Source of the DNA: Candidatus Kaiserbacteria bacterium
Lineage (GTDB): Bacteria; Patescibacteriota; Minisyncoccia; Phycocordibacterales; UBA918
Assembly (NCBI GenBank): GCA_019634005.1
Contig: JAHQWD010000003.1
Span: 2,525 to 66,524 of the forward strand
Direction of reading: 5' to 3'
Length of the DNA stretch: 64,000 nucleotides
The translations under genes and the position numbers were made by a program. The stretch's first letter is position 1, and the number at the start of each line of letters is the position of its first letter. The notes below the pieces were generated by a model. The model did not search any database. It was given only the letters and a program-made list of their open reading frames with translations, and was not told where the DNA came from. Shown here one piece after another: positions 1-64,000 of this stretch.

Positions 1-336
1 GATGGTGGCGATACGTGGAGTTGGTACGACGATATCTCGTCTTCGTGTAAAAATAGTGGGGTGGGGTGTAGTGTTGAACCGACCGATGAGTCCATCGTCT
101 CTTGTACAAGTGACAACTGCCTCTTGTACGTCGACGAGGACAGAAGCTCTGGTGCGTACTATACACACAGCAGTAGTGCAGGAGATGCATCACCATATAC
201 ACGCACTATTGTGCTTGAAGAGACGACGTCTGATGAAGAGGTGTTGGTAACATCAACGGTGTCATGGACATCGTCATATGTAGAGGATACAGTCAGTATT
301 GTGGAGAAGACCGTACTTTTTAATCTCTATGAGTAA
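1..336 (+). CDS. 3'-end of a Ser/Thr-rich protein continuing from upstream of the window (partial)
   Basis: Frame 1 is open from nt 1 to the stop at 334-336. The composition is Ser/Thr/Asp-rich and looks like a secreted or pilin-like protein. No start codon lies within the window. Confidence 0.4.
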   Translation, partial: DGGDTWSWYDDISSSCKNSGVGCSVEPTDESIVSCTSDNCLLYVDEDRSSGAYYTHSSSAGDASPYTRTIVLEETTSDEEVLVTSTVSWTSSYVEDTVSIVEKTVLFNLYE

Positions 337-886
337 CAGACATATACAAAAGAATACTCGAGGCTTCACCATCTTAATTGCAGTGGTGGTTGCATCTATT
401 GTACTTTCGATAGGTCTTGCAGTTTTGGGTATTGTATTTAAGCAGCTGCAGATCTCTGGTATTGCACATGAATCTGAGACCGCATTCCATGCGGCGTACG
501 CGGGTGCAGAGTGTGCAGAGTTTAATGATCGGTCAGAAGATCAGAATGAGTTTGATGTGCCAGGGAATGGTTCACTTCAGAGTAGTGCGACAAATATCAC
601 CTGTATGGGCGTCTCAAGTACAAATAGTAACGGAAGAGCACGGAGTGGCGATGAACAGCGTTTTGAGTTCACGTGGGATGGAGGAAATGCATGTACCATT
701 CTCAGTTTTTATAAGTTCTACAGTACTTCAAGCTCCGTGTCGGTGATCGTGGAAGGAACACAGCTCCGAAGTGACTGCCCTGTGGGTGCAGAGTGTTCAG
801 TGGTAAAAGCACGGGGATATAACGCTTCATGTTCTGGTCTCACGGGCGATCGAGTTGTTGAACGAGAGATTACCATCGTCTTTTGA
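329..886 (+). CDS. prepilin-type N-terminal domain protein (type IV pilin-like / pseudopilin)
   Basis: ATG at 329 gives MSNRHIQKNTRGFTILIAVVVASIVLSIGLAVLG. This is a short basic leader, then G|FT and a ~20-aa hydrophobic helix typical of class III signal peptides (Glu+5 is absent). The rest of the protein is Ser/Thr/Cys-rich. Confidence 0.5.
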   Translation: MSNRHIQKNTRGFTILIAVVVASIVLSIGLAVLGIVFKQLQISGIAHESETAFHAAYAGAECAEFNDRSEDQNEFDVPGNGSLQSSATNITCMGVSSTNSNGRARSGDEQRFEFTWDGGNACTILSFYKFYSTSSSVSVIVEGTQLRSDCPVGAECSVVKARGYNASCSGLTGDRVVEREITIVF

Positions 887-901
887 TATAGTAGGTGTAC
901 T

Positions 902-2911
902 ATGGCACCAAAAGATATCCAGAAACGGGTGAAAGAATTGCATCGGCTTACCGCACGACATTTTAAGCTGTATCACGAAAAGGATGCTCCAGAGATATCT
1001 GATGAGGCATATGATTCTCTCGTTCGAGAATTGAAGGAACTTGAGGAACAGTATCCAGAACTGAAAGAGAAAGGGACACCGACCGAAACCGTTGGTGCTA
1101 TGTCGTCTGCGTTTACAAAAGTACGTCATGCGGTACGTCAGTGGTCTTTTGATAACGTATTTTCCGAGACAGAGCTTCGGGAATGGGAACAGAAACTGTA
1201 TCGCCTACTCGAAAAGGAAGGTGTGAGTGAGAAGTTGACCTATGTCGCAGAGCACAAGATTGACGGACTGAAGGTTATTGCAGAATACAGAAAGGGTGTC
1301 TTGTATCGTGCAACGACGCGGGGAGATGGAGTCGTTGGAGAAGATATTACACACACCGCACGGACGGTGAAAGATATTCCTGAGCAACTTACCGAAAAAG
1401 TCGATGTCATTGTCGTTGGTGAAGCATGGCTTTCACGGTCAGAGTTTGCGCGCATCAATACAGAACGGGAGAAAAATGGTGAGGCGCGCTTTGCGAACCC
1501 TCGTAACGCAGCGGCAGGGTCGCTTCGTCAGTTAGATTCTGAGGTAACTAGAGGACGGAACCTTTCGTTCTTTGCCTATGATATTGACGCTTACTCTGGC
1601 TCAAAAGAGCCGAAGACGCAGGAAGGGGAACTAAAGACATTGAAACGTCTTGGTTTTCAGGTGAACCCTCATTACGCGGTGTGTACAAGCATAGATGCCG
1701 TCATTACTTTTTATAAGAAATGGGTGCCGAAACGAGAAAGTGAAGAGTATGGTATGGACGGTGTGGTGCTGAAAGTTGATAGCGTCGAATTGCAGAAGCA
1801 GCTGGGATATACGGCGAAATCTCCACGGTTTGGTATTGCGTATAAGTTTCCTTCAGAACAAGCAAGTACTGTCATCGAAGATATACAGCTTCAGGTGGGA
1901 CGTACGGGTGTGCTGACCCCTGTGGCACACCTTCGCCCCGTCTTCTTAGACGGTTCGACTGTTTCGCGTGCGACGCTGCATAATGAGGATCAGATCAAGC
2001 GACTGGATGTTCGTGTGGGAGACACCGTTATTCTCCAGAAAGCGGGAGACATCATCCCAGAGATTGTCTCAGTCCTTACAGAGCTCCGTCCAGAGAAGAC
2101 AAAGCCGTATCGTTTCCCAAAGCGGGTGGCAGAGTGTGGTGGCGATGGAAGTATCGAGCGAGTTCCTGGGGAAGCAGCGTATCGGTGTGTCTCTAAGGAT
2201 TCCGATACACTTCATCGACAACGGCTGTACTACTTTGTTTCCAAAGGGGCATTTAATATGGACGGTGTTGGCCCACGGATCATCGATCTTCTTTTGGAAC
2301 AGAACCTAATCAATACGCCTGTAGACCTCTTTACACTGGAAGTAGGAGATCTAGAGCAGCTTCCTGGGTTTAAAGAAAAGGCAGCAGAGAATGTGGTGAA
2401 AGCGATCGCTGATGCAAAAGAAGTGCCACTCCATCGGTTACTCATTGCGCTGTCGATAGATCACGTTGGAGAAGAGACTGCTCGTCTTATCGCAGAGCAC
2501 TTTGGATCGCTTCTAAAGATCCGAGAGGCATCACTTGAAGAACTTACCTCCATACATGGTGTGGGGGAGATTGTGGCAGCGTCACTTTTTGCATGGTTGA
2601 AGGATCCACTCCATGCAGAGATGCTCGATGCGCTTTTGAAACATATTGCAGTGGTTAATCCACAGAAGAAGGCAGACGGTGTTTTTTCTGGGAAGACACT
2701 GGTCTTTACAGGCACGCTTCCAACGCTTTCTCGTAATGAAGCCAAAGATATGGCGCGGAATGCAGGAGGACATGTCGCAAGTTCTGTGTCTAAAAATACA
2801 GATTATGTGGTACTTGGTACTGATGCGGGGTCTAAAGAGGAGAAGGCGAGAGAGCTCGGGGTGTCGCTTTTGAGCGAGGAGGAGTTTTTGAAGATGTTGC
2901 AAAGAACTTGA
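902..2911 (+). CDS. ligA: NAD-dependent DNA ligase LigA
   Basis: 669 aa. Contains the KIDG adenylation motif (EHKIDGLKV), OB-fold and Zn-finger cysteines (CGGDGSIERVPGEAAYRC), HhH repeats and a C-terminal BRCT (FSGKTLVFTGTL). Confidence 0.95.
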   Translation: MAPKDIQKRVKELHRLTARHFKLYHEKDAPEISDEAYDSLVRELKELEEQYPELKEKGTPTETVGAMSSAFTKVRHAVRQWSFDNVFSETELREWEQKLYRLLEKEGVSEKLTYVAEHKIDGLKVIAEYRKGVLYRATTRGDGVVGEDITHTARTVKDIPEQLTEKVDVIVVGEAWLSRSEFARINTEREKNGEARFANPRNAAAGSLRQLDSEVTRGRNLSFFAYDIDAYSGSKEPKTQEGELKTLKRLGFQVNPHYAVCTSIDAVITFYKKWVPKRESEEYGMDGVVLKVDSVELQKQLGYTAKSPRFGIAYKFPSEQASTVIEDIQLQVGRTGVLTPVAHLRPVFLDGSTVSRATLHNEDQIKRLDVRVGDTVILQKAGDIIPEIVSVLTELRPEKTKPYRFPKRVAECGGDGSIERVPGEAAYRCVSKDSDTLHRQRLYYFVSKGAFNMDGVGPRIIDLLLEQNLINTPVDLFTLEVGDLEQLPGFKEKAAENVVKAIADAKEVPLHRLLIALSIDHVGEETARLIAEHFGSLLKIREASLEELTSIHGVGEIVAASLFAWLKDPLHAEMLDALLKHIAVVNPQKKADGVFSGKTLVFTGTLPTLSRNEAKDMARNAGGHVASSVSKNTDYVVLGTDAGSKEEKARELGVSLLSEEEFLKMLQRT

Positions 2912-2967
2912 TAATAGTGTTGTATAAAAGTTCTTGTGGAGAGTCATCCTGAGCATAGGAGGAGAAT

Positions 2968-3246
2968 ATGATCGTTGCAAAAGCAGACCGCCAGTTTGCA
3001 CTTCGCGCTGCACGTGCTGCTGGGTTTGACCACACAGACTATATTGTCGTCTGGGTGCAATATCCTGGTCAGAAAGAAGAGTTGGGCTTTGCGCCCACTA
3101 CGGTGGAATGTTCCTTTGTAGAAGGAGTTCCTCACAGAGCGAGCGCAGACGTATGGTGTGTCAATTCAGAGACAGGACGTCTCCGTAAGGAGTCTAAAAA
3201 ATGTCGCCCTCGCGATGGCAGTACCTGGGAGTGTTGTTCGACCTAA
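2968..3246 (+). CDS. hypothetical protein
   Basis: A strong RBS (aggagga) lies 7 nt upstream of the ATG. 92 aa, no recognisable domain. Confidence 0.45.
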   Translation: MIVAKADRQFALRAARAAGFDHTDYIVVWVQYPGQKEELGFAPTTVECSFVEGVPHRASADVWCVNSETGRLRKESKKCRPRDGSTWECCST

Positions 3247-3341
3247 ATCCGTCGCCTTCAACAGGACAAAGAAAACCAAACCTTTGTCTCGTACGAAGGG
3301 GCGGTTTTCTTTTTATGTATTGAAATGGTACTATCTCTCGT

Positions 3342-3632
3342 ATGAAACGAGAGGATATAGAGCATCTGGCGACACTCGCACGTATTGATCTAAAGGATGA
3401 AGAGGTTGCGTCTTTGACGGACAGCATCACAAGTATTTTGGGGTATGTGAGTGATGTAAATGCAATTACAACCGAAGAGAAGCCTAAAGAGGTGGGTGCA
3501 CTTTATAATGTCATGCGAGAAGATGAGGAGACACATGAGCCAGGACAGTACACAGAAGCAATTTTAAATGAAGCACCGAAGCGGGAAGGACAGTACATTC
3601 AAGTTAAGAAGATACTCGGTGACAATGAATAA
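3342..3632 (+). CDS. gatC: Asp-tRNA(Asn)/Glu-tRNA(Gln) amidotransferase subunit C
   Basis: 96 aa with the typical GatC pattern (IEHLATLARIDLKDEEV...). Sits immediately upstream of and overlapping gatA. Confidence 0.85.
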   Translation: MKREDIEHLATLARIDLKDEEVASLTDSITSILGYVSDVNAITTEEKPKEVGALYNVMREDEETHEPGQYTEAILNEAPKREGQYIQVKKILGDNE

Positions 3633-5040
3633 TATGACCATACAAGAATTACGGAAAAAATTTGTGGAAGGGTCATATACCCCAGTGGATGCCCTTGCCG
3701 ACGTAAAGAAGGCTATTGCAGAGCGGGACGGTGAGGTGCACGCATACCTTGAGCTTTTTGAAGATGCGGATGAGGCTGCACAGAAAGCGGCGGAGCGATA
3801 TAAGGAGGAAGGAGACGATGCTCCACCACTTTTGGGAATGCCCATTGCGATTAAGAACAACATCCTGATTGAAGGAAAGAAGACGACTGCTTCATCAAAG
3901 ATCCTTGAAAACTATGTCGCTACATATGACGCAACGGTTATTGCAAAGCTTCGTGAAGCGGGTGCTGTGTTTGTTGGATCCACAAACCTTGATGAGTTTG
4001 CGATGGGAACTTCTACAGAGAACTCTGCGTTTGGACCGACCAGAAACCCACATGATGTGACTCGTGTTCCAGGAGGTTCATCTGGGGGATCTGCAGCAGC
4101 GGTCGCTATGGGAGGGGCGGTTGCAGCGTTGGGAACTGATACGGGGGGATCTGTACGACAGCCTGCAGCGTTTTGTGGTTTGGTGGGGTATAAGCCGACC
4201 TATGGTGCAGTGTCTCGCCATGGGCTGATTGCTATGGGATCCTCATTAGATCAGGCGGGACCGCTCACAAACTCTGTCTCCGACGCAGAGCTGATCCATA
4301 ACATTATCAAAGGAGATGATTCTATGGATTCCACTACGATTACAGATGATACGTACAAAGAAGTGTCAGTGAAGGAGACGTATCGTATTGGGGTGCCACG
4401 ACATTTCCTTCAAGAAGGACTCAGTGAGAGTGTTCGTACTGTATTTGAAGATACGCTCAAAAAACTTGAGGCAGCGGGCCATGAGATTGTCGATGTATCA
4501 GTACCGCTTATGGAAAAAGGGCTTGCAGCGTACTACATCGTTATGCCTGCAGAGGTCTCCTCGAACCTCGCTCGCTTTGATGGGGTGCGCTATGGGCTTC
4601 GTATTGAGGGAGATGATCTCCTCTCTGAGTATCACAAGACACGTGCAGAAGGATTTGGTGCAGAGGTGAAACGCCGTATTCTTCTTGGAACATACGTTCT
4701 TTCCTCAGGATACTATGATGCGTATTACGGAAAGGCAGAGCAGGTACGAGAAATGATGCGTGCAGAACTCCGAGAGGTGTTTGCTGACGTTGATGCACTT
4801 ATGCTCCCAACAACACCAACACCTGCATTCAAGCTTGGTGCAAAAAGTGATCCACTCTCACTTTACCTAGAGGATATCTTTACGGTACCAGCGAACCTTA
4901 CGGGTGTTCCAGCAATCTCTGTACCCGCAGGAACCGTGGATGAAGACGGCGTAGCACTTCCTGTTGGGGTACAATGTATAGGACCACATGCAGGGGATGC
5001 ACGAGTATTTGATCTTGGAAAGAAAATACTTGGAGAATAG
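3625..5040 (+). CDS. gatA: Glu-tRNA(Gln) amidotransferase subunit A (amidase family)
   Basis: Amidase signature GGSSGGSAAAVA and a Ser-cisSer-Lys triad context. Start chosen at ATG 3625 (MNNMTIQELRKKF), overlapping the gatC stop. The computed ORF starts further upstream, at 3568. Confidence 0.9.
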   Translation: MNNMTIQELRKKFVEGSYTPVDALADVKKAIAERDGEVHAYLELFEDADEAAQKAAERYKEEGDDAPPLLGMPIAIKNNILIEGKKTTASSKILENYVATYDATVIAKLREAGAVFVGSTNLDEFAMGTSTENSAFGPTRNPHDVTRVPGGSSGGSAAAVAMGGAVAALGTDTGGSVRQPAAFCGLVGYKPTYGAVSRHGLIAMGSSLDQAGPLTNSVSDAELIHNIIKGDDSMDSTTITDDTYKEVSVKETYRIGVPRHFLQEGLSESVRTVFEDTLKKLEAAGHEIVDVSVPLMEKGLAAYYIVMPAEVSSNLARFDGVRYGLRIEGDDLLSEYHKTRAEGFGAEVKRRILLGTYVLSSGYYDAYYGKAEQVREMMRAELREVFADVDALMLPTTPTPAFKLGAKSDPLSLYLEDIFTVPANLTGVPAISVPAGTVDEDGVALPVGVQCIGPHAGDARVFDLGKKILGE

Positions 5041-5055
5041 TGCCCTGCCTGTGTC

Positions 5056-5685
5056 ATGCTTATGACACCTGACGGTAACGATATTATAGTTCAAACACGC
5101 GGCATTGATTTTATGCCGCTGGTTCGTTGGATTGCGCATTTCTTTGGATATGGAGATGATCCACTCGCAGGGCCAACTGTTGATGATTTCATCCTCAGTC
5201 TCTCAAACTTTTGGGAGGTGTATTCTGTTATTGCACTTTTGCTCTCGTTGCTTTTTTTCGCTGGATTTGTGTATGCATATATAAGATACAACCAACTGCT
5301 CGTGGAAGAAGACAATTTGTTACTTGCAGAGGAGCAGAGATGGAGAGAATTGCGTGAGGGTGCAGGAACTCAAAATACAGAATGGGATGCAATTAAAGCA
5401 CATGTTGCAACCGAAAACCCAAATGATTGGAAACAGGCGATCATTGCAGCGGATGTGATGCTGGGGGAGATACTGGAGGTCTCAGGGTACATTGGAGAGA
5501 CTATTGGTGAGCAGCTCAAATCGGCAAATGCACAGCCGTTTCCATCTATACGAGATGCGTGGGATGCACACTTAGTGCGTAATAAAATTGCGCATGGCGG
5601 GCCTGAGTTTGTCCTTACAAAACGGCTTGCACAGGACACTATTGTGCAATATGAGCGGGTATTTCGAGAGTTTGGGGCTGTATAG
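5056..5685 (+). CDS. hypothetical membrane-anchored protein
   Basis: 209 aa with one predicted TM helix (VIALLLSLLFFAGFVYAYI). No recognisable domain. Confidence 0.5.
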   Translation: MLMTPDGNDIIVQTRGIDFMPLVRWIAHFFGYGDDPLAGPTVDDFILSLSNFWEVYSVIALLLSLLFFAGFVYAYIRYNQLLVEEDNLLLAEEQRWRELREGAGTQNTEWDAIKAHVATENPNDWKQAIIAADVMLGEILEVSGYIGETIGEQLKSANAQPFPSIRDAWDAHLVRNKIAHGGPEFVLTKRLAQDTIVQYERVFREFGAV

Positions 5686-5729
5686 GAACTATTGCGCCGA
5701 TACGTAAAAACTGGTAGTGTACTGCACAC

Positions 5730-5800
5730 AGCGGGGTAGAGGAGAGGTACCTCGGGAGGCTCATAACCTCCAGACCCCGGTTCGATTCCGGGCCCCGCAA
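5730..5800 (+). tRNA. tRNA-Met (CAT), initiator-like
   Basis: Folds as a cloverleaf with a CTCATAA anticodon loop, a TTCGATT T-loop and no encoded CCA. The sequence AGCGGGGTAGAGG...CCGGGCCCCGCAA resembles the E. coli initiator (CGCGGGG...CCCCCGCAACCA). Positions 1:72 are A:A, a mismatch as in bacterial initiators. Confidence 0.8.
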
Positions 5801-5807
5801 CACGTCA

Positions 5808-5843
5808 AGAAAACACCGATATACTCGGTGTTTTCTTGTTTTT
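5808..5843 (+). terminator. intrinsic terminator
   Basis: Hairpin AAGAAAACACCG-atatact-CGGTGTTTTCTT followed by a TTGTTTTT run. Confidence 0.7.
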
Positions 5844-5872
5844 GAGGCTTTGAGATGGTATTCTCTCTTCAC

Positions 5873-5946
5873 GTCGGCGTAGCTCAGTTGGTTAGAGCAC
5901 AACACTCATAAAGTTGGGGTCGGAGGTTCAAATCCTCCCGTCGACA
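5873..5946 (+). tRNA. tRNA-Met (CAT), elongator or tRNA-Ile2 (lysidine) type
   Basis: GTCGGCGTAGCTCAGTTGGTTAGAGC...CTCATAA...GGAGGTTCAAATCCTCCCGTCGACA. Anticodon CAT at 5907-5909. Pair 31:39 is A:A. Confidence 0.8.
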
Positions 5947-5953
5947 CTTTTAC

Positions 5954-5983
5954 AAAGACCGCTCTCTGGGCGGTCTTTGTGTA
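5954..5983 (+). terminator. intrinsic terminator
   Basis: AAAGACCGC-tctctg-GGCGGTCTTT followed by a gtgt/T-rich stretch. Confidence 0.65.
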
Positions 5984-6080
5984 TAAATAGGATATATCCA
6001 CGTACTGTTATACTACAATAGTATAAGTGCCTATATTACGTTCATTACATCAAGACTTTTTCAAAAAATGGAGCAATGAC

Positions 6081-6698
6081 ATGGCTTATGTTTTAGGGTT
6101 TTTTGCTGCAGATGGGAGTATGCTAGAGAATAATCGCGGAGCGCACTATATTGAGTTTCATATTACGGACAAAAAGATTTTAGAACAGATGAGGGAAGCT
6201 ATGGGCTCTAATCACAAGATTAAAGAGAGGAAAAGAGATGAAAAATGGAAGCCTATCTACAGACTGCAAATAGGGAGTAAAGTATTCTATGAAGATTTAC
6301 AAAAACATGGTTTTACTCAAGCAAAGAGTCATACTTTAAAATTACCCTTAGTTCCAAAGAAATATATTGCAGATTTTGTTCGTGGGTATTTTGATGGAGA
6401 TGGATGTGTTCACTTTAAACAGTATAAAGTGAGGGGTCGGAAAAAGCCAAAGTGGGTCTTCCAGACTCGTTTTACTTCAGGAAGTAAAAATTTCTTGCAG
6501 GATTTACACAATCTATTAAAAGATTACGGTGTAGCAAGAGGTTTCATTACGAAGAAAAATAGGGGGCACGAACTTGTGTTCAGTCATCGCGATGGTGTTG
6601 CATTATATCGATTAATGTATAATAATACCCCTCGTATTTATTTAAAACGTAAATACAACATCTTCAGAAAAGCAATGAAGACGCTTTATGGAGAATAA
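6081..6698 (+). CDS. LAGLIDADG-family homing endonuclease (double-motif, free-standing)
   Basis: Two LAGLIDADG motifs are present: MAYVLGFFAADGSM and ADFVRGYFDGDGCVHF. The RBS tggag lies 10 nt upstream of ATG 6081. The stop is 2 nt before tRNA-Asp exon 1. AT-rich compared with the flanking sequence. Confidence 0.85.
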   Translation: MAYVLGFFAADGSMLENNRGAHYIEFHITDKKILEQMREAMGSNHKIKERKRDEKWKPIYRLQIGSKVFYEDLQKHGFTQAKSHTLKLPLVPKKYIADFVRGYFDGDGCVHFKQYKVRGRKKPKWVFQTRFTSGSKNFLQDLHNLLKDYGVARGFITKKNRGHELVFSHRDGVALYRLMYNNTPRIYLKRKYNIFRKAMKTLYGE

Positions 6699-6700
6699 CT

Positions 6701-7015
6701 GCGGGCGTAGCTCAATTGGTTAGAGCACCCGCCTGTAGACGTGCAGCTTTCCGTCCGAAAGACGGATTGAAACTTTCCGGGATATCGGTGAAGGCTAAGT
6801 CATTGATGCAGTTAGCTTGAAAAGGTTACTGAGGAGATATGCGAATACCGAGGGAACCCATAACACAAAAACACATAGTTATGGGGCGCCGTAGAGACTA
6901 GATACCGGGATACCTAAGGATAATGAATCTATGGTAAAGATATAGTCCGTGCCATTATGAAAATAGTGGATTTCACGCACGCGGGAGGTTGAGGGTTCGA
7001 GTCCCTTCGCTCGCG
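6701..7015 (+). tRNA. tRNA-Asp (GTC) interrupted by a group I intron (exons 6701-6736 and 6978-7015)
   Basis: Joined exons read GCGGGCGTAGCTCAATTGGTTAGAGCACCCGCCTGT|CACGCGGGAGGTTGAGGGTTCGAGTCCCTTCGCTCGCG. This closely resembles E. coli tRNA-Asp (CCTGCCTGTCACGCAGG...GGTTCGAGTCC), with discriminator G. Confidence 0.8.
6737..6977 (+). mobile_element. group I self-splicing intron (IC3-like tRNA intron) in the anticodon loop of tRNA-Asp
   Basis: The core GCCGTAGAGACTAGATACCGGGATACCTAAGGATAATGAATCTATGG resembles, from memory, the Azoarcus/Anabaena tRNA intron P7/P3/P8-P9 region (GUAGAGACUAGA...CCUAAGG...CUAUGG). The IGS 5'-GUGCAG (6741-6746) can pair with exon CUGU in P1, giving U.G at the 5' splice site, and with the 3' exon CAC in P10. 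A terminal G at 6977 fits omega-G. A P9 extension hairpin carries a GAAA loop. Confidence 0.8.
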
Positions 7016-7056
7016 CAGTTAGAAAAAGAGTCCACGTTTGTGGGCTCTTTTTGTAT
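7011..7056 (+). repeat. direct repeat copy A: tRNA-Asp 3' end plus intrinsic terminator
   Basis: tcgcgcagttagaaaaagagtccacgtttgtgggctctttttgtat. The hairpin is AAAAAGAGTCCAC-gttt-GTGGGCTCTTTTT. A near-identical copy lies at 7752-7796. Confidence 0.8.
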
Positions 7057-7094
7057 AGAGAGTGGTATTGGAATTGTGTGGTATTTTTATCTGT

Positions 7095-7727
7095 ATGGAA
7101 AACAAGATTCTCTGGCACGGTACCGGTAGGTATAAATATGATTCAGAAGGAAATGTCTACGATATCTTTCAGGGAATTATTGAAGATGGAGGATTGGTCC
7201 CGCACTTAGACGAATGGGATCAAAAGCGAGGTGCTTGCTATTCCATATCAACAACTCGCTCGCGTGCATATGCTCGGCTGTATGCGAGCCTTTTCTTTCC
7301 GTCTGATAAACGTAGTTTAAAAGAATTATTTAGAAGACTTATATGGTGTCTTCGTTTCTTCCTCACGAGCAAGTATGTTGCGTGGATGGAATATACACCG
7401 TTTAGACCACACATAACTGATTTTCGGAGGAAGATTATATCTTGGGCAAAGAAATACTCATCAGATACTCGGTCTTTCATATATCTTTTTCTTTGGGGAG
7501 GTACTGACATCCCCAATAATTACCCAATACTGATATGCATAAAAGGAGATGGTATTGCTCCAACCAAGGGATCTCGTTTTGTCGATTTGCATGAAATACG
7601 TAGTGAAGAGAAAATTTCCCTAGAAGATTTTAAGTGTATTGAAGTGCCCAAAGAGCATATTTCAGAGATTCATAGCCTATTACATGTGGCAGGGTGTGAG
7701 ATTCCTGTCGTAACCTTAGACAGTTAG
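7095..7727 (+). CDS. hypothetical protein (cargo of the repeat-flanked segment)
   Basis: MENKILWHGTGRYKYDSEGNVYDIF... ~210 aa, AT-rich, with no recognisable domain. The computed ORF starts with GTG at 7062; ATG 7095 was chosen as start. Confidence 0.5.
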   Translation: MENKILWHGTGRYKYDSEGNVYDIFQGIIEDGGLVPHLDEWDQKRGACYSISTTRSRAYARLYASLFFPSDKRSLKELFRRLIWCLRFFLTSKYVAWMEYTPFRPHITDFRRKIISWAKKYSSDTRSFIYLFLWGGTDIPNNYPILICIKGDGIAPTKGSRFVDLHEIRSEEKISLEDFKCIEVPKEHISEIHSLLHVAGCEIPVVTLDS

Positions 7728-7751
7728 TGTAGCTCTAACCGCATATACCAG

Positions 7752-7796
7752 TTCGCGCATAGAAAAAAGAGTCCACGTTTGTGGGCTCTTTTTGTA
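7752..7796 (+). repeat. direct repeat copy B (terminator)
   Basis: tcgcgcatagaaaaaagagtccacgtttgtgggctctttttgtat. 42 of 44 positions are identical to copy A, including 7 nt of the tRNA-Asp acceptor 3' strand. Confidence 0.8.
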
Positions 7797-7829
7797 TTTC
7801 TGAACGGTTTTTGGTATTCTTTGGCGTAC

Positions 7830-7905
7830 GCCATTGTAGCTCAGTCGGTAGAGCGCATCCATGGTAAGGATGAGGTCCCCGGTTCAATCCCGGGCAATGG
7901 CTCCA
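7830..7905 (+). tRNA. tRNA-Thr (GGT)
   Basis: GCCATTGTAGCTCAGTCGGTAGAGCGCATCCATGGTAAGGATGAGGTCCCCGGTTCAATCCCGGGCAATGGCTCCA. The CCA is encoded and the anticodon loop is ATGGTAA. Confidence 0.9.
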
Positions 7906-7908
7906 AAG

Positions 7909-7941
7909 ACAGAAACCCGTCAGACATGACGGGTTTCTGTT
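7909..7941 (+). terminator. intrinsic terminator
   Basis: AGAAACCCGTC-agaca-TGACGGGTTTCT followed by gtt. Confidence 0.7.
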
Positions 7942-7975
7942 ATACTCAAGCCACATGACAAAAGAGGAGATCACT

Positions 7976-8830
7976 ATGCGTATAGAGGAGATTGAGGCGG
8001 CAATGAATCTGCCAGATTTTTGGAATGACTCCGCAAAAGCACAAGATTTAATAAAAGAGTTGCAGGAACTGAAGGATCAGGCTGAAGGAAAAGGGAAATA
8101 TGATCGCAACAACGCGGTCGTCACCATTGTTGCAGGTGCTGGTGGGGATGATGCAGAAGATTTTGCTCGTATGCTCGTGGAGATGTACCAGAAATATGCA
8201 GAAAAGAGAGGGTGGGGGGTTTTGGTGATAGATTCCAACCCAAATGATCACAATGGATATCGAAACATTGTTTTTGAGATAGAAGGAAATGGGGCGTACG
8301 GAGAACTCCAGACAGAGTCTGGGGTACATCGTCTGGTACGCATCTCACCATTTAACTCCAATGGGAAGCGGCAGACTTCATTTGTACTCGTTGAGGTGTC
8401 TCCAAAACTGAAAGATCACAAGGAAGTAGAACTAAATGAAGACGATCTCGATATTTCTTTTGCACGTTCGGGTGGTGCTGGTGGGCAGAATGTAAACAAG
8501 CGAGAGACTGCGGTGCGTATTGTGCATACGCCAACGAATATCTCTGTACATGTATCTTCAGAGCGAAGCCAGCAGCAAAATAGAGAGAGAGCAATGACAC
8601 TTCTTGCAGGAAAGGTATATGCCTTTGAGGAGGAGCAACGAAAGCGGGAGCTGAAGGGATTGTCCGTGGAGAAGTCAGTGAAGATAGAATGGGGGAGTCA
8701 GATTCGTTCATACGTACTCCACCCGTATCAAATGGTGAAAGATCATCGGACTGATGTGGAGGTTCGTGATGTAGAGAGGGTACTTGATGGTGATATACAG
8801 GAGTTTTTGGACGCGGCAAGGGAACTGTAG
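7976..8830 (+). CDS. prfB: peptide chain release factor 2 (N-terminally short form)
   Basis: GGQ motif ([11 protein letters not shown]) and the RF2-specific SPF motif ([15 protein letters not shown]). RBS aagaggag before ATG 7976. No in-frame UGA or frameshift site is visible. Confidence 0.9.
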
Positions 8831-8872
8831 ATAAGTGTTTGACACTGTCAGACACCATGATACCATTTTGGT

Positions 8873-9133
8873 ATGAAGAAAAAGAAGGATAAAAAAGTGG
8901 AAGTGACCATGCGGGAGTTTCTTCGTAATCCTGGGAAAATGGGCGGCATGGTTCGTGATGGTACTGCTATTGAAGTGACCAAAAATGGTGCACCGTTTTT
9001 TACGGCTGTGCCTGCCTTTGAGAAAAAAGGGATTACAGGGAAAGACATCGTTCGATTGATAAAACCAAAAAAGAGTGGTTTGCATTCTCCCAATATCAGT
9101 ACACGTGTAGATGAAATGCTCTATGGAAAATGA
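8873..9133 (+). CDS. type II antitoxin (Phd/YefM-like, VapB-type)
   Basis: Small protein (MREFLRNPGKM...) overlapping the downstream PIN toxin. An imperfect palindrome GTGTTTGACAcTGTCAGACAC at 8836-8856 lies in its promoter. The start could alternatively be 8909. Confidence 0.65.
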   Translation: MKKKKDKKVEVTMREFLRNPGKMGGMVRDGTAIEVTKNGAPFFTAVPAFEKKGITGKDIVRLIKPKKSGLHSPNISTRVDEMLYGK

Positions 9134-9500
9134 AATTATACTCGATTCTTGTGTGTGGCTATCGTTCTTTTCTCCTGAAGATCGCAACCATAAGCAGGCG
9201 GTGGAGATACTGGAGGAGATAGAAGAACACATTGTTGTACCTGAGATTGTGTTTGGGGAGGTTGTGACAATACTTCGTTTGAGAAAAAAAGAGGACGAGG
9301 TGAAACAGTTTTATGAATTGTGTATGGGCGCATCGATGTTCTTACCTACGGGGCGTCTCTTGTGGAGGACTGCTGTTCGGTACCCACATGCCCCTAAGAA
9401 ACTATCCTTTGTTGACGCTGCACTGTATATACTTTCCAAAGAGTATGAGGTTGTGACCTTTGATAAGGTGCTCAAAAAGGCTATTGAAATGAGGAGTTAA
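9111..9500 (+). CDS. PIN-domain toxin (VapC-like)
   Basis: PIN acidic residues are in the right context (IILDSCVWLSFF, FGEVV, SFVDAALYILSKEYEVVTFDK). Overlaps the antitoxin. An alternative start is 9123. Confidence 0.75.
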   Translation: MKCSMENEIILDSCVWLSFFSPEDRNHKQAVEILEEIEEHIVVPEIVFGEVVTILRLRKKEDEVKQFYELCMGASMFLPTGRLLWRTAVRYPHAPKKLSFVDAALYILSKEYEVVTFDKVLKKAIEMRS

Positions 9501-9565
9501 GGGTGTATACACTACAGTACTGGTCTCTGTCAGAGATTTACAGTAGAATAGGTTCATTAAGGAAT

Positions 9566-10249
9566 ATGATCTATTTCGACAACGTCTCAAAGATTTATAG
9601 TGGCGGCGAATCAATCGCGCTTGAGGAAGTGACTTTCCAGGTTGCACCGAAGGAGTTTGTCTCAATTGTGGGACACTCTGGTGCGGGGAAGACGACGCTT
9701 CTAAAGATGCTCATTGCAGAGGATCAGCCGACTGGAGGGGTCGTCTTCTTTGAGTCTCTTGATGTCCATTCTATTCCAAAGAGCAGGCTCCCAGACTTTC
9801 GTCGAAAGATAGGAACAGTCTTTCAAGACTTCAAACTGCTTCCACACAAGACCGCATATGAGAACGTTGCCTTTGCTATGGAGGCAAATGGACGGACGGA
9901 TGAAGAGATCGCGGAGAATGTACCACAGGCACTGGAGCTTGTAGATCTTGCGGATAAAATGTGGAATTTTCCTGGGGAGCTCTCTGGAGGAGAAAAACAG
10001 CGGGTGGCAATTGCACGCGCAATTGTGAATCAACCAGACATCATCATTGCAGATGAGCCAACGGGAAACCTCGATCCAATTGCGACCTATGAGGTGGTAC
10101 AGATCTTAAAGAAGATCAACGATCTTGGTACAACGGTTATTATGACCACGCATAATAAGGGGGTGATCGACGCGCTTGAGAAGCGGGTCATCACGATGGA
10201 TGATGGACGGATTATCAGAGACGATAAAGAGGGTAAATACGTTTTGTAA
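9566..10249 (+). CDS. ftsE: cell-division ABC transporter ATP-binding protein FtsE
   Basis: Walker A (GHSGAGKTT), ABC signature (LSGGEKQRVAIARA) and Walker B (IIIADEPTGNLD). RBS aagga lies before ATG 9566. Confidence 0.9.
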   Translation: MIYFDNVSKIYSGGESIALEEVTFQVAPKEFVSIVGHSGAGKTTLLKMLIAEDQPTGGVVFFESLDVHSIPKSRLPDFRRKIGTVFQDFKLLPHKTAYENVAFAMEANGRTDEEIAENVPQALELVDLADKMWNFPGELSGGEKQRVAIARAIVNQPDIIIADEPTGNLDPIATYEVVQILKKINDLGTTVIMTTHNKGVIDALEKRVITMDDGRIIRDDKEGKYVL

Positions 10250-10252
10250 TAT

Positions 10253-11173
10253 ATGTGGGTAGATTTTAAACGAATTGTTCGGTCTGGATTTATTGGGTTT
10301 TGGCGAAATGCCTATGTCTCTTTTGCGTCCATCTTTGTGATGACTATCACACTTTTTGTTATTGGAAGCGCTATTTTTATGAGCCAACTCCTTGATGCGT
10401 CACTTACCAGTCTTCGAGAGAAGGTAGATGTGAACGTGTATCTGGTTACCTCAGCGCTTGAGGAGGATGTCGCACGACTGAAGACGTCACTTGAGGCACT
10501 TTCTGATGTTGCCGAAGTGAATTACACGTCACGTGCAGAAGCGTTGGAACAGTTCCGTCTTCGTCACGAGAACGATGAATTAACGCTCCAAGCACTCGAT
10601 GAGCTCGGGGAGAATCCTCTGGGAGCATCACTCTCTATCCGTGCAACTGATCCATCACGATATGAAAGTATTGCAGAATTCCTTGAGACACAGCAGGCGA
10701 AAGAGAGTCCTGATGCGCCAGTAATCGATCGTATTAACTTTTCACAGAATAAGGTGGCGATTGATAAACTAACTTCTATTATTGGTGCAGTAGAACAGAC
10801 GGGGTATGTAGCCAGTATTATCCTAGTCATTGTAACGGTACTCATTACACTGAATACTATTCGGCTTGCCATCTTTACCACCCGTGAAGAGATATCTGTT
10901 ATGCGACTTGTGGGAGCAGGAAATATGTTTATTCGGGGACCGTTTGTGTTCCAGGGAGTTATGTATGGACTGATTGCGGGAGTGCTCACGCTTCTCATCC
11001 TTTACCCGATTGTGTTGTGGCTTGGACCAGCGACAGAGACATTCTTCGGTATCTCGGTCTTTCATTACTATGTTACAGAGTTTGGCACCATCTTCCTCAT
11101 TATTGTGGGGTCAGGTGTGGTTTTGGGAGCACTCTCGAGTATGCTCGCAATTGCCCGATATCTAAAAGTCTAA
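10253..11173 (+). CDS. ftsX: cell-division permease FtsX
   Basis: Immediately downstream of ftsE. Has an N-terminal TM helix, a periplasmic domain and three C-terminal TM helices (FtsX fold). Confidence 0.85.
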   Translation: MWVDFKRIVRSGFIGFWRNAYVSFASIFVMTITLFVIGSAIFMSQLLDASLTSLREKVDVNVYLVTSALEEDVARLKTSLEALSDVAEVNYTSRAEALEQFRLRHENDELTLQALDELGENPLGASLSIRATDPSRYESIAEFLETQQAKESPDAPVIDRINFSQNKVAIDKLTSIIGAVEQTGYVASIILVIVTVLITLNTIRLAIFTTREEISVMRLVGAGNMFIRGPFVFQGVMYGLIAGVLTLLILYPIVLWLGPATETFFGISVFHYYVTEFGTIFLIIVGSGVVLGALSSMLAIARYLKV

Positions 11174-11188
11174 AATACAAAAAACGCT

Positions 11189-12880
11189 ATGGCACGGAAC
11201 ACGGAGAAACGACAGACAGGAAGAAAAGCTCAAAAACGGTCGACCAACAAACAGCACAAGTTTCTCTTCGTTGTTGGCGGTGTTATGAGTGGCGTTGGAA
11301 AAGGAGTCGCGTCCTCGTCTATAGCGAAGATTCTCCAAGCACGTGGGCTGACCGTAACCGCTATTAAAATAGACCCGTATATCAACGTTGATGCGGGCAC
11401 CATGAATCCGACAGAACACGGGGAGGTATTTGTACTTGGGGGAGGGTTGGAGACGGATCAAGACATGGGAAATTACGAACGATTTCTCGGTACCGATATT
11501 CCTGATATCAATTACATGACAACAGGGAGTGTGTACCAAGAGGTCATCCGAAAAGAACGTAATTTGGAATACGATGGAAAGAATGTGGAGGTAGTACCGC
11601 ATATTCCACTTCAGGTCATAAAGCGGATTAAAAAAGCCGCACAGGTTGCGAATGCAGACGTCACCATCATAGAGATTGGAGGAACGGTAGGAGAGTATCA
11701 GAACATCCTCTTCCTTGAGGCAGTACGTATGATGAAGACCAAAACACCTGATGATGTTGCGGTCGTTATGGTTTCATATCTTCCTGTACCAGGAAGTATT
11801 GGAGAGATGAAGACAAAGCCGACACAGACTGCTGCACGGACACTAAACAGTGCGGGTGTGTTTGCAGACTTCATCCTTGCACGTGGTCCTGTCGCGCTTG
11901 ATAAGAAACGAAAAGAGAAGATTGCACAGTTTTGTAATGTGGAGCCACAGAATGTCATCTCTGCCCCCGATGTCGCGAGTGTGTACGATGTACCCCTCAA
12001 TTTTGAGAAGGATAAACTCTCGGAGCGTATTTGTAACGTGCTCAATATCAAGAAGATACAGAAATCAGATCTCAGCGCATGGCGTCGTTTTGTCGCAAAG
12101 TCCAAGAATGGACATGACACCGTGAAGATTGCGGTTGTCGGGAAGTACTTTAATTCAGGGGACTTTATTCTCTCTGACGTGTATCTTTCTGTCCTTGAGG
12201 CAATTAAATATTCTGCGTACAAACTTGGATTGAAGCCAGATATCCACTACATCTCCTCACTTCCGTTTGAAGATAAAAAGAAGCTCAAGGAGTTAAAGCA
12301 GTATGACGGCATCCTTATCCCTGGCGGATTTGGCACGACGGGCATTCTTGGAAAGTTGAACGTAGTTAAATACGCGAGAGAGAATAAGATTCCGTACTTT
12401 GGTATCTGCTACGGTATGCAACTTGCGGTCTTGGAGTACGCGAAAAATAAGCTCCGTATGAAGAATGTAAGTACTACGGAGATTGATCCGTCTGCGCAAC
12501 ATCTCGTCATTGATATCATGCCAGAACAGAAAGAGAAGGTTGCTAAAAGTGACATGGGAGGCACCATGCGTCTTGGGGAGTATCCTGCAGTCTTGAAGCG
12601 AGGAAGTATCGCACGTAAGGCATATGGCGCTGATGAGATCAGTGAGCGGCATCGACACCGATATGAGGTGAATCCAGAGTACGTGGAGAAGTTATCTGCG
12701 GGCGGATTAGTATTCTCTGGAACATCTCCAGACGAACGACTTATGGAAATTGTAGAGTTACCCAAAGATATCCACCCATTCTTTGTAGGTGCACAGTTCC
12801 ATCCAGAGTTTCATGCACGACCACTCTCACCACATCCTTTGTTTACCGCTTTTGTGAAGGCTTCGTACGAGGGGAAGTAG
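11189..12880 (+). CDS. pyrG: CTP synthase
   Basis: N-terminal synthetase domain (FVVGGVMSGVGKGVASSSIAKIL) and a glutamine amidotransferase domain with GICYGMQ. A ~25-aa basic N-terminal extension precedes them. Confidence 0.95.
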   Translation: MARNTEKRQTGRKAQKRSTNKQHKFLFVVGGVMSGVGKGVASSSIAKILQARGLTVTAIKIDPYINVDAGTMNPTEHGEVFVLGGGLETDQDMGNYERFLGTDIPDINYMTTGSVYQEVIRKERNLEYDGKNVEVVPHIPLQVIKRIKKAAQVANADVTIIEIGGTVGEYQNILFLEAVRMMKTKTPDDVAVVMVSYLPVPGSIGEMKTKPTQTAARTLNSAGVFADFILARGPVALDKKRKEKIAQFCNVEPQNVISAPDVASVYDVPLNFEKDKLSERICNVLNIKKIQKSDLSAWRRFVAKSKNGHDTVKIAVVGKYFNSGDFILSDVYLSVLEAIKYSAYKLGLKPDIHYISSLPFEDKKKLKELKQYDGILIPGGFGTTGILGKLNVVKYARENKIPYFGICYGMQLAVLEYAKNKLRMKNVSTTEIDPSAQHLVIDIMPEQKEKVAKSDMGGTMRLGEYPAVLKRGSIARKAYGADEISERHRHRYEVNPEYVEKLSAGGLVFSGTSPDERLMEIVELPKDIHPFFVGAQFHPEFHARPLSPHPLFTAFVKASYEGK

Positions 12881-12971
12881 GTGCTTCCTTGCCTTTATAT
12901 TTGAAATACTATAGGCTTCATTTTGGATAATGCATATCCAATTCTTTCATCACAGACAAGGAGGTGAAGAA

Positions 12972-14168
12972 GTGGGAAAGGTAAAACAAAAGACAGTACC
13001 AAGATCATGGTCGCCTTGCGCGCATAGTCCCAAAGGAAGCGTAGACAAGGATTTTTGCGAACGAGTATCCGCAGTCCCCGCACGCGCTGGGGTCTGTGCT
13101 CCGTGCCTATGTCCTTGGAAGGACAGAAATGTCGTTGCTGCTGATCCAGACGGTGGACTCCCATCAACATTTGATGCTGATCGACAGAGACGGGCTCAGC
13201 AACCCGCAGAGGGTTCATCAGTCGTCGATTTTGAGGAAGTCTCAAAAGACTGGGAAGAGGTGTTGGCGAAGATTAAGAAAATGCTCGAGACGGCTGAGAT
13301 TGAAGATCTCGATCCGCAAGCAATTCGTCCAATGCCAGGGCAGCCACGTACTTATTTCAACGAGGCTGGTCTCGAAGACCTCGGGAACTCTATCCAGAAA
13401 GCTGGACAGTTGCAGCCCGGCCTCGTCCGAGAAGTAGCTGACGGTCAAGACGGCGTTGCGTATGAGCTTATTGACGGCGAACGGCGTCTCCGAGCAATCA
13501 TTCGCAAAGGTGTGCCTTATTTTAGGGCACAAGTATTGGATGTCGAGGACGCACATTTGGTTGCCTTTATTATGGCAACAGTCTCGAACTTCAATCGTGC
13601 AGAGCATACTCCGCTGGAGATAGCCGATGCAATTCACAAGATGCGCACCGGCCCAGTGAAGCTTCCCATGAAGGAGATTGCCCAGTTGATCGGGTATTCG
13701 GAAGTACGAGCGTATCAATTTTATAGCCTTCAGAAATTGCATCCGAAGGTGAGAGATATGCTCGATCCGAATCGACCGAAAGAGAAACGGCTAGGCGTCA
13801 GTGCTGCGGTCGAAATCGCAAAACTGCCGGATAAGGGTCTTCATCTCAGCATGGCCGAGAGAGTCCTGTCTGGCGAGGTTTCGTTCAGGACAATCCGTGG
13901 TGAAGTTGTTAGGGTCGGCAGAGAGCATGGTACTCCTGTGCGGACTCGGCAACTCGAACCAAGGAAGCTTTTCGAATCGTGCGCAGCGCGTGCGGGCGAA
14001 CTAAAGCGGGTCTCGGGAAGCATGCTTGCGCAGATTGCCGAGATGCGAGAGCGAAACCTCCCTGTTCTTGTTGCCACAACACCGCGCGGTGAGCGGGTAC
14101 GCGACGATCTCAAGGAGACAAGAGAGCACCTGGACAGACTCTATCAGGAGCTTGGCATGGAAGAGTAG
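12972..14168 (+). CDS. ParB/Spo0J-like (ParB N-terminal nuclease-like domain plus HTH) protein, GC-rich, no adjacent ParA
   Basis: ParB box (GQLQPGLVREVADGQDGVAYELIDGERRLRAI) and an HTH (MKEIAQLIGYSEVRAY). RBS aaggaggtg before GTG 12972. Local GC is ~58-60% against ~45% in the flanks. Confidence 0.7.
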   Translation: MGKVKQKTVPRSWSPCAHSPKGSVDKDFCERVSAVPARAGVCAPCLCPWKDRNVVAADPDGGLPSTFDADRQRRAQQPAEGSSVVDFEEVSKDWEEVLAKIKKMLETAEIEDLDPQAIRPMPGQPRTYFNEAGLEDLGNSIQKAGQLQPGLVREVADGQDGVAYELIDGERRLRAIIRKGVPYFRAQVLDVEDAHLVAFIMATVSNFNRAEHTPLEIADAIHKMRTGPVKLPMKEIAQLIGYSEVRAYQFYSLQKLHPKVRDMLDPNRPKEKRLGVSAAVEIAKLPDKGLHLSMAERVLSGEVSFRTIRGEVVRVGREHGTPVRTRQLEPRKLFESCAARAGELKRVSGSMLAQIAEMRERNLPVLVATTPRGERVRDDLKETREHLDRLYQELGMEE

Positions 14169-14191
14169 TCTGACATGAAGCGTTACTTCAA

Positions 14192-14233
14192 AAGACCGAT
14201 GGGATTTTTACCCTTCGGTCTTTTTTGTTTTTA
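14192..14233. terminator. bidirectional intrinsic terminator between convergent genes
   Basis: AAGACCGATGGG-attttta-CCCTTCGGTCTT with T-runs on both sides. Confidence 0.65.
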
Positions 14234-14692
14234 AAAATCATCAATGAAGTCCTCTGGGTTAAAGATGTTGGGGAAATCAGTAAGCTGACCCCTTGGAGCG
14301 AGCTCCAGTATTTCTTCCTTCGAGAAAAATCTAATTTCCTCACACTCTGGCGTTGGTGTGAAGTTGAGATGTTCAAACTCAATACGGTACGCAACAATGA
14401 GAGAATAGAACCAATCTATATTTCTCCTATTTTCAAAGCGATGCGTCCAGAGGTACATGGGACGTCGAGATATTTTTGATATCTTGAGCCCCATTTCTTC
14501 TTCAGTCTCTCGGTTAAATCCAGTGTAGATATCTTCTCCAAAATCCAAACCACCACCAGGTAATTCCCAATGATCTTTGCCACCATACTCTTCAGATTCT
14601 CGAATGAGGAGCACCTTTCCATCTCGGACACAGAGACCTTTGATTGTGACGCGATAGAAGGCATCGGGAAAATACTGAGACTGAGATTCCAT
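14231..14692 (-). CDS. NUDIX hydrolase
   Basis: Nudix box GGGLDFGEDIYTGFNRETEEEMGL. ATG at 14692 (MESQSQYF...). The longer computed ORF, which runs to 15211, overlaps the upstream gene out of frame. Confidence 0.8.
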   Translation of the reverse strand: MESQSQYFPDAFYRVTIKGLCVRDGKVLLIRESEEYGGKDHWELPGGGLDFGEDIYTGFNRETEEEMGLKISKISRRPMYLWTHRFENRRNIDWFYSLIVAYRIEFEHLNFTPTPECEEIRFFSKEEILELAPRGQLTDFPNIFNPEDFIDDF

Positions 14693-14711
14693 ACGCTCTA
14701 TACTAGCATGT

Positions 14712-15422
14712 CTAGGTATAGAGGTTTTTGAGGAGCGGCCAATAGATATCTTCTCGTGGTGGAATAAAGAGTTCCTGGGAAGTATCTCGATTAGTGAATA
14801 CAATGTGTGGAATATCCTGTATATGGCAGAGCGGAGTCTGTTCTGCAAGTTCTCCCATCGCGAACACACCAGCAACAGCAAGGGAGTCAACGACATTGAT
14901 TCTCGTGAACTGTGCGGGTCTGTTAAAGAGATCTGGTTTTCCTGTGTAGTACGAGACTGGCTCACATCCATACCAGCCGAGTGCAACGCCGACTGTGCCA
15001 TAGCGAAGTGGTGCGGAGTGAGAGTCAGCGACAATGACACCAAGTTTCTTAACATTGTATGTTTTTGTAAGGAACTCGTGTATCTCTCGTGCACTCTTGT
15101 GAGGATCTTCAGGGAGAAGAATAAGATGCTCATCAGCGTTACTCTCATCAATGCCTGCGCCAGAGAGGAATGTTCCGTGTTTGATACAGATACGCCATCT
15201 GCTGTCTGCATCTTTTATATAGACGTCAGATTCTTTCTCTACAAGGGATTCTTTGTCGACATCTTTTGCAAGCACACAGCGTCCTTCATGGATGGCGACA
15301 ACCTTTGAAGAGACAACGAGTACATCCTCCTCGGAGAGTGAGAGGTTAGACTCTTGTATGGCTTTAAAGAGGTCGTCTTGTGGTGGGGTAAGGAGATGGG
15401 TCTTAATTGCTTCAATATGCAT
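14712..15422 (-). CDS. CofE/FbiB-like protein (coenzyme F420-0:gamma-glutamyl ligase family, COG1478)
   Basis: Family motifs FLSGAGIDESNA and LLPEDP. 236 aa. Confidence 0.6.
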   Translation of the reverse strand: MHIEAIKTHLLTPPQDDLFKAIQESNLSLSEEDVLVVSSKVVAIHEGRCVLAKDVDKESLVEKESDVYIKDADSRWRICIKHGTFLSGAGIDESNADEHLILLPEDPHKSAREIHEFLTKTYNVKKLGVIVADSHSAPLRYGTVGVALGWYGCEPVSYYTGKPDLFNRPAQFTRINVVDSLAVAGVFAMGELAEQTPLCHIQDIPHIVFTNRDTSQELFIPPREDIYWPLLKNLYT

Positions 15423-15651
15423 AGGTATAGGAAATTAGATAGTAAAGAGGACTATCGAAGTGAAGCGAAAGATGACCAAGTCGTGATGCGGTTGGTGAGT
15501 AACATGGTAGGGATATTCTACGGTATCAGATTTTTCCCGCAAACATTGACCGAGTAGTATCTTCATGTTACTGTCTCCCTACGTTTTGGAATCTCGTGTA
15601 GGGCTCCAGGGCAGTATATTTATCACCTGCACAGCCCTAAGAAATAATTGA

Positions 15652-16899
15652 ATGAACACAAGAACACACCGACAAGGTCGGACGGGTGGTCGTCCGCGTC
15701 GACGACCATACTCAGGACGACCGTCTCACGGTCGCAGAAGGCAAGGAGGCGGGAGAAAACTACCTACCTTTGATCCATCCCAGTTTATTAATAAAAACCC
15801 TGTAGAACAGAAGGAGGAGGTATATACACCAAAAAATACCTTTACCACCTTTGGACTTGATGCACGTATCGAAAAGGCGGTTGCGGATCGTGGCATTACT
15901 GTTCCATCTCCGATCCAGGATCAGGCGATTCCAGAGATTATGGAGGGGCGGGACGTTATTGGTCTCGCAGAGACAGGGACAGGAAAGACCGCTGCTTTCC
16001 TGCTGCCGCTCATCCATAAGACGCTGAAAGAACCACGTCGGCAGACTTTGATTCTCGCTCCAACACGGGAGCTTGCGCTTCAGATAGAGCAGGAACTCCG
16101 TGTGCTCTCAGGGTCACTTCATCTATACGCTACGGTGTGTGTTGGTGGTACCAACATCCAGCCACAGATACGGGGTCTCAAGCGAAAGAATCACTTTGTG
16201 ATTGGAACACCAGGGCGTGTATTGGATCTCATCAACCGTGGAAACTTACGTACTGATAAGATCACTACGGTTATCTTGGATGAGGCAGATCGTATGCTTG
16301 ATATGGGATTCATTCACGATATGCGTGCCATTCTCTCTGGGACACCGAAGGATAGGGAGACACTCTTTTTCTCTGCCACCATGACCAAAGAAGCAGAAGC
16401 ACTTGTTGATGATTTCCTCCGTAATCCTGTAACTATCTCGGTGAAGAAAAAGGAAGTGACCAACAGTATTGAACAGGACGTGGTGCCGTTTGGACATCAT
16501 AATAAGTTTGAGACACTTCTCAATCTTCTCGAAGATGAGTCGCTTCGTCGTGTCATCATCTTCGGTGCTATGAAGCACAGTGTCGAGAAGCTTGCGAAAG
16601 AACTTTCTCGTGCGGGTATTGTTGCAGAGAGTATCCACGGGAATAAGAGCCACGGACAGCGACAGCGTTCGCTTGCGAAGTTCAAGAGTGGGAATGCGCG
16701 GATACTGGTTGCAACAGATGTTGCCGCGCGTGGTATTCACGTGGACAATGTATCGCATGTGATCAATTACGATCTCCCTGGAACCTTTGAAGACTACGTG
16801 CATCGTATTGGACGTACGGGACGAGGTACAAAACGAGGGAAGGCACTTACCTTTGTGCCAGAGAAGTCTGTATCAAGGTTGAAAAATACTGGAAAATAG
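15652..16899 (+). CDS. DEAD-box ATP-dependent RNA helicase with Arg/Gly-rich N-terminal extension
   Basis: Q motif, AETGTGKTAAF (motif I), DEAD (LDEADRM), SAT and HRIGRTGRG. A ~45-aa N-terminal R/G-rich tail is present (RQGRTGGRPRRRPYSGRPSHGRRRQGGGRK). Confidence 0.9.
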   Translation: MNTRTHRQGRTGGRPRRRPYSGRPSHGRRRQGGGRKLPTFDPSQFINKNPVEQKEEVYTPKNTFTTFGLDARIEKAVADRGITVPSPIQDQAIPEIMEGRDVIGLAETGTGKTAAFLLPLIHKTLKEPRRQTLILAPTRELALQIEQELRVLSGSLHLYATVCVGGTNIQPQIRGLKRKNHFVIGTPGRVLDLINRGNLRTDKITTVILDEADRMLDMGFIHDMRAILSGTPKDRETLFFSATMTKEAEALVDDFLRNPVTISVKKKEVTNSIEQDVVPFGHHNKFETLLNLLEDESLRRVIIFGAMKHSVEKLAKELSRAGIVAESIHGNKSHGQRQRSLAKFKSGNARILVATDVAARGIHVDNVSHVINYDLPGTFEDYVHRIGRTGRGTKRGKALTFVPEKSVSRLKNTGK

Positions 16900-16937
16900 T
16901 GCATTTTATAGGGTACTAAAGTTTGTACTTTAGTCCT

Positions 16938-17008
16938 TGCCGGATCGTCTAATGGTAGGACCGCGGTTTCTGGTACCGTTAATCGGGGTTCGAGTCCCTG
17001 TCCGGCAG
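16938..17008 (+). tRNA. tRNA-Gln (CTG)
   Basis: TGCCGGATCGTCTAATGGTAGGACCGCGGTTTCTGGTACCGTTAATCGGGGTTCGAGTCCCTGTCCGGCAG. It has U1:A72 as in E. coli tRNA-Gln. The anticodon loop is TTCTGGT. Confidence 0.85.
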
Positions 17009-17130
17009 CTAGCGATTTTAACCCTATATATAAAGATGGATTAGTTCGAATCCCGTGTCACCTCCTTAATAAAAAATGGCCCATCCAAACTAATGTAAGG
17101 ATAGGCCATTGGTCTTCTGGCTGGAGCGGG

Positions 17131-17412
17131 TTAGCGCTTCCAGATCACCGAGCAGGGGTTTGCCGAACGAGCTTCGTGGCGGAGACATTTCTCAATAGCC
17201 GTGATTTTCTTGGCACCACGGACGGTGGTGTTCATGAGGTCGGCGTAGAGGACTGCGGCCTCTTGGTCGTGCTGGAACGCTTCGGCTGCCAGATGGCGGT
17301 CGCCATCGGAATAGTTGAAGTATAGGTTCGTTGCACTCGGAAGGGCGGGGCTCGCAAGGGCGCCGAAGCTCAGAGCGGTTGCTGCGGTAGCAATCATCAG
17401 AATTTTTTTCAT
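17131..17412 (-). CDS. small secreted protein (signal peptide), GC-rich
   Basis: MKKILMIATAATALSFGALASPALP... RBS ggagag. GC is ~58%. Confidence 0.55.
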   Translation of the reverse strand: MKKILMIATAATALSFGALASPALPSATNLYFNYSDGDRHLAAEAFQHDQEAAVLYADLMNTTVRGAKKITAIEKCLRHEARSANPCSVIWKR

Positions 17413-17586
17413 CAGGAACTCTCCATAGTTTGTGCGGTCTCAATGACTGCACTTCTTTTGTATTATACCAAATATAAATATTCTGTCAAGTATTCTACAC
17501 CAAATTTCTAATTTCATCCCACACAGCCAGCCTAAAGAGACGACTAAAATGGCTCAGATAAAGGTTTTTTTGTTCGAAAGTGCACT

Positions 17587-18504
17587 ATGATAAAATACAT
17601 GTATATGAAAACACTTATCACACTTATCGTTGTTGCACTTATTGGCCTTGGAGCGTATGTCTTTTTCTACACTCCAGACACGGAGGAATATACACCTTCG
17701 GTCACAGAAGAACAAAGTACCATGGAGGAGGATACAGATACTATGGATCGAGTAGTAGAGGTTGAAAAAGAGACAGAGACAGTCATTGGAACGTCTGTTG
17801 AGGGACGGGACATTACTGCATATCACTATGGAGAAGGAAACACAGAACTCCTCTTTGTTGGCGGTATCCACGGAGGGTACTCTTGGAACACATCACTCGT
17901 TGCCTATGAGCTCATGGACTATCTTGAGAAAGAATCAGAAGTGATTCCTGAGACTGTCCGTGTGACGGTTATTCCAACACTGAATCCCGACGGTCTTGCA
18001 ACTCTTCTTGGAAGCGCAGATCGTTTCAGTGCGAATGATGTACCAGAGGGAAATACGACTGCGGCACGCTTCAATGCGAATGACGTGGATCTTAACCGTA
18101 ACTTTGATTGCGATTGGCAGGAGACTGGCAAGTGGCAGAATACCGACGTAAGCGGCGGATCGGCACCGTTCTCCGAGCCTGAAGCGGAGGCACTCCGCGC
18201 GTATATTGGAGATGATGCACCAGATGCAGTTGTTGTCTGGTACAGCGCGGGAGGAGGAGTCTTTGCTTCAAGTTGTCACAATGGTGTCTCCGAAGAGACG
18301 CTGGCACTTACCGAACTGTATGCGGAGGCCTCAGGATATACTGCTTATGAGAGTTTCGATTTCTACACCATTACTGGTGATATGGTGAACTGGCTTGCGA
18401 AAGAAGGTATTCCTGCAGTAAGCGTCCTTCTTACCACACATACCGACACCGAGTGGTCTCGGAATAAACGCGGTATCGATGCACTATTCGCTACGTATAA
18501 ATAA
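17587..18504 (+). CDS. M14-like zinc carboxypeptidase family protein, predicted catalytically inactive paralog
   Basis: N-terminal TM anchor. Carries the family motifs VDLNRNFD and VIPTLNPDG. However HGGYS, VVWYSA and SVLLTT replace the HGGYE, FWHS and TVELRT of its downstream paralog. The start could be 17605. Confidence 0.7.
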   Translation: MIKYMYMKTLITLIVVALIGLGAYVFFYTPDTEEYTPSVTEEQSTMEEDTDTMDRVVEVEKETETVIGTSVEGRDITAYHYGEGNTELLFVGGIHGGYSWNTSLVAYELMDYLEKESEVIPETVRVTVIPTLNPDGLATLLGSADRFSANDVPEGNTTAARFNANDVDLNRNFDCDWQETGKWQNTDVSGGSAPFSEPEAEALRAYIGDDAPDAVVVWYSAGGGVFASSCHNGVSEETLALTELYAEASGYTAYESFDFYTITGDMVNWLAKEGIPAVSVLLTTHTDTEWSRNKRGIDALFATYK

Positions 18505-19370
18505 TGTCATCTGCTCTTAAATACATAGGGGGTGTTCTTATACTTCTTGCGCTTGGAATAGTGCTCTGGCGAATGTCTACATCAGAAGAGATGCCCGCAC
18601 CTGTCGCTGAGGAAGAGGTTGTTCTTGAAACCGTCTCACCGCAGTCAGTAATTGGAACGTCTGTTGAGGGGCGCTCTATAGAAGCCTACACATATGGAGA
18701 AGGGAGTACCCACCTTCTCTTTGTTGGCGGTATTCACGGAGGGTATGAATGGAACAGCGTACTCCTCGCATATGAGCTTATAGACTACCTTGAAGCATAT
18801 CCCGAAGTACTTCCCGAGACACTTACGGTCACAGTTATTCCCGCACTGAACCCTGACGGACTGTATGCGGTGACAAAAAAAGAAGGACAGTTTGTAGCAT
18901 CAGACGTTACGGGGGACACAACGGTCGGTCGCTTTAATGCAAACGCAGTAGATCTTAACCGTAACTTTGATTGTAAATGGCAGCCAGAGAGTACGTGGCG
19001 CTCCCAGCCAGTGAGTGCTGGTACCAAAGCATTCTCCGAGCCTGAAGCACAAGCCCTTCGAGACTTCGTTCTCGAACAGTCTCCTACAGCTGTTGTCTTT
19101 TGGCACAGTAAGGCAAATGCCGTGTATGCGTCAGAATGTCTGGAGGGGGTACTTCCAGAAACACTCACGCTTATGAATACCTATGCAACAGCTGCGAAGT
19201 ACAGGGCAGTTCCTTCTTTTGATGCATATCCCGTAACTGGAGATGCTGAAGGATGGCTTGCATCTCTGGGTATTCCTGCGATCACGGTAGAGCTTAGAAC
19301 ACATGAGACTATCGAATGGGAACAAAATCGTGCGGCTATCCGAGCGTTGTTTTCTCTGTATGGAGAATAA
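18504..19370 (+). CDS. M14-like zinc carboxypeptidase family protein (predicted active paralog)
   Basis: ~45% identical to the upstream gene. Has HGGYEW, NRNFD, FWHS (His) and TVELRT (Glu). The start ATG overlaps the upstream stop as TAATG. Confidence 0.7.
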   Translation: MSSALKYIGGVLILLALGIVLWRMSTSEEMPAPVAEEEVVLETVSPQSVIGTSVEGRSIEAYTYGEGSTHLLFVGGIHGGYEWNSVLLAYELIDYLEAYPEVLPETLTVTVIPALNPDGLYAVTKKEGQFVASDVTGDTTVGRFNANAVDLNRNFDCKWQPESTWRSQPVSAGTKAFSEPEAQALRDFVLEQSPTAVVFWHSKANAVYASECLEGVLPETLTLMNTYATAAKYRAVPSFDAYPVTGDAEGWLASLGIPAITVELRTHETIEWEQNRAAIRALFSLYGE

Positions 19371-19381
19371 GCATAAACCCT

Positions 19382-19783
19382 ATGATTCATATCAAATATA
19401 AATTAGATAAATCAAACAGACATGGTGTTGGTCTATTTACAGACGAAGATCTAGAAAAGGGACAGTTAGTCTATACCGCAAGTCCCCTCCTCGATGTTGA
19501 TCTTACTCAAGAACAATTTGATCAGTTAACTGACCAGGAGAGAGCGGAAGTTATGTGGTGGGGATATTTTGACGAGCCGAGTCAGCGTTGGCATGTCGAC
19601 TTTGATGTGTCGAAGTTCATTAACCATTCTGAAGAAGGTGTCCTTACGCAAAGTGAGGATCATGACGAGGCATATCTAGTAACGACTCGTGATGTGAGAA
19701 AAGGTGAAGAATTGACCCAGAATTATCTCGAATTTGAGAACGAGGAAGATTTAAGACGGAGGGGGATTAGTGTAGGGGAATAG
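19382..19783 (+). CDS. SET-domain protein (putative lysine methyltransferase)
   Basis: 133 aa with SET motifs: GVGLFT, FINHS(EE) in place of NHSCxPN, and ELTQNY (the ELxxxY C-terminal motif). Confidence 0.65.
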   Translation: MIHIKYKLDKSNRHGVGLFTDEDLEKGQLVYTASPLLDVDLTQEQFDQLTDQERAEVMWWGYFDEPSQRWHVDFDVSKFINHSEEGVLTQSEDHDEAYLVTTRDVRKGEELTQNYLEFENEEDLRRRGISVGE

Positions 19784-19918
19784 AGAGATCAAAAACATTA
19801 CCTCTCGAAGACACAGAATATGGTGATTACTATTTTGTTCTAAATAACATATAGGTACACCCAGTAGGACACACTTGACCATACGACATTTCCCGCGTAC
19901 TCTAAGCGCACTTTACAT

Positions 19919-21694
19919 ATGGAAACACGAAATATTGCAATCATTGCGCACGTAGACCACGGGAAGACCACACTGACCGACGCTATTATGCGTCAGACGG
20001 GTGCGGTTGCTGAAGGATCATCTATGGACTCTAACTCGCTCGAACAAGAGCGTGGTATTACCATCTACGCAAAAAATGCATCAGTAACGTACAAAGATAC
20101 AAAGATTAACATCGTAGACACTCCAGGACACGCGGACTTTGGAAGTGAGGTGGAGCGTGTGCTTCGTTCCATTGATGCTGTACTCCTTGTCGTAGACGCA
20201 CAGGAGGGTCCCATGCCACAGACACGATTTGTATTGAAGAAGTCTCTAGAGCTTGGACTGAAGCCAATCGTTGTGCTGAATAAGATCGACAAGCCCGCTG
20301 CAGATACCGATAAAGCGGAAGAGCAGGTATTAGAACTTTTCTTGGAGCTTGGTGCGTCAGACGAACAGGCAGACTTTACCGTTGTCTATGCTATCGGACG
20401 TGATGGCGTTGCAAAAAAGAATATGGATGATGAGCTTAAAGACCTTACACCACTTTTAGACACCATTCTTGAAGAGGTGCCTGCTGCAAAAGAATATGCA
20501 GAGGGAGATACCCTCAAGGCACAGATATTCAACCTTGGATACGACAACTTCCTCGGACGTCTCGCTATCGCACGCATCTACGAAGGGAAGATTGTTGATA
20601 ATGCGCCAATCTTTATTAAAGATGGAGATGGAGCAGCACGAAAAGGGAAAGTGACGAAACTCTCCACCTTCCAAGGACTTGAGCAGGTTCCAGTAAAAGA
20701 AGCCTATGCAGGAGACATTGTTCTCATTGCGGGGCTTGAGGATATCAATATTGGGGAGACACTCACTGATGCTGAGGAAGGAGAGACACTCCCGTCCATC
20801 TCTGTGGACGAGCCAACCATCGGACTTACTTTTATGCCGAATGCGTCACCATTTGCAGGGCGTGAAGGAAAGTATGTCACCAGTCGCCAGATTAAAGAGC
20901 GCCTTGAGAAAGAACTTGAAGTGAATGTAGGACTCCAAGTTGACTTCGCTCAAGGAGACTCTTTTGAAGTGTTTGGTCGGGGAGAAATGCACATCTCTAT
21001 CCTTCTAGAGAACATGCGCCGTGAAGGATATGAGCTTGCCGTATCACAGCCGCGCGTCATCATTCGCGAAGACGAGAGTGGAAAGACCGAACCATTTGAG
21101 GAGGTTATTATCGATACACCAGAACAATTCCAGGGAGCGATTATTGAGCGACTCTCTAATCGTGGATTTATCATGCAGAACATGGTGCCAGAAGGGAACC
21201 AAGTACGGCTCACGTTTGAAGGGCCGACACGAGGGCTCCTCGGCTATCGTGGACAGTTTATTATCGATACTAAGGGAGAGGGGATTCTCTGTTCACGGGT
21301 TATTGGTTTCCGTCCATACGCAGGAGAGATCAAGAAGCGCGCGGTCGGTTCTATGGTATCTATGGCACCTGGAAAGGCACTCGGCTTTGCACTCTTTAAC
21401 CTTCAAGATAGAGGGACACTCTACATTGGTCCTGGTACCGAGGTATATGAAGGGATGGTGATTGGAAACACCTCAAAGGGAGAGGAGATGGTAGTGAATC
21501 CAACAAAAGGGAAAAACCTTACCAACGTTCGGGCTTCAGGGTCTGATGATGCAATTGACCTCGTACCACCACAACCACTCTCTATCGAGATCGGTCTTGA
21601 GATTATGGCAGATGATGAGCTCCTTGAGGTGACCCCAAACTCTGTACGTCTACGGAAGCGCCACCTAAAAGAGAGTGAGCGGAAGAGAGCCTAG
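19919..21694 (+). CDS. typA: translational GTPase TypA/BipA
   Basis: [15 protein letters not shown] and DTPGHADF, with the EF-G-like five-domain layout. 591 aa. Confidence 0.95.
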
Positions 21695-22134
21695 TTCGGC
21701 CGTTCTCCAAAGTTTTTCTCAAAGATATCGTCAATGAAGTGATCAAGTTTTGTCTTTTTGAAAAACTGTCGACGGGAATATATATAAATCGCCACGATAC
21801 CAGGAACAATTGCAGTGACTGGATTAAGTATGAGGGCAAGGGCAGTTATAAGTGCAAAAAGCCAGAATGCGAGATGGTTTTTCTTAAGGATACTGTAAGC
21901 TGCAGTGATCGCGATAACACCCACCGCAATCTGAAGTAGGTATGAGAAGCCAGAGATACGCTCTGGCTGTACGATATTCACAAAGAGACTTCCGATGATA
22001 CTGAGGCCTCCAATAAGGGTAAAGAGCGCAATGAATTTCATGATACTCGGAATCTGTGCTTTTGGGATCTCTACCTGCAATGTCTGTGCTACTTCCGAGA
22101 TCTTCTCCTCTGCTTTCTGTGCCTCTTTTTTCAT
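21691..22134 (-). CDS. hypothetical membrane protein
   Basis: 147 aa with three predicted TM helices. No recognisable domain. Confidence 0.5.
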   Translation of the reverse strand: MKKEAQKAEEKISEVAQTLQVEIPKAQIPSIMKFIALFTLIGGLSIIGSLFVNIVQPERISGFSYLLQIAVGVIAITAAYSILKKNHLAFWLFALITALALILNPVTAIVPGIVAIYIYSRRQFFKKTKLDHFIDDIFEKNFGERPN

Positions 22135-22173
22135 AGTGCTCTCATTCTAGCATCATTTGGTATACTGGCGAAT

Positions 22174-22770
22174 ATGAAACAGCAGATTCTTATTATCCAT
22201 GGAGGGGATAGTTATATCTCAGAAGAGGAATATCACAAAGCATTACAAAACCGACAACTCAAGTTGGAGTGGTTTCGAGATGGTTCTAGTTGGAAAAAGT
22301 CACTGCAGGATGTATTAGGTAAGGAATATGATGTTCTAACACCGTATTTTCCACTTCGTGAAAATGCGCGCTATGAGGAGTGGAAGTTGGTGTTTGAAAA
22401 ACTGATGAAGATTGTTGATGAAGGAGTGATGATTATTGGACATTCGCTCGGCGGAATGTTTATTGCAAAATATCTTTCAGAAAATACAGCGTCCAAAAAA
22501 ATCAATGCCGTTTTCATAGTTGCTGCTCCATATGCTATGAATCCGCCGTGGTCACCTGAATTTGACGTGCCCGAATCCCTTGCAACTTTTGAACAGCAAG
22601 TTCCTCATATTTTCCTGTATCAAAGTAAAGATGATCCGCTCGTCTCTGTGGAAGAAGTCTACAAATTTGAGAGAGCAGTACCATCTGCAGAAGTGCGTAT
22701 CTTTGAGGATAGAGGACATTTCCTTGGGGATTCTTTCCCAGAGATAGTAGACGATATTACATCTCTATGA
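22174..22770 (+). CDS. alpha/beta hydrolase (RBBP9/YdeN-like serine hydrolase)
   Basis: GHSLGG nucleophile elbow. ~198 aa, matching the size and pattern of the YdeN family. Confidence 0.65.
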   Translation: MKQQILIIHGGDSYISEEEYHKALQNRQLKLEWFRDGSSWKKSLQDVLGKEYDVLTPYFPLRENARYEEWKLVFEKLMKIVDEGVMIIGHSLGGMFIAKYLSENTASKKINAVFIVAAPYAMNPPWSPEFDVPESLATFEQQVPHIFLYQSKDDPLVSVEEVYKFERAVPSAEVRIFEDRGHFLGDSFPEIVDDITSL

Positions 22771-23075
22771 AAACATTCAGCGAACGTGTCGTCGATTTTG
22801 CACTCTCCATTCCAAAAGGGAGGGTGACCACATACGGAGATCTCGCACGCGCTGCAGGTGCGGGTCCTATGGCGTCACAGAGCATCACGACTATTCTTGC
22901 AAAGGCAGAGAAAAACGGAGTGAAAGGCATCCCATATCACCGTATTGTCTACGCTGGTGGAAAGGTGTGGCTCAATGAGAAATATCGCAAAGAACGGATG
23001 GATCTCTATGCGAAAGAGGGTATTGAGGTAGACGAGAAAGGGCGAATCTTTGGGTTTGAGGACATTCGTATCTAG
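22767..23075 (+). CDS. MGMT-family DNA-binding domain protein lacking the active-site Cys (alkyltransferase-like, ATL)
   Basis: TYGDLARAAG...IPYHRIV. The canonical PCHR is PYHR here, so no Cys acceptor is present. Confidence 0.7.
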   Translation: MKTFSERVVDFALSIPKGRVTTYGDLARAAGAGPMASQSITTILAKAEKNGVKGIPYHRIVYAGGKVWLNEKYRKERMDLYAKEGIEVDEKGRIFGFEDIRI

Positions 23076-23097
23076 CTGCATGCTACAATGTGCGCAT

Positions 23098-23577
23098 ATG
23101 GAAACATTTATCACAGCAGTCTTTGAATATGGACGCACGATTGCCGTTGGGGCATCAACATTTGCCGTCCTTTTCTTTCTTATATTAATGGTAGGTGGAG
23201 AGAAGAGTCCAGTTGTTCGTAAGGTGATGCACACAGTTTACGCGGTACTTCGTGTGGGAATGGTGCTTATCGGGCTTTCGCTTATTGGTATGTATTTTGT
23301 GGACACTGGTATAGAGCCGCTTCGCTATGTATTTCTCTGGGTACTGCTCATTATCATCACCGTGAATGCGGTGCTTATGACCGCACACATCATGAATCTC
23401 AAGTACGGGCCAGTCATCGCGGCGGGATCATGGTACTCAATGTTTTTCGTCAGTGTGCTCCCAATTCACACACTTGGGGTGCCAACAGCAATCGGACTGT
23501 ATATCGCATTCCTTGTACTCGTCTACATCTTCATTGAAATTATGAAGCCGATAATGAAAAAACGTGCAGAAGCATAA
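23098..23577 (+). CDS. hypothetical integral membrane protein
   Basis: ~5 TM helices. ATG at 23098 (METFITAVF). Confidence 0.5.
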   Translation: METFITAVFEYGRTIAVGASTFAVLFFLILMVGGEKSPVVRKVMHTVYAVLRVGMVLIGLSLIGMYFVDTGIEPLRYVFLWVLLIIITVNAVLMTAHIMNLKYGPVIAAGSWYSMFFVSVLPIHTLGVPTAIGLYIAFLVLVYIFIEIMKPIMKKRAEA

Positions 23578-23836
23578 ATACTACGTCTACATACTTAAGT
23601 GCAGCGACGGTACATACTACACAGGAATAACGAATGATCTCGATAAGCGAGTAGAAGCACATAACACCTCTCCTCAGGGAGCAAAATACACTCGAACGCG
23701 GAGACCGGTTCGTCTGATGTATAGCGAATCATGCACGGATAAAGGGGAAGCGCTCCGTCGTGAGTATGAAATACGAAAGTGCTCAAGGACGCAAAAGGTC
23801 AATATCATAGCCACATTTCAGAAAAAACGGGCATAA
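23564..23836 (+). CDS. GIY-YIG nuclease family protein (YhbQ/UPF0213-like)
   Basis: YYVYILKCSDGTYYTGITNDLDKRVEAHN...GAKYTR. GTG start overlapping the upstream gene. Confidence 0.7.
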   Translation: MQKHKYYVYILKCSDGTYYTGITNDLDKRVEAHNTSPQGAKYTRTRRPVRLMYSESCTDKGEALRREYEIRKCSRTQKVNIIATFQKKRA

Positions 23837-23924
23837 CTTGCGTTTAGGGGGTAAACATTGTGCAATACTTGTGTGGAACGATTCTGTAGTATGATGATGC
23901 GCGTGAAATAGAAATAGAATCTAC

Positions 23925-25208
23925 ATGGCACAAGGAAATCCGAAAAAGAATATTATTGCGTATGTGGTCAGTCTCCCTCCTGGAGCTGCAGAAAGCATTC
24001 GTGCATACAGTAAGCGTGAGAAGCAGAAGCTTCGTATCATGCTCATCATTGATTCTCGGACAAAGGGGAAGGATAAGATAAAAAAGAACAAAGACTTCGA
24101 TATTCTCATTGAAGTAGATTTCTCAAAACCACACAAGATTGCATCTGCATTACTCCCATACCAAGACGAGCTTCGTGCCATTACGTGTCGCACGGAATCA
24201 CATATGGCAAAGTTCGCTGCAGTACTTCCTCATGTGCCATACCTCAGGACGCCATCAACAGAGTCTATTGAGTGGGCGAGTGATAAGCTGAAGATGCGAA
24301 AAAGATTTGCGCTCTATGACAAGTCGATTACCCCAAAGTATACGGCGGTGAAGGAGAACTCAAAGAAGGAGCGGAAGCGTATTATTGAAAAAATTGGTTT
24401 CCCAATGGTGGTAAAGCCTGCAAATCTTGCACAGAGCCTCCTTGTTTCTATCTGCTACCACGAAGAAGAGCTTGATAAAGCACTCCGCTCTTCGTTTCGT
24501 AAGATTAAGAAGATCTATGGAGAGAATGGTCGTACAGAGCTCCCGACACTGATGGCAGAAGAATACATGGAAGGAACTATGTACTCTGTTGATGCGTACG
24601 TGAATAGTCGCGGTACAGTATACTTCTGTCCGCTTGTGCGAACGAAGACGGGGAAGGAGATTGGTCACGATGATTTCTATGGATATCTGCAGATGACACC
24701 AACAGTGCTTAAGAAGAATACTGTTGAGAAGGCACGAGAGGTTGCGGAGAAAGGTGTACATGCGCTTGGGTTACGCAACACAACTGCACATATTGAGCTG
24801 ATGAAGCTCGAAGACGACTGGAAGATTGTGGAGATTGGTGCCCGTGTTGGTGGCTTCCGTCCAAAACTCCATCAACTATCGTGTGACATAGACCATTCAC
24901 TGAACGATGTACTCATCCGCCTTCCAAAGAAACCAGTTATTCCGAAAAAGTGTAAGGGATACGCTGCTGCAATGAAATGGTATCCAAAAAAAGAAGGAGT
25001 GCTCACAAAGTTACAGGGGATTAAGAAGATTCAAGAGCTCAAGTCCTTTGTCGAAATATCAGAGATCAAAAAACTTGGAGACCGATGTCGCTTTGCAAAG
25101 AATGGTGGAAAGGCAGTCTTTAAGATGGTGCTCTACAACAAAGATCGCGCGAAGCTCCTTGCTGACATTCGTCGTATTGAACAACTCGTGGATATCAAGA
25201 TTAAATAA
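23925..25208 (+). CDS. ATP-grasp domain protein of unknown substrate
   Basis: ATP-grasp motifs GFPMVVKP, EEYMEG..YSVDAY and HIELMKLEDDWKIVEIGARVGG. A ~130-aa N-terminal extension precedes them. Confidence 0.65.
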   Translation: MAQGNPKKNIIAYVVSLPPGAAESIRAYSKREKQKLRIMLIIDSRTKGKDKIKKNKDFDILIEVDFSKPHKIASALLPYQDELRAITCRTESHMAKFAAVLPHVPYLRTPSTESIEWASDKLKMRKRFALYDKSITPKYTAVKENSKKERKRIIEKIGFPMVVKPANLAQSLLVSICYHEEELDKALRSSFRKIKKIYGENGRTELPTLMAEEYMEGTMYSVDAYVNSRGTVYFCPLVRTKTGKEIGHDDFYGYLQMTPTVLKKNTVEKAREVAEKGVHALGLRNTTAHIELMKLEDDWKIVEIGARVGGFRPKLHQLSCDIDHSLNDVLIRLPKKPVIPKKCKGYAAAMKWYPKKEGVLTKLQGIKKIQELKSFVEISEIKKLGDRCRFAKNGGKAVFKMVLYNKDRAKLLADIRRIEQLVDIKIK

Positions 25209-25217
25209 TACTGAATC

Positions 25218-25484
25218 TTGTATATACTGAGGGTGATGATTCTACGTAAAAAACACGCAACCGTTGCCACTGTACTCATTCTCGTGCTTGTGGTGCTTCT
25301 TGTCGCCTTCCTCCTTATGCGTACCGAGGAAGAGCCACAAAATCAATTGGTTGCAACACCAGCACTTACGGTGACAGATATTGAAACCTCAGTCACGGTC
25401 TCTAGTGACACAAACAAAGAGCGACAACAACATGCTGGAGCTCGGCTCATTGAGCGATTCAAGGTAACTGAAACAGGAGGGTAA
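25218..25484 (+). CDS. small membrane protein
   Basis: One TM helix (VATVLILVLVVLLVAFLL). The start could be 25236. Confidence 0.4.
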   Translation: MYILRVMILRKKHATVATVLILVLVVLLVAFLLMRTEEEPQNQLVATPALTVTDIETSVTVSSDTNKERQQHAGARLIERFKVTETGG

Positions 25485-25489
25485 CAGGT

Positions 25490-26716
25490 ATGGCAGTTCC
25501 CAAAAGACAATTCCCGGATGGTTTCTACTGGGGAGCTGGCACCTCAGCGTATCAGGTGGAAGGGAATATCTACAACACAGACTGGGCACTTGCGGCAGAG
25601 GAGGGGAGAGTGCCAAGGGCGGGAAAAAGCTCTGATCATTATAATTATTTTGAAGAAGATTTCGATCTTGCAAAAGAGCTCGGACATAATGCGCATCGTT
25701 TCTCTATCGAATGGGCACGCATTGAGCCTGAAGAAGGAACGTTTGATCATAAAGAGATAGAACACTATCGGGAAGTACTTAAAGCGCTCCGTAAACGTGG
25801 TCTGGAACCGTATGTGACACTGTGGCATTTCACACTCCCGCTGTGGTTTTCAGAGAAGGGAGGTTTTGAAAGAAAGGATGCGCCAGAAATTTTTGCTCGA
25901 TACTGTTCTTTCGTCATGAAAGAATTGGGAGACCTCTTTACACATGTCTCAACTATGAATGAGCCAAACGTCTATGCGACACATGGATGGCTGTATGGCG
26001 CATGGCCACCATTCAAGCAGTGGCGGATCCTTGGTAAGAAAATTGGGAAGGAGGACGGTACGTCACGACGGACACAGAGTAGCTTCTTGAACATATTTCG
26101 CTACTTTAAGGTTTCAGACAATCTTATAAGAGCCCACCGACAAGCATACTTCGAAATAAAGAAGGTCTCACCTAAAGCGGAGGTGAGCGTGGTGAAGCAT
26201 GTACATTATTTTTATGCGAATAAGAACCCACTGAATAAACTATTGGCTCGGTTTATGAATTACCAACAGACGACTCGGTTCATGAACAAGGTGGCAGACT
26301 CTTGTGATGAGATAGGTCTCAACTTCTATCGAAGCACACAGTTTGGTGATACTCGTACACATACATACACAGACATGGGCTGGAAGATTGTCCCCGAAGA
26401 CATTTACGGAGCGCTCATGCTCTTACGTCAATACAAGAAGCCGATCTTCATTGCTGAAGCGGGGCTCGCCGATGCAAACGATGTGCACCGTGCGGAATAC
26501 ATTAGAGTCCAGGTCAGTTCTGTGTGGAGGGCAATACAAGAAGGTGTCGATGTGCGAGGACATATGTATTGGTCACTTCTCGATAACTATGAGTGGGCGC
26601 TTGGATATGAAAAGCGCTTCGGCCTTGTCGAAATTGATTACCAGACACTTAAACGGACACCGCGTCCTTCTGCACAGGTCTACCAGAAGATCTGTGTGGA
26701 GAATGCGGTAGAATAG
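25490..26716 (+). CDS. glycoside hydrolase family 1 (beta-glucosidase-like)
   Basis: N-terminal GH1 signature FPDGFYWGAGTSAYQVEG. Acid/base motif TMNEP. C-terminal YWSLLDNYEWALGY. Confidence 0.85.
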   Translation: MAVPKRQFPDGFYWGAGTSAYQVEGNIYNTDWALAAEEGRVPRAGKSSDHYNYFEEDFDLAKELGHNAHRFSIEWARIEPEEGTFDHKEIEHYREVLKALRKRGLEPYVTLWHFTLPLWFSEKGGFERKDAPEIFARYCSFVMKELGDLFTHVSTMNEPNVYATHGWLYGAWPPFKQWRILGKKIGKEDGTSRRTQSSFLNIFRYFKVSDNLIRAHRQAYFEIKKVSPKAEVSVVKHVHYFYANKNPLNKLLARFMNYQQTTRFMNKVADSCDEIGLNFYRSTQFGDTRTHTYTDMGWKIVPEDIYGALMLLRQYKKPIFIAEAGLADANDVHRAEYIRVQVSSVWRAIQEGVDVRGHMYWSLLDNYEWALGYEKRFGLVEIDYQTLKRTPRPSAQVYQKICVENAVE

Positions 26717-26722
26717 TGCTAT

Positions 26723-27661
26723 ATGGTATGGATTTTACTTGCAACGGTTGCACAGTTTCTAAACGCGGTCGTTGCGATTCTTGATAAATATATTGTTACG
26801 GAGAAGAGTGCGCTTCCCAAGCCATTCGTATATGCGTTTTATTCATGTTTGGTCTCTGGAGCGTGGATCTTGGTGTATGCATTTGGTGCACTCCCGCTCG
26901 CATCTCTTGAAGGGCTCTACATCCCATCGTTTGCCGCCGTCGAGAACCCATCGTTGACCGTGGTTGCGTTCTCCTTCCTTGCAGCCTATACATTCTTTTT
27001 TGCACTCGTCTCTTTGTATTCTGCACTAAAAGCGGGGGAGGCATCTGACGTTATGCCTGTTGCAGGAGCAGTGTCTGCAATTGCATCCTTTGGACTCGGG
27101 TATCAATTCCTCGGACAAAGTCTCTCACCAAACTTTGTTTTCGGTATTATCCTTTTGATCATCGGTATGTTCCTCGTCGTACGGAAACGACTGACAAAGT
27201 CTGTTGCGTTCTCATCTCTTCATGCGGGAGTATTCTTCGCACTTCACTTTGTGACCATGAAGGGACTATTCCTTGAAACAACATTTGATAATGCATTCTT
27301 CTGGTCACGTATCGGGTTTGTACTTTTTGCCCTGACGCTTCTCTTGGTGCCAAGTTACTTCAGGATGATCTTTGATCAGACGAAGACGTCACGTCCACAG
27401 ACTGGTTTTCTGATTATTTTTAATAAGATTCTTGCGGGGATAGCAGGGATTCTCATTCTCCGCGCGACAGATCTTGGTGAAGTGGCAGTCGTCCAAGCGC
27501 TTGATGGTCTAAAGTTCGTCTTTATCCTTCTCATTGCCATAGTGGTTGGACAGAAACTTCCTTCAGCGTGTCGGGAAGACAGCTGTAGACGACGGGAAAT
27601 TATCCAGAAAGCACTCTTTGTTGCCATTATATCCTTCGGATACCTTATTCTCTTTATCTAG
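26723..27661 (+). CDS. integral membrane protein (EamA/DMT-like, ~10 TM)
   Basis: Hydrophobicity pattern only. 312 aa. Confidence 0.5.
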   Translation: MVWILLATVAQFLNAVVAILDKYIVTEKSALPKPFVYAFYSCLVSGAWILVYAFGALPLASLEGLYIPSFAAVENPSLTVVAFSFLAAYTFFFALVSLYSALKAGEASDVMPVAGAVSAIASFGLGYQFLGQSLSPNFVFGIILLIIGMFLVVRKRLTKSVAFSSLHAGVFFALHFVTMKGLFLETTFDNAFFWSRIGFVLFALTLLLVPSYFRMIFDQTKTSRPQTGFLIIFNKILAGIAGILILRATDLGEVAVVQALDGLKFVFILLIAIVVGQKLPSACREDSCRRREIIQKALFVAIISFGYLILFI

Positions 27662-27679
27662 AGCTGGTACAATACGAGT

Positions 27680-28669
27680 ATGAGACGATGGATGAAACGC
27701 ATACTGATAGCTATTCTTGTTCTGATTCTTCTTAGTGTATTTCTCATCCAAAAGGAGAAACCAGAAGAGATTACGTATGGAATCTCTTTTAACACGCTCT
27801 ATGCCGAAGAGCTGGGTCTTGAACCGCGACAGGTCTATGATGCGTTCCTTGACGATCTTGGCGCACGGCATCTGCGGCTCGCGGCTCATTGGACAATGGT
27901 GGAGCCAGATCGGGATGTCTATGATTTTTCAGAGCTTGATTATCAGATAGCACGTGCAGAGGAAGTGGGTGCAGATGTGATCTTTGCAGTTGGGAGACGA
28001 CTTCCTCGTTGGCCAGAGTGTCATGTACCAGACTGGGCTCGACCACTTCCATGGGAGGCACAGAAAGAAGAAATTAAGAGGTACATTGAGACCGTTGTGG
28101 ATCGTTACAAGGAGAGTCCTGTTATCACGCACTGGCAAGTGGAGAACGAACCATATCTTGAAGTCTTTGCACAGGAACATTGTGGCGACTTTGACGAAGC
28201 TTTTCTCAAAGAAGAAATCGCACTGGTGCGGAGTCTTGATAACTCCCGCCCAATCTTGATCACCGACAGTGGAAATCTTGGTACATGGATCGGAGCGTAT
28301 CGGAATGGAGATGCTTTTGGAACAAGTGTCTATGTCTATTTCTGGAATCCAGAACTGGGACAGTTCCGCACTGTGCTTGCGCCATGGGTGTATCGGCTGA
28401 AAGAGGGTGTACTCGAACTCTTCTTTGGAAAGAAAGAGACCTTTTTGATAGAGCTCTCACTGGAGCCGTGGCTCTTAGAACCTGTGCAGGATGTCCCTGT
28501 TCCTGTGCAGTATAGCCGTATGCACGTTGGAAAATTTGATGAAATTATAGAGTACGCAAAAGCGACACGATATGAACGTCAGTATCTCTGGGGAGGAGAG
28601 TGGTGGTACTGGTTGAAACAGTACGGGCGTGGTGAATTGTGGGCTCATGGGAAGGCACTTTTTGAGTAA
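27680..28669 (+). CDS. membrane-anchored glycoside hydrolase (TIM-barrel, GH5/GH42-like)
   Basis: N-terminal TM anchor. HWQVENEP is an NEP acid/base motif. WPEC and WGGEWWYW are also present. Confidence 0.55.
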   Translation: MRRWMKRILIAILVLILLSVFLIQKEKPEEITYGISFNTLYAEELGLEPRQVYDAFLDDLGARHLRLAAHWTMVEPDRDVYDFSELDYQIARAEEVGADVIFAVGRRLPRWPECHVPDWARPLPWEAQKEEIKRYIETVVDRYKESPVITHWQVENEPYLEVFAQEHCGDFDEAFLKEEIALVRSLDNSRPILITDSGNLGTWIGAYRNGDAFGTSVYVYFWNPELGQFRTVLAPWVYRLKEGVLELFFGKKETFLIELSLEPWLLEPVQDVPVPVQYSRMHVGKFDEIIEYAKATRYERQYLWGGEWWYWLKQYGRGELWAHGKALFE

Positions 28670-28716
28670 TACGGTATACTGGAGCGTATAGTAATAAGAT
28701 ACGTACATATTTAAGT

Positions 28717-29823
28717 ATGAAGCAATTTATAGCATCTATTGCCGTCTGTGCGATGATCGCAACACCATTTTTCGCGTCTGCGGGGCCTGTTCTTCGGAGC
28801 GGAGAAACTGTTTCTGTTGATGCAGGACAGATGATTGATGGAGATTTCTATGGTGCAGGAGGCACGGTAACGCTCTCGGGAGATGTTCTCGGTGATGCAC
28901 TCGTTGCTGGAGGCTCGGTTACCATTAATGCTCCTGTCGACAGCGATGTCGCAATCGCTGGTGGAACCGTAAACATTCACGCACCGATAGCGGATGATCT
29001 CCGTGTTGCGGGAGGTGAAGTGAAGCTCGGTTCTGTTATTCAAGGAGACGTCGTGGTATTTGGTGGAGTCCTCCATGTGCTCTCGACTGCAGAGATTCAC
29101 GGAGACATTCTCTTCTTCGGCGGTGATCTTATCCTCGAAGGAAACACTGATGGATCGGTATTCAGTATGGCGGAAAATATTCGCGTGAATGCATTTGTAG
29201 GAGGGGATCTCGACCTTCGTGCTTCACGGAAGGTAACGCTTGGAGATAAGGCCGACATACAGGGAGACATTTCTTACGCATCACGACACGAGATCGTGCG
29301 TTCACAGAATGCAGTTGTTGTCGGTGACGTGGTTCGAGAGGAGTTCTCTGCTCCCGAAGGAGGGCACGTCGAAGCGGTCGTGATTTCACTTCTCATTATG
29401 GTATTTGCTGCATTGGTTGCACTCCTTGTCTTCCGCAGATTCCTCTCTGACACAGTGAATACTATTGGTGACGCATACGGGAAGCAGGGACTTATTGGTC
29501 TTGGAGTGCTTGTGCTTACACCAGTTGTCGCCTTCATTCTCATGGCAAGTGTGCTTGGTATGTACATTGGTATCTTCCTTCTCATCGTGTATGCCGCGTT
29601 TTTGATTGCTTCATGGATTCTTGCGGGGATTGTCCTTGGATCATATCTCATGAGATTCTACACAAAACGTCTTGAAGTATCTGCACGAACGGTTATCCTC
29701 GGTATTGTTGTGTTTGAGCTCATCGCATTAATTCCAGTACTGGGACCACTCTTTGTGCTCGTGTTCACCTTGATTGTCCTTGGAAATATTGCGACACGGA
29801 CATATCACAGTGTTCGTTCATAG
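28717..29823 (+). CDS. bactofilin-like beta-helix repeat protein with signal peptide and C-terminal 4-TM domain
   Basis: Signal peptide MKQFIASIAVCAMIATPFFASA. Repeated GDVxGDALVAGGSVTINAPV / GGEVKLGSVIQGDVVV-type units. Hydrophobic C-terminal third. Confidence 0.55.
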   Translation: MKQFIASIAVCAMIATPFFASAGPVLRSGETVSVDAGQMIDGDFYGAGGTVTLSGDVLGDALVAGGSVTINAPVDSDVAIAGGTVNIHAPIADDLRVAGGEVKLGSVIQGDVVVFGGVLHVLSTAEIHGDILFFGGDLILEGNTDGSVFSMAENIRVNAFVGGDLDLRASRKVTLGDKADIQGDISYASRHEIVRSQNAVVVGDVVREEFSAPEGGHVEAVVISLLIMVFAALVALLVFRRFLSDTVNTIGDAYGKQGLIGLGVLVLTPVVAFILMASVLGMYIGIFLLIVYAAFLIASWILAGIVLGSYLMRFYTKRLEVSARTVILGIVVFELIALIPVLGPLFVLVFTLIVLGNIATRTYHSVRS

Positions 29824-29839
29824 GACTCACCTTCACCAA

Positions 29840-29867
29840 AAACACCCCGTTTCGGGGTGTTTTTGGT
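29840..29867 (+). terminator. intrinsic terminator
   Basis: AAAAACACCCCG-ttt-CGGGGTGTTTTTGG. Confidence 0.65.
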
Positions 29868-29880
29868 ACAATGTGCTCCT

Positions 29881-30549
29881 ATGACTCCCTCAAAGAAGAA
29901 ACAGAGGACTGATCGGGTAAAGAAGATGAATACAGTGCTCAGGAAGCTCTATCCTGAAGCAAAGATTGCGCTTCACTATACGACAGACTTTGAGTGCCTC
30001 GTTGCGGTACAGCTTTCCGCACAGTGTACTGACGAGCGGGTGAATAAAGTGACTGCAACACTCTTTAAGAAGTATAAAACCATAGAAGATTACGCGAGTG
30101 CTGCACAGTCTGTCTTTGAGCAAGATATCTACCAGACAGGATTCTTTCGAAACAAAGCAAAGAACATCATTGCCGCCGCAAAGATGATACAAGAAGAGTT
30201 GGGTGGGGTATTGCCACGGACAATGGAGGAGATGGTGCGGATTCCTGGTGTTGCTCGGAAGACTGCAAATGTCGTACTTTCCACGCTCTACGGTATCCAT
30301 GAGGGTATTGCGGTTGATACTCATGTCAGGCGGTTTGCGATTCGCTTTGATCTCTCAGACCATACAGATCCAGTGCGTATAGAACGAGATCTTATGGAAA
30401 TTATGCCGAGGGAAGAATGGTGGGGATTTAATCATCGGCTTGTACACTATGGACGAGATTACTGTCCTGCACGAAAACACGAGTGTAAAGACCACCCGCT
30501 AACTAATATATACCCGAAAGCGGAGCAGGTGTGGCCAAAAGCACGGTAG
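29881..30549 (+). CDS. nth: endonuclease III-like HhH-GPD DNA glycosylase lacking the [4Fe-4S] cluster loop
   Basis: LVAVQLSAQCTDERVN, HhH IPGVARKTANVVL and VDTHVRR (catalytic Asp). The C-terminus has only C-x7-C instead of C-x6-C-x2-C-x5-C. Confidence 0.8.
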   Translation: MTPSKKKQRTDRVKKMNTVLRKLYPEAKIALHYTTDFECLVAVQLSAQCTDERVNKVTATLFKKYKTIEDYASAAQSVFEQDIYQTGFFRNKAKNIIAAAKMIQEELGGVLPRTMEEMVRIPGVARKTANVVLSTLYGIHEGIAVDTHVRRFAIRFDLSDHTDPVRIERDLMEIMPREEWWGFNHRLVHYGRDYCPARKHECKDHPLTNIYPKAEQVWPKAR

Positions 30550-30565
30550 GGTATACTAAGTGTGT

Positions 30566-30784
30566 ATGAGTAAAACAATGACATGTAAGGAGCTTGGAGG
30601 CGTTTGCGAACAAATATTCTCTGGTGAGACACTCATGGATATTATGGGGAAAGCCATGCCACACATGGGTGTTGACGAAGCACATAAGGAACACATCGCA
30701 CACCTCTCCGAAACAACAGGTGAGACAAAAGATCAGTGGATGGAGCGTATGCAACAGGTGTTTACCGATAAGCCAGAAGACTAG
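30566..30784 (+). CDS. DUF1059-family small protein
   Basis: MSKTMTCKELGGVCEQIFSGETLMDIMGKAMPHM pattern. Confidence 0.55.
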   Translation: MSKTMTCKELGGVCEQIFSGETLMDIMGKAMPHMGVDEAHKEHIAHLSETTGETKDQWMERMQQVFTDKPED

Positions 30785-30787
30785 CCT

Positions 30788-31471
30788 ATGCAAAAGATAG
30801 CCTTTTTTGATATCGACGGAACTGTCTTTCGTTCAAGTCTTTTAATAGAGCTTGTTGAGCGTCTTATCGAACGCGGTATTTTCCCGAAAGAAGCCACAGA
30901 AATGTACGAAGAAGAGTTTCGTCTGTGGCAGGATCGGGAAGGGACATACGAAGCGTATATTGGTGCTGTGGTCGATGCGTTTCGAACACACATCAAGGGC
31001 GTGTTCTACGGAGACCTTGCTGACATCGGGCGAGAGGTGGTGGCTGAGAAAAGCAAACATGTCTATCGCTACACACGAGACCGTATCTCTGAGCTGAAGG
31101 CAGAAGGATATTATGTTGTTGCAATTTCTCAGTCTCCAAAGACAATCCTTGATGATTTCTGTAAGGAATATGGATTTGATAAGGTCTACGGCCGTATCTA
31201 TGAGATTGGTCCGCAGGATCGTTTTACAGGCATTGTCTCTGATGAGCATCTGATACAGAACAAGGCGAATATTGTGAAGAGAGTGCTCGATGCTGGTGAC
31301 TTTACGCTTGAAGGCTCTGTAGGTGTTGGTGATACAGAGGGAGACATCTCACTTCTTGAGATGGTTGAGCGACCAATCTGCTTTAATCCAAACAAAGCGC
31401 TCTACACCTATGCAAAGCGTATGGAGTGGGTTGTTGTTGTAGAGCGAAAAGATGTAGTATATGAGCTATGA
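30788..31471 (+). CDS. HAD-superfamily hydrolase (subfamily IB-like)
   Basis: Motif I FFDIDGTV. 227 aa. Confidence 0.7.
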   Translation: MQKIAFFDIDGTVFRSSLLIELVERLIERGIFPKEATEMYEEEFRLWQDREGTYEAYIGAVVDAFRTHIKGVFYGDLADIGREVVAEKSKHVYRYTRDRISELKAEGYYVVAISQSPKTILDDFCKEYGFDKVYGRIYEIGPQDRFTGIVSDEHLIQNKANIVKRVLDAGDFTLEGSVGVGDTEGDISLLEMVERPICFNPNKALYTYAKRMEWVVVVERKDVVYEL

Positions 31472-31680
31472 AACGGAGAATATACCGAAGTGATGAACAG
31501 AGAGTGATTGCGGGAGTTTTTGGCGGTCTTGCAGAGCGTTTTAATCATGATGTCGTACTGTGGCGACTTGGTGCCGTTGTCTGCCTAGTACTTACTGGCT
31601 TGATGCCAGGTGTACTTCTTTATTTCCTCGCGGCTTTGATCATTCCCACAAAAGGTTCTGCAGATTACGTAATTGAATGA
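31468..31680 (+). CDS. PspC-domain membrane protein
   Basis: RIYRSDEQRVIAGVFGGLAERFNHDVVLWRL and a TM helix. Confidence 0.7.
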   Translation: MKRRIYRSDEQRVIAGVFGGLAERFNHDVVLWRLGAVVCLVLTGLMPGVLLYFLAALIIPTKGSADYVIE

Positions 31681-32459
31681 CGAAAAAAGAACAGCAGTTT
31701 GTACGCACCGTCCGTGCTTTTTATAAAAAGAGTGGACGACACACCCTTCCGTGGCGGAAGACAAAGAATCCGTACAGGATTCTCGTGTCTGAGATAATGC
31801 TCCAGCAAACACAGGTGGAACGGGTGCTCCCGAAGTATAAGGAGTTTCTGAAAGTGTTCCCGACCATGCGGGAGCTTAAAGAAGCATCACTTGGTGATGT
31901 GCTCCGCACGTGGCAGGGGCTGGGGTATAACAGACGAGCACAAATGCTCCACGAGTGTGCAAAGATATGCAGAGGGGCACTTCCAAAGACATATGAGGAG
32001 TTAGTGACACTTCCTGGCATCGGTTCCTACACAGCAGGAGCAGTGATGGCATTTGCACACAATGTCCCTGTTCCCGTCATTGAGACGAATATTCGTACGG
32101 TGTATCTACATCATTTTTTTGAGAATAAAAAGAATGTCTCTGACAGTGCAATCTTAGAGAAGGTAGAGAAAACATTAGATACAAAAAATCCAAGAGAGTG
32201 GTATTGGGCGCTGATGGACTACGGTGCTTTTCTCAAGAAGAAACATGGGAATACAAACGTACGGAGTAGACACTATACGAAACAATCTCGTTTTAAAGGG
32301 TCTGATCGGGAGATTCGCGGAGCGATTGTGCGTACACTTGCGGGTGGAAAAAGTATCAAGGAACTCTCTTTTGATACAAAAAGAGTGGAAGAGCAACTAG
32401 AGAAACTTGTCAGAGAAGGAATGATAGTGAAGGTAGGGAAGGGGTATCGGTTGCCATAA
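31677..32459 (+). CDS. MutY-like HhH-GPD adenine glycosylase catalytic domain (no FeS loop, no C-terminal MutT-like domain)
   Basis: LPWRKTKNPYRILVSEIMLQQTQVERV and HhH LPGIGSYTAGAVMAF. Only two Cys. 260 aa. Confidence 0.7.
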   Translation: MTKKEQQFVRTVRAFYKKSGRHTLPWRKTKNPYRILVSEIMLQQTQVERVLPKYKEFLKVFPTMRELKEASLGDVLRTWQGLGYNRRAQMLHECAKICRGALPKTYEELVTLPGIGSYTAGAVMAFAHNVPVPVIETNIRTVYLHHFFENKKNVSDSAILEKVEKTLDTKNPREWYWALMDYGAFLKKKHGNTNVRSRHYTKQSRFKGSDREIRGAIVRTLAGGKSIKELSFDTKRVEEQLEKLVREGMIVKVGKGYRLP

Positions 32460-32495
32460 TATGTCTACTTCACTTTACATCACACATAGTGTAGG

Positions 32496-32714
32496 ATGTC
32501 ACTCATGGCAGAAACAGTAAACAATACGGTGCGTACACTCCGTACGGAGCGTGGCGTGACCCAGGAAGACCTCGCTGGAGCGGTGGGCGTTTCTCGTCAG
32601 ACCATTATCGCCATAGAGAAGGGAAGCTATGTTCCGTCTGTTCTCTTGGCGCTTAAATTAGCAACATACTTTAACGTATCGGTCGAAGACCTCTTTTCAT
32701 ATGAAGCATCTTAA
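32496..32714 (+). CDS. XRE-family HTH transcriptional regulator
   Basis: VTQEDLAGAVGVSRQTIIAIEKG. An imperfect palindrome ACATCACACATAGTGTAGGATGT lies just upstream. Confidence 0.8.
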   Translation: MSLMAETVNNTVRTLRTERGVTQEDLAGAVGVSRQTIIAIEKGSYVPSVLLALKLATYFNVSVEDLFSYEAS

Positions 32715-33063
32715 ACCATTCACCGTCGAAATACTTTTAATTGTTGTCCTTGCAATCCTTTCATTAGGTATTCTTGGGGTATTCTGGATGCCTATGGGTA
32801 TGCACGTCGCGGCACTTGCACTGCTTGTAGTTTTCTTCGGTGCATATGCAATCTATGGCCTTAGAGAGCGCGGGGGAGATGAGCGTGAGGTGTCACTCCT
32901 CCACAAATCTGACCGTGTTGCATTTTTTGCGGGAGCAACAGTACTCCTCATTGCTATCATCTACGAGAGCATCACCAATTATATGAGTGATCCGTGGATT
33001 GTGGTCGCACTCTTTGCCATGGTTGTCGCAAAGGCAGGCGCGTATATATATCACAATCGGTAA
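32701..33063 (+). CDS. small membrane protein co-transcribed with the XRE regulator
   Basis: 3-4 TM helices. Overlaps the regulator's stop. Confidence 0.5.
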   Translation: MKHLKPFTVEILLIVVLAILSLGILGVFWMPMGMHVAALALLVVFFGAYAIYGLRERGGDEREVSLLHKSDRVAFFAGATVLLIAIIYESITNYMSDPWIVVALFAMVVAKAGAYIYHNR

Positions 33064-33064
33064 A

Positions 33065-33094
33065 GAAAAACCCCGCATATGCGGGGTTTTTCTT
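33065..33094. terminator. bidirectional intrinsic terminator
   Basis: AAAAACCCCGCATATGCGGGGTTTTTC. Confidence 0.75.
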
Positions 33095-35010
33095 TAAATA
33101 CCGATCAATACGGGGATCACCATAGGTGTCTTGTTGGTCTTTTGGAGAAGGAATCCAGAGACCACATCAGTCAATTGATCTTTTACACTATCAAGATCGA
33201 TAGGATGTGTTCTTGCTGTTGCCTGTTCGACAGTTTTCTTTATGAGCACACGTGCCTCAGAAAGAAGTTGCTGGTTTTCTCGGAGATAGACAAAACCGCG
33301 GGAGATGACATCGGGGGACTTTCGTAGTTTTCCTGTCTTAGGGTTTACGGTTGCAATAATCACAAATATACCATCGGCTGCCAGTGACTGACGATCGCGG
33401 AGGACTACTTCTTGTTTTTCTCCAACAGTAAAGCCATCAACGACCATGATTTCTGATGGCACCTTCTCCTTATGAATAAAGAGATCGGTGCCGTTGGTGA
33501 TATCAATGACCATACCATTGTCGGAAATGATGACATTTTCTTTCGGAAATCCATTCTCGATATGGGCGTACGCCTGACTTCGAATCATAGAATGATACCC
33601 ATAGGCAGGCATGACAAACTTTGGCTTAATTTGCTCACGAATCCAAACCAACTCACCAGAGTTACCGTGTCCCGTCGAGTGGACGTCAGAGGTACGGTAG
33701 TGGACGAGCTTCACGCCTTTTCGGTATAGGTTATCTTTTAGTTTCTGCACAGAGAGTTCATTTCCTGGGATGACAGAAGAAGAGAGCATGATAGTGTCAC
33801 GTTCAGTGAGGGACACGAACTTGTGTCGACCAGTAGCAAAACGCATCAATGCCGCAAACTCCTCACCTTGTGCACCAGTTGAAAGAATAACAATACGGTC
33901 AGAAGGGTAGTTTTCAATCTCTTGGATAGGGATAATCGTTCCTGGGTCAACTTTCATTAATCCAGAACGTTCAGCAATCTCAAGATTTGTCTTCATACTT
34001 CGACCCTCAACCGCAACTTTTTTGCCTAAGGTCTGACATATCATGATGATTCGAATCATGCGCTCGAATTGTGAGGCAAATGTTCCGACAATGAGACGAC
34101 CTTTGACGGTGCTAATAATCTCCTCAATTGTGTCGTGCACACGTTGCTCTGGTACAGAGAAACCTGATCGTTCAGAGTTAGTCGAGTCACTGATGAAAAG
34201 GAGATTGTTGTCCTGTCCAAGCTCCCCCCAGACCTTCTTTTCTCTATCGGATGGTTCAGTACCATCATGTTCCAATTTGAGGTCACCAGAGATGACAATA
34301 TTGCCATGCTTTGTCTCAACAGAGATACCCATAGAGTCAGGAATAGAGTGGGTCACTGGGAATGGCTTGATGTAGGTATTCCCGATCTTTACTCGTTTTC
34401 CTGGTTCAATGACGTGCATATCAACAGGGTCAAGGTGTGGGAATTCTTCCTGACGCTTCAAAATCATGAGCGAGGTCAGATAACGAGTATAAATTGGTGG
34501 ATTACCAATTCGTTCAATAATGAATGGAATACCACCGATATGGTCAAGGTGTCCGTGAGTGATAATAAGCCCACGAATCTTATCCTTGTTTTCCTCCAGA
34601 TATTGAGTGCTCGGGAGAATGTAGTTAACACCAGGAGCATCACTCTCACCTGAAACAAATTGAAAACCTGCGTCGAAAATGAGGATGTCATCCTTCGTCT
34701 CGATTGCCGTCATGTTTTTACCAACCTCTTCTACTCCTCCAAGAGGGATAATGCGTACGGTATTCTCGTCAGTAATTGGTGGGATAGGAGTAGTCTTCCC
34801 GTCTGGTGTTGCCATTCGGTGCTTGAGTGCGGGGTTGGTAAAGCTTCGGGGTTTCCGAGCGATACCATTTCGACGACGACGCGCGTTCTTTCGCGCAGGA
34901 CGATGATTTCCTCCACTACGCGACGGATTCTTCCGTGATGGTGTCTTCCGCGACGGCGGTCGACGGCGTGGTCGTGCTGAATTCTGTGTTGTTGTTTTCT
35001 TTTCGTTCAT
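33094..35010 (-). CDS. rnj: ribonuclease J (beta-CASP metallo-beta-lactamase) with Arg-rich N-terminal extension
   Basis: HGHLDHIGG and beta-CASP motifs. The N-terminal ~70 aa are extremely basic (ARPRRRPPSRKTPSRKNPSRSGGNHRPARKNARRRRNG). Confidence 0.9.
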   Translation of the reverse strand: MNEKKTTTQNSARPRRRPPSRKTPSRKNPSRSGGNHRPARKNARRRRNGIARKPRSFTNPALKHRMATPDGKTTPIPPITDENTVRIIPLGGVEEVGKNMTAIETKDDILIFDAGFQFVSGESDAPGVNYILPSTQYLEENKDKIRGLIITHGHLDHIGGIPFIIERIGNPPIYTRYLTSLMILKRQEEFPHLDPVDMHVIEPGKRVKIGNTYIKPFPVTHSIPDSMGISVETKHGNIVISGDLKLEHDGTEPSDREKKVWGELGQDNNLLFISDSTNSERSGFSVPEQRVHDTIEEIISTVKGRLIVGTFASQFERMIRIIMICQTLGKKVAVEGRSMKTNLEIAERSGLMKVDPGTIIPIQEIENYPSDRIVILSTGAQGEEFAALMRFATGRHKFVSLTERDTIMLSSSVIPGNELSVQKLKDNLYRKGVKLVHYRTSDVHSTGHGNSGELVWIREQIKPKFVMPAYGYHSMIRSQAYAHIENGFPKENVIISDNGMVIDITNGTDLFIHKEKVPSEIMVVDGFTVGEKQEVVLRDRQSLAADGIFVIIATVNPKTGKLRKSPDVISRGFVYLRENQQLLSEARVLIKKTVEQATARTHPIDLDSVKDQLTDVVSGFLLQKTNKTPMVIPVLIGI

Positions 35011-35020
35011 AATTACTTTG

Positions 35021-36739
35021 TTACTTTAAAAATGTCCATATAAAATTCGTGTCCATGTACCACTCTGCTATATGCGCAAACCGTTCATGTGATTCACCGA
35101 GACCTGTAAACGGTGTGATGGTGACCTCCTCGGGGAGGACGTATACAAATTGTGGGCTAAAGAGAAAGATGGCAGGCACATCGCTTGTTACCTCAGCAGC
35201 AAACTCCTCAAGTGCCGCGATCCGTCCTGTCTCATCAGTGCTGGTTCGTGCGGTAGTGAGTGCCGCATCTGCTGTAATATTTGCATAGAGTGCAACGTTG
35301 AGCCCAGGATCGTTTCTCTGGGATGAGTGCCAGAATGAATAGAGATCAAGGGCACGACCAAGGACGGTACCAAAGAGTAAGGTTTCATATTCACGTGGTC
35401 GAATGACTGCCTGTGTCAGATCAGACTGCTCGAACCGCTTTACTTCCACAGAGACACCAAGCTGTTCCCATGTCTCTTGGATGATCTGCGCAGTCTCTTC
35501 AAAGAGAGGACTATTGGCTGTAGAGATACTGACACGGAGCTCTATAACCTCGTCGTCTTCCTCTTTTTCCCAAGTACCAGTCTCCTCATTGAGTCTCCAT
35601 CCACCTGTGCGAAGGATGTCGCGTGCGTCATCAAGTGAAGATGTGATAGATGTACTTTCTTTTACAGAGACACCAAATCCATATGGAATCGGTCCAGTGA
35701 GTGGTTGTCCATATCCATCAAGCACTCTGTCCACCAACGCCTCTCGGTCAAGAGCGACATTGAGCGCGCGACGTACGTAGATATCACGCAGCACTTCGGA
35801 TTTGTTCTGGTTAAAGAACACCGCGAACGTTCGGGGAAGTGTTGTAGTCGTGATACGGAATGGCGTGTCCTTATCTGGCGTGAGAAGCGACGGGTCAATA
35901 TGCGCGGCGCCGTCAATTGTCCCTTTGTTAAACGCCTCTACTCGCCGCGCTTCATTAGCAAAGAAAGAGAGTACAAAGGTACTAATCTTTGCAGGTGTAC
36001 CGTGGTATGCGTTAAATGGTATGAGTACATATGAAGATGGGACGCCGCCGTCACGGATGATGTGCTTTATCTTATATGGTCCTGCACCAATAGGCTCACT
36101 GTTGTACTGGCTGAACGGGAATTCTTCTGCAGAGGTTTCTCCCCAGATGTGTTTTGGAAGGATCCCAACCGTGAGGTTCTCTATGAATGGCGCATATGGC
36201 TCTTCAAGAATGAAGTTGAGCTCATAGTCCCCAAGCACCTCTAGTGTGACCCCATCCCAGCTCGCACGAAGTGGTGAGGCGATCAGTGGATCTTGGATGT
36301 GTTCAATGGTGAATGCAACATCCTCTGCAGTGAGTGACTCATTATCGTGGAATGAGACGTCCTGACGCAAGATGACGTTATACACTAGTCCGTCATCAGA
36401 GATGGTCACCGATGCTGCTATATCAGGCACGATAGTTCCGTCGGATGAAAGACGTGTAAGTCCTGCATAGATAAGTTGGCTCACATCCTTGTCCGCAGAC
36501 GTTAGTGCGAGGACTGGGTTTACAAACCGTGGTGTCCCCACGATTCCTTCAGTAAATGTACCGCCTCGTGTCGGTACATCCGTACTGATCTCCTTGTTTG
36601 CAGCAAGGATTACCCAGATGAGAGAGATAAAGACGACACCGGCAAGTACAAAAAGCACAAAACGGTCTCCTGTGCGGAGGTTATATGCGTACGTGAGGAG
36701 TCGGTTAACGAATGCGTTCGGTTTCATCAGTAGAGACAA
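35021..36739 (-). CDS. ABC transporter substrate-binding protein, family 5 (oligopeptide/nickel type)
   Basis: 572 aa with an N-terminal TM/signal anchor and an SBP_bac_5-like pattern (LNVALDREALVDRVLDGYGQPLTGPIP). Confidence 0.7.
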   Translation of the reverse strand: MSLLMKPNAFVNRLLTYAYNLRTGDRFVLFVLAGVVFISLIWVILAANKEISTDVPTRGGTFTEGIVGTPRFVNPVLALTSADKDVSQLIYAGLTRLSSDGTIVPDIAASVTISDDGLVYNVILRQDVSFHDNESLTAEDVAFTIEHIQDPLIASPLRASWDGVTLEVLGDYELNFILEEPYAPFIENLTVGILPKHIWGETSAEEFPFSQYNSEPIGAGPYKIKHIIRDGGVPSSYVLIPFNAYHGTPAKISTFVLSFFANEARRVEAFNKGTIDGAAHIDPSLLTPDKDTPFRITTTTLPRTFAVFFNQNKSEVLRDIYVRRALNVALDREALVDRVLDGYGQPLTGPIPYGFGVSVKESTSITSSLDDARDILRTGGWRLNEETGTWEKEEDDEVIELRVSISTANSPLFEETAQIIQETWEQLGVSVEVKRFEQSDLTQAVIRPREYETLLFGTVLGRALDLYSFWHSSQRNDPGLNVALYANITADAALTTARTSTDETGRIAALEEFAAEVTSDVPAIFLFSPQFVYVLPEEVTITPFTGLGESHERFAHIAEWYMDTNFIWTFLK

Positions 36740-36782
36740 TAAAAGTGCTGTCGTAAGGTAATAGTACTATAAGACGCTCGTT

Positions 36783-37013
36783 CTAGAGCGCGAGACTGAG
36801 GATTGCAGAGAGCACAAAAAGTACGCCAACTACCATCGAGAACTTAAAAAGAAAGAGTTCCGCTCCTCGTCGTTTGCTGAATGTTGCACTAAAGTTATCT
36901 CCTCCGAATGCGCCACCAAGGCTTGATCCGCGTTGCTGCAGAAGCACTGCTGCGACGAGTAGGATGGAGAGGATAATCTGTGCGTACGGAAGAATAGTAC
37001 GTATGATTTCCAT
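36783..37013 (-). CDS. secG: preprotein translocase subunit SecG
   Basis: 76 aa, two TM helices and a Gly-rich loop (RGSSLGGAFGGDNFSATF). Confidence 0.75.
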   Translation of the reverse strand: MEIIRTILPYAQIILSILLVAAVLLQQRGSSLGGAFGGDNFSATFSKRRGAELFLFKFSMVVGVLFVLSAILSLAL

Positions 37014-37056
37014 GACGAGTCGATAGTATCAGAAAAGAGAGGGTTCTGCAATGGGG

Positions 37057-37509
37057 TTATTTTTTCAGTTCCTCCACCTTTGCAAGTAGGTCTTCTACTT
37101 TCTGTGAGAGTTGTGCGATCGCTTCTCGATCTTTCTCTTCCTCAATGTCATCCTCCTGCATTTCTTCGTCAATCTCTTCAATATCTTCCTGGATCTCATC
37201 AATGTCTTCCTCTACCTCTCGAAGGCTAGCGGTGTTCTGGTTCACCGACATTTGAATAAAGATAGCAAGGTAGATTGCTTCAAGTGAGACGACGGTGGTC
37301 AGTACCAAAAGGATCCGATTCCAGGAAAAGATATCAAAGATACCGAAGAGGAAGGAGAAGATGAAGATAAGGGTATGAATCATCAAGGAAGATGGAGAGC
37401 CAATCCACTCGATAATGGTTTCGATTGAGGGTATAAGCCGTCTTTGTTTGCGTTTCTTCATCCTGTGGAGTATAGCATAAGAAAAGGCCAGCACCGTGGT
37501 GCTGACCAA
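37057..37509 (-). CDS. hypothetical membrane protein with acidic coiled-coil C-terminus
   Basis: Two TM helices, then DIDEIQEDIEEIDEEMQEDDIEEEKD. Confidence 0.5.
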   Translation of the reverse strand: MVSTTVLAFSYAILHRMKKRKQRRLIPSIETIIEWIGSPSSLMIHTLIFIFSFLFGIFDIFSWNRILLVLTTVVSLEAIYLAIFIQMSVNQNTASLREVEEDIDEIQEDIEEIDEEMQEDDIEEEKDREAIAQLSQKVEDLLAKVEELKK

Positions 37510-37518
37510 CTTCCTTTC

Positions 37519-38550
37519 TCATACATGGAGCATGCGACGAGATTGAAGGAGAGGTATGTCTATGGGTATGTACGGATTCATACAAGATATTGTGGTCTCC
37601 TGCAATGTAAACTCTTTTCTTCCCGACAGAGCTGCCCAGATAAGTGCGTTCTGCACCCTGGAGACATCAAAGCGTTCGACAAGCTGCTCGGGTGTTTCCA
37701 AACCCCACACAGACTTGAAGTGCACTTTTGGTAAGCAATGCACTGAGTGCGGACCAGGTATTCCAATGAGTCTCGAAAAAGCAAGAAGAAGACAGGTTTG
37801 ACGAACCACCGATGCGCCGGTAACCAGGTGTCGGATAGGTGCTTCTTCCTGATATGCTTTCCAAAGGTATGGCCACCAGAGAAAGTCATTATCAAGCCAC
37901 CAGGATCGTCCTTCTAGGCGTACAGTAACTATCCTACGTGTCTTCCGTGAGATTAAGAGTTGCACACCTTCAAGTCTATCTAATTCCGCTCTCATTTCCG
38001 AAGCTGCCCATGACGGGTGCGTTTCAGGTAATGTAAGAGAAGGTAGTGGTGCGGTAACAAGAGCCTCTTCATCTGATGATGTGACGGGAGAATTACAGCA
38101 TGCTGCAATTTCCCCTTTAAGAAGAGTCTTCCGTGTGCCACGAAGTACAACTCCAGATACATACTCAACGTTTCCGCACGCACATCGCATGATCTGGCGA
38201 CGTTCCTTTTTAATGAGACCTTGATCAAAGAGTGTTTGCACAACCTCCTGTATAACATCCTGTGTCATTACAGAGTCGAGCCACCAAAAGGTTGGAGAAA
38301 TTCCGAGAAGGCCTACTCGATTCTGTAGGACAGGCAGCATTCTTGGTTCACCAAGTTTGCCGTGCAGATTGATTCCGAATAACGTTTCTGTGGCACTTGT
38401 GCGCGCAAGTCTGTCTGCATATGCAAACAAACTATAGAAACCCAGTTTGTGTGAGTGCATCGGGCTAACCGGCAATACACCGACAAAATCTTGATTACAC
38501 ATTACAATCTCCCTATGAAAGTGATTCCACGCCAATCCTGCCACATACAT
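37519..38550 (-). CDS. class I aminoacyl-tRNA synthetase-like catalytic-core paralog (MetRS-like, degenerate motifs); function unknown
   Basis: LPVSPMHSHKLGF lies where the HIGH motif would be. A Cys knuckle RCACGN...AACCNSP is present. KVHFKSVWGLETPEQLVERFDVSRVQNALIWAAL resembles MetRS [28 protein letters not shown]. Only 343 aa, with no anticodon-binding domain. Confidence 0.45.
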   Translation of the reverse strand: MYVAGLAWNHFHREIVMCNQDFVGVLPVSPMHSHKLGFYSLFAYADRLARTSATETLFGINLHGKLGEPRMLPVLQNRVGLLGISPTFWWLDSVMTQDVIQEVVQTLFDQGLIKKERRQIMRCACGNVEYVSGVVLRGTRKTLLKGEIAACCNSPVTSSDEEALVTAPLPSLTLPETHPSWAASEMRAELDRLEGVQLLISRKTRRIVTVRLEGRSWWLDNDFLWWPYLWKAYQEEAPIRHLVTGASVVRQTCLLLAFSRLIGIPGPHSVHCLPKVHFKSVWGLETPEQLVERFDVSRVQNALIWAALSGRKEFTLQETTISCMNPYIPIDIPLLQSRRMLHV

Positions 38551-38574
38551 GGTACTTCTGCAAGATGGTGGTGA

Positions 38575-40062
38575 CTATGTCTCTGGATTAAGGATCGAAT
38601 AGAGTGCTGGGAATATCCTCGAGGTCTTTTTATGAAAGGAGAGATGCTCTGTGGGGAGTGGTGTTACGGATATCTGAGCCTGCCTACATATCTGTTGAAG
38701 AGTCTCTATGGGTATTTGCCGATCATTCTCCCCGGCAAGGATGTGATATTTGTCGGCACGAAAGGAAGAGTGTTGCATAACTGCTTCTAGTGAAAGTATC
38801 TCATCGTTTACGAGTCGACTCCAATCTGCATCAGTGAATCGGTACGCTACTCCAAACGAACGCTGCATAAACGATTTCAGTGTATCAATATCTGGAACCT
38901 GACTCATTGCGTATACAGGAGATAACGCAATGACACGATCAATTGCATTGTTGACACCAGCATAGAGTGCGACGAGTCCTCCAAAGCTGGCACCAAGAAC
39001 CGTGATATGTTCTGTATGAACAGTCTGCCCGTCTACGTTGATACCTCCTTGTATAAGCTCTGCAAGTTCCTGAATATCTTCAGCGGGATTGTGGTCAAGA
39101 AATACTCCTTCTGATTCCCAGGTCCCTTTTAGTCGAGGGAAGAATACAGCGTACCCCCAAGAGGCAAGGAGGTTGAGAAAGGTGTCGAGTACCGGCGTTC
39201 GAGGAAGGCCGTCTATGACAATGATGGCTTTTGAAAATTTCTCTGGAAGTATGTATTCGGTGATCATACCTCCTATAAAAGTGCGTGCGGGACGTTGTAT
39301 TGTACGAGGCGTGAGCATGTATGAAGTCTTGAGTGCAAGTTGGTAGAGAGTCTCATAGAAGTCAATATAGGTCTCAGCAGAGTCTACTGCGTCTTCTTTT
39401 TCAAGCCACGTCCATTGTGTGTCAGAAAATACGTGAGGAAATCGTACGCGGAATTTCTCTTCAGCCTCTTGTGTGTTGCTACATGGACCGAAGAATAGCA
39501 TTAAATCCATTAAGACACGGCGGACATGTTTCTGATGATACTGGGGATTTTTATCTCGCACATGTCGACCAATCCCCATAGCTTCGCGTCTATACTGAAA
39601 AATATAACGCTGAATTCTATTAAGTAAGCTAGTAGTTACCAACTGCTCTGAAGGACGGAACTCGGTGAAGGGATTTTCTCCATGGAGCGTTATCGCGTCT
39701 GCAAGCACATATGAGAAAAATGCACCGTGTGCGTCAAGCGAGAAGAGATCAGCTGAACCAATTTCATCACTGTAGAACAGTTGGAGGTCAAGTTCATGTT
39801 CAGAAAATATCTCTACAACCTCTCTCAATAGCCTAAGGTCTTCTGCTACATTTTGCTTCTCCTTCTTTATTACCAGTATGTCAAGATCCCAAAAGGAGTC
39901 ACTATTTAAAGAACTTCCATATAGAAGGATAGATAGATGTTCTTTCCGAAACATACGTACAATCTCCCCGGCAATGGTCTTTGCAATCATTGGTGTTGTC
40001 GCAACTGTATTCATGAGTCTCAGTATAACAAATAGTAACTTTCTTAGGGTTAAGTGTAGCAC
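38575..40062 (-). CDS. fusion protein: N-terminal minimal nucleotidyltransferase (pol-beta-like NTase) domain plus C-terminal alpha/beta hydrolase
   Basis: NTase motif LLYGSSLNSDSFWDLDILVI (GS...DxD). C-terminal nucleophile elbow GASFGG followed by a catalytic-His region. The start could be 40014. Confidence 0.6.
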   Translation of the reverse strand: MLHLTLRKLLFVILRLMNTVATTPMIAKTIAGEIVRMFRKEHLSILLYGSSLNSDSFWDLDILVIKKEKQNVAEDLRLLREVVEIFSEHELDLQLFYSDEIGSADLFSLDAHGAFFSYVLADAITLHGENPFTEFRPSEQLVTTSLLNRIQRYIFQYRREAMGIGRHVRDKNPQYHQKHVRRVLMDLMLFFGPCSNTQEAEEKFRVRFPHVFSDTQWTWLEKEDAVDSAETYIDFYETLYQLALKTSYMLTPRTIQRPARTFIGGMITEYILPEKFSKAIIVIDGLPRTPVLDTFLNLLASWGYAVFFPRLKGTWESEGVFLDHNPAEDIQELAELIQGGINVDGQTVHTEHITVLGASFGGLVALYAGVNNAIDRVIALSPVYAMSQVPDIDTLKSFMQRSFGVAYRFTDADWSRLVNDEILSLEAVMQHSSFRADKYHILAGENDRQIPIETLQQICRQAQISVTPLPTEHLSFHKKTSRIFPALYSILNPET

Positions 40063-40153
40063 CCATTCTGGGTTAGAGATCCATAAAACTTGAAACGTTT
40101 TGAAGGTGGTTTTATAATACCCCCATTTACAAGGAGGTAATTACATATTCCAT

Positions 40154-42108
<1,955 letters not shown>

Positions 42109-42109
42109 A

Positions 42110-42140
42110 AGAAAAAACCTCCGAAAGGAGGTTTTTTCTT
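42110..42140. terminator. bidirectional intrinsic terminator
   Basis: AAAAAACCTCCGAAAGGAGGTTTTTTC. Confidence 0.75.
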
Positions 42141-42357
42141 ATTTCACAAAGTAATCGATTGGTTTCTTGTAGAGCTTCGCGAGATCAGACATTTCAATGA
42201 GATCTACATTTCGTTCCCCGCGCTCAATCTTTGAAACGTATGACTGTGGTTTCTTGAGCTTATCTCCTACAGTCTCTTGGGTGAGTCCAGCATCCAGCCG
42301 TGCTGCACGCAGCCTTTTAATGAGTTTTTGATATCGAGGTTTATATTTCTTCGACAT
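42139..42357 (-). CDS. XRE-family HTH transcriptional regulator
   Basis: LTQETVGDKLKKPQSYVSKIERGER. Confidence 0.75.
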   Translation of the reverse strand: MSKKYKPRYQKLIKRLRAARLDAGLTQETVGDKLKKPQSYVSKIERGERNVDLIEMSDLAKLYKKPIDYFVK

Positions 42358-42377
42358 ACCGTATATGCATATACGGT
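42358..42377. promoter_or_regulatory. perfect 20-bp palindrome (putative operator) in divergent promoter region
   Basis: ACCGTATATGCATATACGGT equals its own reverse complement. It lies 1 nt upstream of the XRE start codon. Confidence 0.55.
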
Positions 42378-42449
42378 AGCGCTAGAATATTGATATACCA
42401 TTTCAGAATGAGGGGAGAAAATGGACCCTTGTGATACACTGAGCGGACT

Positions 42450-43070
42450 ATGGATTCTGAGCAGAAGAAACTTGTAGTCATTGTCCCTGGATCAAGGACA
42501 AAGGAAGTGAGGATCCCTCTTATAAGGATGCTTATGCAGAGTTTTTACAGCCATTTCGGTGTGGATGAGACGGGAGATGAGTGGGTACAAGCACTGCATG
42601 AGCATCTTGAAGATGAGACAACCGATGTTGTGATATTCACTTGGTCTGGAGGCATTTCCCCGATCGCAACAGGTCGTGCTGCAAAGAGACTACGCACGTT
42701 TCTTGAAGAACAGAAAGACAGAGAGATTATCCTTTTTACAAAGAGTCTTGGTGGCGTTGTTGCAGAGAAAGCCCTTAAGGATGGTGGCATTCATGTTCTG
42801 AAACTGATACAAGTTGCGACACCACACTTCCGCTTTCGAAGAAAGTTAGAAAATACAGAGGTTATAAACATATATTCTCCAGAGGACACCTATCACACAC
42901 TCGCACACAAGGTGCTTTTTCTTGGTATGGGAACTTTTGATGTGCCCCATGCCCAGAATATTGCGCTCTCGGGAATAATGCATAGCGGCTTCAACTATGA
43001 TAACGAGATTGTGTACAAGGGTAAGACACAGTCTCTTTTTGATCTCTATAAAGAGATAGTAGACAACTGA
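42450..43070 (+). CDS. putative alpha/beta-fold hydrolase-like protein
   Basis: FTKSLGG degenerate nucleophile elbow. 206 aa. Confidence 0.4.
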   Translation: MDSEQKKLVVIVPGSRTKEVRIPLIRMLMQSFYSHFGVDETGDEWVQALHEHLEDETTDVVIFTWSGGISPIATGRAAKRLRTFLEEQKDREIILFTKSLGGVVAEKALKDGGIHVLKLIQVATPHFRFRRKLENTEVINIYSPEDTYHTLAHKVLFLGMGTFDVPHAQNIALSGIMHSGFNYDNEIVYKGKTQSLFDLYKEIVDN

Positions 43071-43123
43071 CAGAATATAGAGTCTGCGGTATACTGTCTT
43101 CACTTACAACTAAGCGACATTCT

Positions 43124-43684
43124 ATGAATCTTACATACATTATTTATGCAGTTATCGCGATCATTATCCTCTGGGTAATCTTCGCGTACAACAACTTCGT
43201 ACGTCTTGTACAGCGTACAAAAGAGGCGTGGGCAGACATCGACGTGCAGATGAAGCGTCGTTATGATCTCATTCCTAATCTTGTGGAGACCGTGAAAGGG
43301 TATGCGGATCATGAGAAGGAGACACTTGCGAAAGTGACTGAAATGCGTACACGCGCAATGAACGCAGGCACACCACAGGAGCAGGTGGAGGCAGATAATA
43401 TGCTTACGGGGGCACTGAAGTCTCTTTTTGCGGTATCAGAAAACTATCCAGACCTCAAGGCAAACGAGAACTTCCTCGAACTGCAACGAGAACTTACTGA
43501 CACAGAGAATAAGATTCAGGCGGCACGTCGCTTCTACAACACGAATGTGCGAGACCTCACTATCGGTCTCCAGTCTTTCCCAGGGAATATTATTGGAAAG
43601 ACATTTGGTTTCTCTGCAGAAGAGTACTTTGAGCTTGATGAGTCAGAGTCTGCTGCACGTGAGCCAGTGAAGGTGGAACTCTAA
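43124..43684 (+). CDS. lemA: LemA family protein
   Basis: An N-terminal TM helix followed by the LemA pattern NNFVRLVQRTKEAWADIDVQMKRRYDLIPNLVETVKGY. Confidence 0.85.
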   Translation: MNLTYIIYAVIAIIILWVIFAYNNFVRLVQRTKEAWADIDVQMKRRYDLIPNLVETVKGYADHEKETLAKVTEMRTRAMNAGTPQEQVEADNMLTGALKSLFAVSENYPDLKANENFLELQRELTDTENKIQAARRFYNTNVRDLTIGLQSFPGNIIGKTFGFSAEEYFELDESESAAREPVKVEL

Positions 43685-44580
43685 TGGCAACACTCTATAC
43701 ACAACAGGGTAAAAACATACGAAAGACATGGTTTCTCATGACCATGTTCTTGGTTATTGTAATTGCTATCGGCTATGGAGTTTCATGGTATCTCGGTGAC
43801 CCAATCATCATGTATGTTGCGATTGTCTTTGCGCTCGTGATGAATGTCGGAAGTTATTGGTTCTCAGATAAGGTGGTGGTCGCTATGACAGGTGCAAAAC
43901 CAATAGAGCGCGGGGAGCATCGAGAACTCTGGAATCTCGTGGAGAATCTCTCCATCACCGCAGGGCTCCCTATGCCGAAAGTGTATATCGTGGAAGATTC
44001 TGCACCCAATGCATTTGCCACGGGACGAGACCCAGAGCATGCGGTGGTTGCGGTCACAACAGGACTCCTTGGTATTTTAGACCGTACAGAACTTGAGGGT
44101 GTTCTTGCACACGAACTCTCACATGTGGGGAACAGAGACATGCTCGTCTCCACCGTTGCGGTGGTGCTTGCGGGGTTCGTTGCCATCGTCGCGGACATGC
44201 TGATGCGAAGTATGATGTTTGGCGGGGGAGACAGTAGAGATAAGTCGCCAATCTTCCTTGTACTTGGTATTGTCGGCATCATTCTTGCTCCAATTGCTGC
44301 ACAGTTAATACAACTCTCTATTTCTCGAAAGCGGGAATATCTCGCTGACGCATCGGGGGCGCTTCTGACCCGATATCCTGAAGGACTTGCCTCTGCGCTT
44401 GAGAAAATCTCTACGTATAGTCGGCCGATGAAACGGGCGAATAACGCAACGGCACATCTCTTTATTGCAGATCCATTCGGGAATGATAAGAAGAGTATTG
44501 GACAGAAGGTATCGAATCTTTTTCAAACACACCCACCTGCAGGAGATCGTATTAAAATCTTACGAGGGATGGATATATGA
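43684..44580 (+). CDS. htpX: M48-family zinc metalloprotease HtpX
   Basis: HELSHV zinc motif, four TM helices and the conserved downstream Glu (REYLAD). Confidence 0.9.
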   Translation: MATLYTQQGKNIRKTWFLMTMFLVIVIAIGYGVSWYLGDPIIMYVAIVFALVMNVGSYWFSDKVVVAMTGAKPIERGEHRELWNLVENLSITAGLPMPKVYIVEDSAPNAFATGRDPEHAVVAVTTGLLGILDRTELEGVLAHELSHVGNRDMLVSTVAVVLAGFVAIVADMLMRSMMFGGGDSRDKSPIFLVLGIVGIILAPIAAQLIQLSISRKREYLADASGALLTRYPEGLASALEKISTYSRPMKRANNATAHLFIADPFGNDKKSIGQKVSNLFQTHPPAGDRIKILRGMDI

Positions 44581-45020
44581 AACAAATTTCATTCTCATGG
44601 GAGGAAGGACATCTCTTAGATTTCTGGACAGTCGTTCACTTTCTCTCTGGTGCAGTCATCGGTTTCTTCGGAGAGATTTCGCTTTTGTCTTTCAAACAGG
44701 TGTTGATCATAGGCTCCATACTCCTTGTGTTGTGGGAGGTTTTTGAGCACGTGCGTGGTATCCGCGAGACGATCATGAATCGGATTATAGATGTCATTAT
44801 TGCAGTCATTGGTATGCTCCTCTTCTTTATGATCTCTTTTGTATACCGTGATCTAACCGTGACGCTTGGAGTGGGACTTACGGTACTTACTATATTTCTC
44901 TCATATCGAGGATGGAGGGCATATCTCATCCGTGTTGGAAAACAACCACCACATGATGTGAAAGAAGCGTATCGTACTGCAAAAGAGGATATTAGAGTGA
45001 AGAAGAAGGACATGGTATAA
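44577..45020 (+). CDS. hypothetical membrane protein
   Basis: ~4 TM helices. Overlaps the htpX stop. Confidence 0.5.
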   Translation: MKQISFSWEEGHLLDFWTVVHFLSGAVIGFFGEISLLSFKQVLIIGSILLVLWEVFEHVRGIRETIMNRIIDVIIAVIGMLLFFMISFVYRDLTVTLGVGLTVLTIFLSYRGWRAYLIRVGKQPPHDVKEAYRTAKEDIRVKKKDMV

Positions 45021-45031
45021 CAGTGTCTACT

Positions 45032-45115
45032 GGAGAAGTGGCTGAGTGGTTTAAGGCGCACGCTTGGAAAGTGTGTTGGGTGAAAGCTCACGCAGGTTCG
45101 AATCCTGTCTTCTCC
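45032..45115 (+). tRNA. tRNA-Ser (GGA)
   Basis: GGAGAAGTGGCTGAGTGGTTTAAGGCGCACGCTTGGAAAGTGTGTTGGGTGAAAGCTCACGCAGGTTCGAATCCTGTCTTCTCCG. Long variable arm. Confidence 0.85.
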
Positions 45116-45118
45116 GCT

Positions 45119-45271
45119 ATGAATAAAAAAGAGGAACGTACAGCAAAATATGTTGGCTTAGGAGTGGCATTTGGAGCCGCTTTTGGTGCTGCCCTCGGGG
45201 ATCTTGGGATGGGGATTGCTATAGGCGTTGCACTTGGCGCAGCGATTGGAACGCAAAAAAGTCTTAAATAG
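45119..45271 (+). CDS. possible glycine-zipper small membrane protein
   Basis: MNKKEERTAKYVGLGVAFGAAFGAALGDLGMGIAIGVALGAAIGTQKSLK. There is no room for an RBS because the tRNA ends 4 nt upstream. Confidence 0.3.
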   Translation: MNKKEERTAKYVGLGVAFGAAFGAALGDLGMGIAIGVALGAAIGTQKSLK

Positions 45272-45350
45272 AGCCATTAAATAATATTGACGACCATAGG
45301 GATACATAGTATTATATTATCTATACAGACATATCAGAGGAGGAAGTATA

Positions 45351-45569
45351 GTGGTTCAGGAAATACCAAAAAAGGGGGACGAGTACTACTTCAGTGTCGA
45401 GGGAAAAATTCTGCTTGCGCACATAAGCGAGGTTGATGTAAAGAAAGACTCTCTCGGGACGGTTATTCTCTGTCGCATCAAACTCCAAGGAATCCAGGGA
45501 GACTGGATTACGTGGGTAGACTCGACCCCAGAAAACCAGGAGAGATTGAAGGAGTGGTACGAAGGGTAG
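45351..45569 (+). CDS. hypothetical small protein
   Basis: RBS ggagga before GTG. Followed by the terminator AAAGCCGAGCatccGCTCGGCTTTTT (45590-45615). Confidence 0.45.
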   Translation: MVQEIPKKGDEYYFSVEGKILLAHISEVDVKKDSLGTVILCRIKLQGIQGDWITWVDSTPENQERLKEWYEG

Positions 45570-45764
45570 TCAACAATGTTCTTTCTTTGAAAGCCGAGCA
45601 TCCGCTCGGCTTTTTCCGTACCCGAGACTCTGGACACCTTCATAAAAAATTGTCGCGATACGTTGTACACAGATAACTTTTTAAAGTGCGTGCTAGAATG
45701 GGGTAACTCCGAGGGAAGTCTCCCTCAACAATGCTCTACCCTTATTCATAAAGAGAAGAAGATT

Positions 45765-46799
45765 ATGCCAATTGCGAAAGGAGCACCAGTTGTTGATGTA
45801 AATCAGCGCCGTATTATCAACGGGGGAGATGCCGATGTAATGCAGCTTTATCCAATGCGTCATACATTCGCATGGGATGCGTATGAAGCAGGAAATGCGA
45901 ACCACTGGCTTCCGACCGAAATTTCTATGCAGCTCGATATTGAGCAGTGGAAGAGTGACTCAGTACTCTCTGATGATGAGCGTAAAGCGTTTGAAACCGT
46001 ACTTGGTTTCTTCACCACTGCGGACTCTATTGCAGCAAACAACGTGGTGCTTGCTATCTATAAGCACATTACGTCACCAGAATGTCGTATGTACCTACTC
46101 CGTCAGGGATATGAGGAGGCGATTCACACACACGCGTACCAGTACATCGTAGAGTCTCTTGGTATGGATGAGAGCAAGATCTTCAATATGTACCGTGAAG
46201 TGGAGGCAATTTATGAGAAAGACAACATGGTACTCTCACTCAATGAGGGAATCTTTGATCCACACTTTAAAACAGGGACACTGGAGAACGACCAGAAGTT
46301 CCTTGAGAACCTCATTGTGTTCTCACTCATCATGGAGGGCATCTTCTTCTACTCTTCATTTGCGGTGATGTTTGGATTTCAGCGTCAGCATAAGATGACT
46401 GGTTCTGCAGAACAGATTCAGTACATCATGCGTGACGAGTCTCAGCATCTTAACTTCGGTATCAACCTCATTAACACTATTAAAGAGGAGCAGCCAGAGG
46501 TGTGGACTCCAGGATTCCAAGAACACGTCATTGACCTCGTGAAGCGTGCGGTGGTTCTTGAGTACACTTTTGCAACAGAAGTGTTTCCGCGTGGAATCTT
46601 TGGTATGAACGCAGACGGATTCAAGCAATATATTGAACACATTGCAGACCGCCGCCTTGAGCGCATTGGGCTTCCAAAGCAGTACAATGTGGAGAATCCA
46701 TTCCCATGGATGTCTGAGGCGGTAGACCTCAACAAAGAAAAAAACTTCTTTGAGACACGGGTCACCGAGTACAAGACGGGAGGACAGCTCTCCTGGTAA
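45765..46799 (+). CDS. nrdB: ribonucleotide reductase class I beta subunit (NrdB/NrdF-like)
   Basis: Di-iron ligand motifs EAIHTHAY and FFYSSFAVMF...MRDESQHLNFG. No alpha subunit is present in this window. Confidence 0.9.
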   Translation: MPIAKGAPVVDVNQRRIINGGDADVMQLYPMRHTFAWDAYEAGNANHWLPTEISMQLDIEQWKSDSVLSDDERKAFETVLGFFTTADSIAANNVVLAIYKHITSPECRMYLLRQGYEEAIHTHAYQYIVESLGMDESKIFNMYREVEAIYEKDNMVLSLNEGIFDPHFKTGTLENDQKFLENLIVFSLIMEGIFFYSSFAVMFGFQRQHKMTGSAEQIQYIMRDESQHLNFGINLINTIKEEQPEVWTPGFQEHVIDLVKRAVVLEYTFATEVFPRGIFGMNADGFKQYIEHIADRRLERIGLPKQYNVENPFPWMSEAVDLNKEKNFFETRVTEYKTGGQLSW

Positions 46800-46803
46800 C
46801 AAC

Positions 46804-46827
46804 AAAGCGGCGCATGCGCCGCTTTTT
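46804..46827 (+). terminator. intrinsic terminator
   Basis: AAAGCGGCGCATGCGCCGCTTTTT. Confidence 0.75.
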
Positions 46828-46841
46828 GGTATACTTTCTGT

Positions 46842-47231
46842 ATGAAAGGATATGTCGACAACATTGAGCGCCTGACGCTCCAAAATGAAACATTTCGCAC
46901 TGTGCTCTATACGACACCGAGGAGTCAGCTGGTGATTATGACACTGCAACCAGGCGAGGATATTGGTCTTGAGACCCACGAGGAACACGATCAATTTATT
47001 CGTGTGGAGGCAGGAACAGGGGAGGCTGTTTTAAACGGAGTTTCGCATCCTGTCGCCGATGGGTTTGCAATTGTGATCCCTGCAGGGACAGAGCATAATG
47101 TAAAAAATACCGGGAGTGATGTACTTCGGCTCTATACACTCTATACACCACCAGAGCATCGACATGGTGTAGTTCACGAGACAAAGGAGGGTGTCGAAGA
47201 GGAACACTTTGACGGGGTAACAAGTAAATAG
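46842..47231 (+). CDS. cupin-domain protein
   Basis: Cupin motifs G(X)5HXH-like (LETHEEHDQFIRVEAGTGEA) and IVIPAGTEHNVKNTG. Confidence 0.7.
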   Translation: MKGYVDNIERLTLQNETFRTVLYTTPRSQLVIMTLQPGEDIGLETHEEHDQFIRVEAGTGEAVLNGVSHPVADGFAIVIPAGTEHNVKNTGSDVLRLYTLYTPPEHRHGVVHETKEGVEEEHFDGVTSK

Positions 47232-47232
47232 T

Positions 47233-47655
47233 ATGGAACTTTGGATCATCTACGCACTACTCTCCGCAGGATTCGCTGGTGCAGTGGCTGTCTTGGGAAA
47301 GATTGGTATTCAAAACATTGATTCCACCTTGGCTACTACTGTACGTGCGGTAGTGATGGCCGCATTCCTTGTGTTAGTTTCACTTTCTATTGGTAAAGCA
47401 AAATTACTCTCTACCATAGACTCCAAGGCACTGACCTTCATTGTGCTCTCTGGTATCGCAGGAGCACTTTCGTGGCTTTTCTACTTTGTGGCATTAAAGA
47501 CAGGTCCCGCATCAGCTGTTGCCGCACTTGATCGACTCTCAGTGGTGTTTGTCGTCGTACTTGCCGTACTTTTCTTAGGAGAGTCACTGACACTAAAGTC
47601 TGGGCTCGGGGTTGTGTTCCTTACTATTGGCGCTATTCTCATGACGATTAAATAA
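47233..47655 (+). CDS. EamA-like small membrane transporter domain protein
   Basis: Four TM helices with an EamA-like pattern. Confidence 0.6.
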   Translation: MELWIIYALLSAGFAGAVAVLGKIGIQNIDSTLATTVRAVVMAAFLVLVSLSIGKAKLLSTIDSKALTFIVLSGIAGALSWLFYFVALKTGPASAVAALDRLSVVFVVVLAVLFLGESLTLKSGLGVVFLTIGAILMTIK

Positions 47656-47656
47656 T

Positions 47657-48139
47657 ATGAAAGCCTTTTATTTCACACTCGTCACTACATTCCTCGTCGG
47701 ATTTATTGCTGGCTCGTATATCTATTTTGTAACAGAGGACGCACTCCCTGACTTTTTTGCAGGAACTGATGTCCCAGATTTTGAGATCATTGGCGATGCA
47801 TATGGGGGGTGTCAGATGCTGGGGGCGTGTCCTTCATTTGTTTTGCGTGACGATGGTACCTATATACATCAGATTCCACAGCGAGGGGGAACACCGATCA
47901 ATACAGAGTCCCGTCTTTCTTCCGTTGATCGAAGTGAAGTCCGAGAACTGCTTCGCGCGACAAATCTTGCACGGATAGAGCAGTCGACGTTCTCAGGCAC
48001 CTGTCCTATTGCCTTTGACGGTCTTGCGTATCGGTACAGAATCTATATTGGAGAGACGCGATATGATCTCGATTCTTGCCGACAAGATTTGGAAGGAGAA
48101 CTTTTTGAGTATCTCCCACACTATTTTGAGCGGCCATAG
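47657..48139 (+). CDS. hypothetical membrane-anchored protein
   Basis: An N-terminal TM helix, then a Cys-containing soluble domain. Confidence 0.45.
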   Translation: MKAFYFTLVTTFLVGFIAGSYIYFVTEDALPDFFAGTDVPDFEIIGDAYGGCQMLGACPSFVLRDDGTYIHQIPQRGGTPINTESRLSSVDRSEVRELLRATNLARIEQSTFSGTCPIAFDGLAYRYRIYIGETRYDLDSCRQDLEGELFEYLPHYFERP

Positions 48140-48151
48140 TATACTGTACCC

Positions 48152-48634
48152 ATGATTCGTCTTAAAACACTCCTTATTTTTGTCGCTGTTATCGTAGGTG
48201 TCTGGTTTACCTATGAACAGACAGTAGGGAAACCGCTCGGTACTTTTTTTAGTGTTCCAACTCATACGATGCGTGTCGGGAATGTACCAATGCGTGTGGA
48301 GATTGCACAGACTGAAGCAGAGCGTATACAAGGACTCTCTGACAGGGAATCTCTTGGAGAGGTCAGTGGACTGTTCTTTGTCTTCCCTCAAGCGGATTAC
48401 CACGGGGTCTGGATGAAAGATATGGAGTTTGCTATAGATGTTATCTGGATTAGTGAGGATCTAAAGGTGGTGGATATCTCACGTAATTTGCTACCACAGA
48501 GTTATCCAAAAATATTTAGACCATCTTCTCCTGCAAAATATGCGGTAGAGACAGAAGTACTCTTTACAGAGACGTTTGGTATAAAAATAGGCGACACGGT
48601 AGTGTTGCCAAGAGTGGTGGGAGAGGAGATATAA
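48152..48634 (+). CDS. DUF192 family protein
   Basis: N-terminal TM helix. Pattern MRVEIAQTEAERIQGLSDRESL...GLFFVFP...MKDMEFAIDVIWIS matches COG1430. Confidence 0.6.
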   Translation: MIRLKTLLIFVAVIVGVWFTYEQTVGKPLGTFFSVPTHTMRVGNVPMRVEIAQTEAERIQGLSDRESLGEVSGLFFVFPQADYHGVWMKDMEFAIDVIWISEDLKVVDISRNLLPQSYPKIFRPSSPAKYAVETEVLFTETFGIKIGDTVVLPRVVGEEI

Positions 48635-48695
48635 AAAAAGACGAGTGAAGCAGTGCTTTCTCGCTTTTCAAAAAAATGTACAAACAAAAATTGGA

Positions 48696-48737
48696 GGATG
48701 TCCCTCCCCAAGCATCCTTGAGGGATGTGGGGAGGGT
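48696..48737 (-). terminator. intrinsic terminator for a minus-strand transcript
   Basis: On the minus strand: CCCTCCCCACATCCC-tcaa-GGATGCTTGGGGAGGG, followed by acatcctccaaTTTTTgTTTgtacaTTTTTTT. Confidence 0.65.
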
Positions 48738-48754
48738 ACACCGGAGACGGCTGG

Positions 48755-48901
48755 TCAGTCAGCGCCGATTGCGTCCTGGTTGGCAATTGCAATATGGGCG
48801 GAGCCGACACCCCCGGAGTCGGTCAGCTGGATCGCGGCGGTTTTCGTGTCGAGGGCAATAGCGGTCAGAGCAACTTTGCTCGGCGGTGCGTGTGTACGCA
48901 T
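48755..48901 (-). CDS. candidate small protein (48 aa; up to 66 aa if started at 48955) in a 60%-GC patch; could instead be a non-coding RNA
   Basis: MRTHAPPSKVALTAIALDTKTAAIQLTDSGGVGSAHIAIANQDAIGAD. GGAG RBS 8 nt upstream of ATG 48901. Bracketed by a consensus promoter and a terminator on the same strand. Confidence 0.35.
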   Translation of the reverse strand: MRTHAPPSKVALTAIALDTKTAAIQLTDSGGVGSAHIAIANQDAIGAD

Positions 48902-48978
48902 GGTATTTCTCCATTGTTGACAGATCATCCGGGACACTTTGTCCCAGAACCCCACTACAGTATCGGTGAGGCTCTGCT

Positions 48979-49006
48979 ATTCTATAATACTCCAAGATAT
49001 TGTCAA
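48979..49006 (-). promoter_or_regulatory. sigma70-type promoter on minus strand (TTGACA-16-TAGAAT)
   Basis: Minus-strand reading ttgacaatatcttggagtattatagaat. The -35 box is plus 49001-49006 and the -10 box is plus 48979-48984. Confidence 0.6.
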
Positions 49007-49027
49007 CCTCCTAAAACTGTGTATAAT
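49000..49027 (+). promoter_or_regulatory. rnpB promoter (TTGTCA-16-TATAAT), -35 overlapping the divergent minus-strand -35
   Basis: Plus strand ttgtca (49000-49005), 16-nt spacer, tataat (49022-49027). Confidence 0.55.
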
Positions 49028-49032
49028 TATGG

Positions 49033-49355
49033 AGTCAGATAGTCGCTAAATACCTTGGTATTTAGAGGAAAGTCCGGACACGCCCCAGTATATGGGAGCA
49101 GGGTAGCGGGTAACACCCGTCTAAGGTAACTTACGAGGTGCGAGCAGAGACGCCCATATTCGAAAGATGCGGGATTCCCTCTGGGAATAGCTCTCATGGC
49201 AATATGAGAGGTGAAACGGCTAAATCCTTACCTGCGTGCAAGACCGTATTCTCGCGTTATGTGCACAGCTGTGTACGCGAGTCTGAGTCGCATGAGGAGT
49301 GCGGTAACGTACTTCCTAGGTAGATGACTATCCACGACAGAATCCGGCTTATCGA
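49033..49355 (+). ncRNA. rnpB: RNase P RNA (bacterial type A)
   Basis: GAGGAAAGTCCGGACAC (P4 5' strand), GGTGAAACGGC and, near the 3' end, GATGACTATCCACGACAGAATCCGGCTTATCG (cf. E. coli GAATGACTGTCCACGACAGAACCCGGCTTATCGG). Ends are approximate, +/-20 nt. Confidence 0.85.
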
Positions 49356-49395
49356 CACACAACAGAGCGCCTTCGGGCGCTCTGTTGTGTTACTA
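49356..49395 (+). terminator. intrinsic terminator after rnpB
   Basis: ACACAACAGAGCGCC-ttcg-GGCGCTCTGTTGTGT, a 15-bp stem. Confidence 0.65.
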
Positions 49396-49433
49396 TTATG
49401 GATATTAGAAAGGTTAGTTTGTACTGATTATAT

Positions 49434-51875
49434 ATGGAGGGAAATACACCGCGAGCATTCGCACGTGATCCGCTTGCACACAAATTGCAATCGATTGCAC
49501 ACACAATTTTGGTTATTGTCTTTGGACTATCACCGCTTATCTTTTTACCATTCTCACCGATTGCACCTGGTGCAACAAAGATCCTGGTGGTGATCTTTGG
49601 AATGGCCATTGCACTTGTATTCTTTAGTCTCTCAGTACTTCGCTCTGGACGACTTGCGTATAGTAAGTCTTACGCATTGTGGGCATTTTGGGGCGTGACT
49701 ATTGTTGCACTTATCTCCGCGCTCTTGTCTGGAGATATTGCTGATTCTTTAGTCGGATCAATGCTTGATGTACATACAGCACTCTTCTTGGTGCTTCTGG
49801 CAATCTCAATGACACTGTGGACGTTCTTTGATGTACGTAAGGATTCCATTATGCGTCTCTTTGTCCTGATTGTTGCATCGACCTTCATTCTTTTGCTCTT
49901 CCACTTTGCACGACTCCTCTTTGGAGCAGATTTCCTCTCACTCGGGGTGTTTGCAGATGCAACAGCGTCTCCAATTGGCTCATGGAACGATCTTGCTCTC
50001 TTCTTGGGGCTTATCATTCTCGTAGGATTGGTCACGCTTGAGCAATTGCCGCTTACAAAATGGGGGCGTATTGTTTTTGGGCTTGTAGTCGCGGCATCGC
50101 TCATCATGTTGATGATTATCAACTTCTACTTTGTCTGGGTAGTACTTGGTCTCGTGAGCCTCATCCTCATTGTGTACTCACACGGACGAAGTCGTTTTGT
50201 TGCGATGCAAGAAGGAGGGGAAGTGGGGAATCAGTCACTCCTTGCGGTGTCCGTACCAGTTGTAGTGTTCCTTATCTCAGTACTCTTTATGTTCGCGGGA
50301 GGTGCTATTGGTGGCGCAATCTCTGATAAGACAGGCGTCTCGTATCTTGAGGTTCGTCCATCGTTCCAAGCGACTGCTGATATCGCACGCGGTGTCTATG
50401 CGGATAACGCACTACTGGGTGTTGGTCCAAATCGCTTTGCTGATGCATGGCGTACACACAAGGACGTGTCTATTGGGAACACACAGTTCTGGAGTGTTGA
50501 CTTCCAGTCTGGAAATGGATACATCCCAACCTTCTTCGTGACCACAGGTGCGCTTGGAGGTATCGCGTGGATTGTCTTCTTGATTACCTTTGCGTATTCA
50601 AGTATCCGCACACTGCTCTACGCACAAGGACAGGACAAGATGTGGTACTTCATGATGACCTCGTCATTCGTAGCGGCCTTCTACATCTGGGGCATGTCAC
50701 TTCTCTATGTGCCGAACGTAAGTGTGCTGTTACTTGCAGCACTCTTTACGGGGATCACCTTCCTTTCACAGAGTATGCTTCAGCCGCAGCGTATGCGTAC
50801 CCTTGTCGTTGGTTCTGATAAGCGAAGTAGTTTCATCCTTACCTTTGTGGTCATGATCGTCATCGTGGTTGCAGTTGGCTCAATGTACAATATTGGACGC
50901 AGGTATTATTCAATCAACCTCTTTGGGCAGAGCGCGCGTCTCACGCAGACAGAGACATCACTTGATGTTATTGAACAGAAGCTGGTGAGTGCATTTGATG
51001 TTTCTCCAAATGATCTCTACGCTCGACGTCTTGCGGAGTATCAACTTGCCCGTATGCAGGTGTTTGCAAGTACTGCAGATCTCACGGAGCTTCAGCAACA
51101 ACAATTCCAGACTGCCATTGCAAATGGAATTAATGCGGGGCAACTTGCGATTGAGCGTGATGAGTCTGATCCACAGAACTGGGCAATACTCGGGCGTATC
51201 TATGGGCTTCTTGCAGGACTTGAGGTGGAAGGTGCCTATGATAGATCAAAGGCACACTTTGATCAGGCACGAGCACTTGATCCAAAGAACCCACTTCGAC
51301 CGCTTGAGCTTGCACAGCTCTCTGCACAGACAGGGGACATAGAAGGGGCTCGGACGTTGATCGACGAAGCAATTGAACTGAAGGCAAACTACAGTGATGC
51401 ATTCTTCCTCCTCTCACAGATTGATATTGCTGAGGGAGACGTGCAAAGTGCTGTTGATGCGACGCGTTCAATTATCTCCTTTGAGCCTCAGAATCCAACG
51501 CGGTACTACCAATTAGGACTCCTCGAGATTTCCAGACAAGGTTGGACCGCAGCGGGACAAGCATTCGCTGAAGCGATACGTCTCAATCCAGAATACTCTA
51601 ACGCGCGATATTTCCTTGGCTTGATGTATAGCCAACTTGGCGATACGGAGAATGCCTTACTCCAGATGCAGGAAGTGTTGGATCGGAATCCTGATAACGA
51701 ACTCGTTCTCTCACATATTGAAGAACTCGAGCGTACAGGAGTGATCACCTCTGTGGATCTCGGAGGACAGCAGGTGGTACAGGGTGAAGAGGGGGTCACA
51801 CAGTCTGGTGGTAGTGTCACCTCAGACTCTGCGCCTGATACACCACTCGTGACACCAGTTAACACTCCAGAATAG
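49434..51875 (+). CDS. O-antigen ligase/polymerase-like (Wzy_C) multi-TM protein with C-terminal TPR repeats
   Basis: ~12 TM helices in the first ~480 aa. C-terminal TPR-like repeats (ARALDPKNP..., AIELKANYSDAFFLLSQ..., AIRLNPEYSNARYFLGLMY). Confidence 0.6.
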   Translation: MEGNTPRAFARDPLAHKLQSIAHTILVIVFGLSPLIFLPFSPIAPGATKILVVIFGMAIALVFFSLSVLRSGRLAYSKSYALWAFWGVTIVALISALLSGDIADSLVGSMLDVHTALFLVLLAISMTLWTFFDVRKDSIMRLFVLIVASTFILLLFHFARLLFGADFLSLGVFADATASPIGSWNDLALFLGLIILVGLVTLEQLPLTKWGRIVFGLVVAASLIMLMIINFYFVWVVLGLVSLILIVYSHGRSRFVAMQEGGEVGNQSLLAVSVPVVVFLISVLFMFAGGAIGGAISDKTGVSYLEVRPSFQATADIARGVYADNALLGVGPNRFADAWRTHKDVSIGNTQFWSVDFQSGNGYIPTFFVTTGALGGIAWIVFLITFAYSSIRTLLYAQGQDKMWYFMMTSSFVAAFYIWGMSLLYVPNVSVLLLAALFTGITFLSQSMLQPQRMRTLVVGSDKRSSFILTFVVMIVIVVAVGSMYNIGRRYYSINLFGQSARLTQTETSLDVIEQKLVSAFDVSPNDLYARRLAEYQLARMQVFASTADLTELQQQQFQTAIANGINAGQLAIERDESDPQNWAILGRIYGLLAGLEVEGAYDRSKAHFDQARALDPKNPLRPLELAQLSAQTGDIEGARTLIDEAIELKANYSDAFFLLSQIDIAEGDVQSAVDATRSIISFEPQNPTRYYQLGLLEISRQGWTAAGQAFAEAIRLNPEYSNARYFLGLMYSQLGDTENALLQMQEVLDRNPDNELVLSHIEELERTGVITSVDLGGQQVVQGEEGVTQSGGSVTSDSAPDTPLVTPVNTPE

Positions 51876-51878
51876 CGC

Positions 51879-53528
51879 ATGGTGCGACGGGTACTGAATG
51901 CAGTATACAAAGAAGTTCGTGGACTTCATCAGGCGGCGTACGTCTTGGCCTCATTTGCGGTAGGGTCACAACTCTTAGCATTGATACGTGATCGATTACT
52001 TGCACATCAGTTTGGTGCAGGGGGAGAACTTGATCTCTACTATGCTGCATTTCGTCTCCCTGACATTCTTTACGTACTCTTTGCGTCAACACTCTCTGTC
52101 TACGTACTAATCCCGTTTGTTGCCAAGGCAAAAGAAGAAGGGCGGAGGATAATGAGTGAGGTGTTCACATTCTTCTGTATCGCGTATGCAATTCTTGCAG
52201 TTGTCCTTGGTATCTTTGCACCTCAGTTGGTAGCCATACTATTCCCAGGATTTGCTGACTCAGAAACATTAGTGCTTCTGATTCGTATTCTGCTGTTACA
52301 GCCATTTTTCCTTGGGCTCTCAAGTCTCTTTGGGGTCATTACCCAGATGGGGCATCGGTTTGTGCTCTATGCACTCTCTCCGCTCATCTACAATATAGGG
52401 ATTATCATCGGTGTACTTTTCTTTTACCCGATATATGGACTCCAAGGACTTGTCTTTGGAGTCGTGCTTGGGGCGTTGGGGCATGCCGCAATCCAACTTC
52501 CTTTTGTATTTCAAAGTGATATTCGTCCACGGTTGGTGGGGACATCAGAGAATATTGGGAAGGTGCTCCGTGTATCTGTACCACGCGCACTGACGCTTGC
52601 ACTACATCAATTTGTACTCTTAGGGCTGGTTGGTTTTGCGAGCGTTATGACCGAAGGGTCGGTCGCGGTGCTCCAGTTCGGATTTAACCTCCAGTCCATT
52701 CCACTTGCCATCATTGGGGTGAGTTATTCTGTGGCCGCGTTTCCAATGCTCGCAGGACTGTATGCAGACGGAAAGATGGATGCATTTCGGACGCACATTA
52801 TGACCGCACTGCGGCATATTATCTTTTGGTCTGTGCCCATATTGGCGCTTGTGGTGGTGATCCGTGCACAGCTGGTGCGAGTGATTTTGGGAAGTGGTGC
52901 ATTTTCTTGGGAGGATACCCGCCTCACCGCGGCGGTATTGGCACTCTTTGTGTTCTCGCTCCTTGCACAGGCAATACATCTTCTGGTCGTCCGTGCATTC
53001 TATGCGATCGGGAATACCAAGATTCCGTTTTTGGTCACACTAGGATCGTCGCTCCTTGCAGTTGTGTTTGCATATATTGGGATTGAAACATTTCCAGTGT
53101 TCCAAGAAGGTATCGAGGCGCTCTTCCGTGTAGAAGGGGTGTCTGGTACGGAGGTGCTCATGCTTCCGCTTGCGTATTCTCTTGCACTGATTCTTCATGC
53201 CGTGACACTTCTCCTTTTTGCAGTACGCCGTATAGAGATATCTGGACGTATCATCTTCGCACAGGTGTCTCGTGCGGTGCTTGCAGCGATACTCGCGGGA
53301 CTTTCTGCGTACGCGACGTTGAATGTCGTCGTACATGTATTTGATCAGAACACACTTATGGGAGTATTCCTGCAAGGATTTGTGGCAGGGGTCGTTGGAA
53401 TTGTCGGAGGAGTAATGGGGTACGCACTCCAGAAGAGTCCAGAGTTAGATGAGGTGGTGCGGGCGCTGCATAGTAGGGTGTTTACGTCAAAGGTGGCGGA
53501 ATCTGCGGATGTTGCGCCGAGGGATTAG
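51879..53528 (+). CDS. murJ: lipid II flippase MurJ (MviN)
   Basis: 14-TM MOP-family pattern. N-terminal SQLLALIRDRLLAHQFGAGGELDLYYAAFRLPDILY. Confidence 0.85.
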   Translation: MVRRVLNAVYKEVRGLHQAAYVLASFAVGSQLLALIRDRLLAHQFGAGGELDLYYAAFRLPDILYVLFASTLSVYVLIPFVAKAKEEGRRIMSEVFTFFCIAYAILAVVLGIFAPQLVAILFPGFADSETLVLLIRILLLQPFFLGLSSLFGVITQMGHRFVLYALSPLIYNIGIIIGVLFFYPIYGLQGLVFGVVLGALGHAAIQLPFVFQSDIRPRLVGTSENIGKVLRVSVPRALTLALHQFVLLGLVGFASVMTEGSVAVLQFGFNLQSIPLAIIGVSYSVAAFPMLAGLYADGKMDAFRTHIMTALRHIIFWSVPILALVVVIRAQLVRVILGSGAFSWEDTRLTAAVLALFVFSLLAQAIHLLVVRAFYAIGNTKIPFLVTLGSSLLAVVFAYIGIETFPVFQEGIEALFRVEGVSGTEVLMLPLAYSLALILHAVTLLLFAVRRIEISGRIIFAQVSRAVLAAILAGLSAYATLNVVVHVFDQNTLMGVFLQGFVAGVVGIVGGVMGYALQKSPELDEVVRALHSRVFTSKVAESADVAPRD

Positions 53529-53549
53529 CTCTAGTAGAGTAGTGAGCAC

Positions 53550-55334
53550 ATGAAGCAGATTCGCAATTTTTCTATTATCGCGCACATAGATCACGGGAAG
53601 TCCACTTTGGCTGACCGCATGCTTGAGGCTACCAAGACAGTAGAAGCACGAAAGATGAAAGACCAGGTGCTCGATTCTATGGAATTGGAACGGGAGCGAG
53701 GCATTACCATCAAAATGCAACCTGTCCGCATGACCTACGACCGCGGTGGTGAGATGTATGAACTCAATCTCATTGATACTCCAGGACACATAGACTTTTC
53801 ATATGAGGTGTCACGTGCGCTCAAGGCAGTGGAGGGGGTCCTTCTTTTGGTAGATAGTACCCAAGGTGTGCAGGCACAGACATTGACGACACTTCAGATG
53901 GCGAAGGATCAAGGACTTACCATTATTCCTGTCCTGACTAAAATAGATGCACCGCATGCACGGACTGATGAAGTAGGGGAGGAATTGATGTCGCTTCTGG
54001 ATTGCGCGCGGGAAGATATCATGCTGGTATCTGGAAAGACAGGAGAGGGAGTTGATACGCTCCTTGAGGCAATCTGTGAGCGTATTCCTGCTCCAGAGAA
54101 GAAGAATGCGGGAGAGTTCCGTGGTCTCATCTTCGATTTTCACTATTCTAATCACCGAGGAATCATCGTGTATTTCCGTGTGTTTGAAGGGAGTGTCAAA
54201 AGTGGAGAGAATCTTAAGTTTATTGTTGCTGGGAAGACATTCCAGGCACTTGAAGTCGGCGTACTTTCTCCAGAAGAGCAACCGATGGATATACTCTCTG
54301 AGGGAGAGATTGGGTACATTGTAACGGGAATTAAAGAGCCAGGGATTGCGCGCGTGGGAGACACGCTTGCGCGTACGAATGGTGCAAAAGAAGCGCTTGC
54401 AGGGTATCAGGAGGCACGTCCCGTGGTGTGGGCGTCTGTGTACCCAGAGAGCCAAGATGAGTTCGATATTCTGAGGCAAGCGCTTGATAAATTGAAACTC
54501 TCAGACTCTTCACTCTCGTACGAAGAAGAATCCTCAGGAATACTGGGGCGTGGATTTCGGTGTGGTTTTTTGGGGATGCTTCACCTTGAGATTATCACCG
54601 AGCGTCTCAGACGGGAGTTCAGTATAGAACTCATCATCACTGCGCCGTCTATTGTCTATGAGATAACCAAACAAGATGGTTCGATAGAGGAGGTGTATGC
54701 CGCCTCACGGTTTCCAGACTATGGAGAGAAGGTGACAGTGCGAGAGCCGTGGGTGCTTGCGCAAATTATCATGCCGCCAGAGTACATGGGGTCTACTATG
54801 ACGCTTCTTTATGATCATGAGGGGAATGTACTTGATACGGAGACCTTTAAAGATGGGCGGACGCTTTTGAATATAGAAATGCCCCTTCGTGAACTGATGC
54901 GAAACTTCTTTGATAAGTTAAAGAATGCAACAAGTGGATATGCGTCACTCTCCTATGAGATCGCAGAACTTCGTCCTGCGGACGTTGTTCGGCTAGATAT
55001 CCTTGTTGCAGAAGAGGAAGTACCTGCGTTTGCACGTGTGGTAGGAGTTCGGCGTGTAGAGACTGACGCAAAAGCAATGGTGGAGAAGCTCTACAAGACA
55101 CTCCCACGACAAATGTTTGTGACCAAGATTCAGGCGAAAGCGATGGGACGCATCATCTCTTCACGAACACTGTCTGCGATGAAAAAGGATGTGACCGCAA
55201 AACTCTATGGGGGAGATATTACACGAAAGATGAAGCTTCGGGAGAAGCAGAAGAAAGGAAAGAAAAAGATGCTCGAGCGTGGAAAGGTAAATATTCCACA
55301 GGACGTCTTTATGAAAATGGTGAAATCAGAGTAG
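53550..55334 (+). CDS. lepA: elongation factor 4 (LepA)
   Basis: NFSIIAHIDHGKSTLADR and DTPGHIDF, plus the LepA-specific C-terminal domain. Confidence 0.95.
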   Translation: MKQIRNFSIIAHIDHGKSTLADRMLEATKTVEARKMKDQVLDSMELERERGITIKMQPVRMTYDRGGEMYELNLIDTPGHIDFSYEVSRALKAVEGVLLLVDSTQGVQAQTLTTLQMAKDQGLTIIPVLTKIDAPHARTDEVGEELMSLLDCAREDIMLVSGKTGEGVDTLLEAICERIPAPEKKNAGEFRGLIFDFHYSNHRGIIVYFRVFEGSVKSGENLKFIVAGKTFQALEVGVLSPEEQPMDILSEGEIGYIVTGIKEPGIARVGDTLARTNGAKEALAGYQEARPVVWASVYPESQDEFDILRQALDKLKLSDSSLSYEEESSGILGRGFRCGFLGMLHLEIITERLRREFSIELIITAPSIVYEITKQDGSIEEVYAASRFPDYGEKVTVREPWVLAQIIMPPEYMGSTMTLLYDHEGNVLDTETFKDGRTLLNIEMPLRELMRNFFDKLKNATSGYASLSYEIAELRPADVVRLDILVAEEEVPAFARVVGVRRVETDAKAMVEKLYKTLPRQMFVTKIQAKAMGRIISSRTLSAMKKDVTAKLYGGDITRKMKLREKQKKGKKKMLERGKVNIPQDVFMKMVKSE

Positions 55335-55467
55335 GAGTTCTCCGCCGCCAGAGAAGACGAGCACCATACTGAGAATAATGATAAGTGCCACAACCATCCA
55401 GACTGCTTTAAATGCTTTTTTTGCTCGCTTATCAAAGAGAAGACTCATAGTGCTACAATAGTACCAC

Positions 55468-55857
55468 ATGTTTGATTTCCATGAAAAACGGAAAATACGA
55501 AGTTGGTTGTATTCTAAGACAACTATCGTCATTCTTTTTATTCTTGCGATCCTACTCTCATTCAGTGTCTACGAACGATTTGTGGTAGAGCGGAAGGTGG
55601 CCGAAAAGCGGGCAGAACGGGAGGGAGATCTTCTCCGTCTAGAAGAGCGTGCGGCAGCGCTTGAGGAGAACATAGAACATCTTGAGAGTGATCGAGGGCT
55701 TGAGGAAGAGTTGCGAAGTCGATTTGATGTCGCAAAAGAAGGAGAGCGGGTCATTATTATTGTTGATTCTGACGAAGAAAATGTTACAAAAACACTCCCT
55801 AGTTCGCGGAAAGAACATAAGCGATCTTTCATTGATCGGCTCAAATTTTGGGAATAG
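55468..55857 (+). CDS. septum formation initiator family protein (FtsB/DivIC-like)
   Basis: An N-terminal TM helix, then a coiled coil (AEKRAEREGDLLRLEERAAALEENIEHLESD). Confidence 0.55.
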   Translation: MFDFHEKRKIRSWLYSKTTIVILFILAILLSFSVYERFVVERKVAEKRAEREGDLLRLEERAAALEENIEHLESDRGLEEELRSRFDVAKEGERVIIIVDSDEENVTKTLPSSRKEHKRSFIDRLKFWE

Positions 55858-55907
55858 AGGAGAGTGCGGTATACTGTCCCTAACTTACAATTAGTTTACA
55901 TAACATC

Positions 55908-56141
55908 ATGGAACAAGTAACGATTTACACAACACCGACCTGCCATTTTTGCCACGCAGCGAAGGACTTCTTTAAAGAGAACGATGTAGCATTTGAAGAA
56001 CACGATGTGGCTGCTGACCAAGAAAAGCGTCAGGAAATGATTGAGATGACTGGACAGATGGGGGTGCCAGTGATCAAGATTGGTAACGATGTCGTTATTG
56101 GTTTCGATGAAGGAAAAGTAAAGGAACTGCTCAAGATCTAA
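55908..56141 (+). CDS. glutaredoxin-like / NrdH-like redoxin
   Basis: 77 aa. CHFC active site in the MEQVTIYTTPTCHFCHAAKDF context. C-terminal GVPVIKIG. Confidence 0.8.
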   Translation: MEQVTIYTTPTCHFCHAAKDFFKENDVAFEEHDVAADQEKRQEMIEMTGQMGVPVIKIGNDVVIGFDEGKVKELLKI

Positions 56142-56164
56142 GTATTCTTCCCGGAAGGAGGTAT

Positions 56165-56191
56165 GAAAAAAGCGCTGTGGTAGCGCTTTTT
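56165..56191. terminator. bidirectional intrinsic terminator
   Basis: AAAAAAGCGCTgtggtAGCGCTTTTTT, between convergent grx and tRNA-Arg. Confidence 0.75.
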
Positions 56192-56197
56192 TCTTTG

Positions 56198-56269
56198 TGC
56201 CCCCACCAGGAGTTGAACCTAGATCCTCGCGTTAGGAGTGCGATGTTCTATCCATTGAACTACAGGGGC
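56198..56269 (-). tRNA. tRNA-Arg (CCT)
   Basis: Minus strand GCCCCTGTAGTTCAATGGATAGAACATCGCACTCCTAACGCGAGGATCTAGGTTCAACTCCTGGTGGGGGCA. Anticodon loop CTCCTAA. Confidence 0.85.
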
Positions 56270-56331
56270 GTGCGTTTTACTCTAGCATAATATCCCTTTA
56301 ATTTTAAAGATATTCTGCTATAATCCTTCCT

Positions 56332-56631
56332 ATGCCTCGAGAGGAGGAACACATTGAAATGAAGAGACTGCTGGAAGAAAATAATCGGCTTGTCTCAGAT
56401 AACAATAAACTGCTCAAGAAGATGCATCGCAATGAGATGATCAGCCTTTGGCTTCGTATCATCTGGTATGCAGTCTTGATTGGTATTCCGTTTGCGCTCT
56501 ACATTTACGTGCTTGAGCCGTATTTTGACGCATTTGGATCTTCATACGAAACCTTTGTAGAAGGAATTGAAGAACTTCCTGGACTTAAAGGACTCGGTGA
56601 AGCATTGGGTGGTAAAAACGTCCTTGAATAA
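56332..56631 (+). CDS. hypothetical small membrane protein
   Basis: A coiled-coil N-terminus plus one TM helix. Confidence 0.45.
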   Translation: MPREEEHIEMKRLLEENNRLVSDNNKLLKKMHRNEMISLWLRIIWYAVLIGIPFALYIYVLEPYFDAFGSSYETFVEGIEELPGLKGLGEALGGKNVLE

Positions 56632-56635
56632 CACG

Positions 56636-56710
56636 CTTGGGTAGCTCAGTTGGTAGAGCATTCGCCTGAAGAGCGAAGGGTCAGCAGTTCGAGCCTGCTC
56701 CCAAGCACCA
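56636..56710 (+). tRNA. tRNA-Phe (GAA)
   Basis: GCTTGGGTAGCTCAGTTGGTAGAGCATTCGCCTGAAGAGCGAAGGGTCAGCAGTTCGAGCCTGCTCCCAAGCACCA. CCA is encoded. Confidence 0.9.
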
Positions 56711-56715
56711 TGATA

Positions 56716-56741
56716 AAAAACTCCCGTGGGGGAGTTTTTTA
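56716..56741 (+). terminator. intrinsic terminator
   Basis: AAAAAACTCCCgtggGGGAGTTTTTT. Confidence 0.75.
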
Positions 56742-56803
56742 TTTTGACTTTCCCATACTAAAATGATATTTTCGAATCATCATGATCCTTGAGGAGAAAA
56801 TGA

Positions 56804-57100
56804 ATGCCGCACGTAGCTGTCCAAAAATGGGCTGAAGGGGAGGAAATTTTTTCTCTCCACCTTACGCCGAAAGACGTACGGGAGTTTCCCCGCTTCTTTA
56901 TGGCTGAAGCGACAAAGAATGAGAGGAGTTATTCCTATCAAGTCGACGGAGTAGCTGTTGTCTACGGGATTTCTACCGCTGTCTTTGACGAGATCAAGAA
57001 GCAGCTTGAACAACAAACTGATCAGAAGCTTGGGGTGTGGGCAAAAAACATCCCTGAAACGGCAGAAAGGATTGGCATTGACGGACTTGTACAATGGTGA
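56804..57100 (+). CDS. hypothetical protein
   Basis: 98 aa, no recognisable domain. Followed by the bidirectional terminator AAAAAGCCCGAACGCataccgtGCGTTCGGGCT (57105-57147). Confidence 0.45.
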   Translation: MPHVAVQKWAEGEEIFSLHLTPKDVREFPRFFMAEATKNERSYSYQVDGVAVVYGISTAVFDEIKKQLEQQTDQKLGVWAKNIPETAERIGIDGLVQW

Positions 57101-57150
57101 AAACAAAAAGCCCGAACGCATACCGTGCGTTCGGGCTCCTGTTTTTTAAT

Positions 57151-57645
57151 CTATTTCCCAACCTTCACGTTCAGTTTTGTTGCTCGGTCTTTATCTATAC
57201 GGGGAAGAGAGATCTCAAGGAGTCCGTGTTTTTCCTGTGCCTCTGCTTCATCAATTACAATTTCGTCTGGAAGAAGGATCGTGCGAGAAAATGATCCCCA
57301 GAATAGCTCACGATGGAAGTATTTATCATCAGGCACTTCCTGCATTTCTTCACGCTGCCCTTTGATGGTCACCATATCGCGCGTAATTGCGATGTCAAGA
57401 TCACTCGGCTTTACCCCTGCGACAAGCGCTCGTATAACAATAGCGTCGTCTGTCTGGAACATATCGATAGGGAGTTCCCCCTCAGCCTCTTCTTCTTGTG
57501 CAGGAGTTTCATCCCACTCATCACCAGATTCCATCTCTGGTTCACTGAACTCTTCTTCTTGGTACATCTCGTCAGTCTCAAATTCGTCCGCGTCGTAAGA
57601 GTCGGTACCGGTGAGTCGTTCAAGGAATGATGGTTTTTTAATCAT
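57151..57645 (-). CDS. Hsp20/alpha-crystallin family small heat-shock protein
   Basis: Alpha-crystallin domain with a C-terminal GLLEISLPRIDKDRATKLNVKV-type motif. Acidic N-terminus. Confidence 0.8.
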   Translation of the reverse strand: MIKKPSFLERLTGTDSYDADEFETDEMYQEEEFSEPEMESGDEWDETPAQEEEAEGELPIDMFQTDDAIVIRALVAGVKPSDLDIAITRDMVTIKGQREEMQEVPDDKYFHRELFWGSFSRTILLPDEIVIDEAEAQEKHGLLEISLPRIDKDRATKLNVKVGK

Positions 57646-58337
57646 AGTGTTTTATTGTGGTTTCGCTGTAAGAGTTTAACTTTTTCAAAGGCGAAAAAGA
57701 GGATAATAATGCCAAGCCAGACGAAGAGGAACACGTTAAGCAGTGCACCTCCACTTGACTTAATTATAAAAAAGTTAAATATAGCGTGCAATACTATGGC
57801 AATGAATAACCCAAGTGTTGCGAAAAGGATCTTCATTGCATCTTTTTTGTAATACGCGAGTGCCATAGCAACACCAATCGTTCCAGAGGAGAGTACATGA
57901 AGAAGGGTTGCACCAAGAAAACGGAAGTTTCCTGTGAGTAAAAAGTCCGAGATGTCACCTGCAGATATTGGAGTAAAGATAAAAAGAGCATTCTCTAATG
58001 CAGAAAAACCAAGTGCAATAGTGATCATGTAGATGATGTAATCAATTGGTTCATCAACATGGCAATGCCACAGAACAACAACAAGTGCACCTCCGTACTT
58101 AAGCACCTCTTCTATAACCACCCAAGCAAAAATAGAAGTTGTTTCAGAAAACTGTGCATTTGCGTACCATTGAAGAAATAGAGCAACGGGTACGAGAAGC
58201 ATACCTGCTACAAAAGTTCGAATCACCAATCTTCGCGGTTCTGGGTGTAGTTTATCTTCTCGCAACCAAAACCACAGCCAAAAGAAGGCAGGTATTACAC
58301 CTCCTAAAAATGCCCACACAAGAGGCGGTAGTGTCAT
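57642..58337 (-). CDS. PrsW-family intramembrane metalloprotease
   Basis: EEVLKYG and FSALENALF motifs with an HAIFN His. ~8 TM helices. Confidence 0.7.
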   Translation of the reverse strand: MTLPPLVWAFLGGVIPAFFWLWFWLREDKLHPEPRRLVIRTFVAGMLLVPVALFLQWYANAQFSETTSIFAWVVIEEVLKYGGALVVVLWHCHVDEPIDYIIYMITIALGFSALENALFIFTPISAGDISDFLLTGNFRFLGATLLHVLSSGTIGVAMALAYYKKDAMKILFATLGLFIAIVLHAIFNFFIIKSSGGALLNVFLFVWLGIIILFFAFEKVKLLQRNHNKTL

Positions 58338-58462
58338 GGGTGTAGTATAGCATCGGAAGAGGGAATTCTATTAAAATATTCAGCTTGCTTGTATTCTTGA
58401 TATAATGAGTCATACGTTGTATATTTCGTCTGGATTCAAAAAACCAACAGAAGGTAAAGACA

Positions 58463-59188
58463 ATGGGACTTCTTATTTCAGAACGATTGATTGTTGCCGC
58501 TGACTTTGATTGTCAAAGTCGGTGTGAGCTGAAACAGCAGGTACTAAGGTTTGCGGATAGTATTGCCGATACCGGCGTCATCATCAAGGTCAACTTCGCA
58601 CTGCGCGCCTGCGGGTATGACCTCATCGATGAGCTCAAAAGCCGCGGTCTTAAGGTTTTCGCAGACCTTAAGCTCACGGACATCAGTGCTACTTTGCAGA
58701 AGGATGGATATCTTCTGCGTGAAGCAGCTCCAGAACTCCTTACGGTGATGTGTGCCAATAGCCAGAAGGCGCTTCGGGCTCTCAAGGGAGAGTTGCCGTA
58801 TACGGAGGTCTTGGGCGTGACGGTCCTGACGGAGTTCACCGAGGCAGAGGTCGATGGTATATATAAGACCTCTGTCGAAGATGCTGTCGTGCAGTTTGCA
58901 CGAACCGCATTCACGACAAACCTTGACGGGCTGATCTCAGCTCCAAAAGAGGTGAATCATCTCCGCGCAATCTTCGGAAAAAAACTGACGCTGAACACAC
59001 CTGCTATTCGTCCCGCATGGGCGACGGTCAAAGGCGACGATCAGAACCTCAAGCGGTCCATGACACCCGTAGAGGCGATTGCTGCTGGCGCTGATCGGCT
59101 GGTGGTTGGTCGACCCATTACGGGTGCTGACAAACCGCTTGATGCGGTAATGCGGACGCTTGAGGAGATTGAAAAGGCGACCAGCTAG
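58463..59188 (+). CDS. pyrF: orotidine 5'-phosphate decarboxylase
   Basis: IVAADFD, VFADLKLTDI (D-x-K-x-x-D), VLGVTVLTE and NTPAIRP...MTPVEAIAAGADRLVVGRPIT. Aligns along its length with E. coli PyrF. GC is ~55%. Confidence 0.85.
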   Translation: MGLLISERLIVAADFDCQSRCELKQQVLRFADSIADTGVIIKVNFALRACGYDLIDELKSRGLKVFADLKLTDISATLQKDGYLLREAAPELLTVMCANSQKALRALKGELPYTEVLGVTVLTEFTEAEVDGIYKTSVEDAVVQFARTAFTTNLDGLISAPKEVNHLRAIFGKKLTLNTPAIRPAWATVKGDDQNLKRSMTPVEAIAAGADRLVVGRPITGADKPLDAVMRTLEEIEKATS

Positions 59189-59280
59189 CAGACTTTCTGT
59201 GTCAGAAAAAGGTACCCTGTATTGCATAGAGCGATACAGGGTATTTTCTCTATTCACGGTTTTTTGACAAAAAACCGTGA

Positions 59281-59748
59281 ATGGAAACATCAAAATCCCG
59301 TAGGTATGTTAAGTTTAATAGTATGGAAGACATCTTATTACCCATTCACCTCACAACACTCGCACTACTGTTTCTTGTAGTCCTGTACACAGATCATCTC
59401 GGTTTTTCTTGGTTACGTGGCAAACAGGAGACACTCCCGAAAAGGAAGATGAACATTCTGCACCAGGTTGTGTGGGCAGGACTTATCATTATTATCATCT
59501 CAGGTGCGTTTATGGCGTTTCCGCTCAGAGACTATCTTTTCTATACGCCAGCATTTTATTTCAAGATGTTCTTTGTACTGGCGTTAGTCATTAACGCATT
59601 TTTCATCGGACGCATACTCCATGTTGCTAGCGAGAGACCATACGCGTCTCTTACAAGAGTAGAAAAGACGCCACTCTTTGTCAGTGGAGTTGTCTCAACA
59701 GCCAGTTGGACAGGTGCAGTTATTTCAGCACTCCTCATGGGTCTTTGA
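59281..59748 (+). CDS. hypothetical membrane protein
   Basis: 4 TM helices. The start could be 59323. Confidence 0.45.
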   Translation: METSKSRRYVKFNSMEDILLPIHLTTLALLFLVVLYTDHLGFSWLRGKQETLPKRKMNILHQVVWAGLIIIIISGAFMAFPLRDYLFYTPAFYFKMFFVLALVINAFFIGRILHVASERPYASLTRVEKTPLFVSGVVSTASWTGAVISALLMGL

Positions 59749-59785
59749 TATACTTGAGGTATATACACTAATCAGATTATTGTTC

Positions 59786-60211
59786 ATGAAATACTTTATA
59801 ATTCTTCTTGCAGTTGTTATCGTGGGGGTTCTTTGGTTCCATCTGACAGACAAAGCCGAGCAATTAGATCCAACTCCTCAAGAGACTGCCACCATGGAAG
59901 AGAACAGTGAACAAGATCTGGAAGAAATAGAGCCAGATGTAACTTTTAAGGTTACAGGAGTTAATTACTCGTACAATGTGAAGGAGATGCGCGTAAAGAA
60001 GGGGGATGTCGTTCGTATTGATTTCACTTCAAATCTCGGATTTCATGACTGGGTTGTCGATGAATTCAGTGCAAAAACAAAGACGCTTCGTCCTGGAACA
60101 TCAGATTCCATCACATTTGTTGCGGATAAAGTTGGAACTTTTGAGTACTATTGTTCTGTAGGGTCTCACCGAGAACAGGGGATGGTGGGATCACTCATTG
60201 TTGAGGAGTAA
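59786..60211 (+). CDS. cupredoxin-like (blue copper) domain protein, membrane-anchored
   Basis: TM anchor. Candidate Cu ligands: His in GFHDW, then C-x4-H-x4-M in YYCSVGSHREQGMVG. Confidence 0.6.
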   Translation: MKYFIILLAVVIVGVLWFHLTDKAEQLDPTPQETATMEENSEQDLEEIEPDVTFKVTGVNYSYNVKEMRVKKGDVVRIDFTSNLGFHDWVVDEFSAKTKTLRPGTSDSITFVADKVGTFEYYCSVGSHREQGMVGSLIVEE

Positions 60212-60214
60212 TAT

Positions 60215-60511
60215 TTGACAAAAGATACCATCTGTATATACTTTAGATATATGAAGACGCAGATGAACATAAAGATTGATGAAAAAATAAAGGAAACTGC
60301 TCAGAAGAAAGCGGCTGAACTTGGTTTGTCTCTCAGTTCTGTAGTGAACGCAACACTCTCACAGTTTGCGCGCACTGGTGAACTCTCTGTGCGTACCACT
60401 AGCCCAAAACTCAATATGATGGTTGCTGATGCACGGAAAGAATTAAAAGAAGGAAAGACAGAAGGACCTTTTTCTACTGCTGACGATATGATAGATAGTC
60501 TTGATGCATAA
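60215..60511 (+). CDS. RelB/DinJ-family antitoxin
   Basis: MNIKIDEKIKETAQKKAAELGLSLSSVVNATLSQF. The start is probably 60251 or 60263. Confidence 0.7.
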   Translation: MTKDTICIYFRYMKTQMNIKIDEKIKETAQKKAAELGLSLSSVVNATLSQFARTGELSVRTTSPKLNMMVADARKELKEGKTEGPFSTADDMIDSLDA

Positions 60512-60516
60512 TATCT

Positions 60517-60786
60517 TTGCTTGGTATGGAAGTACACTACTCAAGCGGATTTAAGAAGCAGTACAAGAAACTTTCTCCAAGCACCCAGTTACGATTTAAA
60601 GATAGACTCAGAACATTTATACGCAATCCACGTGCACCACAACTACGCTACCATAAGTTGCATGGAGAATATGCGGGCTTGTGGAGCATAAATATTACAG
60701 GAGACATTCGAGCAGTTATTGATGTCTCACATAAAGGAGGAGTGCTATTTATAGCAATTGGCTCGCATAGTCAGTTGTATGGATGA
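60517..60786 (+). CDS. YafQ/RelE-family toxin (mRNA interferase)
   Basis: FKKQYKKLSP...HKLHGEYAGLWSINITGDIRAVI. Confidence 0.7.
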   Translation: MLGMEVHYSSGFKKQYKKLSPSTQLRFKDRLRTFIRNPRAPQLRYHKLHGEYAGLWSINITGDIRAVIDVSHKGGVLFIAIGSHSQLYG

Positions 60787-60790
60787 AAGA

Positions 60791-62986
60791 TTAACCTGGC
60801 CACTTCGCAACCATAAGCATCTCACTGTCTTTCTCTGGAAGATGCTGCCAAATGGTCTCGGTCACAAATGGCATAAAGGGATGAAGTATCTTCAGTGACG
60901 TCGTAAGACACTCATATAGCACGTACTGTCGTGCATTCTTTGCGTCAGTATCTTCTCCATTGAGAATAGGTTTAGACTCCTCGAGAATCTTGTCTGCAAG
61001 TTCATGCCATACATAGTGGTAGGCCTTCTCCGCGGCGAGGTAGAGTTGGAACTTGTCTATATCACCAGATACCTCCCGAACCATCGTCTGTAGATTATCG
61101 AGGATCTCCTGGTCTTCTGCTCCAAGTGTATCTGGTTTTTGAGGCACTTCCTCGATGTTGGTCAGAATAAATCTCGTGATATTCCACAGTTTGTTTGCAA
61201 AGTGTTTATATCCCTTTACCTTACTCTCGTCAAAACGAAGATCATTTCCGATAGCAGTTCCCACAAGGAGTCCCATACGGAGTGCATCTGCACCGTATTT
61301 CTCAATCATCTCAATAGGATCAATACCATTGTTGAGGGATTTACTAAACTTTCTACCAGACTTGTCTCGCACCAGTCCATGGATCATAACTGTCTTAAAC
61401 GGTACCTGTCCGAGGTGAAATGCACTCATGAGAATCATGCGAGACACCCAGAGCGGAAGAATCTCGTACGCAGGGGACATGAAGGCTGTCGGATGAAATG
61501 TCTTGAGGTCTGCAGTTTCTTCTGGCCATCCAAGTGTAGAGAATGTCCAAAGAGCGGAAGAGAACCATGTATCGAGCACATCCTCTTCTTGTGTCCATCC
61601 TTCTCCTTCAGGTGTGGTGACACCACAGTGTATCTCGTCACCCTTATACCACACAGGGATACGGTGTCCGAACCAGATCTGTCGAGAAATACACCAGTCT
61701 CGGAGATTATCAATCCAATGGAAGTATGTTTTACGGAAACGTTCTTGTGGCATTGAGACCGACTCGCTCTCAACACTTGCACGCATGACTTCTACAAGAG
61801 TCGCCTCAGAACCAGATGCGATACCAGGGATCTCAGAGTGCTCTATGGTAAACGGTTTATTGACCGCAACCCACCACTGTAATTTTGGAAGTGGTTCAAT
61901 TACAGCACCAGTACGCTCTGATGTAGAGATATTCTGATCCACCTCCTCCTCTTTCTCAAGAAGATTCTCTTCCTTGAGCCACGTAACGACCGCCTCACGT
62001 GCAGCGTCCACTTTAAGATTCTCAAGACGGCCAGAGACCATCATTTTGGCATACTCATTGATAACCTGTGGGCGGGGGAGATCATTTTTCTCTGCAATTT
62101 CCCAATCTATGTGGCTGTGTGCAGGCGTAACACCAAGCGCTCCAGTTCCAAACTCCATATCAACACCATCATCGGCAACAACGGTAATGTGGAGGGGTAC
62201 ATCACAGAAGGTAAGATCGTATTCTTTTCCGATGAATTCTTGGTATCGTGTGTCGTCAGGATGGACGGCAACAGCAACATCACCCACTTTCGTCTCAGGA
62301 CGAGTGGTGGAGATGGCGATGGGGAAGTCTGAAGAATATTTAAATGTGTAGAGTACTCCTTTACGCTCTTCGTGCACAACCTCGTCATCAGAGATGGTCG
62401 TCTGCCCTTTTGGATCCCAGTTTACAATGCGATTGCCTCGATAGATAAGTCCTGCATCATACATTCTCTTAAACGCAGTACTTACCGCCAAGGTTCGTTT
62501 CTCATCAAGGGTGTACGCGTAGCGGCTCCAATCCAATGATGCTCCAACGCGTCTCACTTGGCTCAGGATAGTATCCTCACTATTCTTCGCAAACTCTGAT
62601 ACACGGCGTACTAACTCCTCTCGTCCGAGATCATGTCGTGTTTTATTCTCTTCTTTACGAATGTTTTTCTCTACTCGTGCCTGGGTTGCGATAGCGGCAG
62701 AGTCTGTCCCAGGTACCCAGAGGGTCTTTTTGCCATTCATGCGGTGGTAACGAACAAATGCATCTTGGAGAGAATCCTCGTAGGCGTGTCCAATGTGGAG
62801 TACCCCTGTTACGTTTGGGGGTGGTAATACGACAGAAAATGTCTCCGCATCAGCATCAGTAACACCTTTTTCTACACAGGTATCTGGATTAAAATAGCCG
62901 CTCTTTTCCCAAAGGGCGTATACGTCTTTCTCGTTTGCTTCGGAATCGTATGGTGAAAGGAATATGTCAGGAATCTGGTCACTCAT
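60791..62986 (-). CDS. valS: valyl-tRNA synthetase (short form, 731 aa)
   Basis: PPPNVTGVLHIGHA (HIGH motif), WVPGTDSAAIATQ and KFSKS (KMSKS motif). Lacks the long C-terminal coiled coil of canonical ValRS. Confidence 0.85.
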   Translation of the reverse strand: MSDQIPDIFLSPYDSEANEKDVYALWEKSGYFNPDTCVEKGVTDADAETFSVVLPPPNVTGVLHIGHAYEDSLQDAFVRYHRMNGKKTLWVPGTDSAAIATQARVEKNIRKEENKTRHDLGREELVRRVSEFAKNSEDTILSQVRRVGASLDWSRYAYTLDEKRTLAVSTAFKRMYDAGLIYRGNRIVNWDPKGQTTISDDEVVHEERKGVLYTFKYSSDFPIAISTTRPETKVGDVAVAVHPDDTRYQEFIGKEYDLTFCDVPLHITVVADDGVDMEFGTGALGVTPAHSHIDWEIAEKNDLPRPQVINEYAKMMVSGRLENLKVDAAREAVVTWLKEENLLEKEEEVDQNISTSERTGAVIEPLPKLQWWVAVNKPFTIEHSEIPGIASGSEATLVEVMRASVESESVSMPQERFRKTYFHWIDNLRDWCISRQIWFGHRIPVWYKGDEIHCGVTTPEGEGWTQEEDVLDTWFSSALWTFSTLGWPEETADLKTFHPTAFMSPAYEILPLWVSRMILMSAFHLGQVPFKTVMIHGLVRDKSGRKFSKSLNNGIDPIEMIEKYGADALRMGLLVGTAIGNDLRFDESKVKGYKHFANKLWNITRFILTNIEEVPQKPDTLGAEDQEILDNLQTMVREVSGDIDKFQLYLAAEKAYHYVWHELADKILEESKPILNGEDTDAKNARQYVLYECLTTSLKILHPFMPFVTETIWQHLPEKDSEMLMVAKWPG

Positions 62987-63011
62987 GAATCAAATAGTAC
63001 CAGTTTTAGCC

Positions 63012-64000
63012 CTATGCGCAAATAGAACGATTTCCATCAGCAGCAAGAGAATCAAGATTTTCTGGATTATTGGCATGTGCATGTCCCGCAAGTGCAATCA
63101 TAATGGCATTATCGGTTGAGAGAGTTCTGTTAGGAAGATATAGATTTACTTCATCTCCAAACATTTTCTCAAAAGACGCTCTAATATGTATATTTGCAGT
63201 GACACCGCCGCCGAGGATGAGAGACTGTGCTCCAATTTCCTCTACAGCACTCCTTGTTTTTGCGAGGAGTACTTCGGTCACCACGTCTTCAAAGTCTCGT
63301 GCGAGGGCTGCCTTTTGGTCTTCATCAAGTTCTGTGTCTTGGATTGCATAGCGTACAGCAGTCTTAAGACCAGAGAACGAGAAATCTAGATCTCCAGAAT
63401 GAAGCATTGGCCTTGGAAGTTCTGTGTACTCAGGGAGATCTTTTTCTCTTCCAATCTTCGCCAACCTACTTATCTCTGGTCCACCTGGATACGGAAGTCC
63501 CATCATACGCGCTACCTTATCAAAAGCTTCACCAACTGCGTCGTCTCGTGTCTCACCGAGCAGTCGATAGTTTTGCCAGTCCTCACTTACCACCAATTGT
63601 GTATGTCCGCCTGAGATGAGAAGCGAAACGGCGGGGAAGGAAAGTGGTGCAAGTCTTTCTCCATCAAAAACAGAAGAGAGAATATGTCCTTCCATGTGAT
63701 TTGTTGGAATGACAGGAACGTGTAGAAGAGAAGCAAGCGCACGTGCAAAGTTTACCCCCACCCACAGTGCTGGTTCTAACCCTGGTCCGTTGGTGACTGC
63801 GATCAGATCTATACCTTTGATTTCATATTTCTGGAAAAATGCAGTGAGTGCTTCTGCCAAACCTTCCTCATGTGAGAGCATGTCTGTGAGGTGTGCGAAT
63901 GTTTCATTGGGAAGTCTCTCTGCACGATCTTGAAGCATTTCTGCCTCTCGGAGCGCTTTCTCAAGCATCGGAATGACCGTCTTTACATGCTCTCGTTTGG
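63012..64000 (-). CDS. tsaD: tRNA N6-adenosine threonylcarbamoyltransferase TsaD (5' end beyond window)
   Basis: TNGPGLEPALWVGVNFARALASLLHVPVIPTNHMEGH. The reading frame stays open upstream to the window edge (…KREHVKTVIPMLEK…). Confidence 0.85.
   Translation of the reverse strand, partial: KREHVKTVIPMLEKALREAEMLQDRAERLPNETFAHLTDMLSHEEGLAEALTAFFQKYEIKGIDLIAVTNGPGLEPALWVGVNFARALASLLHVPVIPTNHMEGHILSSVFDGERLAPLSFPAVSLLISGGHTQLVVSEDWQNYRLLGETRDDAVGEAFDKVARMMGLPYPGGPEISRLAKIGREKDLPEYTELPRPMLHSGDLDFSFSGLKTAVRYAIQDTELDEDQKAALARDFEDVVTEVLLAKTRSAVEEIGAQSLILGGGVTANIHIRASFEKMFGDEVNLYLPNRTLSTDNAIMIALAGHAHANNPENLDSLAADGNRSICA

Follow-up and report, generated by a model that had tools for sequence, protein, structure and literature searches.

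A free-standing LAGLIDADG endonuclease gene beside an intron-bearing tRNA-Asp gene in Patescibacteria: a candidate for collaborative homing in a bacterial chromosome

[quoted passage not shown] The 64,000-nucleotide stretch of a Candidatus Kaiserbacteria genome analysed here, referred to as the window, raises the question of whether such homing also occurs in bacterial chromosomes: a LAGLIDADG homing endonuclease gene (HEG) ends immediately before a tRNA-Asp gene that is interrupted by a group I intron. A first-pass annotation of the sequence had proposed that the encoded enzyme mobilises this intron in trans, following phage precedents. The features of the locus are collected in Table 1.

The window contains an intact plus-strand ORF, 6081..6698, with both LAGLIDADG motifs. 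In a profile search, PF14528 (LAGLIDADG_3) matched this ORF in two stretches (E=9e-19), with weaker matches to PF00961 and PF14527, the latter (WhiA LAGLIDADG) reaching 27 bits over the first motif region only. The stop codon, TAA at 6696-6698, is followed after a 2-nt gap by tRNA-Asp exon 1 at 6701, placing the gene outside the intron (6737-6977), and its GC content is 33-39.5% versus about 45-53% in the flanks. On all these points the initial description of the ORF as double-motif, AT-rich and external to the intron proved accurate, but the start codon it gave lies 54 nt downstream of the probable one. An open frame runs from GTG 6027, directly after an in-frame TAA, and the 18 extra N-terminal residues between GTG 6027 and ATG 6081 (MPILRSLHQDFFKKWSND) are conserved among homologues, which carry ATG (36 loci) or GTG (13 loci) at the position of GTG 6027. 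Because this extension is kept in homologues and because PHROG 4645 (E=6e-38) aligns from residue 5 of the 223-aa form, the gene most likely starts at GTG 6027 and spans 6027..6698, rather than starting at ATG 6081.

Table 1. Features of the HEG/tRNA-Asp locus in the window
Feature	Position	Strand	Evidence
tRNA-Met(CAU), left border of the HEG insertion site	5873..5947	+	ARAGORN; Rfam tRNA, 67.5 bits
Stable hairpin 3' of tRNA-Met, terminator-like	5951..5981	+	Folding energy -21.2 kcal/mol, z = -7.6
Degenerate copy of the 22-bp motif M, GGATATAT-CCACGT-ACTGTTAT	5990..6011	+	Position; homologous copies at L001 and other loci
Free-standing single-chain LAGLIDADG homing endonuclease gene, 223 aa, GTG start (most likely), TAA stop	6027..6698	+	PF14528, PHROG 4645, AF2, Foldseek
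LAGLIDADG motif 1, LGFFAADGS, with catalytic Asp	6093..6119	+	Asp invariant in 79/80 homologues
LAGLIDADG motif 2, RGYFDGDGC, with catalytic Asp	6381..6407	+	Asp invariant in 80/80 homologues
tRNA-Asp(GUC) exon 1	6701..6736	+	ARAGORN with introns allowed; 97% identity to the uninterrupted L185 tRNA-Asp
ORF-less group I intron, 241 nt, tRNA position 35/36	6737..6977	+	Rfam RF00028
tRNA-Asp exon 2 (CAC GCGGG ...), up to the discriminator base	6978..7015	+	
Hairpin followed by T-run	7023..7052	+	Folding energy -20 kcal/mol, z = -6.7

In its motifs, catalytic Asp residues and modelled pseudo-dimeric fold, the ORF has the hallmarks of a single-chain LAGLIDADG homing endonuclease. The AF2 model (pLDDT 91.2, pTM 0.87) passes twice through the element order alpha-beta-beta-alpha-beta-beta-alpha and consists of LAGLIDADG fold over its entire 223 aa, with no additional HTH domain. 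All top Foldseek matches in the PDB were LAGLIDADG enzymes (probability 1.00). I-Tsp061I (2DCH) ranked first (E=5e-11) and was also the closest solved structure, with a phmmer E-value of 1.5e-5; the best structural matches further comprised I-AniI and I-OnuI-type enzymes, and the bI3 maturase and the bifunctional I-AniI were among the structural neighbours. The family counts more than 3950 homologues of the window HEG, with a dN/dS of 0.06-0.17.

The split tRNA-Asp in the window was missed by ARAGORN under default settings. With introns allowed, the program placed a tRNA-Asp(gtc) at 6701-7016 and, behind its position 36 (35/36 in standard numbering), an intron of 241 nt; this mode also gave spurious calls ('tRNA-Pro with intron' over the tRNA-Met region and 'tRNA-Tyr/His' for two other loci, L003 and L066). 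Intron boundaries were hence redefined by rule, namely a U before the intron, a terminal G, then CAC and a complementary anticodon stem. The window intron satisfies this U / omega-G rule (splice context CCTGT/AGACGTGCAG ... CACG/CAC), and a CUGU/GCAG P1 helix can be read in its sequence. As first described, it has no ORF of its own: the ORF list contains none of at least 40 aa on the plus strand within the intron. The match to Rfam Intron_gpI (RF00028; 6711-6969) scored 50.2 bits, just over the gathering score of 50, which only three of the 21 tRNA-Asp introns checked passed (window, L010 and, at 82 bits, L063). The other 18 of the 20 further intron loci scanned fell under the cut-off, though these introns are 46-92% mutually identical (mean 70%). 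Since most homologous introns fall under the gathering score, Rfam alone is unusable for scoring intron presence; applying the boundary rule, we counted 34 homologous introns with the same boundaries and lengths of 196-243 nt.

This intron fits a class described recently. Nakagawa et al. 2026 (PMC13011429) reported that tRNA-Asp and tRNA-Asn genes of Patescibacteria carry group I (IA) introns at position 35/36, most of them likewise below the Rfam gathering threshold, and showed that a tRNA-Asp intron of the 35/36 class from another genome self-splices in vitro without protein. Complete genomes published with tRNA-Asp introns number three (GCA_001029755.1, GCA_023898525.1 and GCA_030583725.1). 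The window intron shares the phylum, tRNA, insertion site and U / omega-G boundaries of this class, as well as being missed by standard tRNA finders, and by analogy is predicted to self-splice to give a functional tRNA-Asp(GUC). The same study looked for HEGs inside the introns only and concluded that most tRNA introns are HEG-less and poorly mobile; a flanking free-standing HEG goes unmentioned, and the term 'free-standing' occurs 0 times in its text.

Across Patescibacteria, which are ultra-small bacteria, the HEG family is present in hundreds of genomes and belongs to a large lineage specific to this group. Its location is fixed: in 73 of 73 resolvable loci from different species, the gene lies immediately 5' of tRNA-Asp(GTC), and in 48 of 72 its stop codon falls inside the tRNA gene. 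Most related genomes have an empty site in its place, composed of tRNA-Met, a spacer of 40-100 nt and tRNA-Asp; a tRNA-Met on the same strand lies upstream in most HEG-bearing and most empty loci. Of the metagenome loci that share this exon 1 of tRNA-Asp, 96 were informative: 85 were empty, three more had short C-terminal HEG remnants and one, L084, had a frameshifted pseudogene. The HEG is missing at about 90% of related loci, and loci with and without it are interleaved among equally related hosts with conserved GatA...PrfB synteny. L185, the window's nearest host relative in the comparison set, has neither HEG nor intron; its tRNA-Met is 96% identical to that of the window, and its uninterrupted tRNA-Asp is 97% identical to the fused window exons. 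Because empty sites, frameshifted copies and short remnants coexist, the HEG is a sporadic selfish element. Recent horizontal movement was not demonstrated, as no near-identical HEGs were seen in divergent hosts and HEG distances partly track host (GatA) distances (Mantel r=0.40). A scan of viral contigs likewise yielded no phage vector, returning only relatives of at most 37% identity, one of 80 near tRNA genes.

The invariable position at the 5' end of tRNA-Asp is what one would expect if insertion of the HEG split its own target. The enzyme would then recognise the junction between spacer and tRNA-Asp, which its insertion destroys, and never the anticodon region, while the intron would be an unrelated passenger on gene-conversion tracts with no role in immunity. 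We consider this unlikely: empty sites show no conservation directly 5' of tRNA-Asp, which means that one half of the supposed target would vary from locus to locus.

The HEG promoter region holds a different candidate for the target. In 30 of 79 HEG loci we found a 22-bp motif, GGTTAGAG-N6-CCTGTCAC, matching at 12 or more of 16 block positions. All but two of these 30 copies lie 0-19 nt before the HEG start codon. An extended -10 element follows directly, with 2-5 nt between it and the motif end and with the start codon 6-7 nt further on (28-30 relatives). The motif resembles tRNA-Asp from the D-loop to the anticodon loop (positions about 18-38), the intron site 35/36 included. A search of 915 kb of locus DNA placed 22-mers of this kind in tRNA-Asp, 5' of HEGs and in one unannotated tRNA-Asp, and nowhere else; the motif remains canonical even where the resident tRNA-Asp deviates. 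It is missing from about 60% of HEG loci. The window copy, 15 nt before the start codon, matches at 10/16 and is not significant alone, compared with 12-16/16 in relatives, among them the close relative L001 with a perfect copy. It overlaps a -10-like TATACT at 6009-6014; scanning the region 5' of the window HEG for the sigma-70 consensus returned no promoter, and what we say of the promoter is based on the -10 element conserved in relatives.

This target-like sequence, with identical block spacing, is left unexplained if the enzyme recognises the spacer junction. We also rejected the idea that a tRNA-Asp was displaced and that the motif is what remains of its decaying 5' half: the upstream sequence is not tRNA-like, the two blocks alone are conserved and the motif stays canonical beside deviating resident tRNAs. 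For cataloguing pseudo-tRNA fragments upstream of HEGs, an nhmmer search with a tRNA-Asp profile lacked sensitivity. In many relatives the motif copy, with its AT-rich centre, overlaps the HEG promoter and is probably an autoregulatory operator, although a repressing operator would also cut tRNA-Asp transcription, which is awkward for this model. In the window, the hairpin 3' of tRNA-Met went unflagged in a scan for consensus terminators but is probably the boundary between tRNA-Met and the HEG/tRNA-Asp unit, and the second hairpin is the likely terminator of that unit.

An operator-like motif at the promoter, strong purifying selection with intact ORFs across deep divergences, and partial co-divergence with the host could together suggest that the protein has been domesticated and kept for a host function, either as a maturase of the tRNA-Asp intron or as a WhiA-like regulator binding the upstream motif; the maturases among its structural neighbours and the weak PF14527 match point the same way. 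Such a role is very improbable for a protein that is missing at about nine-tenths of related loci and occurs there as pseudogenes and remnants. We rejected a LAGLIDADG intron maturase specifically, as the gene lies outside the intron, roughly two thirds of HEG loci offer it nothing to splice, being intron-less, and the 35/36 class self-splices in vitro without protein. A WhiA-type regulator was rejected as well, given that the protein, unlike WhiA, keeps both catalytic Asp residues, that it has no C-terminal HTH and that the PF14527 match is confined to the first motif.

How the HEG relates to the intron was the central point of the first-pass annotation. The intron is present at 26 of the 73 HEG loci, the remaining 47 having an intron-less tRNA-Asp, and the HEG therefore does not require the intron. 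Nonetheless, the two are strongly associated among canonical alleles like that of the window, where the HEG accompanies six of eight intron-bearing but none of 88 intron-less alleles (Fisher 3e-8); expressed the other way, metagenome canonical alleles from many lineages carry the intron in 2/90 cases without and 6/6 cases with the HEG, the HEG-free comparison loci having been chosen by the canonical exon-1 pattern and not forming an unbiased tRNA-Asp sample. The two intron alleles without HEG are L151 and L197.

Within HEG-bearing loci, intron presence followed the match of the spliced tRNA-Asp to the motif, from 17/22 (77%) at 16/16 through 2/9 at 15/16 to 6/41 (15%) at 14/16 or less (Fisher 1e-6). 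Similarly, among motif-bearing HEG loci the intron was found in 9/9 with canonical versus 1/17 with deviating tRNA-Asp (Fisher 3e-6). In other words, HEG-bearing genomes almost never keep the putative target uninterrupted and show an intron or altered D-arms instead. There are exceptions on both sides: five loci (L013, L029, L034, L035 and L057) combine the HEG, with apparently intact catalytic residues, with an uninterrupted 16/16 tRNA-Asp, and six have the intron although their tRNA-Asp is already off-motif. The spliced tRNA-Asp of the window matches the motif blocks at 16/16. The left 19 bp of the putative 22-bp target correspond to bases 6718-6736 of exon 1 (GGTTAGAG CACCCG CCTGT), and its right block is split by the intron (CCTGT/CAC). 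Variants of the D-arm include GGTTAGTAGC, CGGTAGAGC and GGTTAACAC.

The compared loci are phylogenetically related and thus not independent, and the association between intron and target, at p=2e-4 after coarse and p=0.017 after medium phylogenetic stratification, is not significant in the finest test (p=0.16). Intron state on the HEG tree shows 14 changes against a null mean of 21.5, a phylogenetic signal that, together with the relatedness of the loci and the correlation of HEG and GatA distances, is what one would see had HEG and intron colonised the tRNA-Asp locus separately, their co-occurrence and the link to canonical D-arms reflecting common descent of a few host clades. We regard this as decidedly improbable, because the HEG tree even so requires intron state to have changed independently 14 times or more, the coarse and medium tests stay significant, the metagenome canonical alleles show the contrast given above and the window's nearest host relative is without both elements.

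The same data bear on recognition of the spacer junction. The many HEG loci without intron, five of them with a perfectly canonical uninterrupted tRNA-Asp, the existence of intron-only alleles, and a correlation between intron and HEG distance matrices (r=0.38) that linkage alone would predict are compatible with the intron being a mere passenger. Left unexplained, however, is why intron presence should depend on the match of the D-arm, which lies about 15 nt from the intron site. The first-pass annotation had itself held that inheritance of the HEG independently of the intron, for instance through constant linkage to the upstream tRNA-Met, would speak against collaborative homing. Superficially the loci show such independence, both in the intron-less HEG loci and in the two of eight intron alleles that lack the HEG, but the tRNA-Asp of the intron-less HEG loci is nearly always off-target. 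In favour of the original proposal stand the strong enrichment of the intron beside the HEG and a set of comparative data that point to tRNA-Asp around the intron site; an obligate tie between HEG and intron found no support.

Overall, the arrangement is what collaborative or trans homing would look like in a bacterial chromosome, and we lean, with moderate confidence, towards a free-standing endonuclease that targets tRNA-Asp, for which the intron is both immunity and passenger. This reading survives the intron-less HEG loci because their tRNA-Asp almost always deviates from the putative target. The endonuclease would be an active, selfish single-chain LAGLIDADG enzyme whose fixed home is the tRNA-Asp leader between tRNA-Met and tRNA-Asp. 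As suggested by the promoter-proximal mimic and by co-occurrence, from which alone we infer the target, it would cleave site-specifically within about 22 bp of the tRNA-Asp gene from D-loop to anticodon loop, GGTTAGAG-N6-CCTGTCAC, with the cut predicted at the centre, around tRNA positions 26-29; the right half-site would take in position 35/36, where the intron is inserted. Keeping this sequence intact would then be impossible for a genome with the endonuclease. In the window, the 241-nt intron would interrupt the target, whereas in other lineages D-arm indels or substitutions may take over this protective role, so that the intron looks like one of two routes to immunity. When a naive allele is cut, a HEG-bearing chromosome would serve as repair template, and two elements would be copied from it: the intron, at a distance of about 8 bp from the cut, and the endonuclease gene, whose end lies about 26 bp away on the opposite side. 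Homology arms could be provided by tRNA-Asp exon 2 and the conserved tRNA-Met. HEG and tRNA-Asp are probably co-transcribed, with RNase P releasing the tRNA.

A wider reading, which we put forward only tentatively, is that of a long-lasting, Patescibacteria-wide conflict in which the HEG may cut the single tRNA-Asp gene between D-arm and anticodon arm, regulate itself through the target-mimic operator and persist only where tRNA-Asp is uncuttable, owing either to a self-splicing intron at 35/36 spread by the HEG or to structural oddities. One such oddity is a bulged D-stem, GGTTAG^T^AGC, in which the insertion appears to have arisen several times. If this holds, tRNA intron retention in minimal genomes and part of the unusual tRNA-Asp sequences would be by-products of endonuclease immunity.

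Phage systems offer precedents for the locus, with several differences. In the collaborative homing described by Zeng, Bonocora & Shub 2009 (summarised in PMC6083498), free-standing F-CphI lies beside the intron-containing psbA of cyanophage S-PM2. In both systems, a free-standing endonuclease gene adjoins a gene with an ORF-less group I intron; that the target spans the intron site, and that the intron blocks self-cleavage and gains mobility, was shown there and is deduced here. F-CphI is an Endo VII-type enzyme acting on a protein-coding phage gene, whereas the present case concerns a LAGLIDADG enzyme and a tRNA gene in a bacterial chromosome. The present case also spans hundreds of species and adds a candidate immunity route through D-arm variants and a promoter-proximal mimic. 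MobE of phage T4 mobilises the defunct nrdB intron and I-TevIII in trans (PMC2790892). It, too, is encoded by a free-standing HEG beside an intron-bearing gene, and the nrdB intron is inherited through HEG-dependent gene conversion; in a further likeness, the HEG in many relatives depends on upstream transcription, because it sits 2-21 nt after tRNA-Met. In contrast, MobE is an HNH nickase acting in phage crosses, and the nrdB intron keeps a dead HEG, while the intron here is ORF-less and the enzyme of the LAGLIDADG family.

For the putative operator, the closest parallel is the autorepression of I-TevI through an operator resembling its homing site, as described by Edgell et al. 2004 (reviewed in PMC2988022). 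In both cases a target-like sequence overlaps the endonuclease promoter, with 15/20 identity for I-TevI and 12-16/16 block positions at the same spacing here. I-TevI is an intron-encoded GIY-YIG enzyme with demonstrated binding and repression; the operator proposed here is deduced, and its copy in the window is degenerate. Finally, the same single-chain two-motif fold is seen in archaeal rRNA-intron enzymes (I-Tsp061I, PDB 2DCH; I-DmoI type) and in LAGLIDADG enzymes from rRNA introns of CPR bacteria (PMC11270868), and the targets of these enzymes, like the one predicted for the window HEG, are highly conserved structured-RNA genes. Those enzymes are encoded inside the intron they mobilise, whereas the window HEG lies outside both intron and gene.

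If true, the proposed mechanism would provide a natural, species-rich example of collaborative homing in bacterial chromosomes, in a tRNA gene and with an enzyme of the LAGLIDADG family, in which all intermediate states can be compared: empty sites, HEG only, intron only, both, and decaying HEGs. It yields a testable 22-bp target prediction for a compact family of 223-aa meganucleases with thousands of natural variants. It would also revise the conclusion that Patescibacteria tRNA introns lack endonucleases and are hence poorly mobile (PMC13011429), and would give a concrete reason why genome-reduced bacteria keep tRNA introns.

All features described by the first-pass annotation at the window locus were borne out, with one correction. 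The free-standing LAGLIDADG homing endonuclease gene (HEG) is present with both predicted motifs, matched LAGLIDADG_3 in the HMM search (PF14528, E=9e-19) and is AT-rich as stated (GC 33-39.5% vs ~45-53% in the flanks); its TAA stop lies 2 nt upstream of tRNA-Asp, which places it outside the intron, and the intron itself holds no ORF. The start codon, in turn, had to be moved upstream, as the frame is open from an earlier GTG. Because homologues conserve the 18 extra N-terminal residues, with ATG (36 loci) or GTG (13 loci) at the matching codon, and because the PHROG 4645 alignment begins at residue 5 of the long form, the longer gene is the most likely one. Default ARAGORN did not call the window tRNA-Asp; with introns allowed, it returned the gene with a 241-nt intron, and the Rfam group I model matched at 50.2 bits, barely exceeding the gathering score of 50. 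Exon 1 ends in ...CCTGT, the intron ends in G and exon 2 starts with CACGCGGG, while a P1 helix (CUGU/GCAG, including a U.G pair) is readable directly in the window sequence. Strong hairpins bracket the unit. As the 2-nt gap leaves no room for a separate tRNA-Asp promoter, HEG and tRNA-Asp, an essential gene, probably share one transcript, from which RNase P would release the tRNA. The AT-rich ORF between tRNA-Asp and tRNA-Thr had no match in Pfam, PHROGs or NCBIfam. The tRNA cluster seems to have received a second insertion here, since only ~210 nt separate the two tRNA genes in L185, an empty-site relative.

Coordinates of features in the window and in related loci
Feature	Locus	Position	Strand	Remark
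Strong hairpin	Window	5951-5981		One side of HEG/tRNA-Asp unit
Motif copy	Window	5990-6011		GGATATAT-CCACGT-ACTGTTAT; degenerate, 10/16
HEG, most likely extent	Window	6027-6698	+	GTG start; 223 aa
HEG, first-pass extent	Window	6081-6698	+	
LGFFAADGS	Window	6093-6119		
RGYFDGDGC	Window	6381-6407		
tRNA-Asp(GUC)	Window	6701-7016		
Rfam group I match	Window	6711-6969		
Exon 1 end	Window	6736		
Intron end	Window	6977		
Exon 2 start	Window	6978		
Strong hairpin	Window	7023-7052		Other side of HEG/tRNA-Asp unit
AT-rich ORF	Window	7062-7727	+	221 aa
Empty-site spacer	L185	1473-1538		66 nt
Second group I intron	L032	2157-2369	-	RF00028, 69 bits
Orphan tRNA-Asp-like fragment	L046	~543-566		24 nt

The HEG protein has more than 3950 homologues (56-67% identity), nearly all in Paceibacterota/Patescibacteria. 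We fetched 80 HEG loci from species-representative genomes. The HEG lay immediately 5' of tRNA-Asp(GTC) in 73 of 73 resolvable loci (window included), of which 26 carried the intron and 47 an uninterrupted tRNA-Asp; its constant partner is therefore tRNA-Asp rather than the intron. The sole other neighbour among the 80, a tRNA-Val(TAC) ~40 nt 3' of the homologue in a MAG labelled Omnitrophota (L070), may represent a target switch or a rearrangement. L032 has a second group I intron, found upstream of the HEG within another gene on the other strand. The HEG stop codon falls inside tRNA-Asp in 48/72 of the fetched loci, mostly at tRNA positions 8-10 or 13-15 and often on the universal U8-A9-G10, the window being an exception; RNase P cutting such a co-transcript would strip the stop codon, yielding a non-stop mRNA.

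An AlphaFold2 model built from 32 homologues was confident (pLDDT 91.2, pTM 0.87) and showed a duplicated alpha-beta-beta-alpha-beta-beta-alpha fold. Among solved structures it comes closest to I-Tsp061I, an endonuclease from an archaeal rRNA intron (2DCH; phmmer E=1.5e-5, Foldseek E=5e-11), followed by bI3 maturase, I-AniI and I-OnuI-type meganucleases. Each of the two catalytic aspartates is retained in 79-80 of 80 homologues, and dN/dS is 0.06-0.17 between the closest HEG pairs; the LAGLIDADG gene is intact and evolves under purifying selection.

We then scanned metagenome contigs with a 30-nt exon 1 pattern, blind to HEG and intron, so that the HEG-free sample was picked through canonical exon 1. 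This yielded at least 118 non-redundant loci, at least 96 of them informative. Among the matches listed, 85 of 96 had neither element, 3 had a short C-terminal HEG remnant and no intron (L090, L143 and, weaker, L112), 6 had intron plus HEG and 2 had the intron only (L151, L197). One of the six HEGs is a frameshifted pseudogene (L084), and two loci of this class are cut by contig ends (L106, L116). A typical empty site runs from tRNA-Met over 40-100 nt to tRNA-Asp; occupied and empty loci share the order GatA / small ORF / tRNA-Met / (HEG) / tRNA-Asp ... tRNA-Thr / PrfB and are interleaved among equally diverged hosts. L185, fairly close to the window (tRNA-Met 96% identical, tRNA-Asp exons 97%), has neither HEG nor intron. 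Its spacer holds a good sigma-70-like promoter for tRNA-Asp (TTGAAA, 17 nt, TATACT; read by eye), and the window HEG sits between such a promoter region and tRNA-Asp. The comparison of related genomes thus found HEG and intron jointly, singly or absent, and showed the HEG to be a sporadic, optional element with decay products. HEG and host GatA distances are partly correlated (Mantel r=0.40, p=6e-4), so persistence looks largely vertical with frequent loss; the same comparison revealed no recent transfer between distant hosts, and phage contigs held only distant HEG relatives (37% identity or less) with no tRNA linkage. It is highly improbable that the protein is a domesticated maturase or regulator, given its retained catalytic residues, the existence of pseudogenes, its absence from ~90% of related loci (among the matches listed) and an intron class that self-splices.

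In Patescibacteria, position 35/36 of tRNA-Asp and tRNA-Asn is a described site of group I (IA) introns, for which self-splicing in vitro was shown (PMC13011429); that study sought endonuclease genes inside the introns only, concluded limited mobility and did not mention a flanking HEG. We recovered 34 homologous introns in tRNA-Asp; all have the same boundaries, and their lengths span 196-243 nt. Among the matches listed, 6/8 intron-bearing vs 0/88 intron-less canonical alleles carried the HEG (Fisher 3e-8), and the HEG distance matrix is correlated with that of the introns (r=0.38, p=2e-4). HEG and intron are thus strongly associated among canonical alleles, although the HEG occurs more often without the intron than with it. 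Three relatives are equally close to the window intron (82% identity), one being that of the HEG-free locus L197. That HEG and intron are independent elements sharing ancestry appears quite unlikely.

A 22-bp motif, GGTTAGAG-(TAATRT)-CCTGTCAY, emerged from an alignment of the DNA that precedes the HEG start codons. At least 12 of its 16 conserved positions were matched in 30/79 HEG loci, and in 28 of those 30 the motif ended 0-19 nt before the start codon. An extended -10 element (TGnTATAAT-like) follows after 2-5 nt and the ATG/GTG 6-7 nt further, a spacing that suggests a leaderless mRNA. In sequence and in 6-nt spacing, the two blocks correspond to the part of tRNA-Asp between D-loop (G18...) and anticodon loop (...C38), GGTTAGAG-CACCCG-CCTGTCAC. 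Of the 22-mers that matched 13/16 or better across 915 kb of locus DNA, 48 fell in tRNA-Asp and 25 at most 60 nt 5' of a HEG; the remaining three comprised two farther 5' of a HEG and one inside a tRNA-Asp that had not been annotated. The motif flanks are not tRNA-like, and the motif keeps its canonical form also in loci with a deviating resident tRNA-Asp.

A variable centre flanked by 8-bp blocks is the layout of a LAGLIDADG site. From this geometry and the I-TevI precedent, we infer that the HEG homing site is the D-loop-to-anticodon-loop stretch of the tRNA-Asp gene, with a predicted cut near tRNA positions 26-29 and the intron insertion site 35/36 within the right half-site. I-TevI is a documented case of an endonuclease promoter overlapped by a target-like operator (PMC2988022); the likeness lies in the target-like sequence at the promoter, and the mimic may likewise mediate autorepression by the enzyme. 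L046 carries an orphan fragment (GCGGGCGTAGCTTAGCCCGGTAAA) 19 nt ahead of its HEG start. The fragment looks like a tRNA-Asp 5' end but departs from that locus's resident tRNA-Asp, and it stops close to where cleavage is predicted; imprecise homing may have left it as a scar. A same-strand tRNA-Met usually precedes the HEG, sometimes by merely 2-21 nt. In seven such loci (L034, L036, L038, L043, L060, L061, L068) motif and promoter are both absent upstream of the HEG, so its mRNA would have to be carved from a tRNA-Met/HEG/tRNA-Asp precursor, resembling mitochondrial tRNA punctuation.

We binned HEG-bearing loci by the match of their spliced tRNA-Asp to the 16 positions. The intron was present in 17/22 loci at 16/16, in 2/9 at 15/16 and in 6/41 at 14/16 or less (16/16 vs rest, Fisher 1e-6); in the motif-bearing subset, 9/9 loci with a 16/16 tRNA had it vs 1/17 of the rest (Fisher 3e-6). 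HEG-bearing loci thus nearly exclude the intact canonical target, with L013, L029, L034, L035 and L057 as exceptions. Intron-less HEG loci show a shortened D-loop, a different D-arm or a 1-nt D-stem insertion. This insertion (GGTTAG^T/C^AGC; L009, L049, L043/L048, L062) occurs in several HEG clades, adds one base to the 3' strand and would bulge the stem; these may be convergent resistance alleles. Phylogenetic control is partial: mapping intron state onto the HEG tree takes 14 changes or more, and the association survives permutation within coarse (p=2e-4) and medium (p=0.017) clades but loses significance in the finest clades, where power is low (p=0.16). A HEG that targets the spacer/tRNA junction, with a purely hitch-hiking intron, would account for HEG-only loci; we consider it rather unlikely, as it leaves unexplained both the motif and the dependence of intron presence on the D-arm.

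In our preferred reading, the enzyme would attack naive tRNA-Asp genes at a point between D-arm and anticodon arm. Repair off the HEG-bearing chromosome, with conserved tRNA-Met and exon 2 as homology arms, would copy the intron, 8 bp from the cut, together with the HEG, ~26 bp away on the other side, and the carrier genome would be protected by the intron or a D-arm variant. These functional statements on HEG and intron rest on sequence comparison. The mechanism class is known from phage, in collaborative homing by F-CphI with psbA (PMC6083498) and trans-homing by MobE with nrdB (PMC2790892), and the intron class is known as well (PMC13011429). In the searchable literature we found no description of a widespread free-standing LAGLIDADG lineage at bacterial chromosomal tRNA-Asp, of a promoter-proximal tRNA-Asp target mimic at such HEGs or of the intron vs D-arm immunity pattern. 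The initial idea of collaborative homing is kept but modified in three respects: the HEG would be the primary element, the intron would be one of two immunity solutions, and HEG loci that lack the intron outnumber those that have it.

Follow-up and report, generated by a model that had tools for sequence, protein, structure and literature searches.

The window, as we call the whole 64-kb stretch of DNA that was analysed, carries on its forward strand a tRNA-Asp gene that is split within the anticodon by a group I intron. The 5′ exon (6701-6736, GCGGGCGUAGCUCAAUUGGUUAGAGCACCCGCCUGU) spans tRNA positions 1-35 and ends in C32, U33, G34, and U35, and the 3′ exon (6978-7015, CACGCGGGAGGUUGAGGGUUCGAGUCCCUUCGCUCGCG) runs from C36 to the discriminator base G73; both were assigned from the sequence and by ARAGORN in its intron mode. 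The intron between them (6737-6977) is 241 nt long and devoid of an open reading frame. When joined, the exons (74-75 nt) form a canonical tRNA-Asp(GUC) cloverleaf with the anticodon loop CUGUCAC and the discriminator G73, which ARAGORN accepted. CCA is not encoded in the gene, the 3′ exon being followed directly by CAG. The split gene is flanked by: (i) a free-standing gene for a double-motif LAGLIDADG endonuclease of 223 amino acids (6027-6698, forward strand; PF14528, E-value 4.8e-19, and synteny), which ends 2 nt before the tRNA and is a conserved neighbor outside the intron; and (ii) a terminator-like hairpin with a U run (7020-7055, forward strand; fold of -20 kcal/mol, z -7.4) directly 3′ of the tRNA. 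The host belongs to the phylum Patescibacteria, as the neighboring protein is identical to MBX2866625.1 of Candidatus Kaiserbacteria.

The preliminary description had read this locus as tRNA-Asp(GUC) with these exons and an intron of about 241 nt in the anticodon, a reading borne out by the covariance model match, the intron-aware tRNA call, covariation, and published homologs. In intron mode, ARAGORN placed tRNA-Asp(gtc) at 6701-7016 and its intron of 241 nt, i(37,241), from gene position 37 onward, equivalent to 6737-6977, in agreement with the spliced cloverleaf. By default mode, seven tRNAs were called in the 64-kb window, tRNA-Asp not among them, and the split gene is the only tRNA-Asp gene that ARAGORN detected in the window. 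The Rfam model Intron_gpI (RF00028) matched 6711-6969 with 50.2 bits (E-value 8.8e-10 for the 64-kb window), which only just passes the gathering score of 50; its alignment was good for the P3-P9 core and wrongly put P1 in the D arm. The core strings that had been quoted were all present: GCCGTAGAGACTAGATACCGGG at 6888-6909, CCTAAGG at 6913-6919, CTATGG at 6929-6934, and GTGCAG at 6741-6746. Insertion between anticodon positions 35 and 36 (U35 | C36) was likewise upheld by the sequence and ARAGORN. Among the eight registers available in the anticodon loop, 6736|6737 with 6977|6978 alone combines a U at -1 with a G at omega; because this single register has both, the two-base ambiguity behind tRNA-Ala calls is absent here. 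Across 22 aligned tRNA-Asp introns, the wobble pair U6736.G6743 and a G at the position of G6977 were found in 22 of 22, consistent with the earlier assignment of P1 as CUGU/GCAG with U.G at the splice site and of G6977 as omega-G. Uninterrupted tRNA-Asp(GTC) genes from related metagenome contigs shared 81-88% identity with the spliced exons. In two of these uninterrupted genes (e.g., L124) the anticodon arm CCCGC-CUGUCAC-GCGGG is identical to that of the window, and the intron-less arm of L124 is what one would expect of an empty insertion site.

The intron adopts the full group I core from P1 to P9, with its elements (all on the forward strand) assigned from the covariance model alignment and by hand, and with local folds in agreement. 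P1 (6733-6746), supported by folding, consists of C6733-G6746, U6734-A6745, G6735-C6744, the wobble U6736.G6743, and A6737-U6742; its guide GCAG (6743-6746) pairs with C32-U35 of the tRNA, and all five pairs are invariant in the 22 sequences. The P2 hairpin (6750-6766) has a (C)GAAA loop at 6756-6760 and compensatory changes in six of six pairs. P3 joins 6775-6780 to 6905-6910, with 100% of cells paired and four of its six pairs compensatory, the covariation also marking its 3′ strand. P4 (6785-6790/6846-6851) encloses P5 within 6785-6851 and is supported by covariation, folding, and alignment, including a U-A/A-U swap at pair 6785:6851 (12 versus 10 sequences). P5 (6794-6801/6836-6842), placed by alignment and folding, bears a GCUAAG/UAUGC motif similar to the 11-nt receptor. 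Its loop holds an extra ~20-30 nt that fold into a hairpin, P5a (6809-6831, within the region 6802-6835), capped by a third GAAA tetraloop and found in none of the 21 aligned homologs. P6/P6a (6852-6890) follows, with 7 of 11 pairs compensatory. In P7, the 5′ strand (6894-6900: G6894, bulged A6895, and G6896-A6900) pairs with 6943-6948, and both strands are invariant in the 22 sequences; we take G6896-C6947 to be at the position of the guanosine-binding pair, by analogy with G264-C311 of Tetrahymena. P8 (6913-6934) was recognized by the sequence of a canonical 11-nt GAAA receptor, CCUAAG...UAUGG, and its distal pairs are compensatory. P9.0 is formed by GUG (6949-6951) and CAC (6974-6976), which enclose P9 (6952-6958/6963-6969, with the GAAA loop at 6959-6962, supported by folding); the segment 6949-6976 folds at -8.1 kcal/mol (z -2.8), and P9.0 changes on both sides among relatives (ACG/CGU and AUG/CAU versus GUG/CAC in the window). 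Omega-G, at 6977, is the last intron nucleotide. J7/3 is 4 nt and J3/8 is 2 nt in length, and P7.1/P7.2 are absent.

Species-representative genomes were scanned for the core string GTAGAGACTAKATACC, which gave at least 120 loci. Among the matches listed, nearly all were from Patescibacteria metagenome-assembled genomes (MAGs), the closest from Paceibacterota and other Patescibacteria MAGs, and most were located by intron-aware tRNA calling in the anticodon loops of tRNA-Asp, tRNA-Asn, and tRNA-Tyr. Intron-bearing tRNA-Asn was often mis-called as Thr(UGU) by this approach, an error of which the literature also warns. The window intron was aligned with the 21 listed loci that have the junctions CCUGU|AG...GCAGC...RUG|CACG, giving 22 tRNA-Asp introns from different Patescibacteria MAGs. 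In this alignment, 93.9% of cells pair in the P1-P9 structure compared with 36-42% in a control in which partners were slid by 1-3 columns; changes on both sides were detected for 32 of the 61 pairs, and none of 500 shuffles matched the observed value on any measure. The helices that covary are P2, P3, P6a, distal P8, P9, and P9.0. As P1 and P7 never vary, their support is from conservation only and not from covariation. The window intron keeps every position that is invariant in the 21 other sequences, and all of its core helices are intact.

Introns with the GUAGAGACUAKAUACC core were observed at 35/36 in tRNA-Asp, tRNA-Asn, and tRNA-Tyr (L002-L121), hosts that all offer C32-U33-G34-U35 to one guide, GCAG. 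In a neighbor-joining tree of 72 introns, which is unbootstrapped and includes some wrong automatic host calls, at least two separate tRNA-Asp clades seemed to be interleaved with Asn and Tyr clades. The Paceibacteria- and Microgenomatia-type tRNA-Asp introns lie in different clades, which hints at host switching among tRNAs with GUN anticodons. ARAGORN also named tRNA-His as a further host (L037, L051, and L087); on visual reading, the hosts proved to be Asn, Asp, and Asn, respectively.

Group I introns at 35/36 of Patescibacteria tRNAs have been described by Nakagawa, Amikura, Omae & Suzuki (mSystems 2026, PMC13011429; preprint July 2025, 10.1101/2025.07.03.662931), who reported 15 tRNA-Asn and 3 tRNA-Asp cases in 95 complete Patescibacteria genomes, misannotation of these tRNAs by standard tools, and precise in vitro self-splicing of an Asn and an Asp intron, for which omega-G-to-C variants served as controls. 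The Asp intron tested was that of GCA_001029755.1 (Microgenomatia), which spliced precisely at 35/36 (PMC13011429). The insertion class itself was first mapped by tFind in a 2020 preprint by Williams (bioRxiv 10.1101/2020.01.27.920355). Thus, the view that a tRNA-Asp host would be unusual was true until recently and has been overtaken by these descriptions of 2020, 2025, and 2026 (bioRxiv 10.1101/2020.01.27.920355; PMC13011429). In a comparison with the published intron sequences (Table S3 of PMC13011429), the window intron and the tRNA-Asp intron of GCA_023898525.1 (Paceibacteria) had ~89% identity over aligned columns; the two share the agacgtgcagcttt start and the core. Identity over aligned columns was 83% to the Tyr intron of GCA_016699995.1, 81% to the Asn intron of GCA_030583765.1, and 70% to the tRNA-Asp intron of GCA_001029755.1, such that the intron validated in vitro is a more distant relative. 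The window intron shares with the class its host tRNA, insertion site, phylum, U-1/omega-G rule, lack of an open reading frame, and escape from default finders; it differs in residing in another genome, in acceptor and T arms of different sequence, in a shorter P8, and in the extra P5a. Judged by these likenesses, it is a further example of a published, experimentally validated class and not a discovery, because tRNA-Asp introns at 35/36 in Patescibacteria have already been described and spliced in vitro (PMC13011429). The scan adds at least 25 further tRNA-Asp examples in species-representative genomes, which makes the class much commoner than 3 in 95 complete genomes would imply. Standard tRNA finders miss the split gene, so that this genome would be taken to have no tRNA-Asp gene; completeness estimates for Patescibacteria MAGs are affected in this way, a point already made in PMC13011429.

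The subgroup label proposed in the preliminary description, IC3, was not borne out. The P7-P3-P8 region and the two pairs of GAAA loop and 11-nt receptor do resemble those of IC3 introns; however, the label conflicts with PMC13011429, where published subgroup models put none of the tRNA introns from Patescibacteria in subgroup IC, and the P4 and P6 junctions differ. The IC3 traits found in the window intron are the absence of P7.1/P7.2, GAAA loops in L2 and L9, and the receptors CCUAAG/UAUGG and GCUAAG/UAUGC, from which we infer L2-P8 and L9-P5 docking. When set beside the IC3 tRNA introns (Azoarcus tRNA-Ile, cyanobacterial tRNA-Leu(UAA), and tRNA-Arg(CCU)), the similarities are: (i) a compact core free of P7.1/P7.2; (ii) the J6/7-P7 sequence GUAGAGACUAGA, the P8 receptor CCUAAG/UAUGG, and the capping of P2 and P9 by GAAA; and (iii) a location in the anticodon loop after U, with quoted IC3 tRNA-Arg sequences used in the comparison. 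The likeness to Azoarcus tRNA-Ile refers to its sequence and crystal structure. Unlike the window intron at 35/36, the IC3 tRNA introns insert at 34/35, 36/37, or 33/34, and the J3/4-P4 and P6 segments read GAUAUCGGUG...UACCGAGGGAACCC in the window but AAAUUCGGGG...CCCGAGCCAAG in IC3. The pairing of GUG (6741-6743) with CAC of the 3′ exon, previously suggested as P10, was not upheld: it re-uses G6743, the wobble partner of U35, and GUG is found in only 8 of 22 homologs. The canonical P10 register would oppose C6978 to U6742 and A6979 to G6741, neither of which can pair; the proposed P10 thus looks like a chance match. As P10 is reportedly dispensable in some tRNA introns, its absence does not exclude membership in group I.

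Overall, we are confident that the locus is a functional Ca. Kaiserbacteria tRNA-Asp(GUC) gene split at U35/C36 by an open-reading-frame-less, self-splicing group I intron, with catalysis by the window copy inferred from the splicing demonstrated for its homolog only. By this reading, the precursor would be transcribed through to the terminator at ~7020-7055 and the intron would fold into P1-P9, with C32-U35 paired to the guide GCAG (6743-6746) to set U35.G6743 at the 5′ splice site and with the GAAA tetraloops L2 and L9 probably docked into the 11-nt-type receptors in P8 and P5. Exogenous guanosine would then attack after U6736, and omega-G6977, placed by the 3-bp P9.0, would enter the G site in P7, after which exon ligation would restore CUGUCAC. 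Lacking a canonical P10, the exons would most likely be kept together by the anticodon stem (6727-6731/6981-6985); in the Anabaena tRNA-Leu intron, the anticodon stem aligns the exons. RNase P would process the precursor, and trimming of the 3′ end and addition of CCA would complete the tRNA.

The LAGLIDADG gene upstream is part of a conserved array: tRNA-Met, tRNA-Met, [LAGLIDADG], tRNA-Asp, ..., tRNA-Thr(GGU). Its protein family has 3271 members (E-value ≤ 1e-10), with 560+ relatives in metagenomes; the named members are mostly from Paceibacterota, Minisyncoccia, Kaiserbacteria, and other Patescibacteria groups, and the catalytic residues D29 and D125 are invariant in 16 LAGLIDADG sequences. 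Most tRNA-Asp loci that contain the intron have a homolog of 40-56% identity at this place. For the 21 clean intron loci, the upstream gene was found in different states: full length in 11; partial, fragmented, or truncated by the end of the locus in three (L019, L032, and L103); and reduced to a C-terminal remnant of ~35 in-frame codons in five (L035, L044, L086, L092, and L107). L089 may have a displaced remnant, and nothing of the gene was seen in L020. Such full, fragmented, and remnant states are as expected of a selfish element. An endonuclease-centered search of metagenome contigs was also performed, and in about 70 of the best 80 loci examined the tRNA-Asp gene was directly downstream; 59 of these tRNA-Asp genes were uninterrupted, and 11 were interrupted. 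Loci in which the endonuclease gene abuts tRNA-Asp include the window, L005, L016, L023, L039, L047, L048, L060, L084, L097, L101, L109, and L122-L201. In 48 of the 70 loci (among L122-L201) the stop codon is inside the tRNA, often as U8-A9-G10 with the protein ending in ...M-R-x-stop (e.g., L124:855-880), and the frame also enters tRNA-Asp in L005, L016, L023, L039, L084, L097, and L109. Where the stop codon is so placed, the LAGLIDADG mRNA would lose it once RNase P cleaves the precursor. Judged from these comparisons, the gene beside tRNA-Asp is conserved and apparently active.

The five loci with gene loss (L035, L044, L086, L092, and L107) keep the sequence TTGAAA-N15-TATAAT about 105 nt upstream of tRNA-Asp. 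This sequence is encoded by the conserved ...LKLY..MYN... residues, with ATG-TAT-AAT as the MYN codons, and its counterpart in the window (6598-6623) has a weaker -35-like element, TTGCAT, and a 14-nt spacer. The 3′ end of the LAGLIDADG gene may therefore have been co-opted as the tRNA-Asp promoter. A scan for sigma-70 promoters over 5650-7150 returned four sites versus 3.8 expected; the hairpin at 7020-7055 was unlisted and was seen by folding.

Three other explanations were weighed against this picture. It is highly improbable that the locus is a decaying pseudogene, with intron splicing lost and tRNA-Asp supplied by a gene outside the window. The count of tRNA-Asp genes covers 64 kb of a contig of at least 379 kb, the Rfam score is at the threshold, and the additional nucleotides in the P5 loop occur in no other homolog, all of which would be in line with decay. 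Nonetheless, the core helices are all intact with the positions invariant in the 21 other sequences kept, the exons fold perfectly, a second tRNA-Asp is absent from the window, and the unusual P5a itself forms a clean hairpin, capped by GAAA, within a peripheral loop. The chance that the boundaries are off by 2 nt, which would make the gene a tRNA-Ala(UGC) with its intron at 33/34, is negligible. ARAGORN and tFind annotate some homologs in this manner, a mis-call documented in Table 1 of PMC13011429 and also made by ARAGORN for L081, L146, and L147. A shift of -2 in the window, however, puts A6975 at omega, such that the tRNA-Ala alternative is unavailable there; furthermore, ARAGORN calls Asp in the window, and the exons have the 81-88% identity to uninterrupted tRNA-Asp genes noted above. 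We also take G73 and C38 to fit tRNA-Asp, as in E. coli.

It is also quite improbable, if marginally less so than decay, that the intron and the LAGLIDADG gene form one mobile unit by collaborative homing, whereby tRNA-Asp genes that have no intron would be cut by the endonuclease at the insertion site, with the intron shielding its own genome. The arrangement does invite this idea: the gene stops 2 nt before the tRNA; homologs, fragments, or C-terminal remnants are upstream in 19 of the 21 clear intron-bearing tRNA-Asp loci; the catalytic aspartates are invariant; and there are phage precedents (PMC2790892 and PMC6083498). Yet among the best 80 loci the gene is upstream of uninterrupted tRNA-Asp far more often than of interrupted tRNA-Asp (59 versus 11), and some of the intron-less loci share the exact spliced anticodon arm of the window. 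Since the endonuclease resides beside intron-less tRNA-Asp, the intron cannot be needed for self-immunity, and collaborative homing in its strict form is ruled out by the 59 loci. The intron insertion site is probably not the endonuclease target.

A looser tie between the two elements is still rather unlikely, although less so than any of the above: LAGLIDADG may be an active homing endonuclease at the Patescibacteria tRNA-Met/tRNA-Asp junction, with the 35/36 intron hitch-hiking by co-conversion (trans-homing), the insertion site being 36 nt from the 5′ edge of tRNA-Asp. If true, trans-homing would explain how introns that lack an endonuclease of their own stay so common in these reduced genomes. 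The nearest known systems are free-standing homing endonucleases beside introns that are defunct or have no open reading frame, namely T4 mobE with the nrdB intron (PMC2790892) and F-CphI of cyanophage S-PM2 with the psbA intron (PMC6083498), in which the endonuclease gene is also outside, yet within tens of bases of, an intron-bearing gene, and which likewise have present, absent, and degraded copies among relatives. Unlike in these systems, the endonuclease here is mostly associated with the intron-less allele, so that the intron is not an immunity device; in addition, the locus is cellular (Patescibacteria), the enzyme is of the LAGLIDADG family, and its frame often runs into the tRNA. The association of LAGLIDADG with tRNA-Asp was mentioned neither in PMC13011429 nor in the other literature searched. 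It was concluded in PMC13011429 that the tRNA introns mostly lack homing endonucleases and hence are rarely mobile, a conclusion based on a search for endonuclease genes inside introns only, namely those >500 bp; a LAGLIDADG gene just outside tRNA-Asp was not considered. We regard the association as a moderately interesting new side finding and as a more interesting lead than the intron itself.

Additional features were noted in the window and its relatives. The syntenic tRNA-Thr(GGU) downstream (window 7830-7905) is uninterrupted. In relatives, tRNA-Thr was found to have anticodon-loop insertions of ~190-200 nt (ARAGORN i(37-39); L035:7610-7887, L089:7257-7534, and L109:7461-7724), which probably correspond to the 'divergent group I introns' that PMC13011429 mentions for tRNA-Thr at 36/37. 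Within the same tRNA clusters of two related genomes, tRNA-Met(CAU) was interrupted at about 33/34 by introns of ~250 nt (L084:4738-5059 and L003:4397-4718). The window also encodes: (i) a release-factor-2-like protein of 291 amino acids (7955-8830, forward strand) with PCRF and RF-1 domains, which is N-terminally short compared with a typical RF2, its PCRF match beginning at profile position 94; and (ii) a bacterial class A RNase P RNA (49027-49366, forward strand; 131 bits, E-value 5.8e-40), in which several peripheral helices are shorter than the consensus.

Follow-up and report, generated by a model that had tools for sequence, protein, structure and literature searches.

In the 64,000-nucleotide stretch of Candidatus Kaiserbacteria DNA analysed here (the window), the spacer between the genes for tRNA-Asp and tRNA-Thr harbours an inserted unit of about 0.7 kb (~740 bp), which carries a single gene, lies directly after the tRNA-Asp terminator and is bracketed by a direct repeat that begins inside tRNA-Asp. 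With somewhat better than even confidence we consider that this cassette was inserted by recombination within the tRNA-Asp 3′ end, trailer and terminator, that subsequent homing of a group I intron converted the left-hand copy of the repeat (copy A), and that the cargo gene specifies an ADP-ribosyltransferase-like protein. The features of the region are listed in Table 1.

Table 1. Coordinates, in window positions, of the features in and around the tRNA-Asp/tRNA-Thr spacer
Feature	Position	Strand	Evidence
Free-standing LAGLIDADG homing-endonuclease gene	6027..6698	+	Pfam LAGLIDADG_3 4.8e-19, PHROG endonuclease 5.7e-38
tRNA-Asp(GUC) exon 1, ending at U35	6701..6736	+	100% identical to L106; ARAGORN on spliced product
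Group I intron, anticodon loop	6737..6977	+	Rfam RF00028, 50.2 bits (gathering score 50), E 5.5e-11
tRNA-Asp exon 2, to discriminator G73	6978..7015	+	Joined exons 74/74 with L106 and L167
Repeat copy A: last 5 nt of tRNA-Asp, CA, trailer GTTAG, 34-nt terminator (hairpin 7023-7052)	7011..7056	+	Alignment, folding
Putative extended -10 promoter of cargo, TGgTATTTT	7079..7087	+	Read from sequence
Cargo ORF, 210 aa, unannotated family with ADP-ribosyltransferase-like predicted fold	7095..7727	+	Homologues, AlphaFold2, Foldseek
Repeat copy B: TCGCGCA, trailer TAGA, identical 34-nt terminator	7753..7797	+	Alignment, folding
Putative extended -10 promoter of tRNA-Thr, TGgTATTCT	7812..7820	+	Read from sequence; conserved in L106, L167
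tRNA-Thr(GGU), right-hand conserved neighbour	7830..7905	+	Own terminator 7909-7940
prfB, after tRNA-Thr terminator	7955..8830		

The exact direct repeat comprises 34 nt, AAAAAGAGTCCACGTTTGTGGGCTCTTTTTGTAT, at positions 7023-7056 and 7764-7797; at up to 3 mismatches the window contains this 34-mer just two times, and two matches were not obtained in any of 100 shuffles. Leftward homology beyond the 34-mer passes through a small indel zone, in which copy A reads GTTAG and copy B reads TAGA, and reaches TCGCGCA (7011-7017 and 7753-7759), and in the best local alignment the two copies are identical in 44 of 47 columns with a score of 76, as compared to a maximum of 30 among shuffled sequences (n=200). 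A reading made from the sequence alone (hereafter the sequence-only reading) had described a 44-bp direct repeat, 42/44 identical, with copy B at 7752-7796 and about 7 nt of acceptor stem in each copy. The repeat as such was confirmed at the extent given above; copy B spans 7753-7797, one base further to the right, and the overlap with tRNA-Asp amounts to 5 nt (7011-7015, representing the last four acceptor-stem bases and discriminator G73), followed by genomic CA. The start of the repeat is at acceptor-stem position 69 (7011), whereas the repeats left by classical tRNA-targeting integrases begin in the anticodon loop or T loop. Each copy folds into a 13-bp hairpin (-20.7 and -18.3 kcal/mol, z about -4) with an A-run on one side and a T-run on the other, and this hairpin, a perfect palindrome with a 4-nt loop, is shaped like an intrinsic terminator. 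Copy A completes the intact tRNA-Asp gene, while copy B is a displaced copy of its 3′ part and runs directly into the native tRNA-Thr promoter region, its right flank being orthologous to the sequence following the terminator in the related locus L106 and to the region upstream of tRNA-Thr in L167. The terminators of copies A and B are identical at 34/34 positions, while those at the orthologous sites of L106 and L167 deviate in the length of the stem, in the loop or at single bases, which suggests that copies A and B share a recent origin. An extension of the repeat into the right flanks of both copies was considered and rejected, as the similarity is weak and has a simpler cause in the TGnTATWCT box present in both.

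Comparison with related loci established that the cassette is an acquisition. L106 (prfB 92% identical) is collinear with window positions 1-12632 at 73-79% nucleotide identity, and presents in order tRNA-Met, tRNA-Met, an identical but intron-less tRNA-Asp, one related terminator, tRNA-Thr and prfB. The empty site is also present in L162-L166, which belong to the same species as L106 (L162 being the L106 contig itself), have the same prfB protein and all show a short interval of 700 nt. The sequence-only reading had proposed an acquired segment bracketed by a duplication beginning inside tRNA-Asp, and had predicted that an empty site would consist of tRNA-Asp, one terminator and tRNA-Thr; both proposals were borne out by L106 and L162-L166. 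Vertical inheritance of the cassette, which it had named as a point to check, was rejected on account of these sites, where the relatives lack the cargo and have a single terminator. In L167 (prfB 88% identical) the same tRNA-Asp and a near-identical terminator are followed, after the same GTAT, by an unrelated gene for a 112-aa membrane protein, and L008 and L010 hold other genes between tRNA-Asp and tRNA-Thr. The tRNA-Asp/tRNA-Thr spacer is an insertion hot spot with different DNA in each relative. Neither a second genome with the exact cassette nor a circular or excised form of it was seen; L161, the one further contig from this organism, ends at 7848, short of both junctions. A contig in SRR12681089 is 100% identical to 7848-12330.

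These comparisons also bear on the proposal that the arrangement is vertical or ordinary, the 34-mer being a terminator in repeated use or a regulatory sequence common to two adjacent transcription units that it happens to follow, or that the assembly is chimeric at the repeat. Every tRNA of the cluster does possess its own hairpin terminator, the flanking repeats of L090 and L169 are located immediately before promoter-like boxes and could serve as an operator, and no second assembly spans the junctions. However, copy B includes the tRNA-Asp end TCGCGCA, which is more than a terminator, and the relatives have one copy and no cargo. In the search for further copies, which covered 64 kb of the 379-kb contig, only the two copies were found, and the 20-nt core of the repeat had no exact match in JGI metagenome contigs or IMG/VR; a generic terminator, the reuse of which had likewise been flagged for checking, was rejected on these counts. 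As for a chimera, a 45-bp repeat is probably too short to make a typical short-read assembler join unrelated regions, and a chimera would still need some genome in which the cargo lies beside a tRNA-Asp end. An ordinary arrangement or an assembly artefact is, in our view, very improbable.

The tRNA-Asp gene itself (6701-7015) is interrupted by an insertion of 241 nt, which is a group I intron as judged by its match to RF00028, its boundary bases (exon 1 ends CUGU, with U at -1, and the intron has a terminal G) and the canonical tRNA restored by its removal. The unspliced locus is called neither by ARAGORN nor by the Rfam tRNA model; the product spliced in silico is called tRNA-Asp(GTC) by ARAGORN and, at 74 nt, is identical at 74/74 positions to the genes of L106 and L167, from which the intron is absent. 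The same intron 3′ end was observed in 9 of 69 related loci. The LAGLIDADG gene stops 2 nt before tRNA-Asp, and its LAGLIDADG_3 match covers two stretches of the predicted endonuclease; homologues occupy the equivalent position in 9 related loci, and the gene is absent from L106 and L167, where the gap from tRNA-Met to tRNA-Asp is just 67-68 nt. The trailer GTTAG accompanies the intron, being present in 7 of 10 distinct intron-containing alleles as compared to 2 of 47 intron-less ones and, within the T-stem clade of the window, in 3/3 as compared to 0/19, while the copy B trailer TAGA resembles the native TACA of L167. Intron homing with co-conversion of the trailer would account for the sole differences between copies A and B. 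The intron, the adjoining LAGLIDADG gene and the structured tRNA-Asp-linked elements described below had been missed by the sequence-only reading. Relative to the related loci, endonuclease gene, intron and cassette represent three inserts inside a 2.3-kb tRNA cluster, and all three are lower in G+C than their neighbours.

The same observations could be explained by endonuclease-triggered repair, which we judge unlikely. According to this scenario the LAGLIDADG enzyme cut an intron-less tRNA-Asp, a donor stretch comprising the endonuclease gene, the intron-containing tRNA-Asp, the GTTAG trailer, the terminator and the cargo was copied in, and the new strand was joined illegitimately at TCGCGCA to the resected right break end inside the resident tRNA-Asp, such that copy B would represent the tRNA end and terminator of the resident locus, with all sequence to its left imported. 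The endonuclease gene and intron, both missing from L106 and L167, do lie immediately to the left, the low G+C content is common to all three inserts, the start of copy B falls inside the tRNA gene, and copy A has the intron-linked GTTAG while copy B, with its L167-like trailer, is contiguous with the native tRNA-Thr promoter. This scenario nevertheless requires a donor terminator identical at 34/34 positions to that of the recipient, though the terminator varies among close relatives. Intron-linked LAGLIDADG enzymes usually cut near the intron insertion site, which precedes 7011 by about 35 nt of spliced tRNA. In addition, no donor with cargo after tRNA-Asp was found in about 170 loci, and the related loci with endonuclease and intron carry no cargo.

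Duplication of the tRNA-Asp 3′ end is not confined to the window. In 19 of the 69 related loci this end is repeated 134-255 nt downstream, and in the units that were read the trailer and terminator accompany it, in up to four tandem copies; in the arrays of L104 and L124 the right edge of the repeat coincides with the end of the terminator T-run, as it does in the window. The intervening units are structured, with a three-way junction and strong covariation, and are also present in the window's T-stem clade (L104, L124, L125, L139 and L150), several of them having terminator copies identical to the first. No Rfam match to these units was obtained at E up to 1, and their assignment to the hammerhead or another known ribozyme or RNA was rejected on this ground and because the conserved junctions misfit CUGANGA/GAAA. 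As the duplication is found in about a quarter of the related loci, the process looks like a property of the lineage rather than a one-off accident.

The frequency of structured units in the lineage, including the window's own clade, lends some credit to the view that the repeat predates the cargo, which would then have replaced the interior of an ancestral structured unit, part of the duplicated T-loop being deleted. Copy B is preceded by GT, and the resulting GTTCG-CGCA could be GTTCGAGTCCCTTCGCTCGCGCA minus 14 nt between TCG repeats, while the preceding bases AACC..TACC faintly resemble the unit 3′ motif CAACCTGTACC. Nevertheless, the two closest relatives, L106 and L167, are without a structured unit at the site, no GGGACTCGAA or GAGTCCC motif is left in the insert, the likeness of 7728-7752 to a unit end is weak, and the GT match has a chance of about 1 in 16, so that we hold this order of events to be decidedly unlikely. 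A broader generalization can be put forward as a tentative and somewhat doubtful possibility, namely that the Candidate Phyla Radiation (CPR) bacteria of this group insert small units beside tRNA-Asp without an element-encoded integrase, by recognising and duplicating the tRNA 3′ end plus terminator hairpin. The same process would then yield both the cassette and the structured units, the latter representing either miniature mobile elements of a new class or an RNA with a role in guiding or marking the site, with the ADP-ribosyltransferase-like family among the cargo.

Under the explanation that we prefer, insertion of the cassette by recombination at the tRNA end, entry would have occurred within a 45-bp stretch made up of the last 5 nt of tRNA-Asp, a short trailer and the terminator hairpin, and integration of a small circle would leave one copy of the repeat on each side, in attL/attR fashion. 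In the empty or excised allele the terminator would be joined directly to TTCTGAACGG, and in the circular form ...ACCAGT-TCGCGCA...GTAT would be joined to AGAGAGTGG. Intron homing promoted by the adjoining LAGLIDADG endonuclease would subsequently have converted tRNA-Asp and its trailer, thereby changing TAGA to GTTAG in copy A only. As no integrase is present we infer the mechanism of recombination, and as the element encodes no recombinase the enzyme would have to be supplied in trans or belong to the recombination machinery of the host. The terms attL and attR are applied to the repeat copies by analogy. The sequence-only reading had seen in them the signature of such sites; the duplication from tRNA-Asp on which it relied stands, but the att status is an analogy only, given the overlap of only 5 nt and searches that returned no recombinase, circle or autonomous partner. 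Its statement that no integrase is present is in agreement with a crude motif scan of the window ORFs, which detected no tyrosine or serine recombinase motif, and with the flanks collinear with L106 (1-12632), which contain no integrase. A motif scan of the 69 related tRNA-Asp loci was equally negative for recombinases; two regex matches that had pointed to integrases near tRNA-Asp in related loci were found to be GatA. No autonomous element using the window terminator was found in IMG/VR, where matches to the tRNA 3′-end pattern were tRNA-Arg proviruses of high-GC hosts, which are of comparison value only. A transposon was rejected in view of the absence of terminal inverted repeats around the insert; a 45-bp target duplication also far exceeds those made by known transposases. 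A group II intron targeting the terminator was likewise rejected, given the lack of a reverse transcriptase and a start of the insert other than GUGYG.

With a likely -10 box, an ORF and a duplicated terminator the cassette looks self-contained. The motif TGgTATTTT is likely to be the extended -10 promoter of the cargo, with an apparently leaderless ORF, as the box lies 7 nt before the ATG and thus implies a leaderless mRNA. A TGnTATWCT box is also situated 6-12 nt before tRNA-Met2, tRNA-Thr and prfB, and before the cargo of L167. The cargo box was not called by a sigma-70 scan, which requires a -35 element. The cargo is AT-rich, as had been remarked (G+C 40.1% as compared to 46.3% in the surrounding window), while the suggestion of a decayed element is unlikely to hold in view of the likely promoter, the terminator and an intact ORF that keeps all 19 family-invariant residues, including H8, Y59/Y63 and E167.

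The cargo protein is 100% identical to the NCBI hypothetical protein KTR10_01560 of Candidatus Kaiserbacteria and is known from one contig only; an exact look-up in the contig index gave no match. The protein has the N-terminal motif W-H-G-T-G-R, and its family, which comprises about 311 clusters, is unannotated. Its AlphaFold2 model (pLDDT 92.3) found DarT as the best Foldseek match in the PDB, together with Tpt1, cholera and LT toxins, Arr and RES; the informative matches are all of ADP-ribosyltransferase fold and all weak (E 0.057, TM 0.43-0.46, about 10% identity). Among the long family members, 3/10 are fused to NUDIX and 3/10 to HD domains. From these data the cargo is probably an NAD+-binding protein that either transfers ADP-ribose or processes it. 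A sequence-profile search of the PDB with the cargo returned no ADP-ribosyltransferase and nothing relevant, and no match was obtained in Pfam, PADLOC or NCBIfam at E up to 1, or in PHROG, so that a known defence or toxin family was rejected. A phage or plasmid origin was rejected in the same manner, as tblastn against INPHARED phages, PLSDB plasmids and IMG/VR was empty. The suggestion that the cargo could be a defence or toxin gene is therefore weakly upheld by the ADP-ribosyltransferase-like fold with DarT among the matches, but not by a PADLOC, Pfam or NCBIfam match or by a neighbouring antitoxin, and no macrodomain was found beside the cargo homologues. Most homologues sit in ordinary chromosomal contexts, and 5 of 7 loci with family members show tight gene arrays without flanking repeats, from which it follows that the family is not generally mobile in a repeat-bracketed manner. 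The L090 homologue is bracketed by a direct repeat (27/29 identical, 730 nt apart) in another hypervariable interval.

The genomes of CPR bacteria (Patescibacteria) are small and generally regarded as containing few mobile elements and integrases, and here a 2.3-kb tRNA cluster of such a bacterium holds three independent selfish or acquired inserts. As the empty states are preserved in relatives, the order and mechanism of the insertions can be reconstructed. If entry did proceed via the tRNA end plus terminator without a recombinase of the element's own, it would point to a route of gene gain in these reduced genomes. The combination of about 311 clusters without annotation, a confident structure and NUDIX and HD fusions makes the cargo family a concrete candidate for a new NAD/ADP-ribose enzyme, and the tRNA-Asp-linked structured units merit separate study.

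Among known enzymes, DarT and other proteins of ADP-ribosyltransferase fold (Tpt1, the A subunits of cholera and LT toxin, Arr and RES) are the best structural matches to the cargo model, and the W-H-G-T-G-R motif, the invariant Tyr and Glu residues and the fusions to NUDIX, an ADP-ribose-processing domain, fit an NAD-using enzyme. In contrast to DarT (DUF4433), the cargo has no sequence match to the family model and no adjacent DarG-like macrodomain partner, its neighbours being tRNA genes. The cassette resembles the genomic islands and prophages that tyrosine integrases place at tRNA genes in having an intact tRNA at one boundary and, at the opposite one, a displaced copy of its 3′ part, an empty site in relatives and cargo of foreign composition, and also in a repeat that continues through the terminator, as is seen in the tRNA-Arg proviruses of roughly 17 kb (L173/L176, L180/L189 and L183/L184). 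It differs in its size of about 0.7 kb, its single gene and lack of an integrase, and in a repeat that starts 5 nt before the tRNA end.

Non-autonomous elements that use a recombinase in trans include the CIMEs of Streptococcus thermophilus and IMEX, which employs the host XerCD. Like these, the cassette has att-like direct repeats and no recombination genes of its own, and in related loci up to four units have accreted in tandem at this tRNA end. Unlike them, it has as its repeat not a dif-like site but a terminator that forms a perfect palindrome around a 4-nt loop, and motif scans of the window (64 kb of the 379-kb contig) and the 69 loci, and a search of IMG/VR for this terminator, revealed no cognate recombinase or autonomous element; the cassette is also much smaller than the CIMEs described. 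Integron cassettes offer a further parallel as single-ORF units of ~0.7 kb with a palindromic end in a hypervariable position, and in the L090 homologue, which is enclosed by copies of a short motif; in a relative this motif is found again between small genes that are unrelated. There is, however, no IntI and no attI, the hairpin has neither the attC architecture (R''/L''-L'/R') nor the GTTRRRY core, and the window cassette appears to carry its own promoter.

The intron, finally, is comparable to the group I introns of bacterial tRNA anticodon loops, which likewise have U at -1 and a terminal G. The likeness extends to the position of the endonuclease gene, outside the intron and directly upstream, and to the co-conversion of flanking markers, as suggested here by the GTTAG trailer that accompanies the intron, while the difference resides in the host, a CPR bacterium, and in the target, tRNA-Asp.

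The cargo gene, which encodes 210 aa in the spacer between tRNA-Asp and tRNA-Thr, belongs to an acquired insertion that has on either side a copy of a 45-bp target, namely the tRNA end and terminator, and that sits in a hot spot. An exact direct repeat of 34 nt brackets the gene, and with up to 3 mismatches allowed the 34-mer matched two sites in the 64 kb that the genome search covered, a result reached in 0/100 shuffles. The homology extends leftwards to TCGCGCA through an indel zone in which copy A (left) reads GTTAG and copy B (right) TAGA, and local alignment of the 165 nt upstream with the 165 nt downstream of the cargo ORF gave 44/47 identical columns with a score of 76, whereas 200 shuffles scored 30 at most. 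The insertion and att-like repeat proposed in the sequence-only reading are thus upheld by this alignment and by the empty site described below, except that copy B, previously placed at 7752-7796, is shifted by one base, because the alignment reaches 44/47 identical columns including TCGCGCA. The repeat shares 5 nt with tRNA-Asp (7011-7015) and also takes in the genomic CA, and both copies fold into a 13-bp hairpin with an A-run on one side and a T-run on the other (-20.7 and -18.3 kcal/mol, z ~ -4), a shape typical of intrinsic terminators.

Coordinates (window) of features at and around the tRNA-Asp insertion
Feature	Position	Remarks
Exact direct repeat, 34 nt	7023-7056; 7764-7797	AAAAAGAGTCCACGTTTGTGGGCTCTTTTTGTAT
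TCGCGCA	7011-7017; 7753-7759	left end of copies A and B
Copy B, corrected	7753-7797	
LAGLIDADG_3 gene, free-standing	6027-6698	ends 2 nt 5′ of tRNA-Asp; not in L106 or L167
tRNA-Asp(GUC) gene	6701-7015	split after U35 by intron
Group I intron	6737-6977	241 nt; RF00028, 50.2 bits (gathering score 50)
Cargo ORF	7095-7727	
TGnTATWCT boxes	5838-5870; 7812-7820; 7079-7087; 7941-7950	7079-7087, cargo box
Insert 1, endonuclease gene	5948-6699	relative to L106 empty site
Insert 2, intron	6737-6977	relative to L106 empty site
Insert 3, cargo and second terminator copy	~7057-7752 (cargo)	relative to L106 empty site
Small ORF and PIN-domain gene	8873-9500	between prfB and ftsE
ligA-gatC gap	2912-3341	imperfect hairpin at 3268-3312
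Tandem duplication	17777-19060	

A search for the tRNA-Asp 3′ half among metagenome contigs yielded 69 loci. One of the two nearest relatives, L106 (Ga0070726_10000857), is collinear with window positions 1-12632 (nucleotide identity 73-79%; identity of the prfB product 92%) and carries tRNA-Met, tRNA-Met, tRNA-Asp, tRNA-Thr and prfB in this order; in this collinear comparison it lacks the LAGLIDADG gene, the intron and the cargo. A single terminator, AAAAAGTCCACGAGAGTGGGCTTTTTGTAT, is followed there by an orthologue of the copy B right flank. The same prfB protein was found in five places (L162-L166, the L106 contig being one of them), each with a short 700-nt interval, and the predicted empty site is therefore present in L106 and across this set. 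Relative to it, the window carries three separate inserts. The cargo protein itself matches, at 100% identity, a hypothetical protein on a 379-kb contig of a Candidatus Kaiserbacteria genome bin. That the arrangement is vertically inherited, that the repeat is regulatory or that the contig is an assembly chimera is highly improbable, the point in favour of a chimera being that no independent assembly found spans the insert junctions.

The insert has the layout of a putative promoter, an apparently leaderless ORF, 24-25 nt and the copy of the tRNA end and terminator, and as promoter-like box, ORF and terminator copy are all present it reads as a complete unit rather than the decayed element suggested earlier. 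The promoter assignment follows from a TGnTATWCT box found 6-12 nt 5′ of tRNA-Met2, tRNA-Thr and the prfB ATG, in the window and in relatives, which probably represents an extended -10 promoter; it was not flagged by a sigma-70 scan, which needs a -35 element. These boxes suggest that the host has leaderless mRNAs and that its extended -10 promoters lack a -35 element. The cargo box lies 7 nt 5′ of the ATG at 7095, and the 25-30 nt that follow copies A and B are ~64% similar because the promoter box is common to both. The G+C content of the cargo is 40.1% and that of the endonuclease gene 35.4%, as compared to 46.3% for the window.

Other DNA occupies the same spacer in related genomes. In L167, the other nearest relative (722-kb contig, prfB 88% identical), tRNA-Asp is identical and intron-less and is followed by a TACA trailer, the few nt between the genomic CA and the terminator, and by a terminator, AAAAAGAGTCCACGTTTGTGGCCTCTTTTTTGTAT, almost the same as that of the window; after the same GTAT there is a 112-aa membrane-protein gene, unrelated to the cargo, with its own TGcTGGTATACT box, and 3′ of this gene ...ACGCTTTGTAT, the conserved tRNA-Thr promoter region and tRNA-Thr. 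L106 holds, slightly further right, past the tRNA-Asp terminator box but short of tRNA-Thr, a 125-nt hairpin-rich insert (reverse-complement coordinates 9343-9451) with an outer helix GGTGCAGCAG/CUGCUGCACC and inner hairpins with UGUAAC and UGUAC loops, which is found neither in the window nor in L167, while the more distant L008 and L010 have other genes between tRNA-Asp and tRNA-Thr. The spacer is therefore hypervariable, a hot spot.

Variation was also seen elsewhere in the window. A VapBC-like pair between prfB and ftsE is shared with L106 and missing from L167, where prfB directly precedes ftsE, and represents another variable insertion nearby. The ligA-gatC gap, 430 nt without a convincing ORF but only 18 nt in L106, contains a 20-nt imperfect hairpin and is another lineage-specific insert. 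A tandem duplication of ~865 nt (74-90% identity) within or between coding sequences is probably a paralogous gene pair.

The tRNA-Asp gene was called neither by ARAGORN nor by the Rfam tRNA model in the unspliced window because the intron splits it. The last bases of exon 1 are CUGU and the last base of the intron is G; once the exons are joined, ARAGORN recognizes the 74-nt product as tRNA-Asp(GTC), and two relatives have intron-less tRNA-Asp genes of exactly this sequence. The intron 3′ end is common to 9/69 related loci. Owing to the gap of only 2 nt, the LAGLIDADG gene is probably co-transcribed with tRNA-Asp. Its homologues (40-50% identical) lie directly 5′ of tRNA-Asp in six intron-containing loci, and also in three intron-less loci (L100, L111 and L157) in which the D-arm of tRNA-Asp is 2 nt longer through an insertion (GGTTAGTAGCAC). 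Such a distribution would be expected of a free-standing endonuclease if either the intron or the D-arm insertion disrupts its tRNA-Asp target, and suggests that these may be two alternative escapes from cleavage. Across 57 distinct tRNA-Asp alleles the GTTAG trailer occurs in 7/10 intron-containing vs 2/47 intron-less alleles, and within the T-stem clade of the window in 3/3 vs 0/19. In the window this intron-linked trailer is limited to copy A, while the TAGA of copy B is near the native TACA of L167, the simplest reading being that the duplication was perfect at first and that intron homing afterwards co-converted the copy A trailer. That repair triggered by the endonuclease, with an illegitimate right junction, brought in the cargo is unlikely.

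Duplication of the tRNA-Asp end with its terminator has happened repeatedly in this lineage, since in 19/69 loci a 19-23-nt tRNA-Asp 3′ end that starts at the T loop recurs 134-255 nt downstream (L107, L124, L104, L150, L155, L096, L102, L141, L146, L133, L139, L110 and L094 among them). In the units read, trailer and terminator are repeated together with the tRNA-Asp 3′ end, singly or in tandem arrays of up to 4 copies (L107, 328-919, period 171 nt at 100% identity; L124, period 162 nt). In L104 and L124, the arrays that were examined, the repeat stops on its right side where the terminator T-run ends, just as it does in the window. The unit insert is a three-way junction of P1 (GGGACUC/GAGUCCC, with the duplicated tRNA segment as 3′ strand), P2, a long hairpin, and P3, a short hairpin with GUA in its loop. 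Over 14 distinct units 84.8% of cells pair vs 65% when shuffled (0/500 shuffles as high), and covariation is strong, with compensatory changes at 12/15 P2 pairs and 4/5 P3 pairs; the units have no Rfam match and no accompanying ORF or integrase. The event in the window is of the same kind, with a gene as insert and a later left boundary. A structured-unit repeat that was older and in which the cargo landed is a less likely account than even the endonuclease-triggered repair.

A second bracketed homologue, P0022, lies in L090 and L091 between two copies of AAA(G/A)GTTCCAACATCGTCCCAGAC(G/A)GCCA (29 nt, 27/29 identical, 730 nt apart; L090 3945-3993 and 4675-4723). In a relative, L169-L172 (YceG 76% identical), three copies of the motif are interspersed with unrelated small genes of the same hypervariable YceG-MnmA interval (in L169 at about 4995, 5342 and 6606), and it is absent from L168 (YceG 80% identical), which has different genes in that interval. 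The motif may be a cassette boundary, or it may be a shared operator upstream of promoters.

A first search with the cargo protein returned 30 homologues of 35-61% identity, self-match excluded, and a profile search 311 clusters at E <= 0.001, one being a 1017-aa protein named 'NUDIX hydrolase' by NCBI from an uncultured Caldimonas sp. The cargo is full length and keeps 19/19 invariant residues (H8 G9 G11 R12 Y15 D23 D42 S52 Y59 A60 Y63 A64 E99 D138 N142 P144 S160 E167 R169). An AlphaFold2 model built with the family alignment (pLDDT 92.3, pTM 0.89) had DarT (7omw) as top Foldseek PDB match (E 0.057, probability 0.85, TM 0.43/0.46), followed by Tpt1, the cholera and heat-labile enterotoxin A chains, Arr and RES toxin, all of ADP-ribosyltransferase fold and all weak matches; the BFVD viral library added nothing clear. 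Among ten long family members three have a NUDIX and three an HD domain, which fits NAD/ADP-ribose chemistry. The cargo protein is probably, at somewhat better than an even chance, an NAD-using enzyme with such a fold, from a family that is unannotated and ADP-ribosyltransferase-like in its predicted structure. No match was found in Pfam, PADLOC, PHROGs, NCBIfam or PDB sequences, nor in phages, plasmids or IMG/VR, and homologue contexts are chromosomal, varied and mostly tight, with a tRNA neighbour in none. Membership of the DarT family was rejected, and the suggested defence or toxin role is weakly supported.

Entry may have occurred by recombination within the duplicated tRNA end and terminator stretch, much as a small circle would integrate, with the recombining enzyme supplied in trans or with the host's own recombination using the 34-45 bp of homology. 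There is no recombinase in the insert to support its earlier reading as an integrase scar. Two by-products of the analysis merit follow-up, the cargo family, unannotated and ADP-ribosyltransferase-like, and the structured units linked to tRNA-Asp. Classical proviruses (IMG/VR L173/L176, L180/L189, L183/L184 and L182/L187) differ in their size of ~17 kb and their high-GC hosts; their flanking repeats are the tRNA-Arg(ACG) 3′ half and run on through the downstream terminator, so that classical att repeats can also contain a terminator. The insert is a cassette of the non-autonomous kind, situated at the 3′ end of a tRNA gene.
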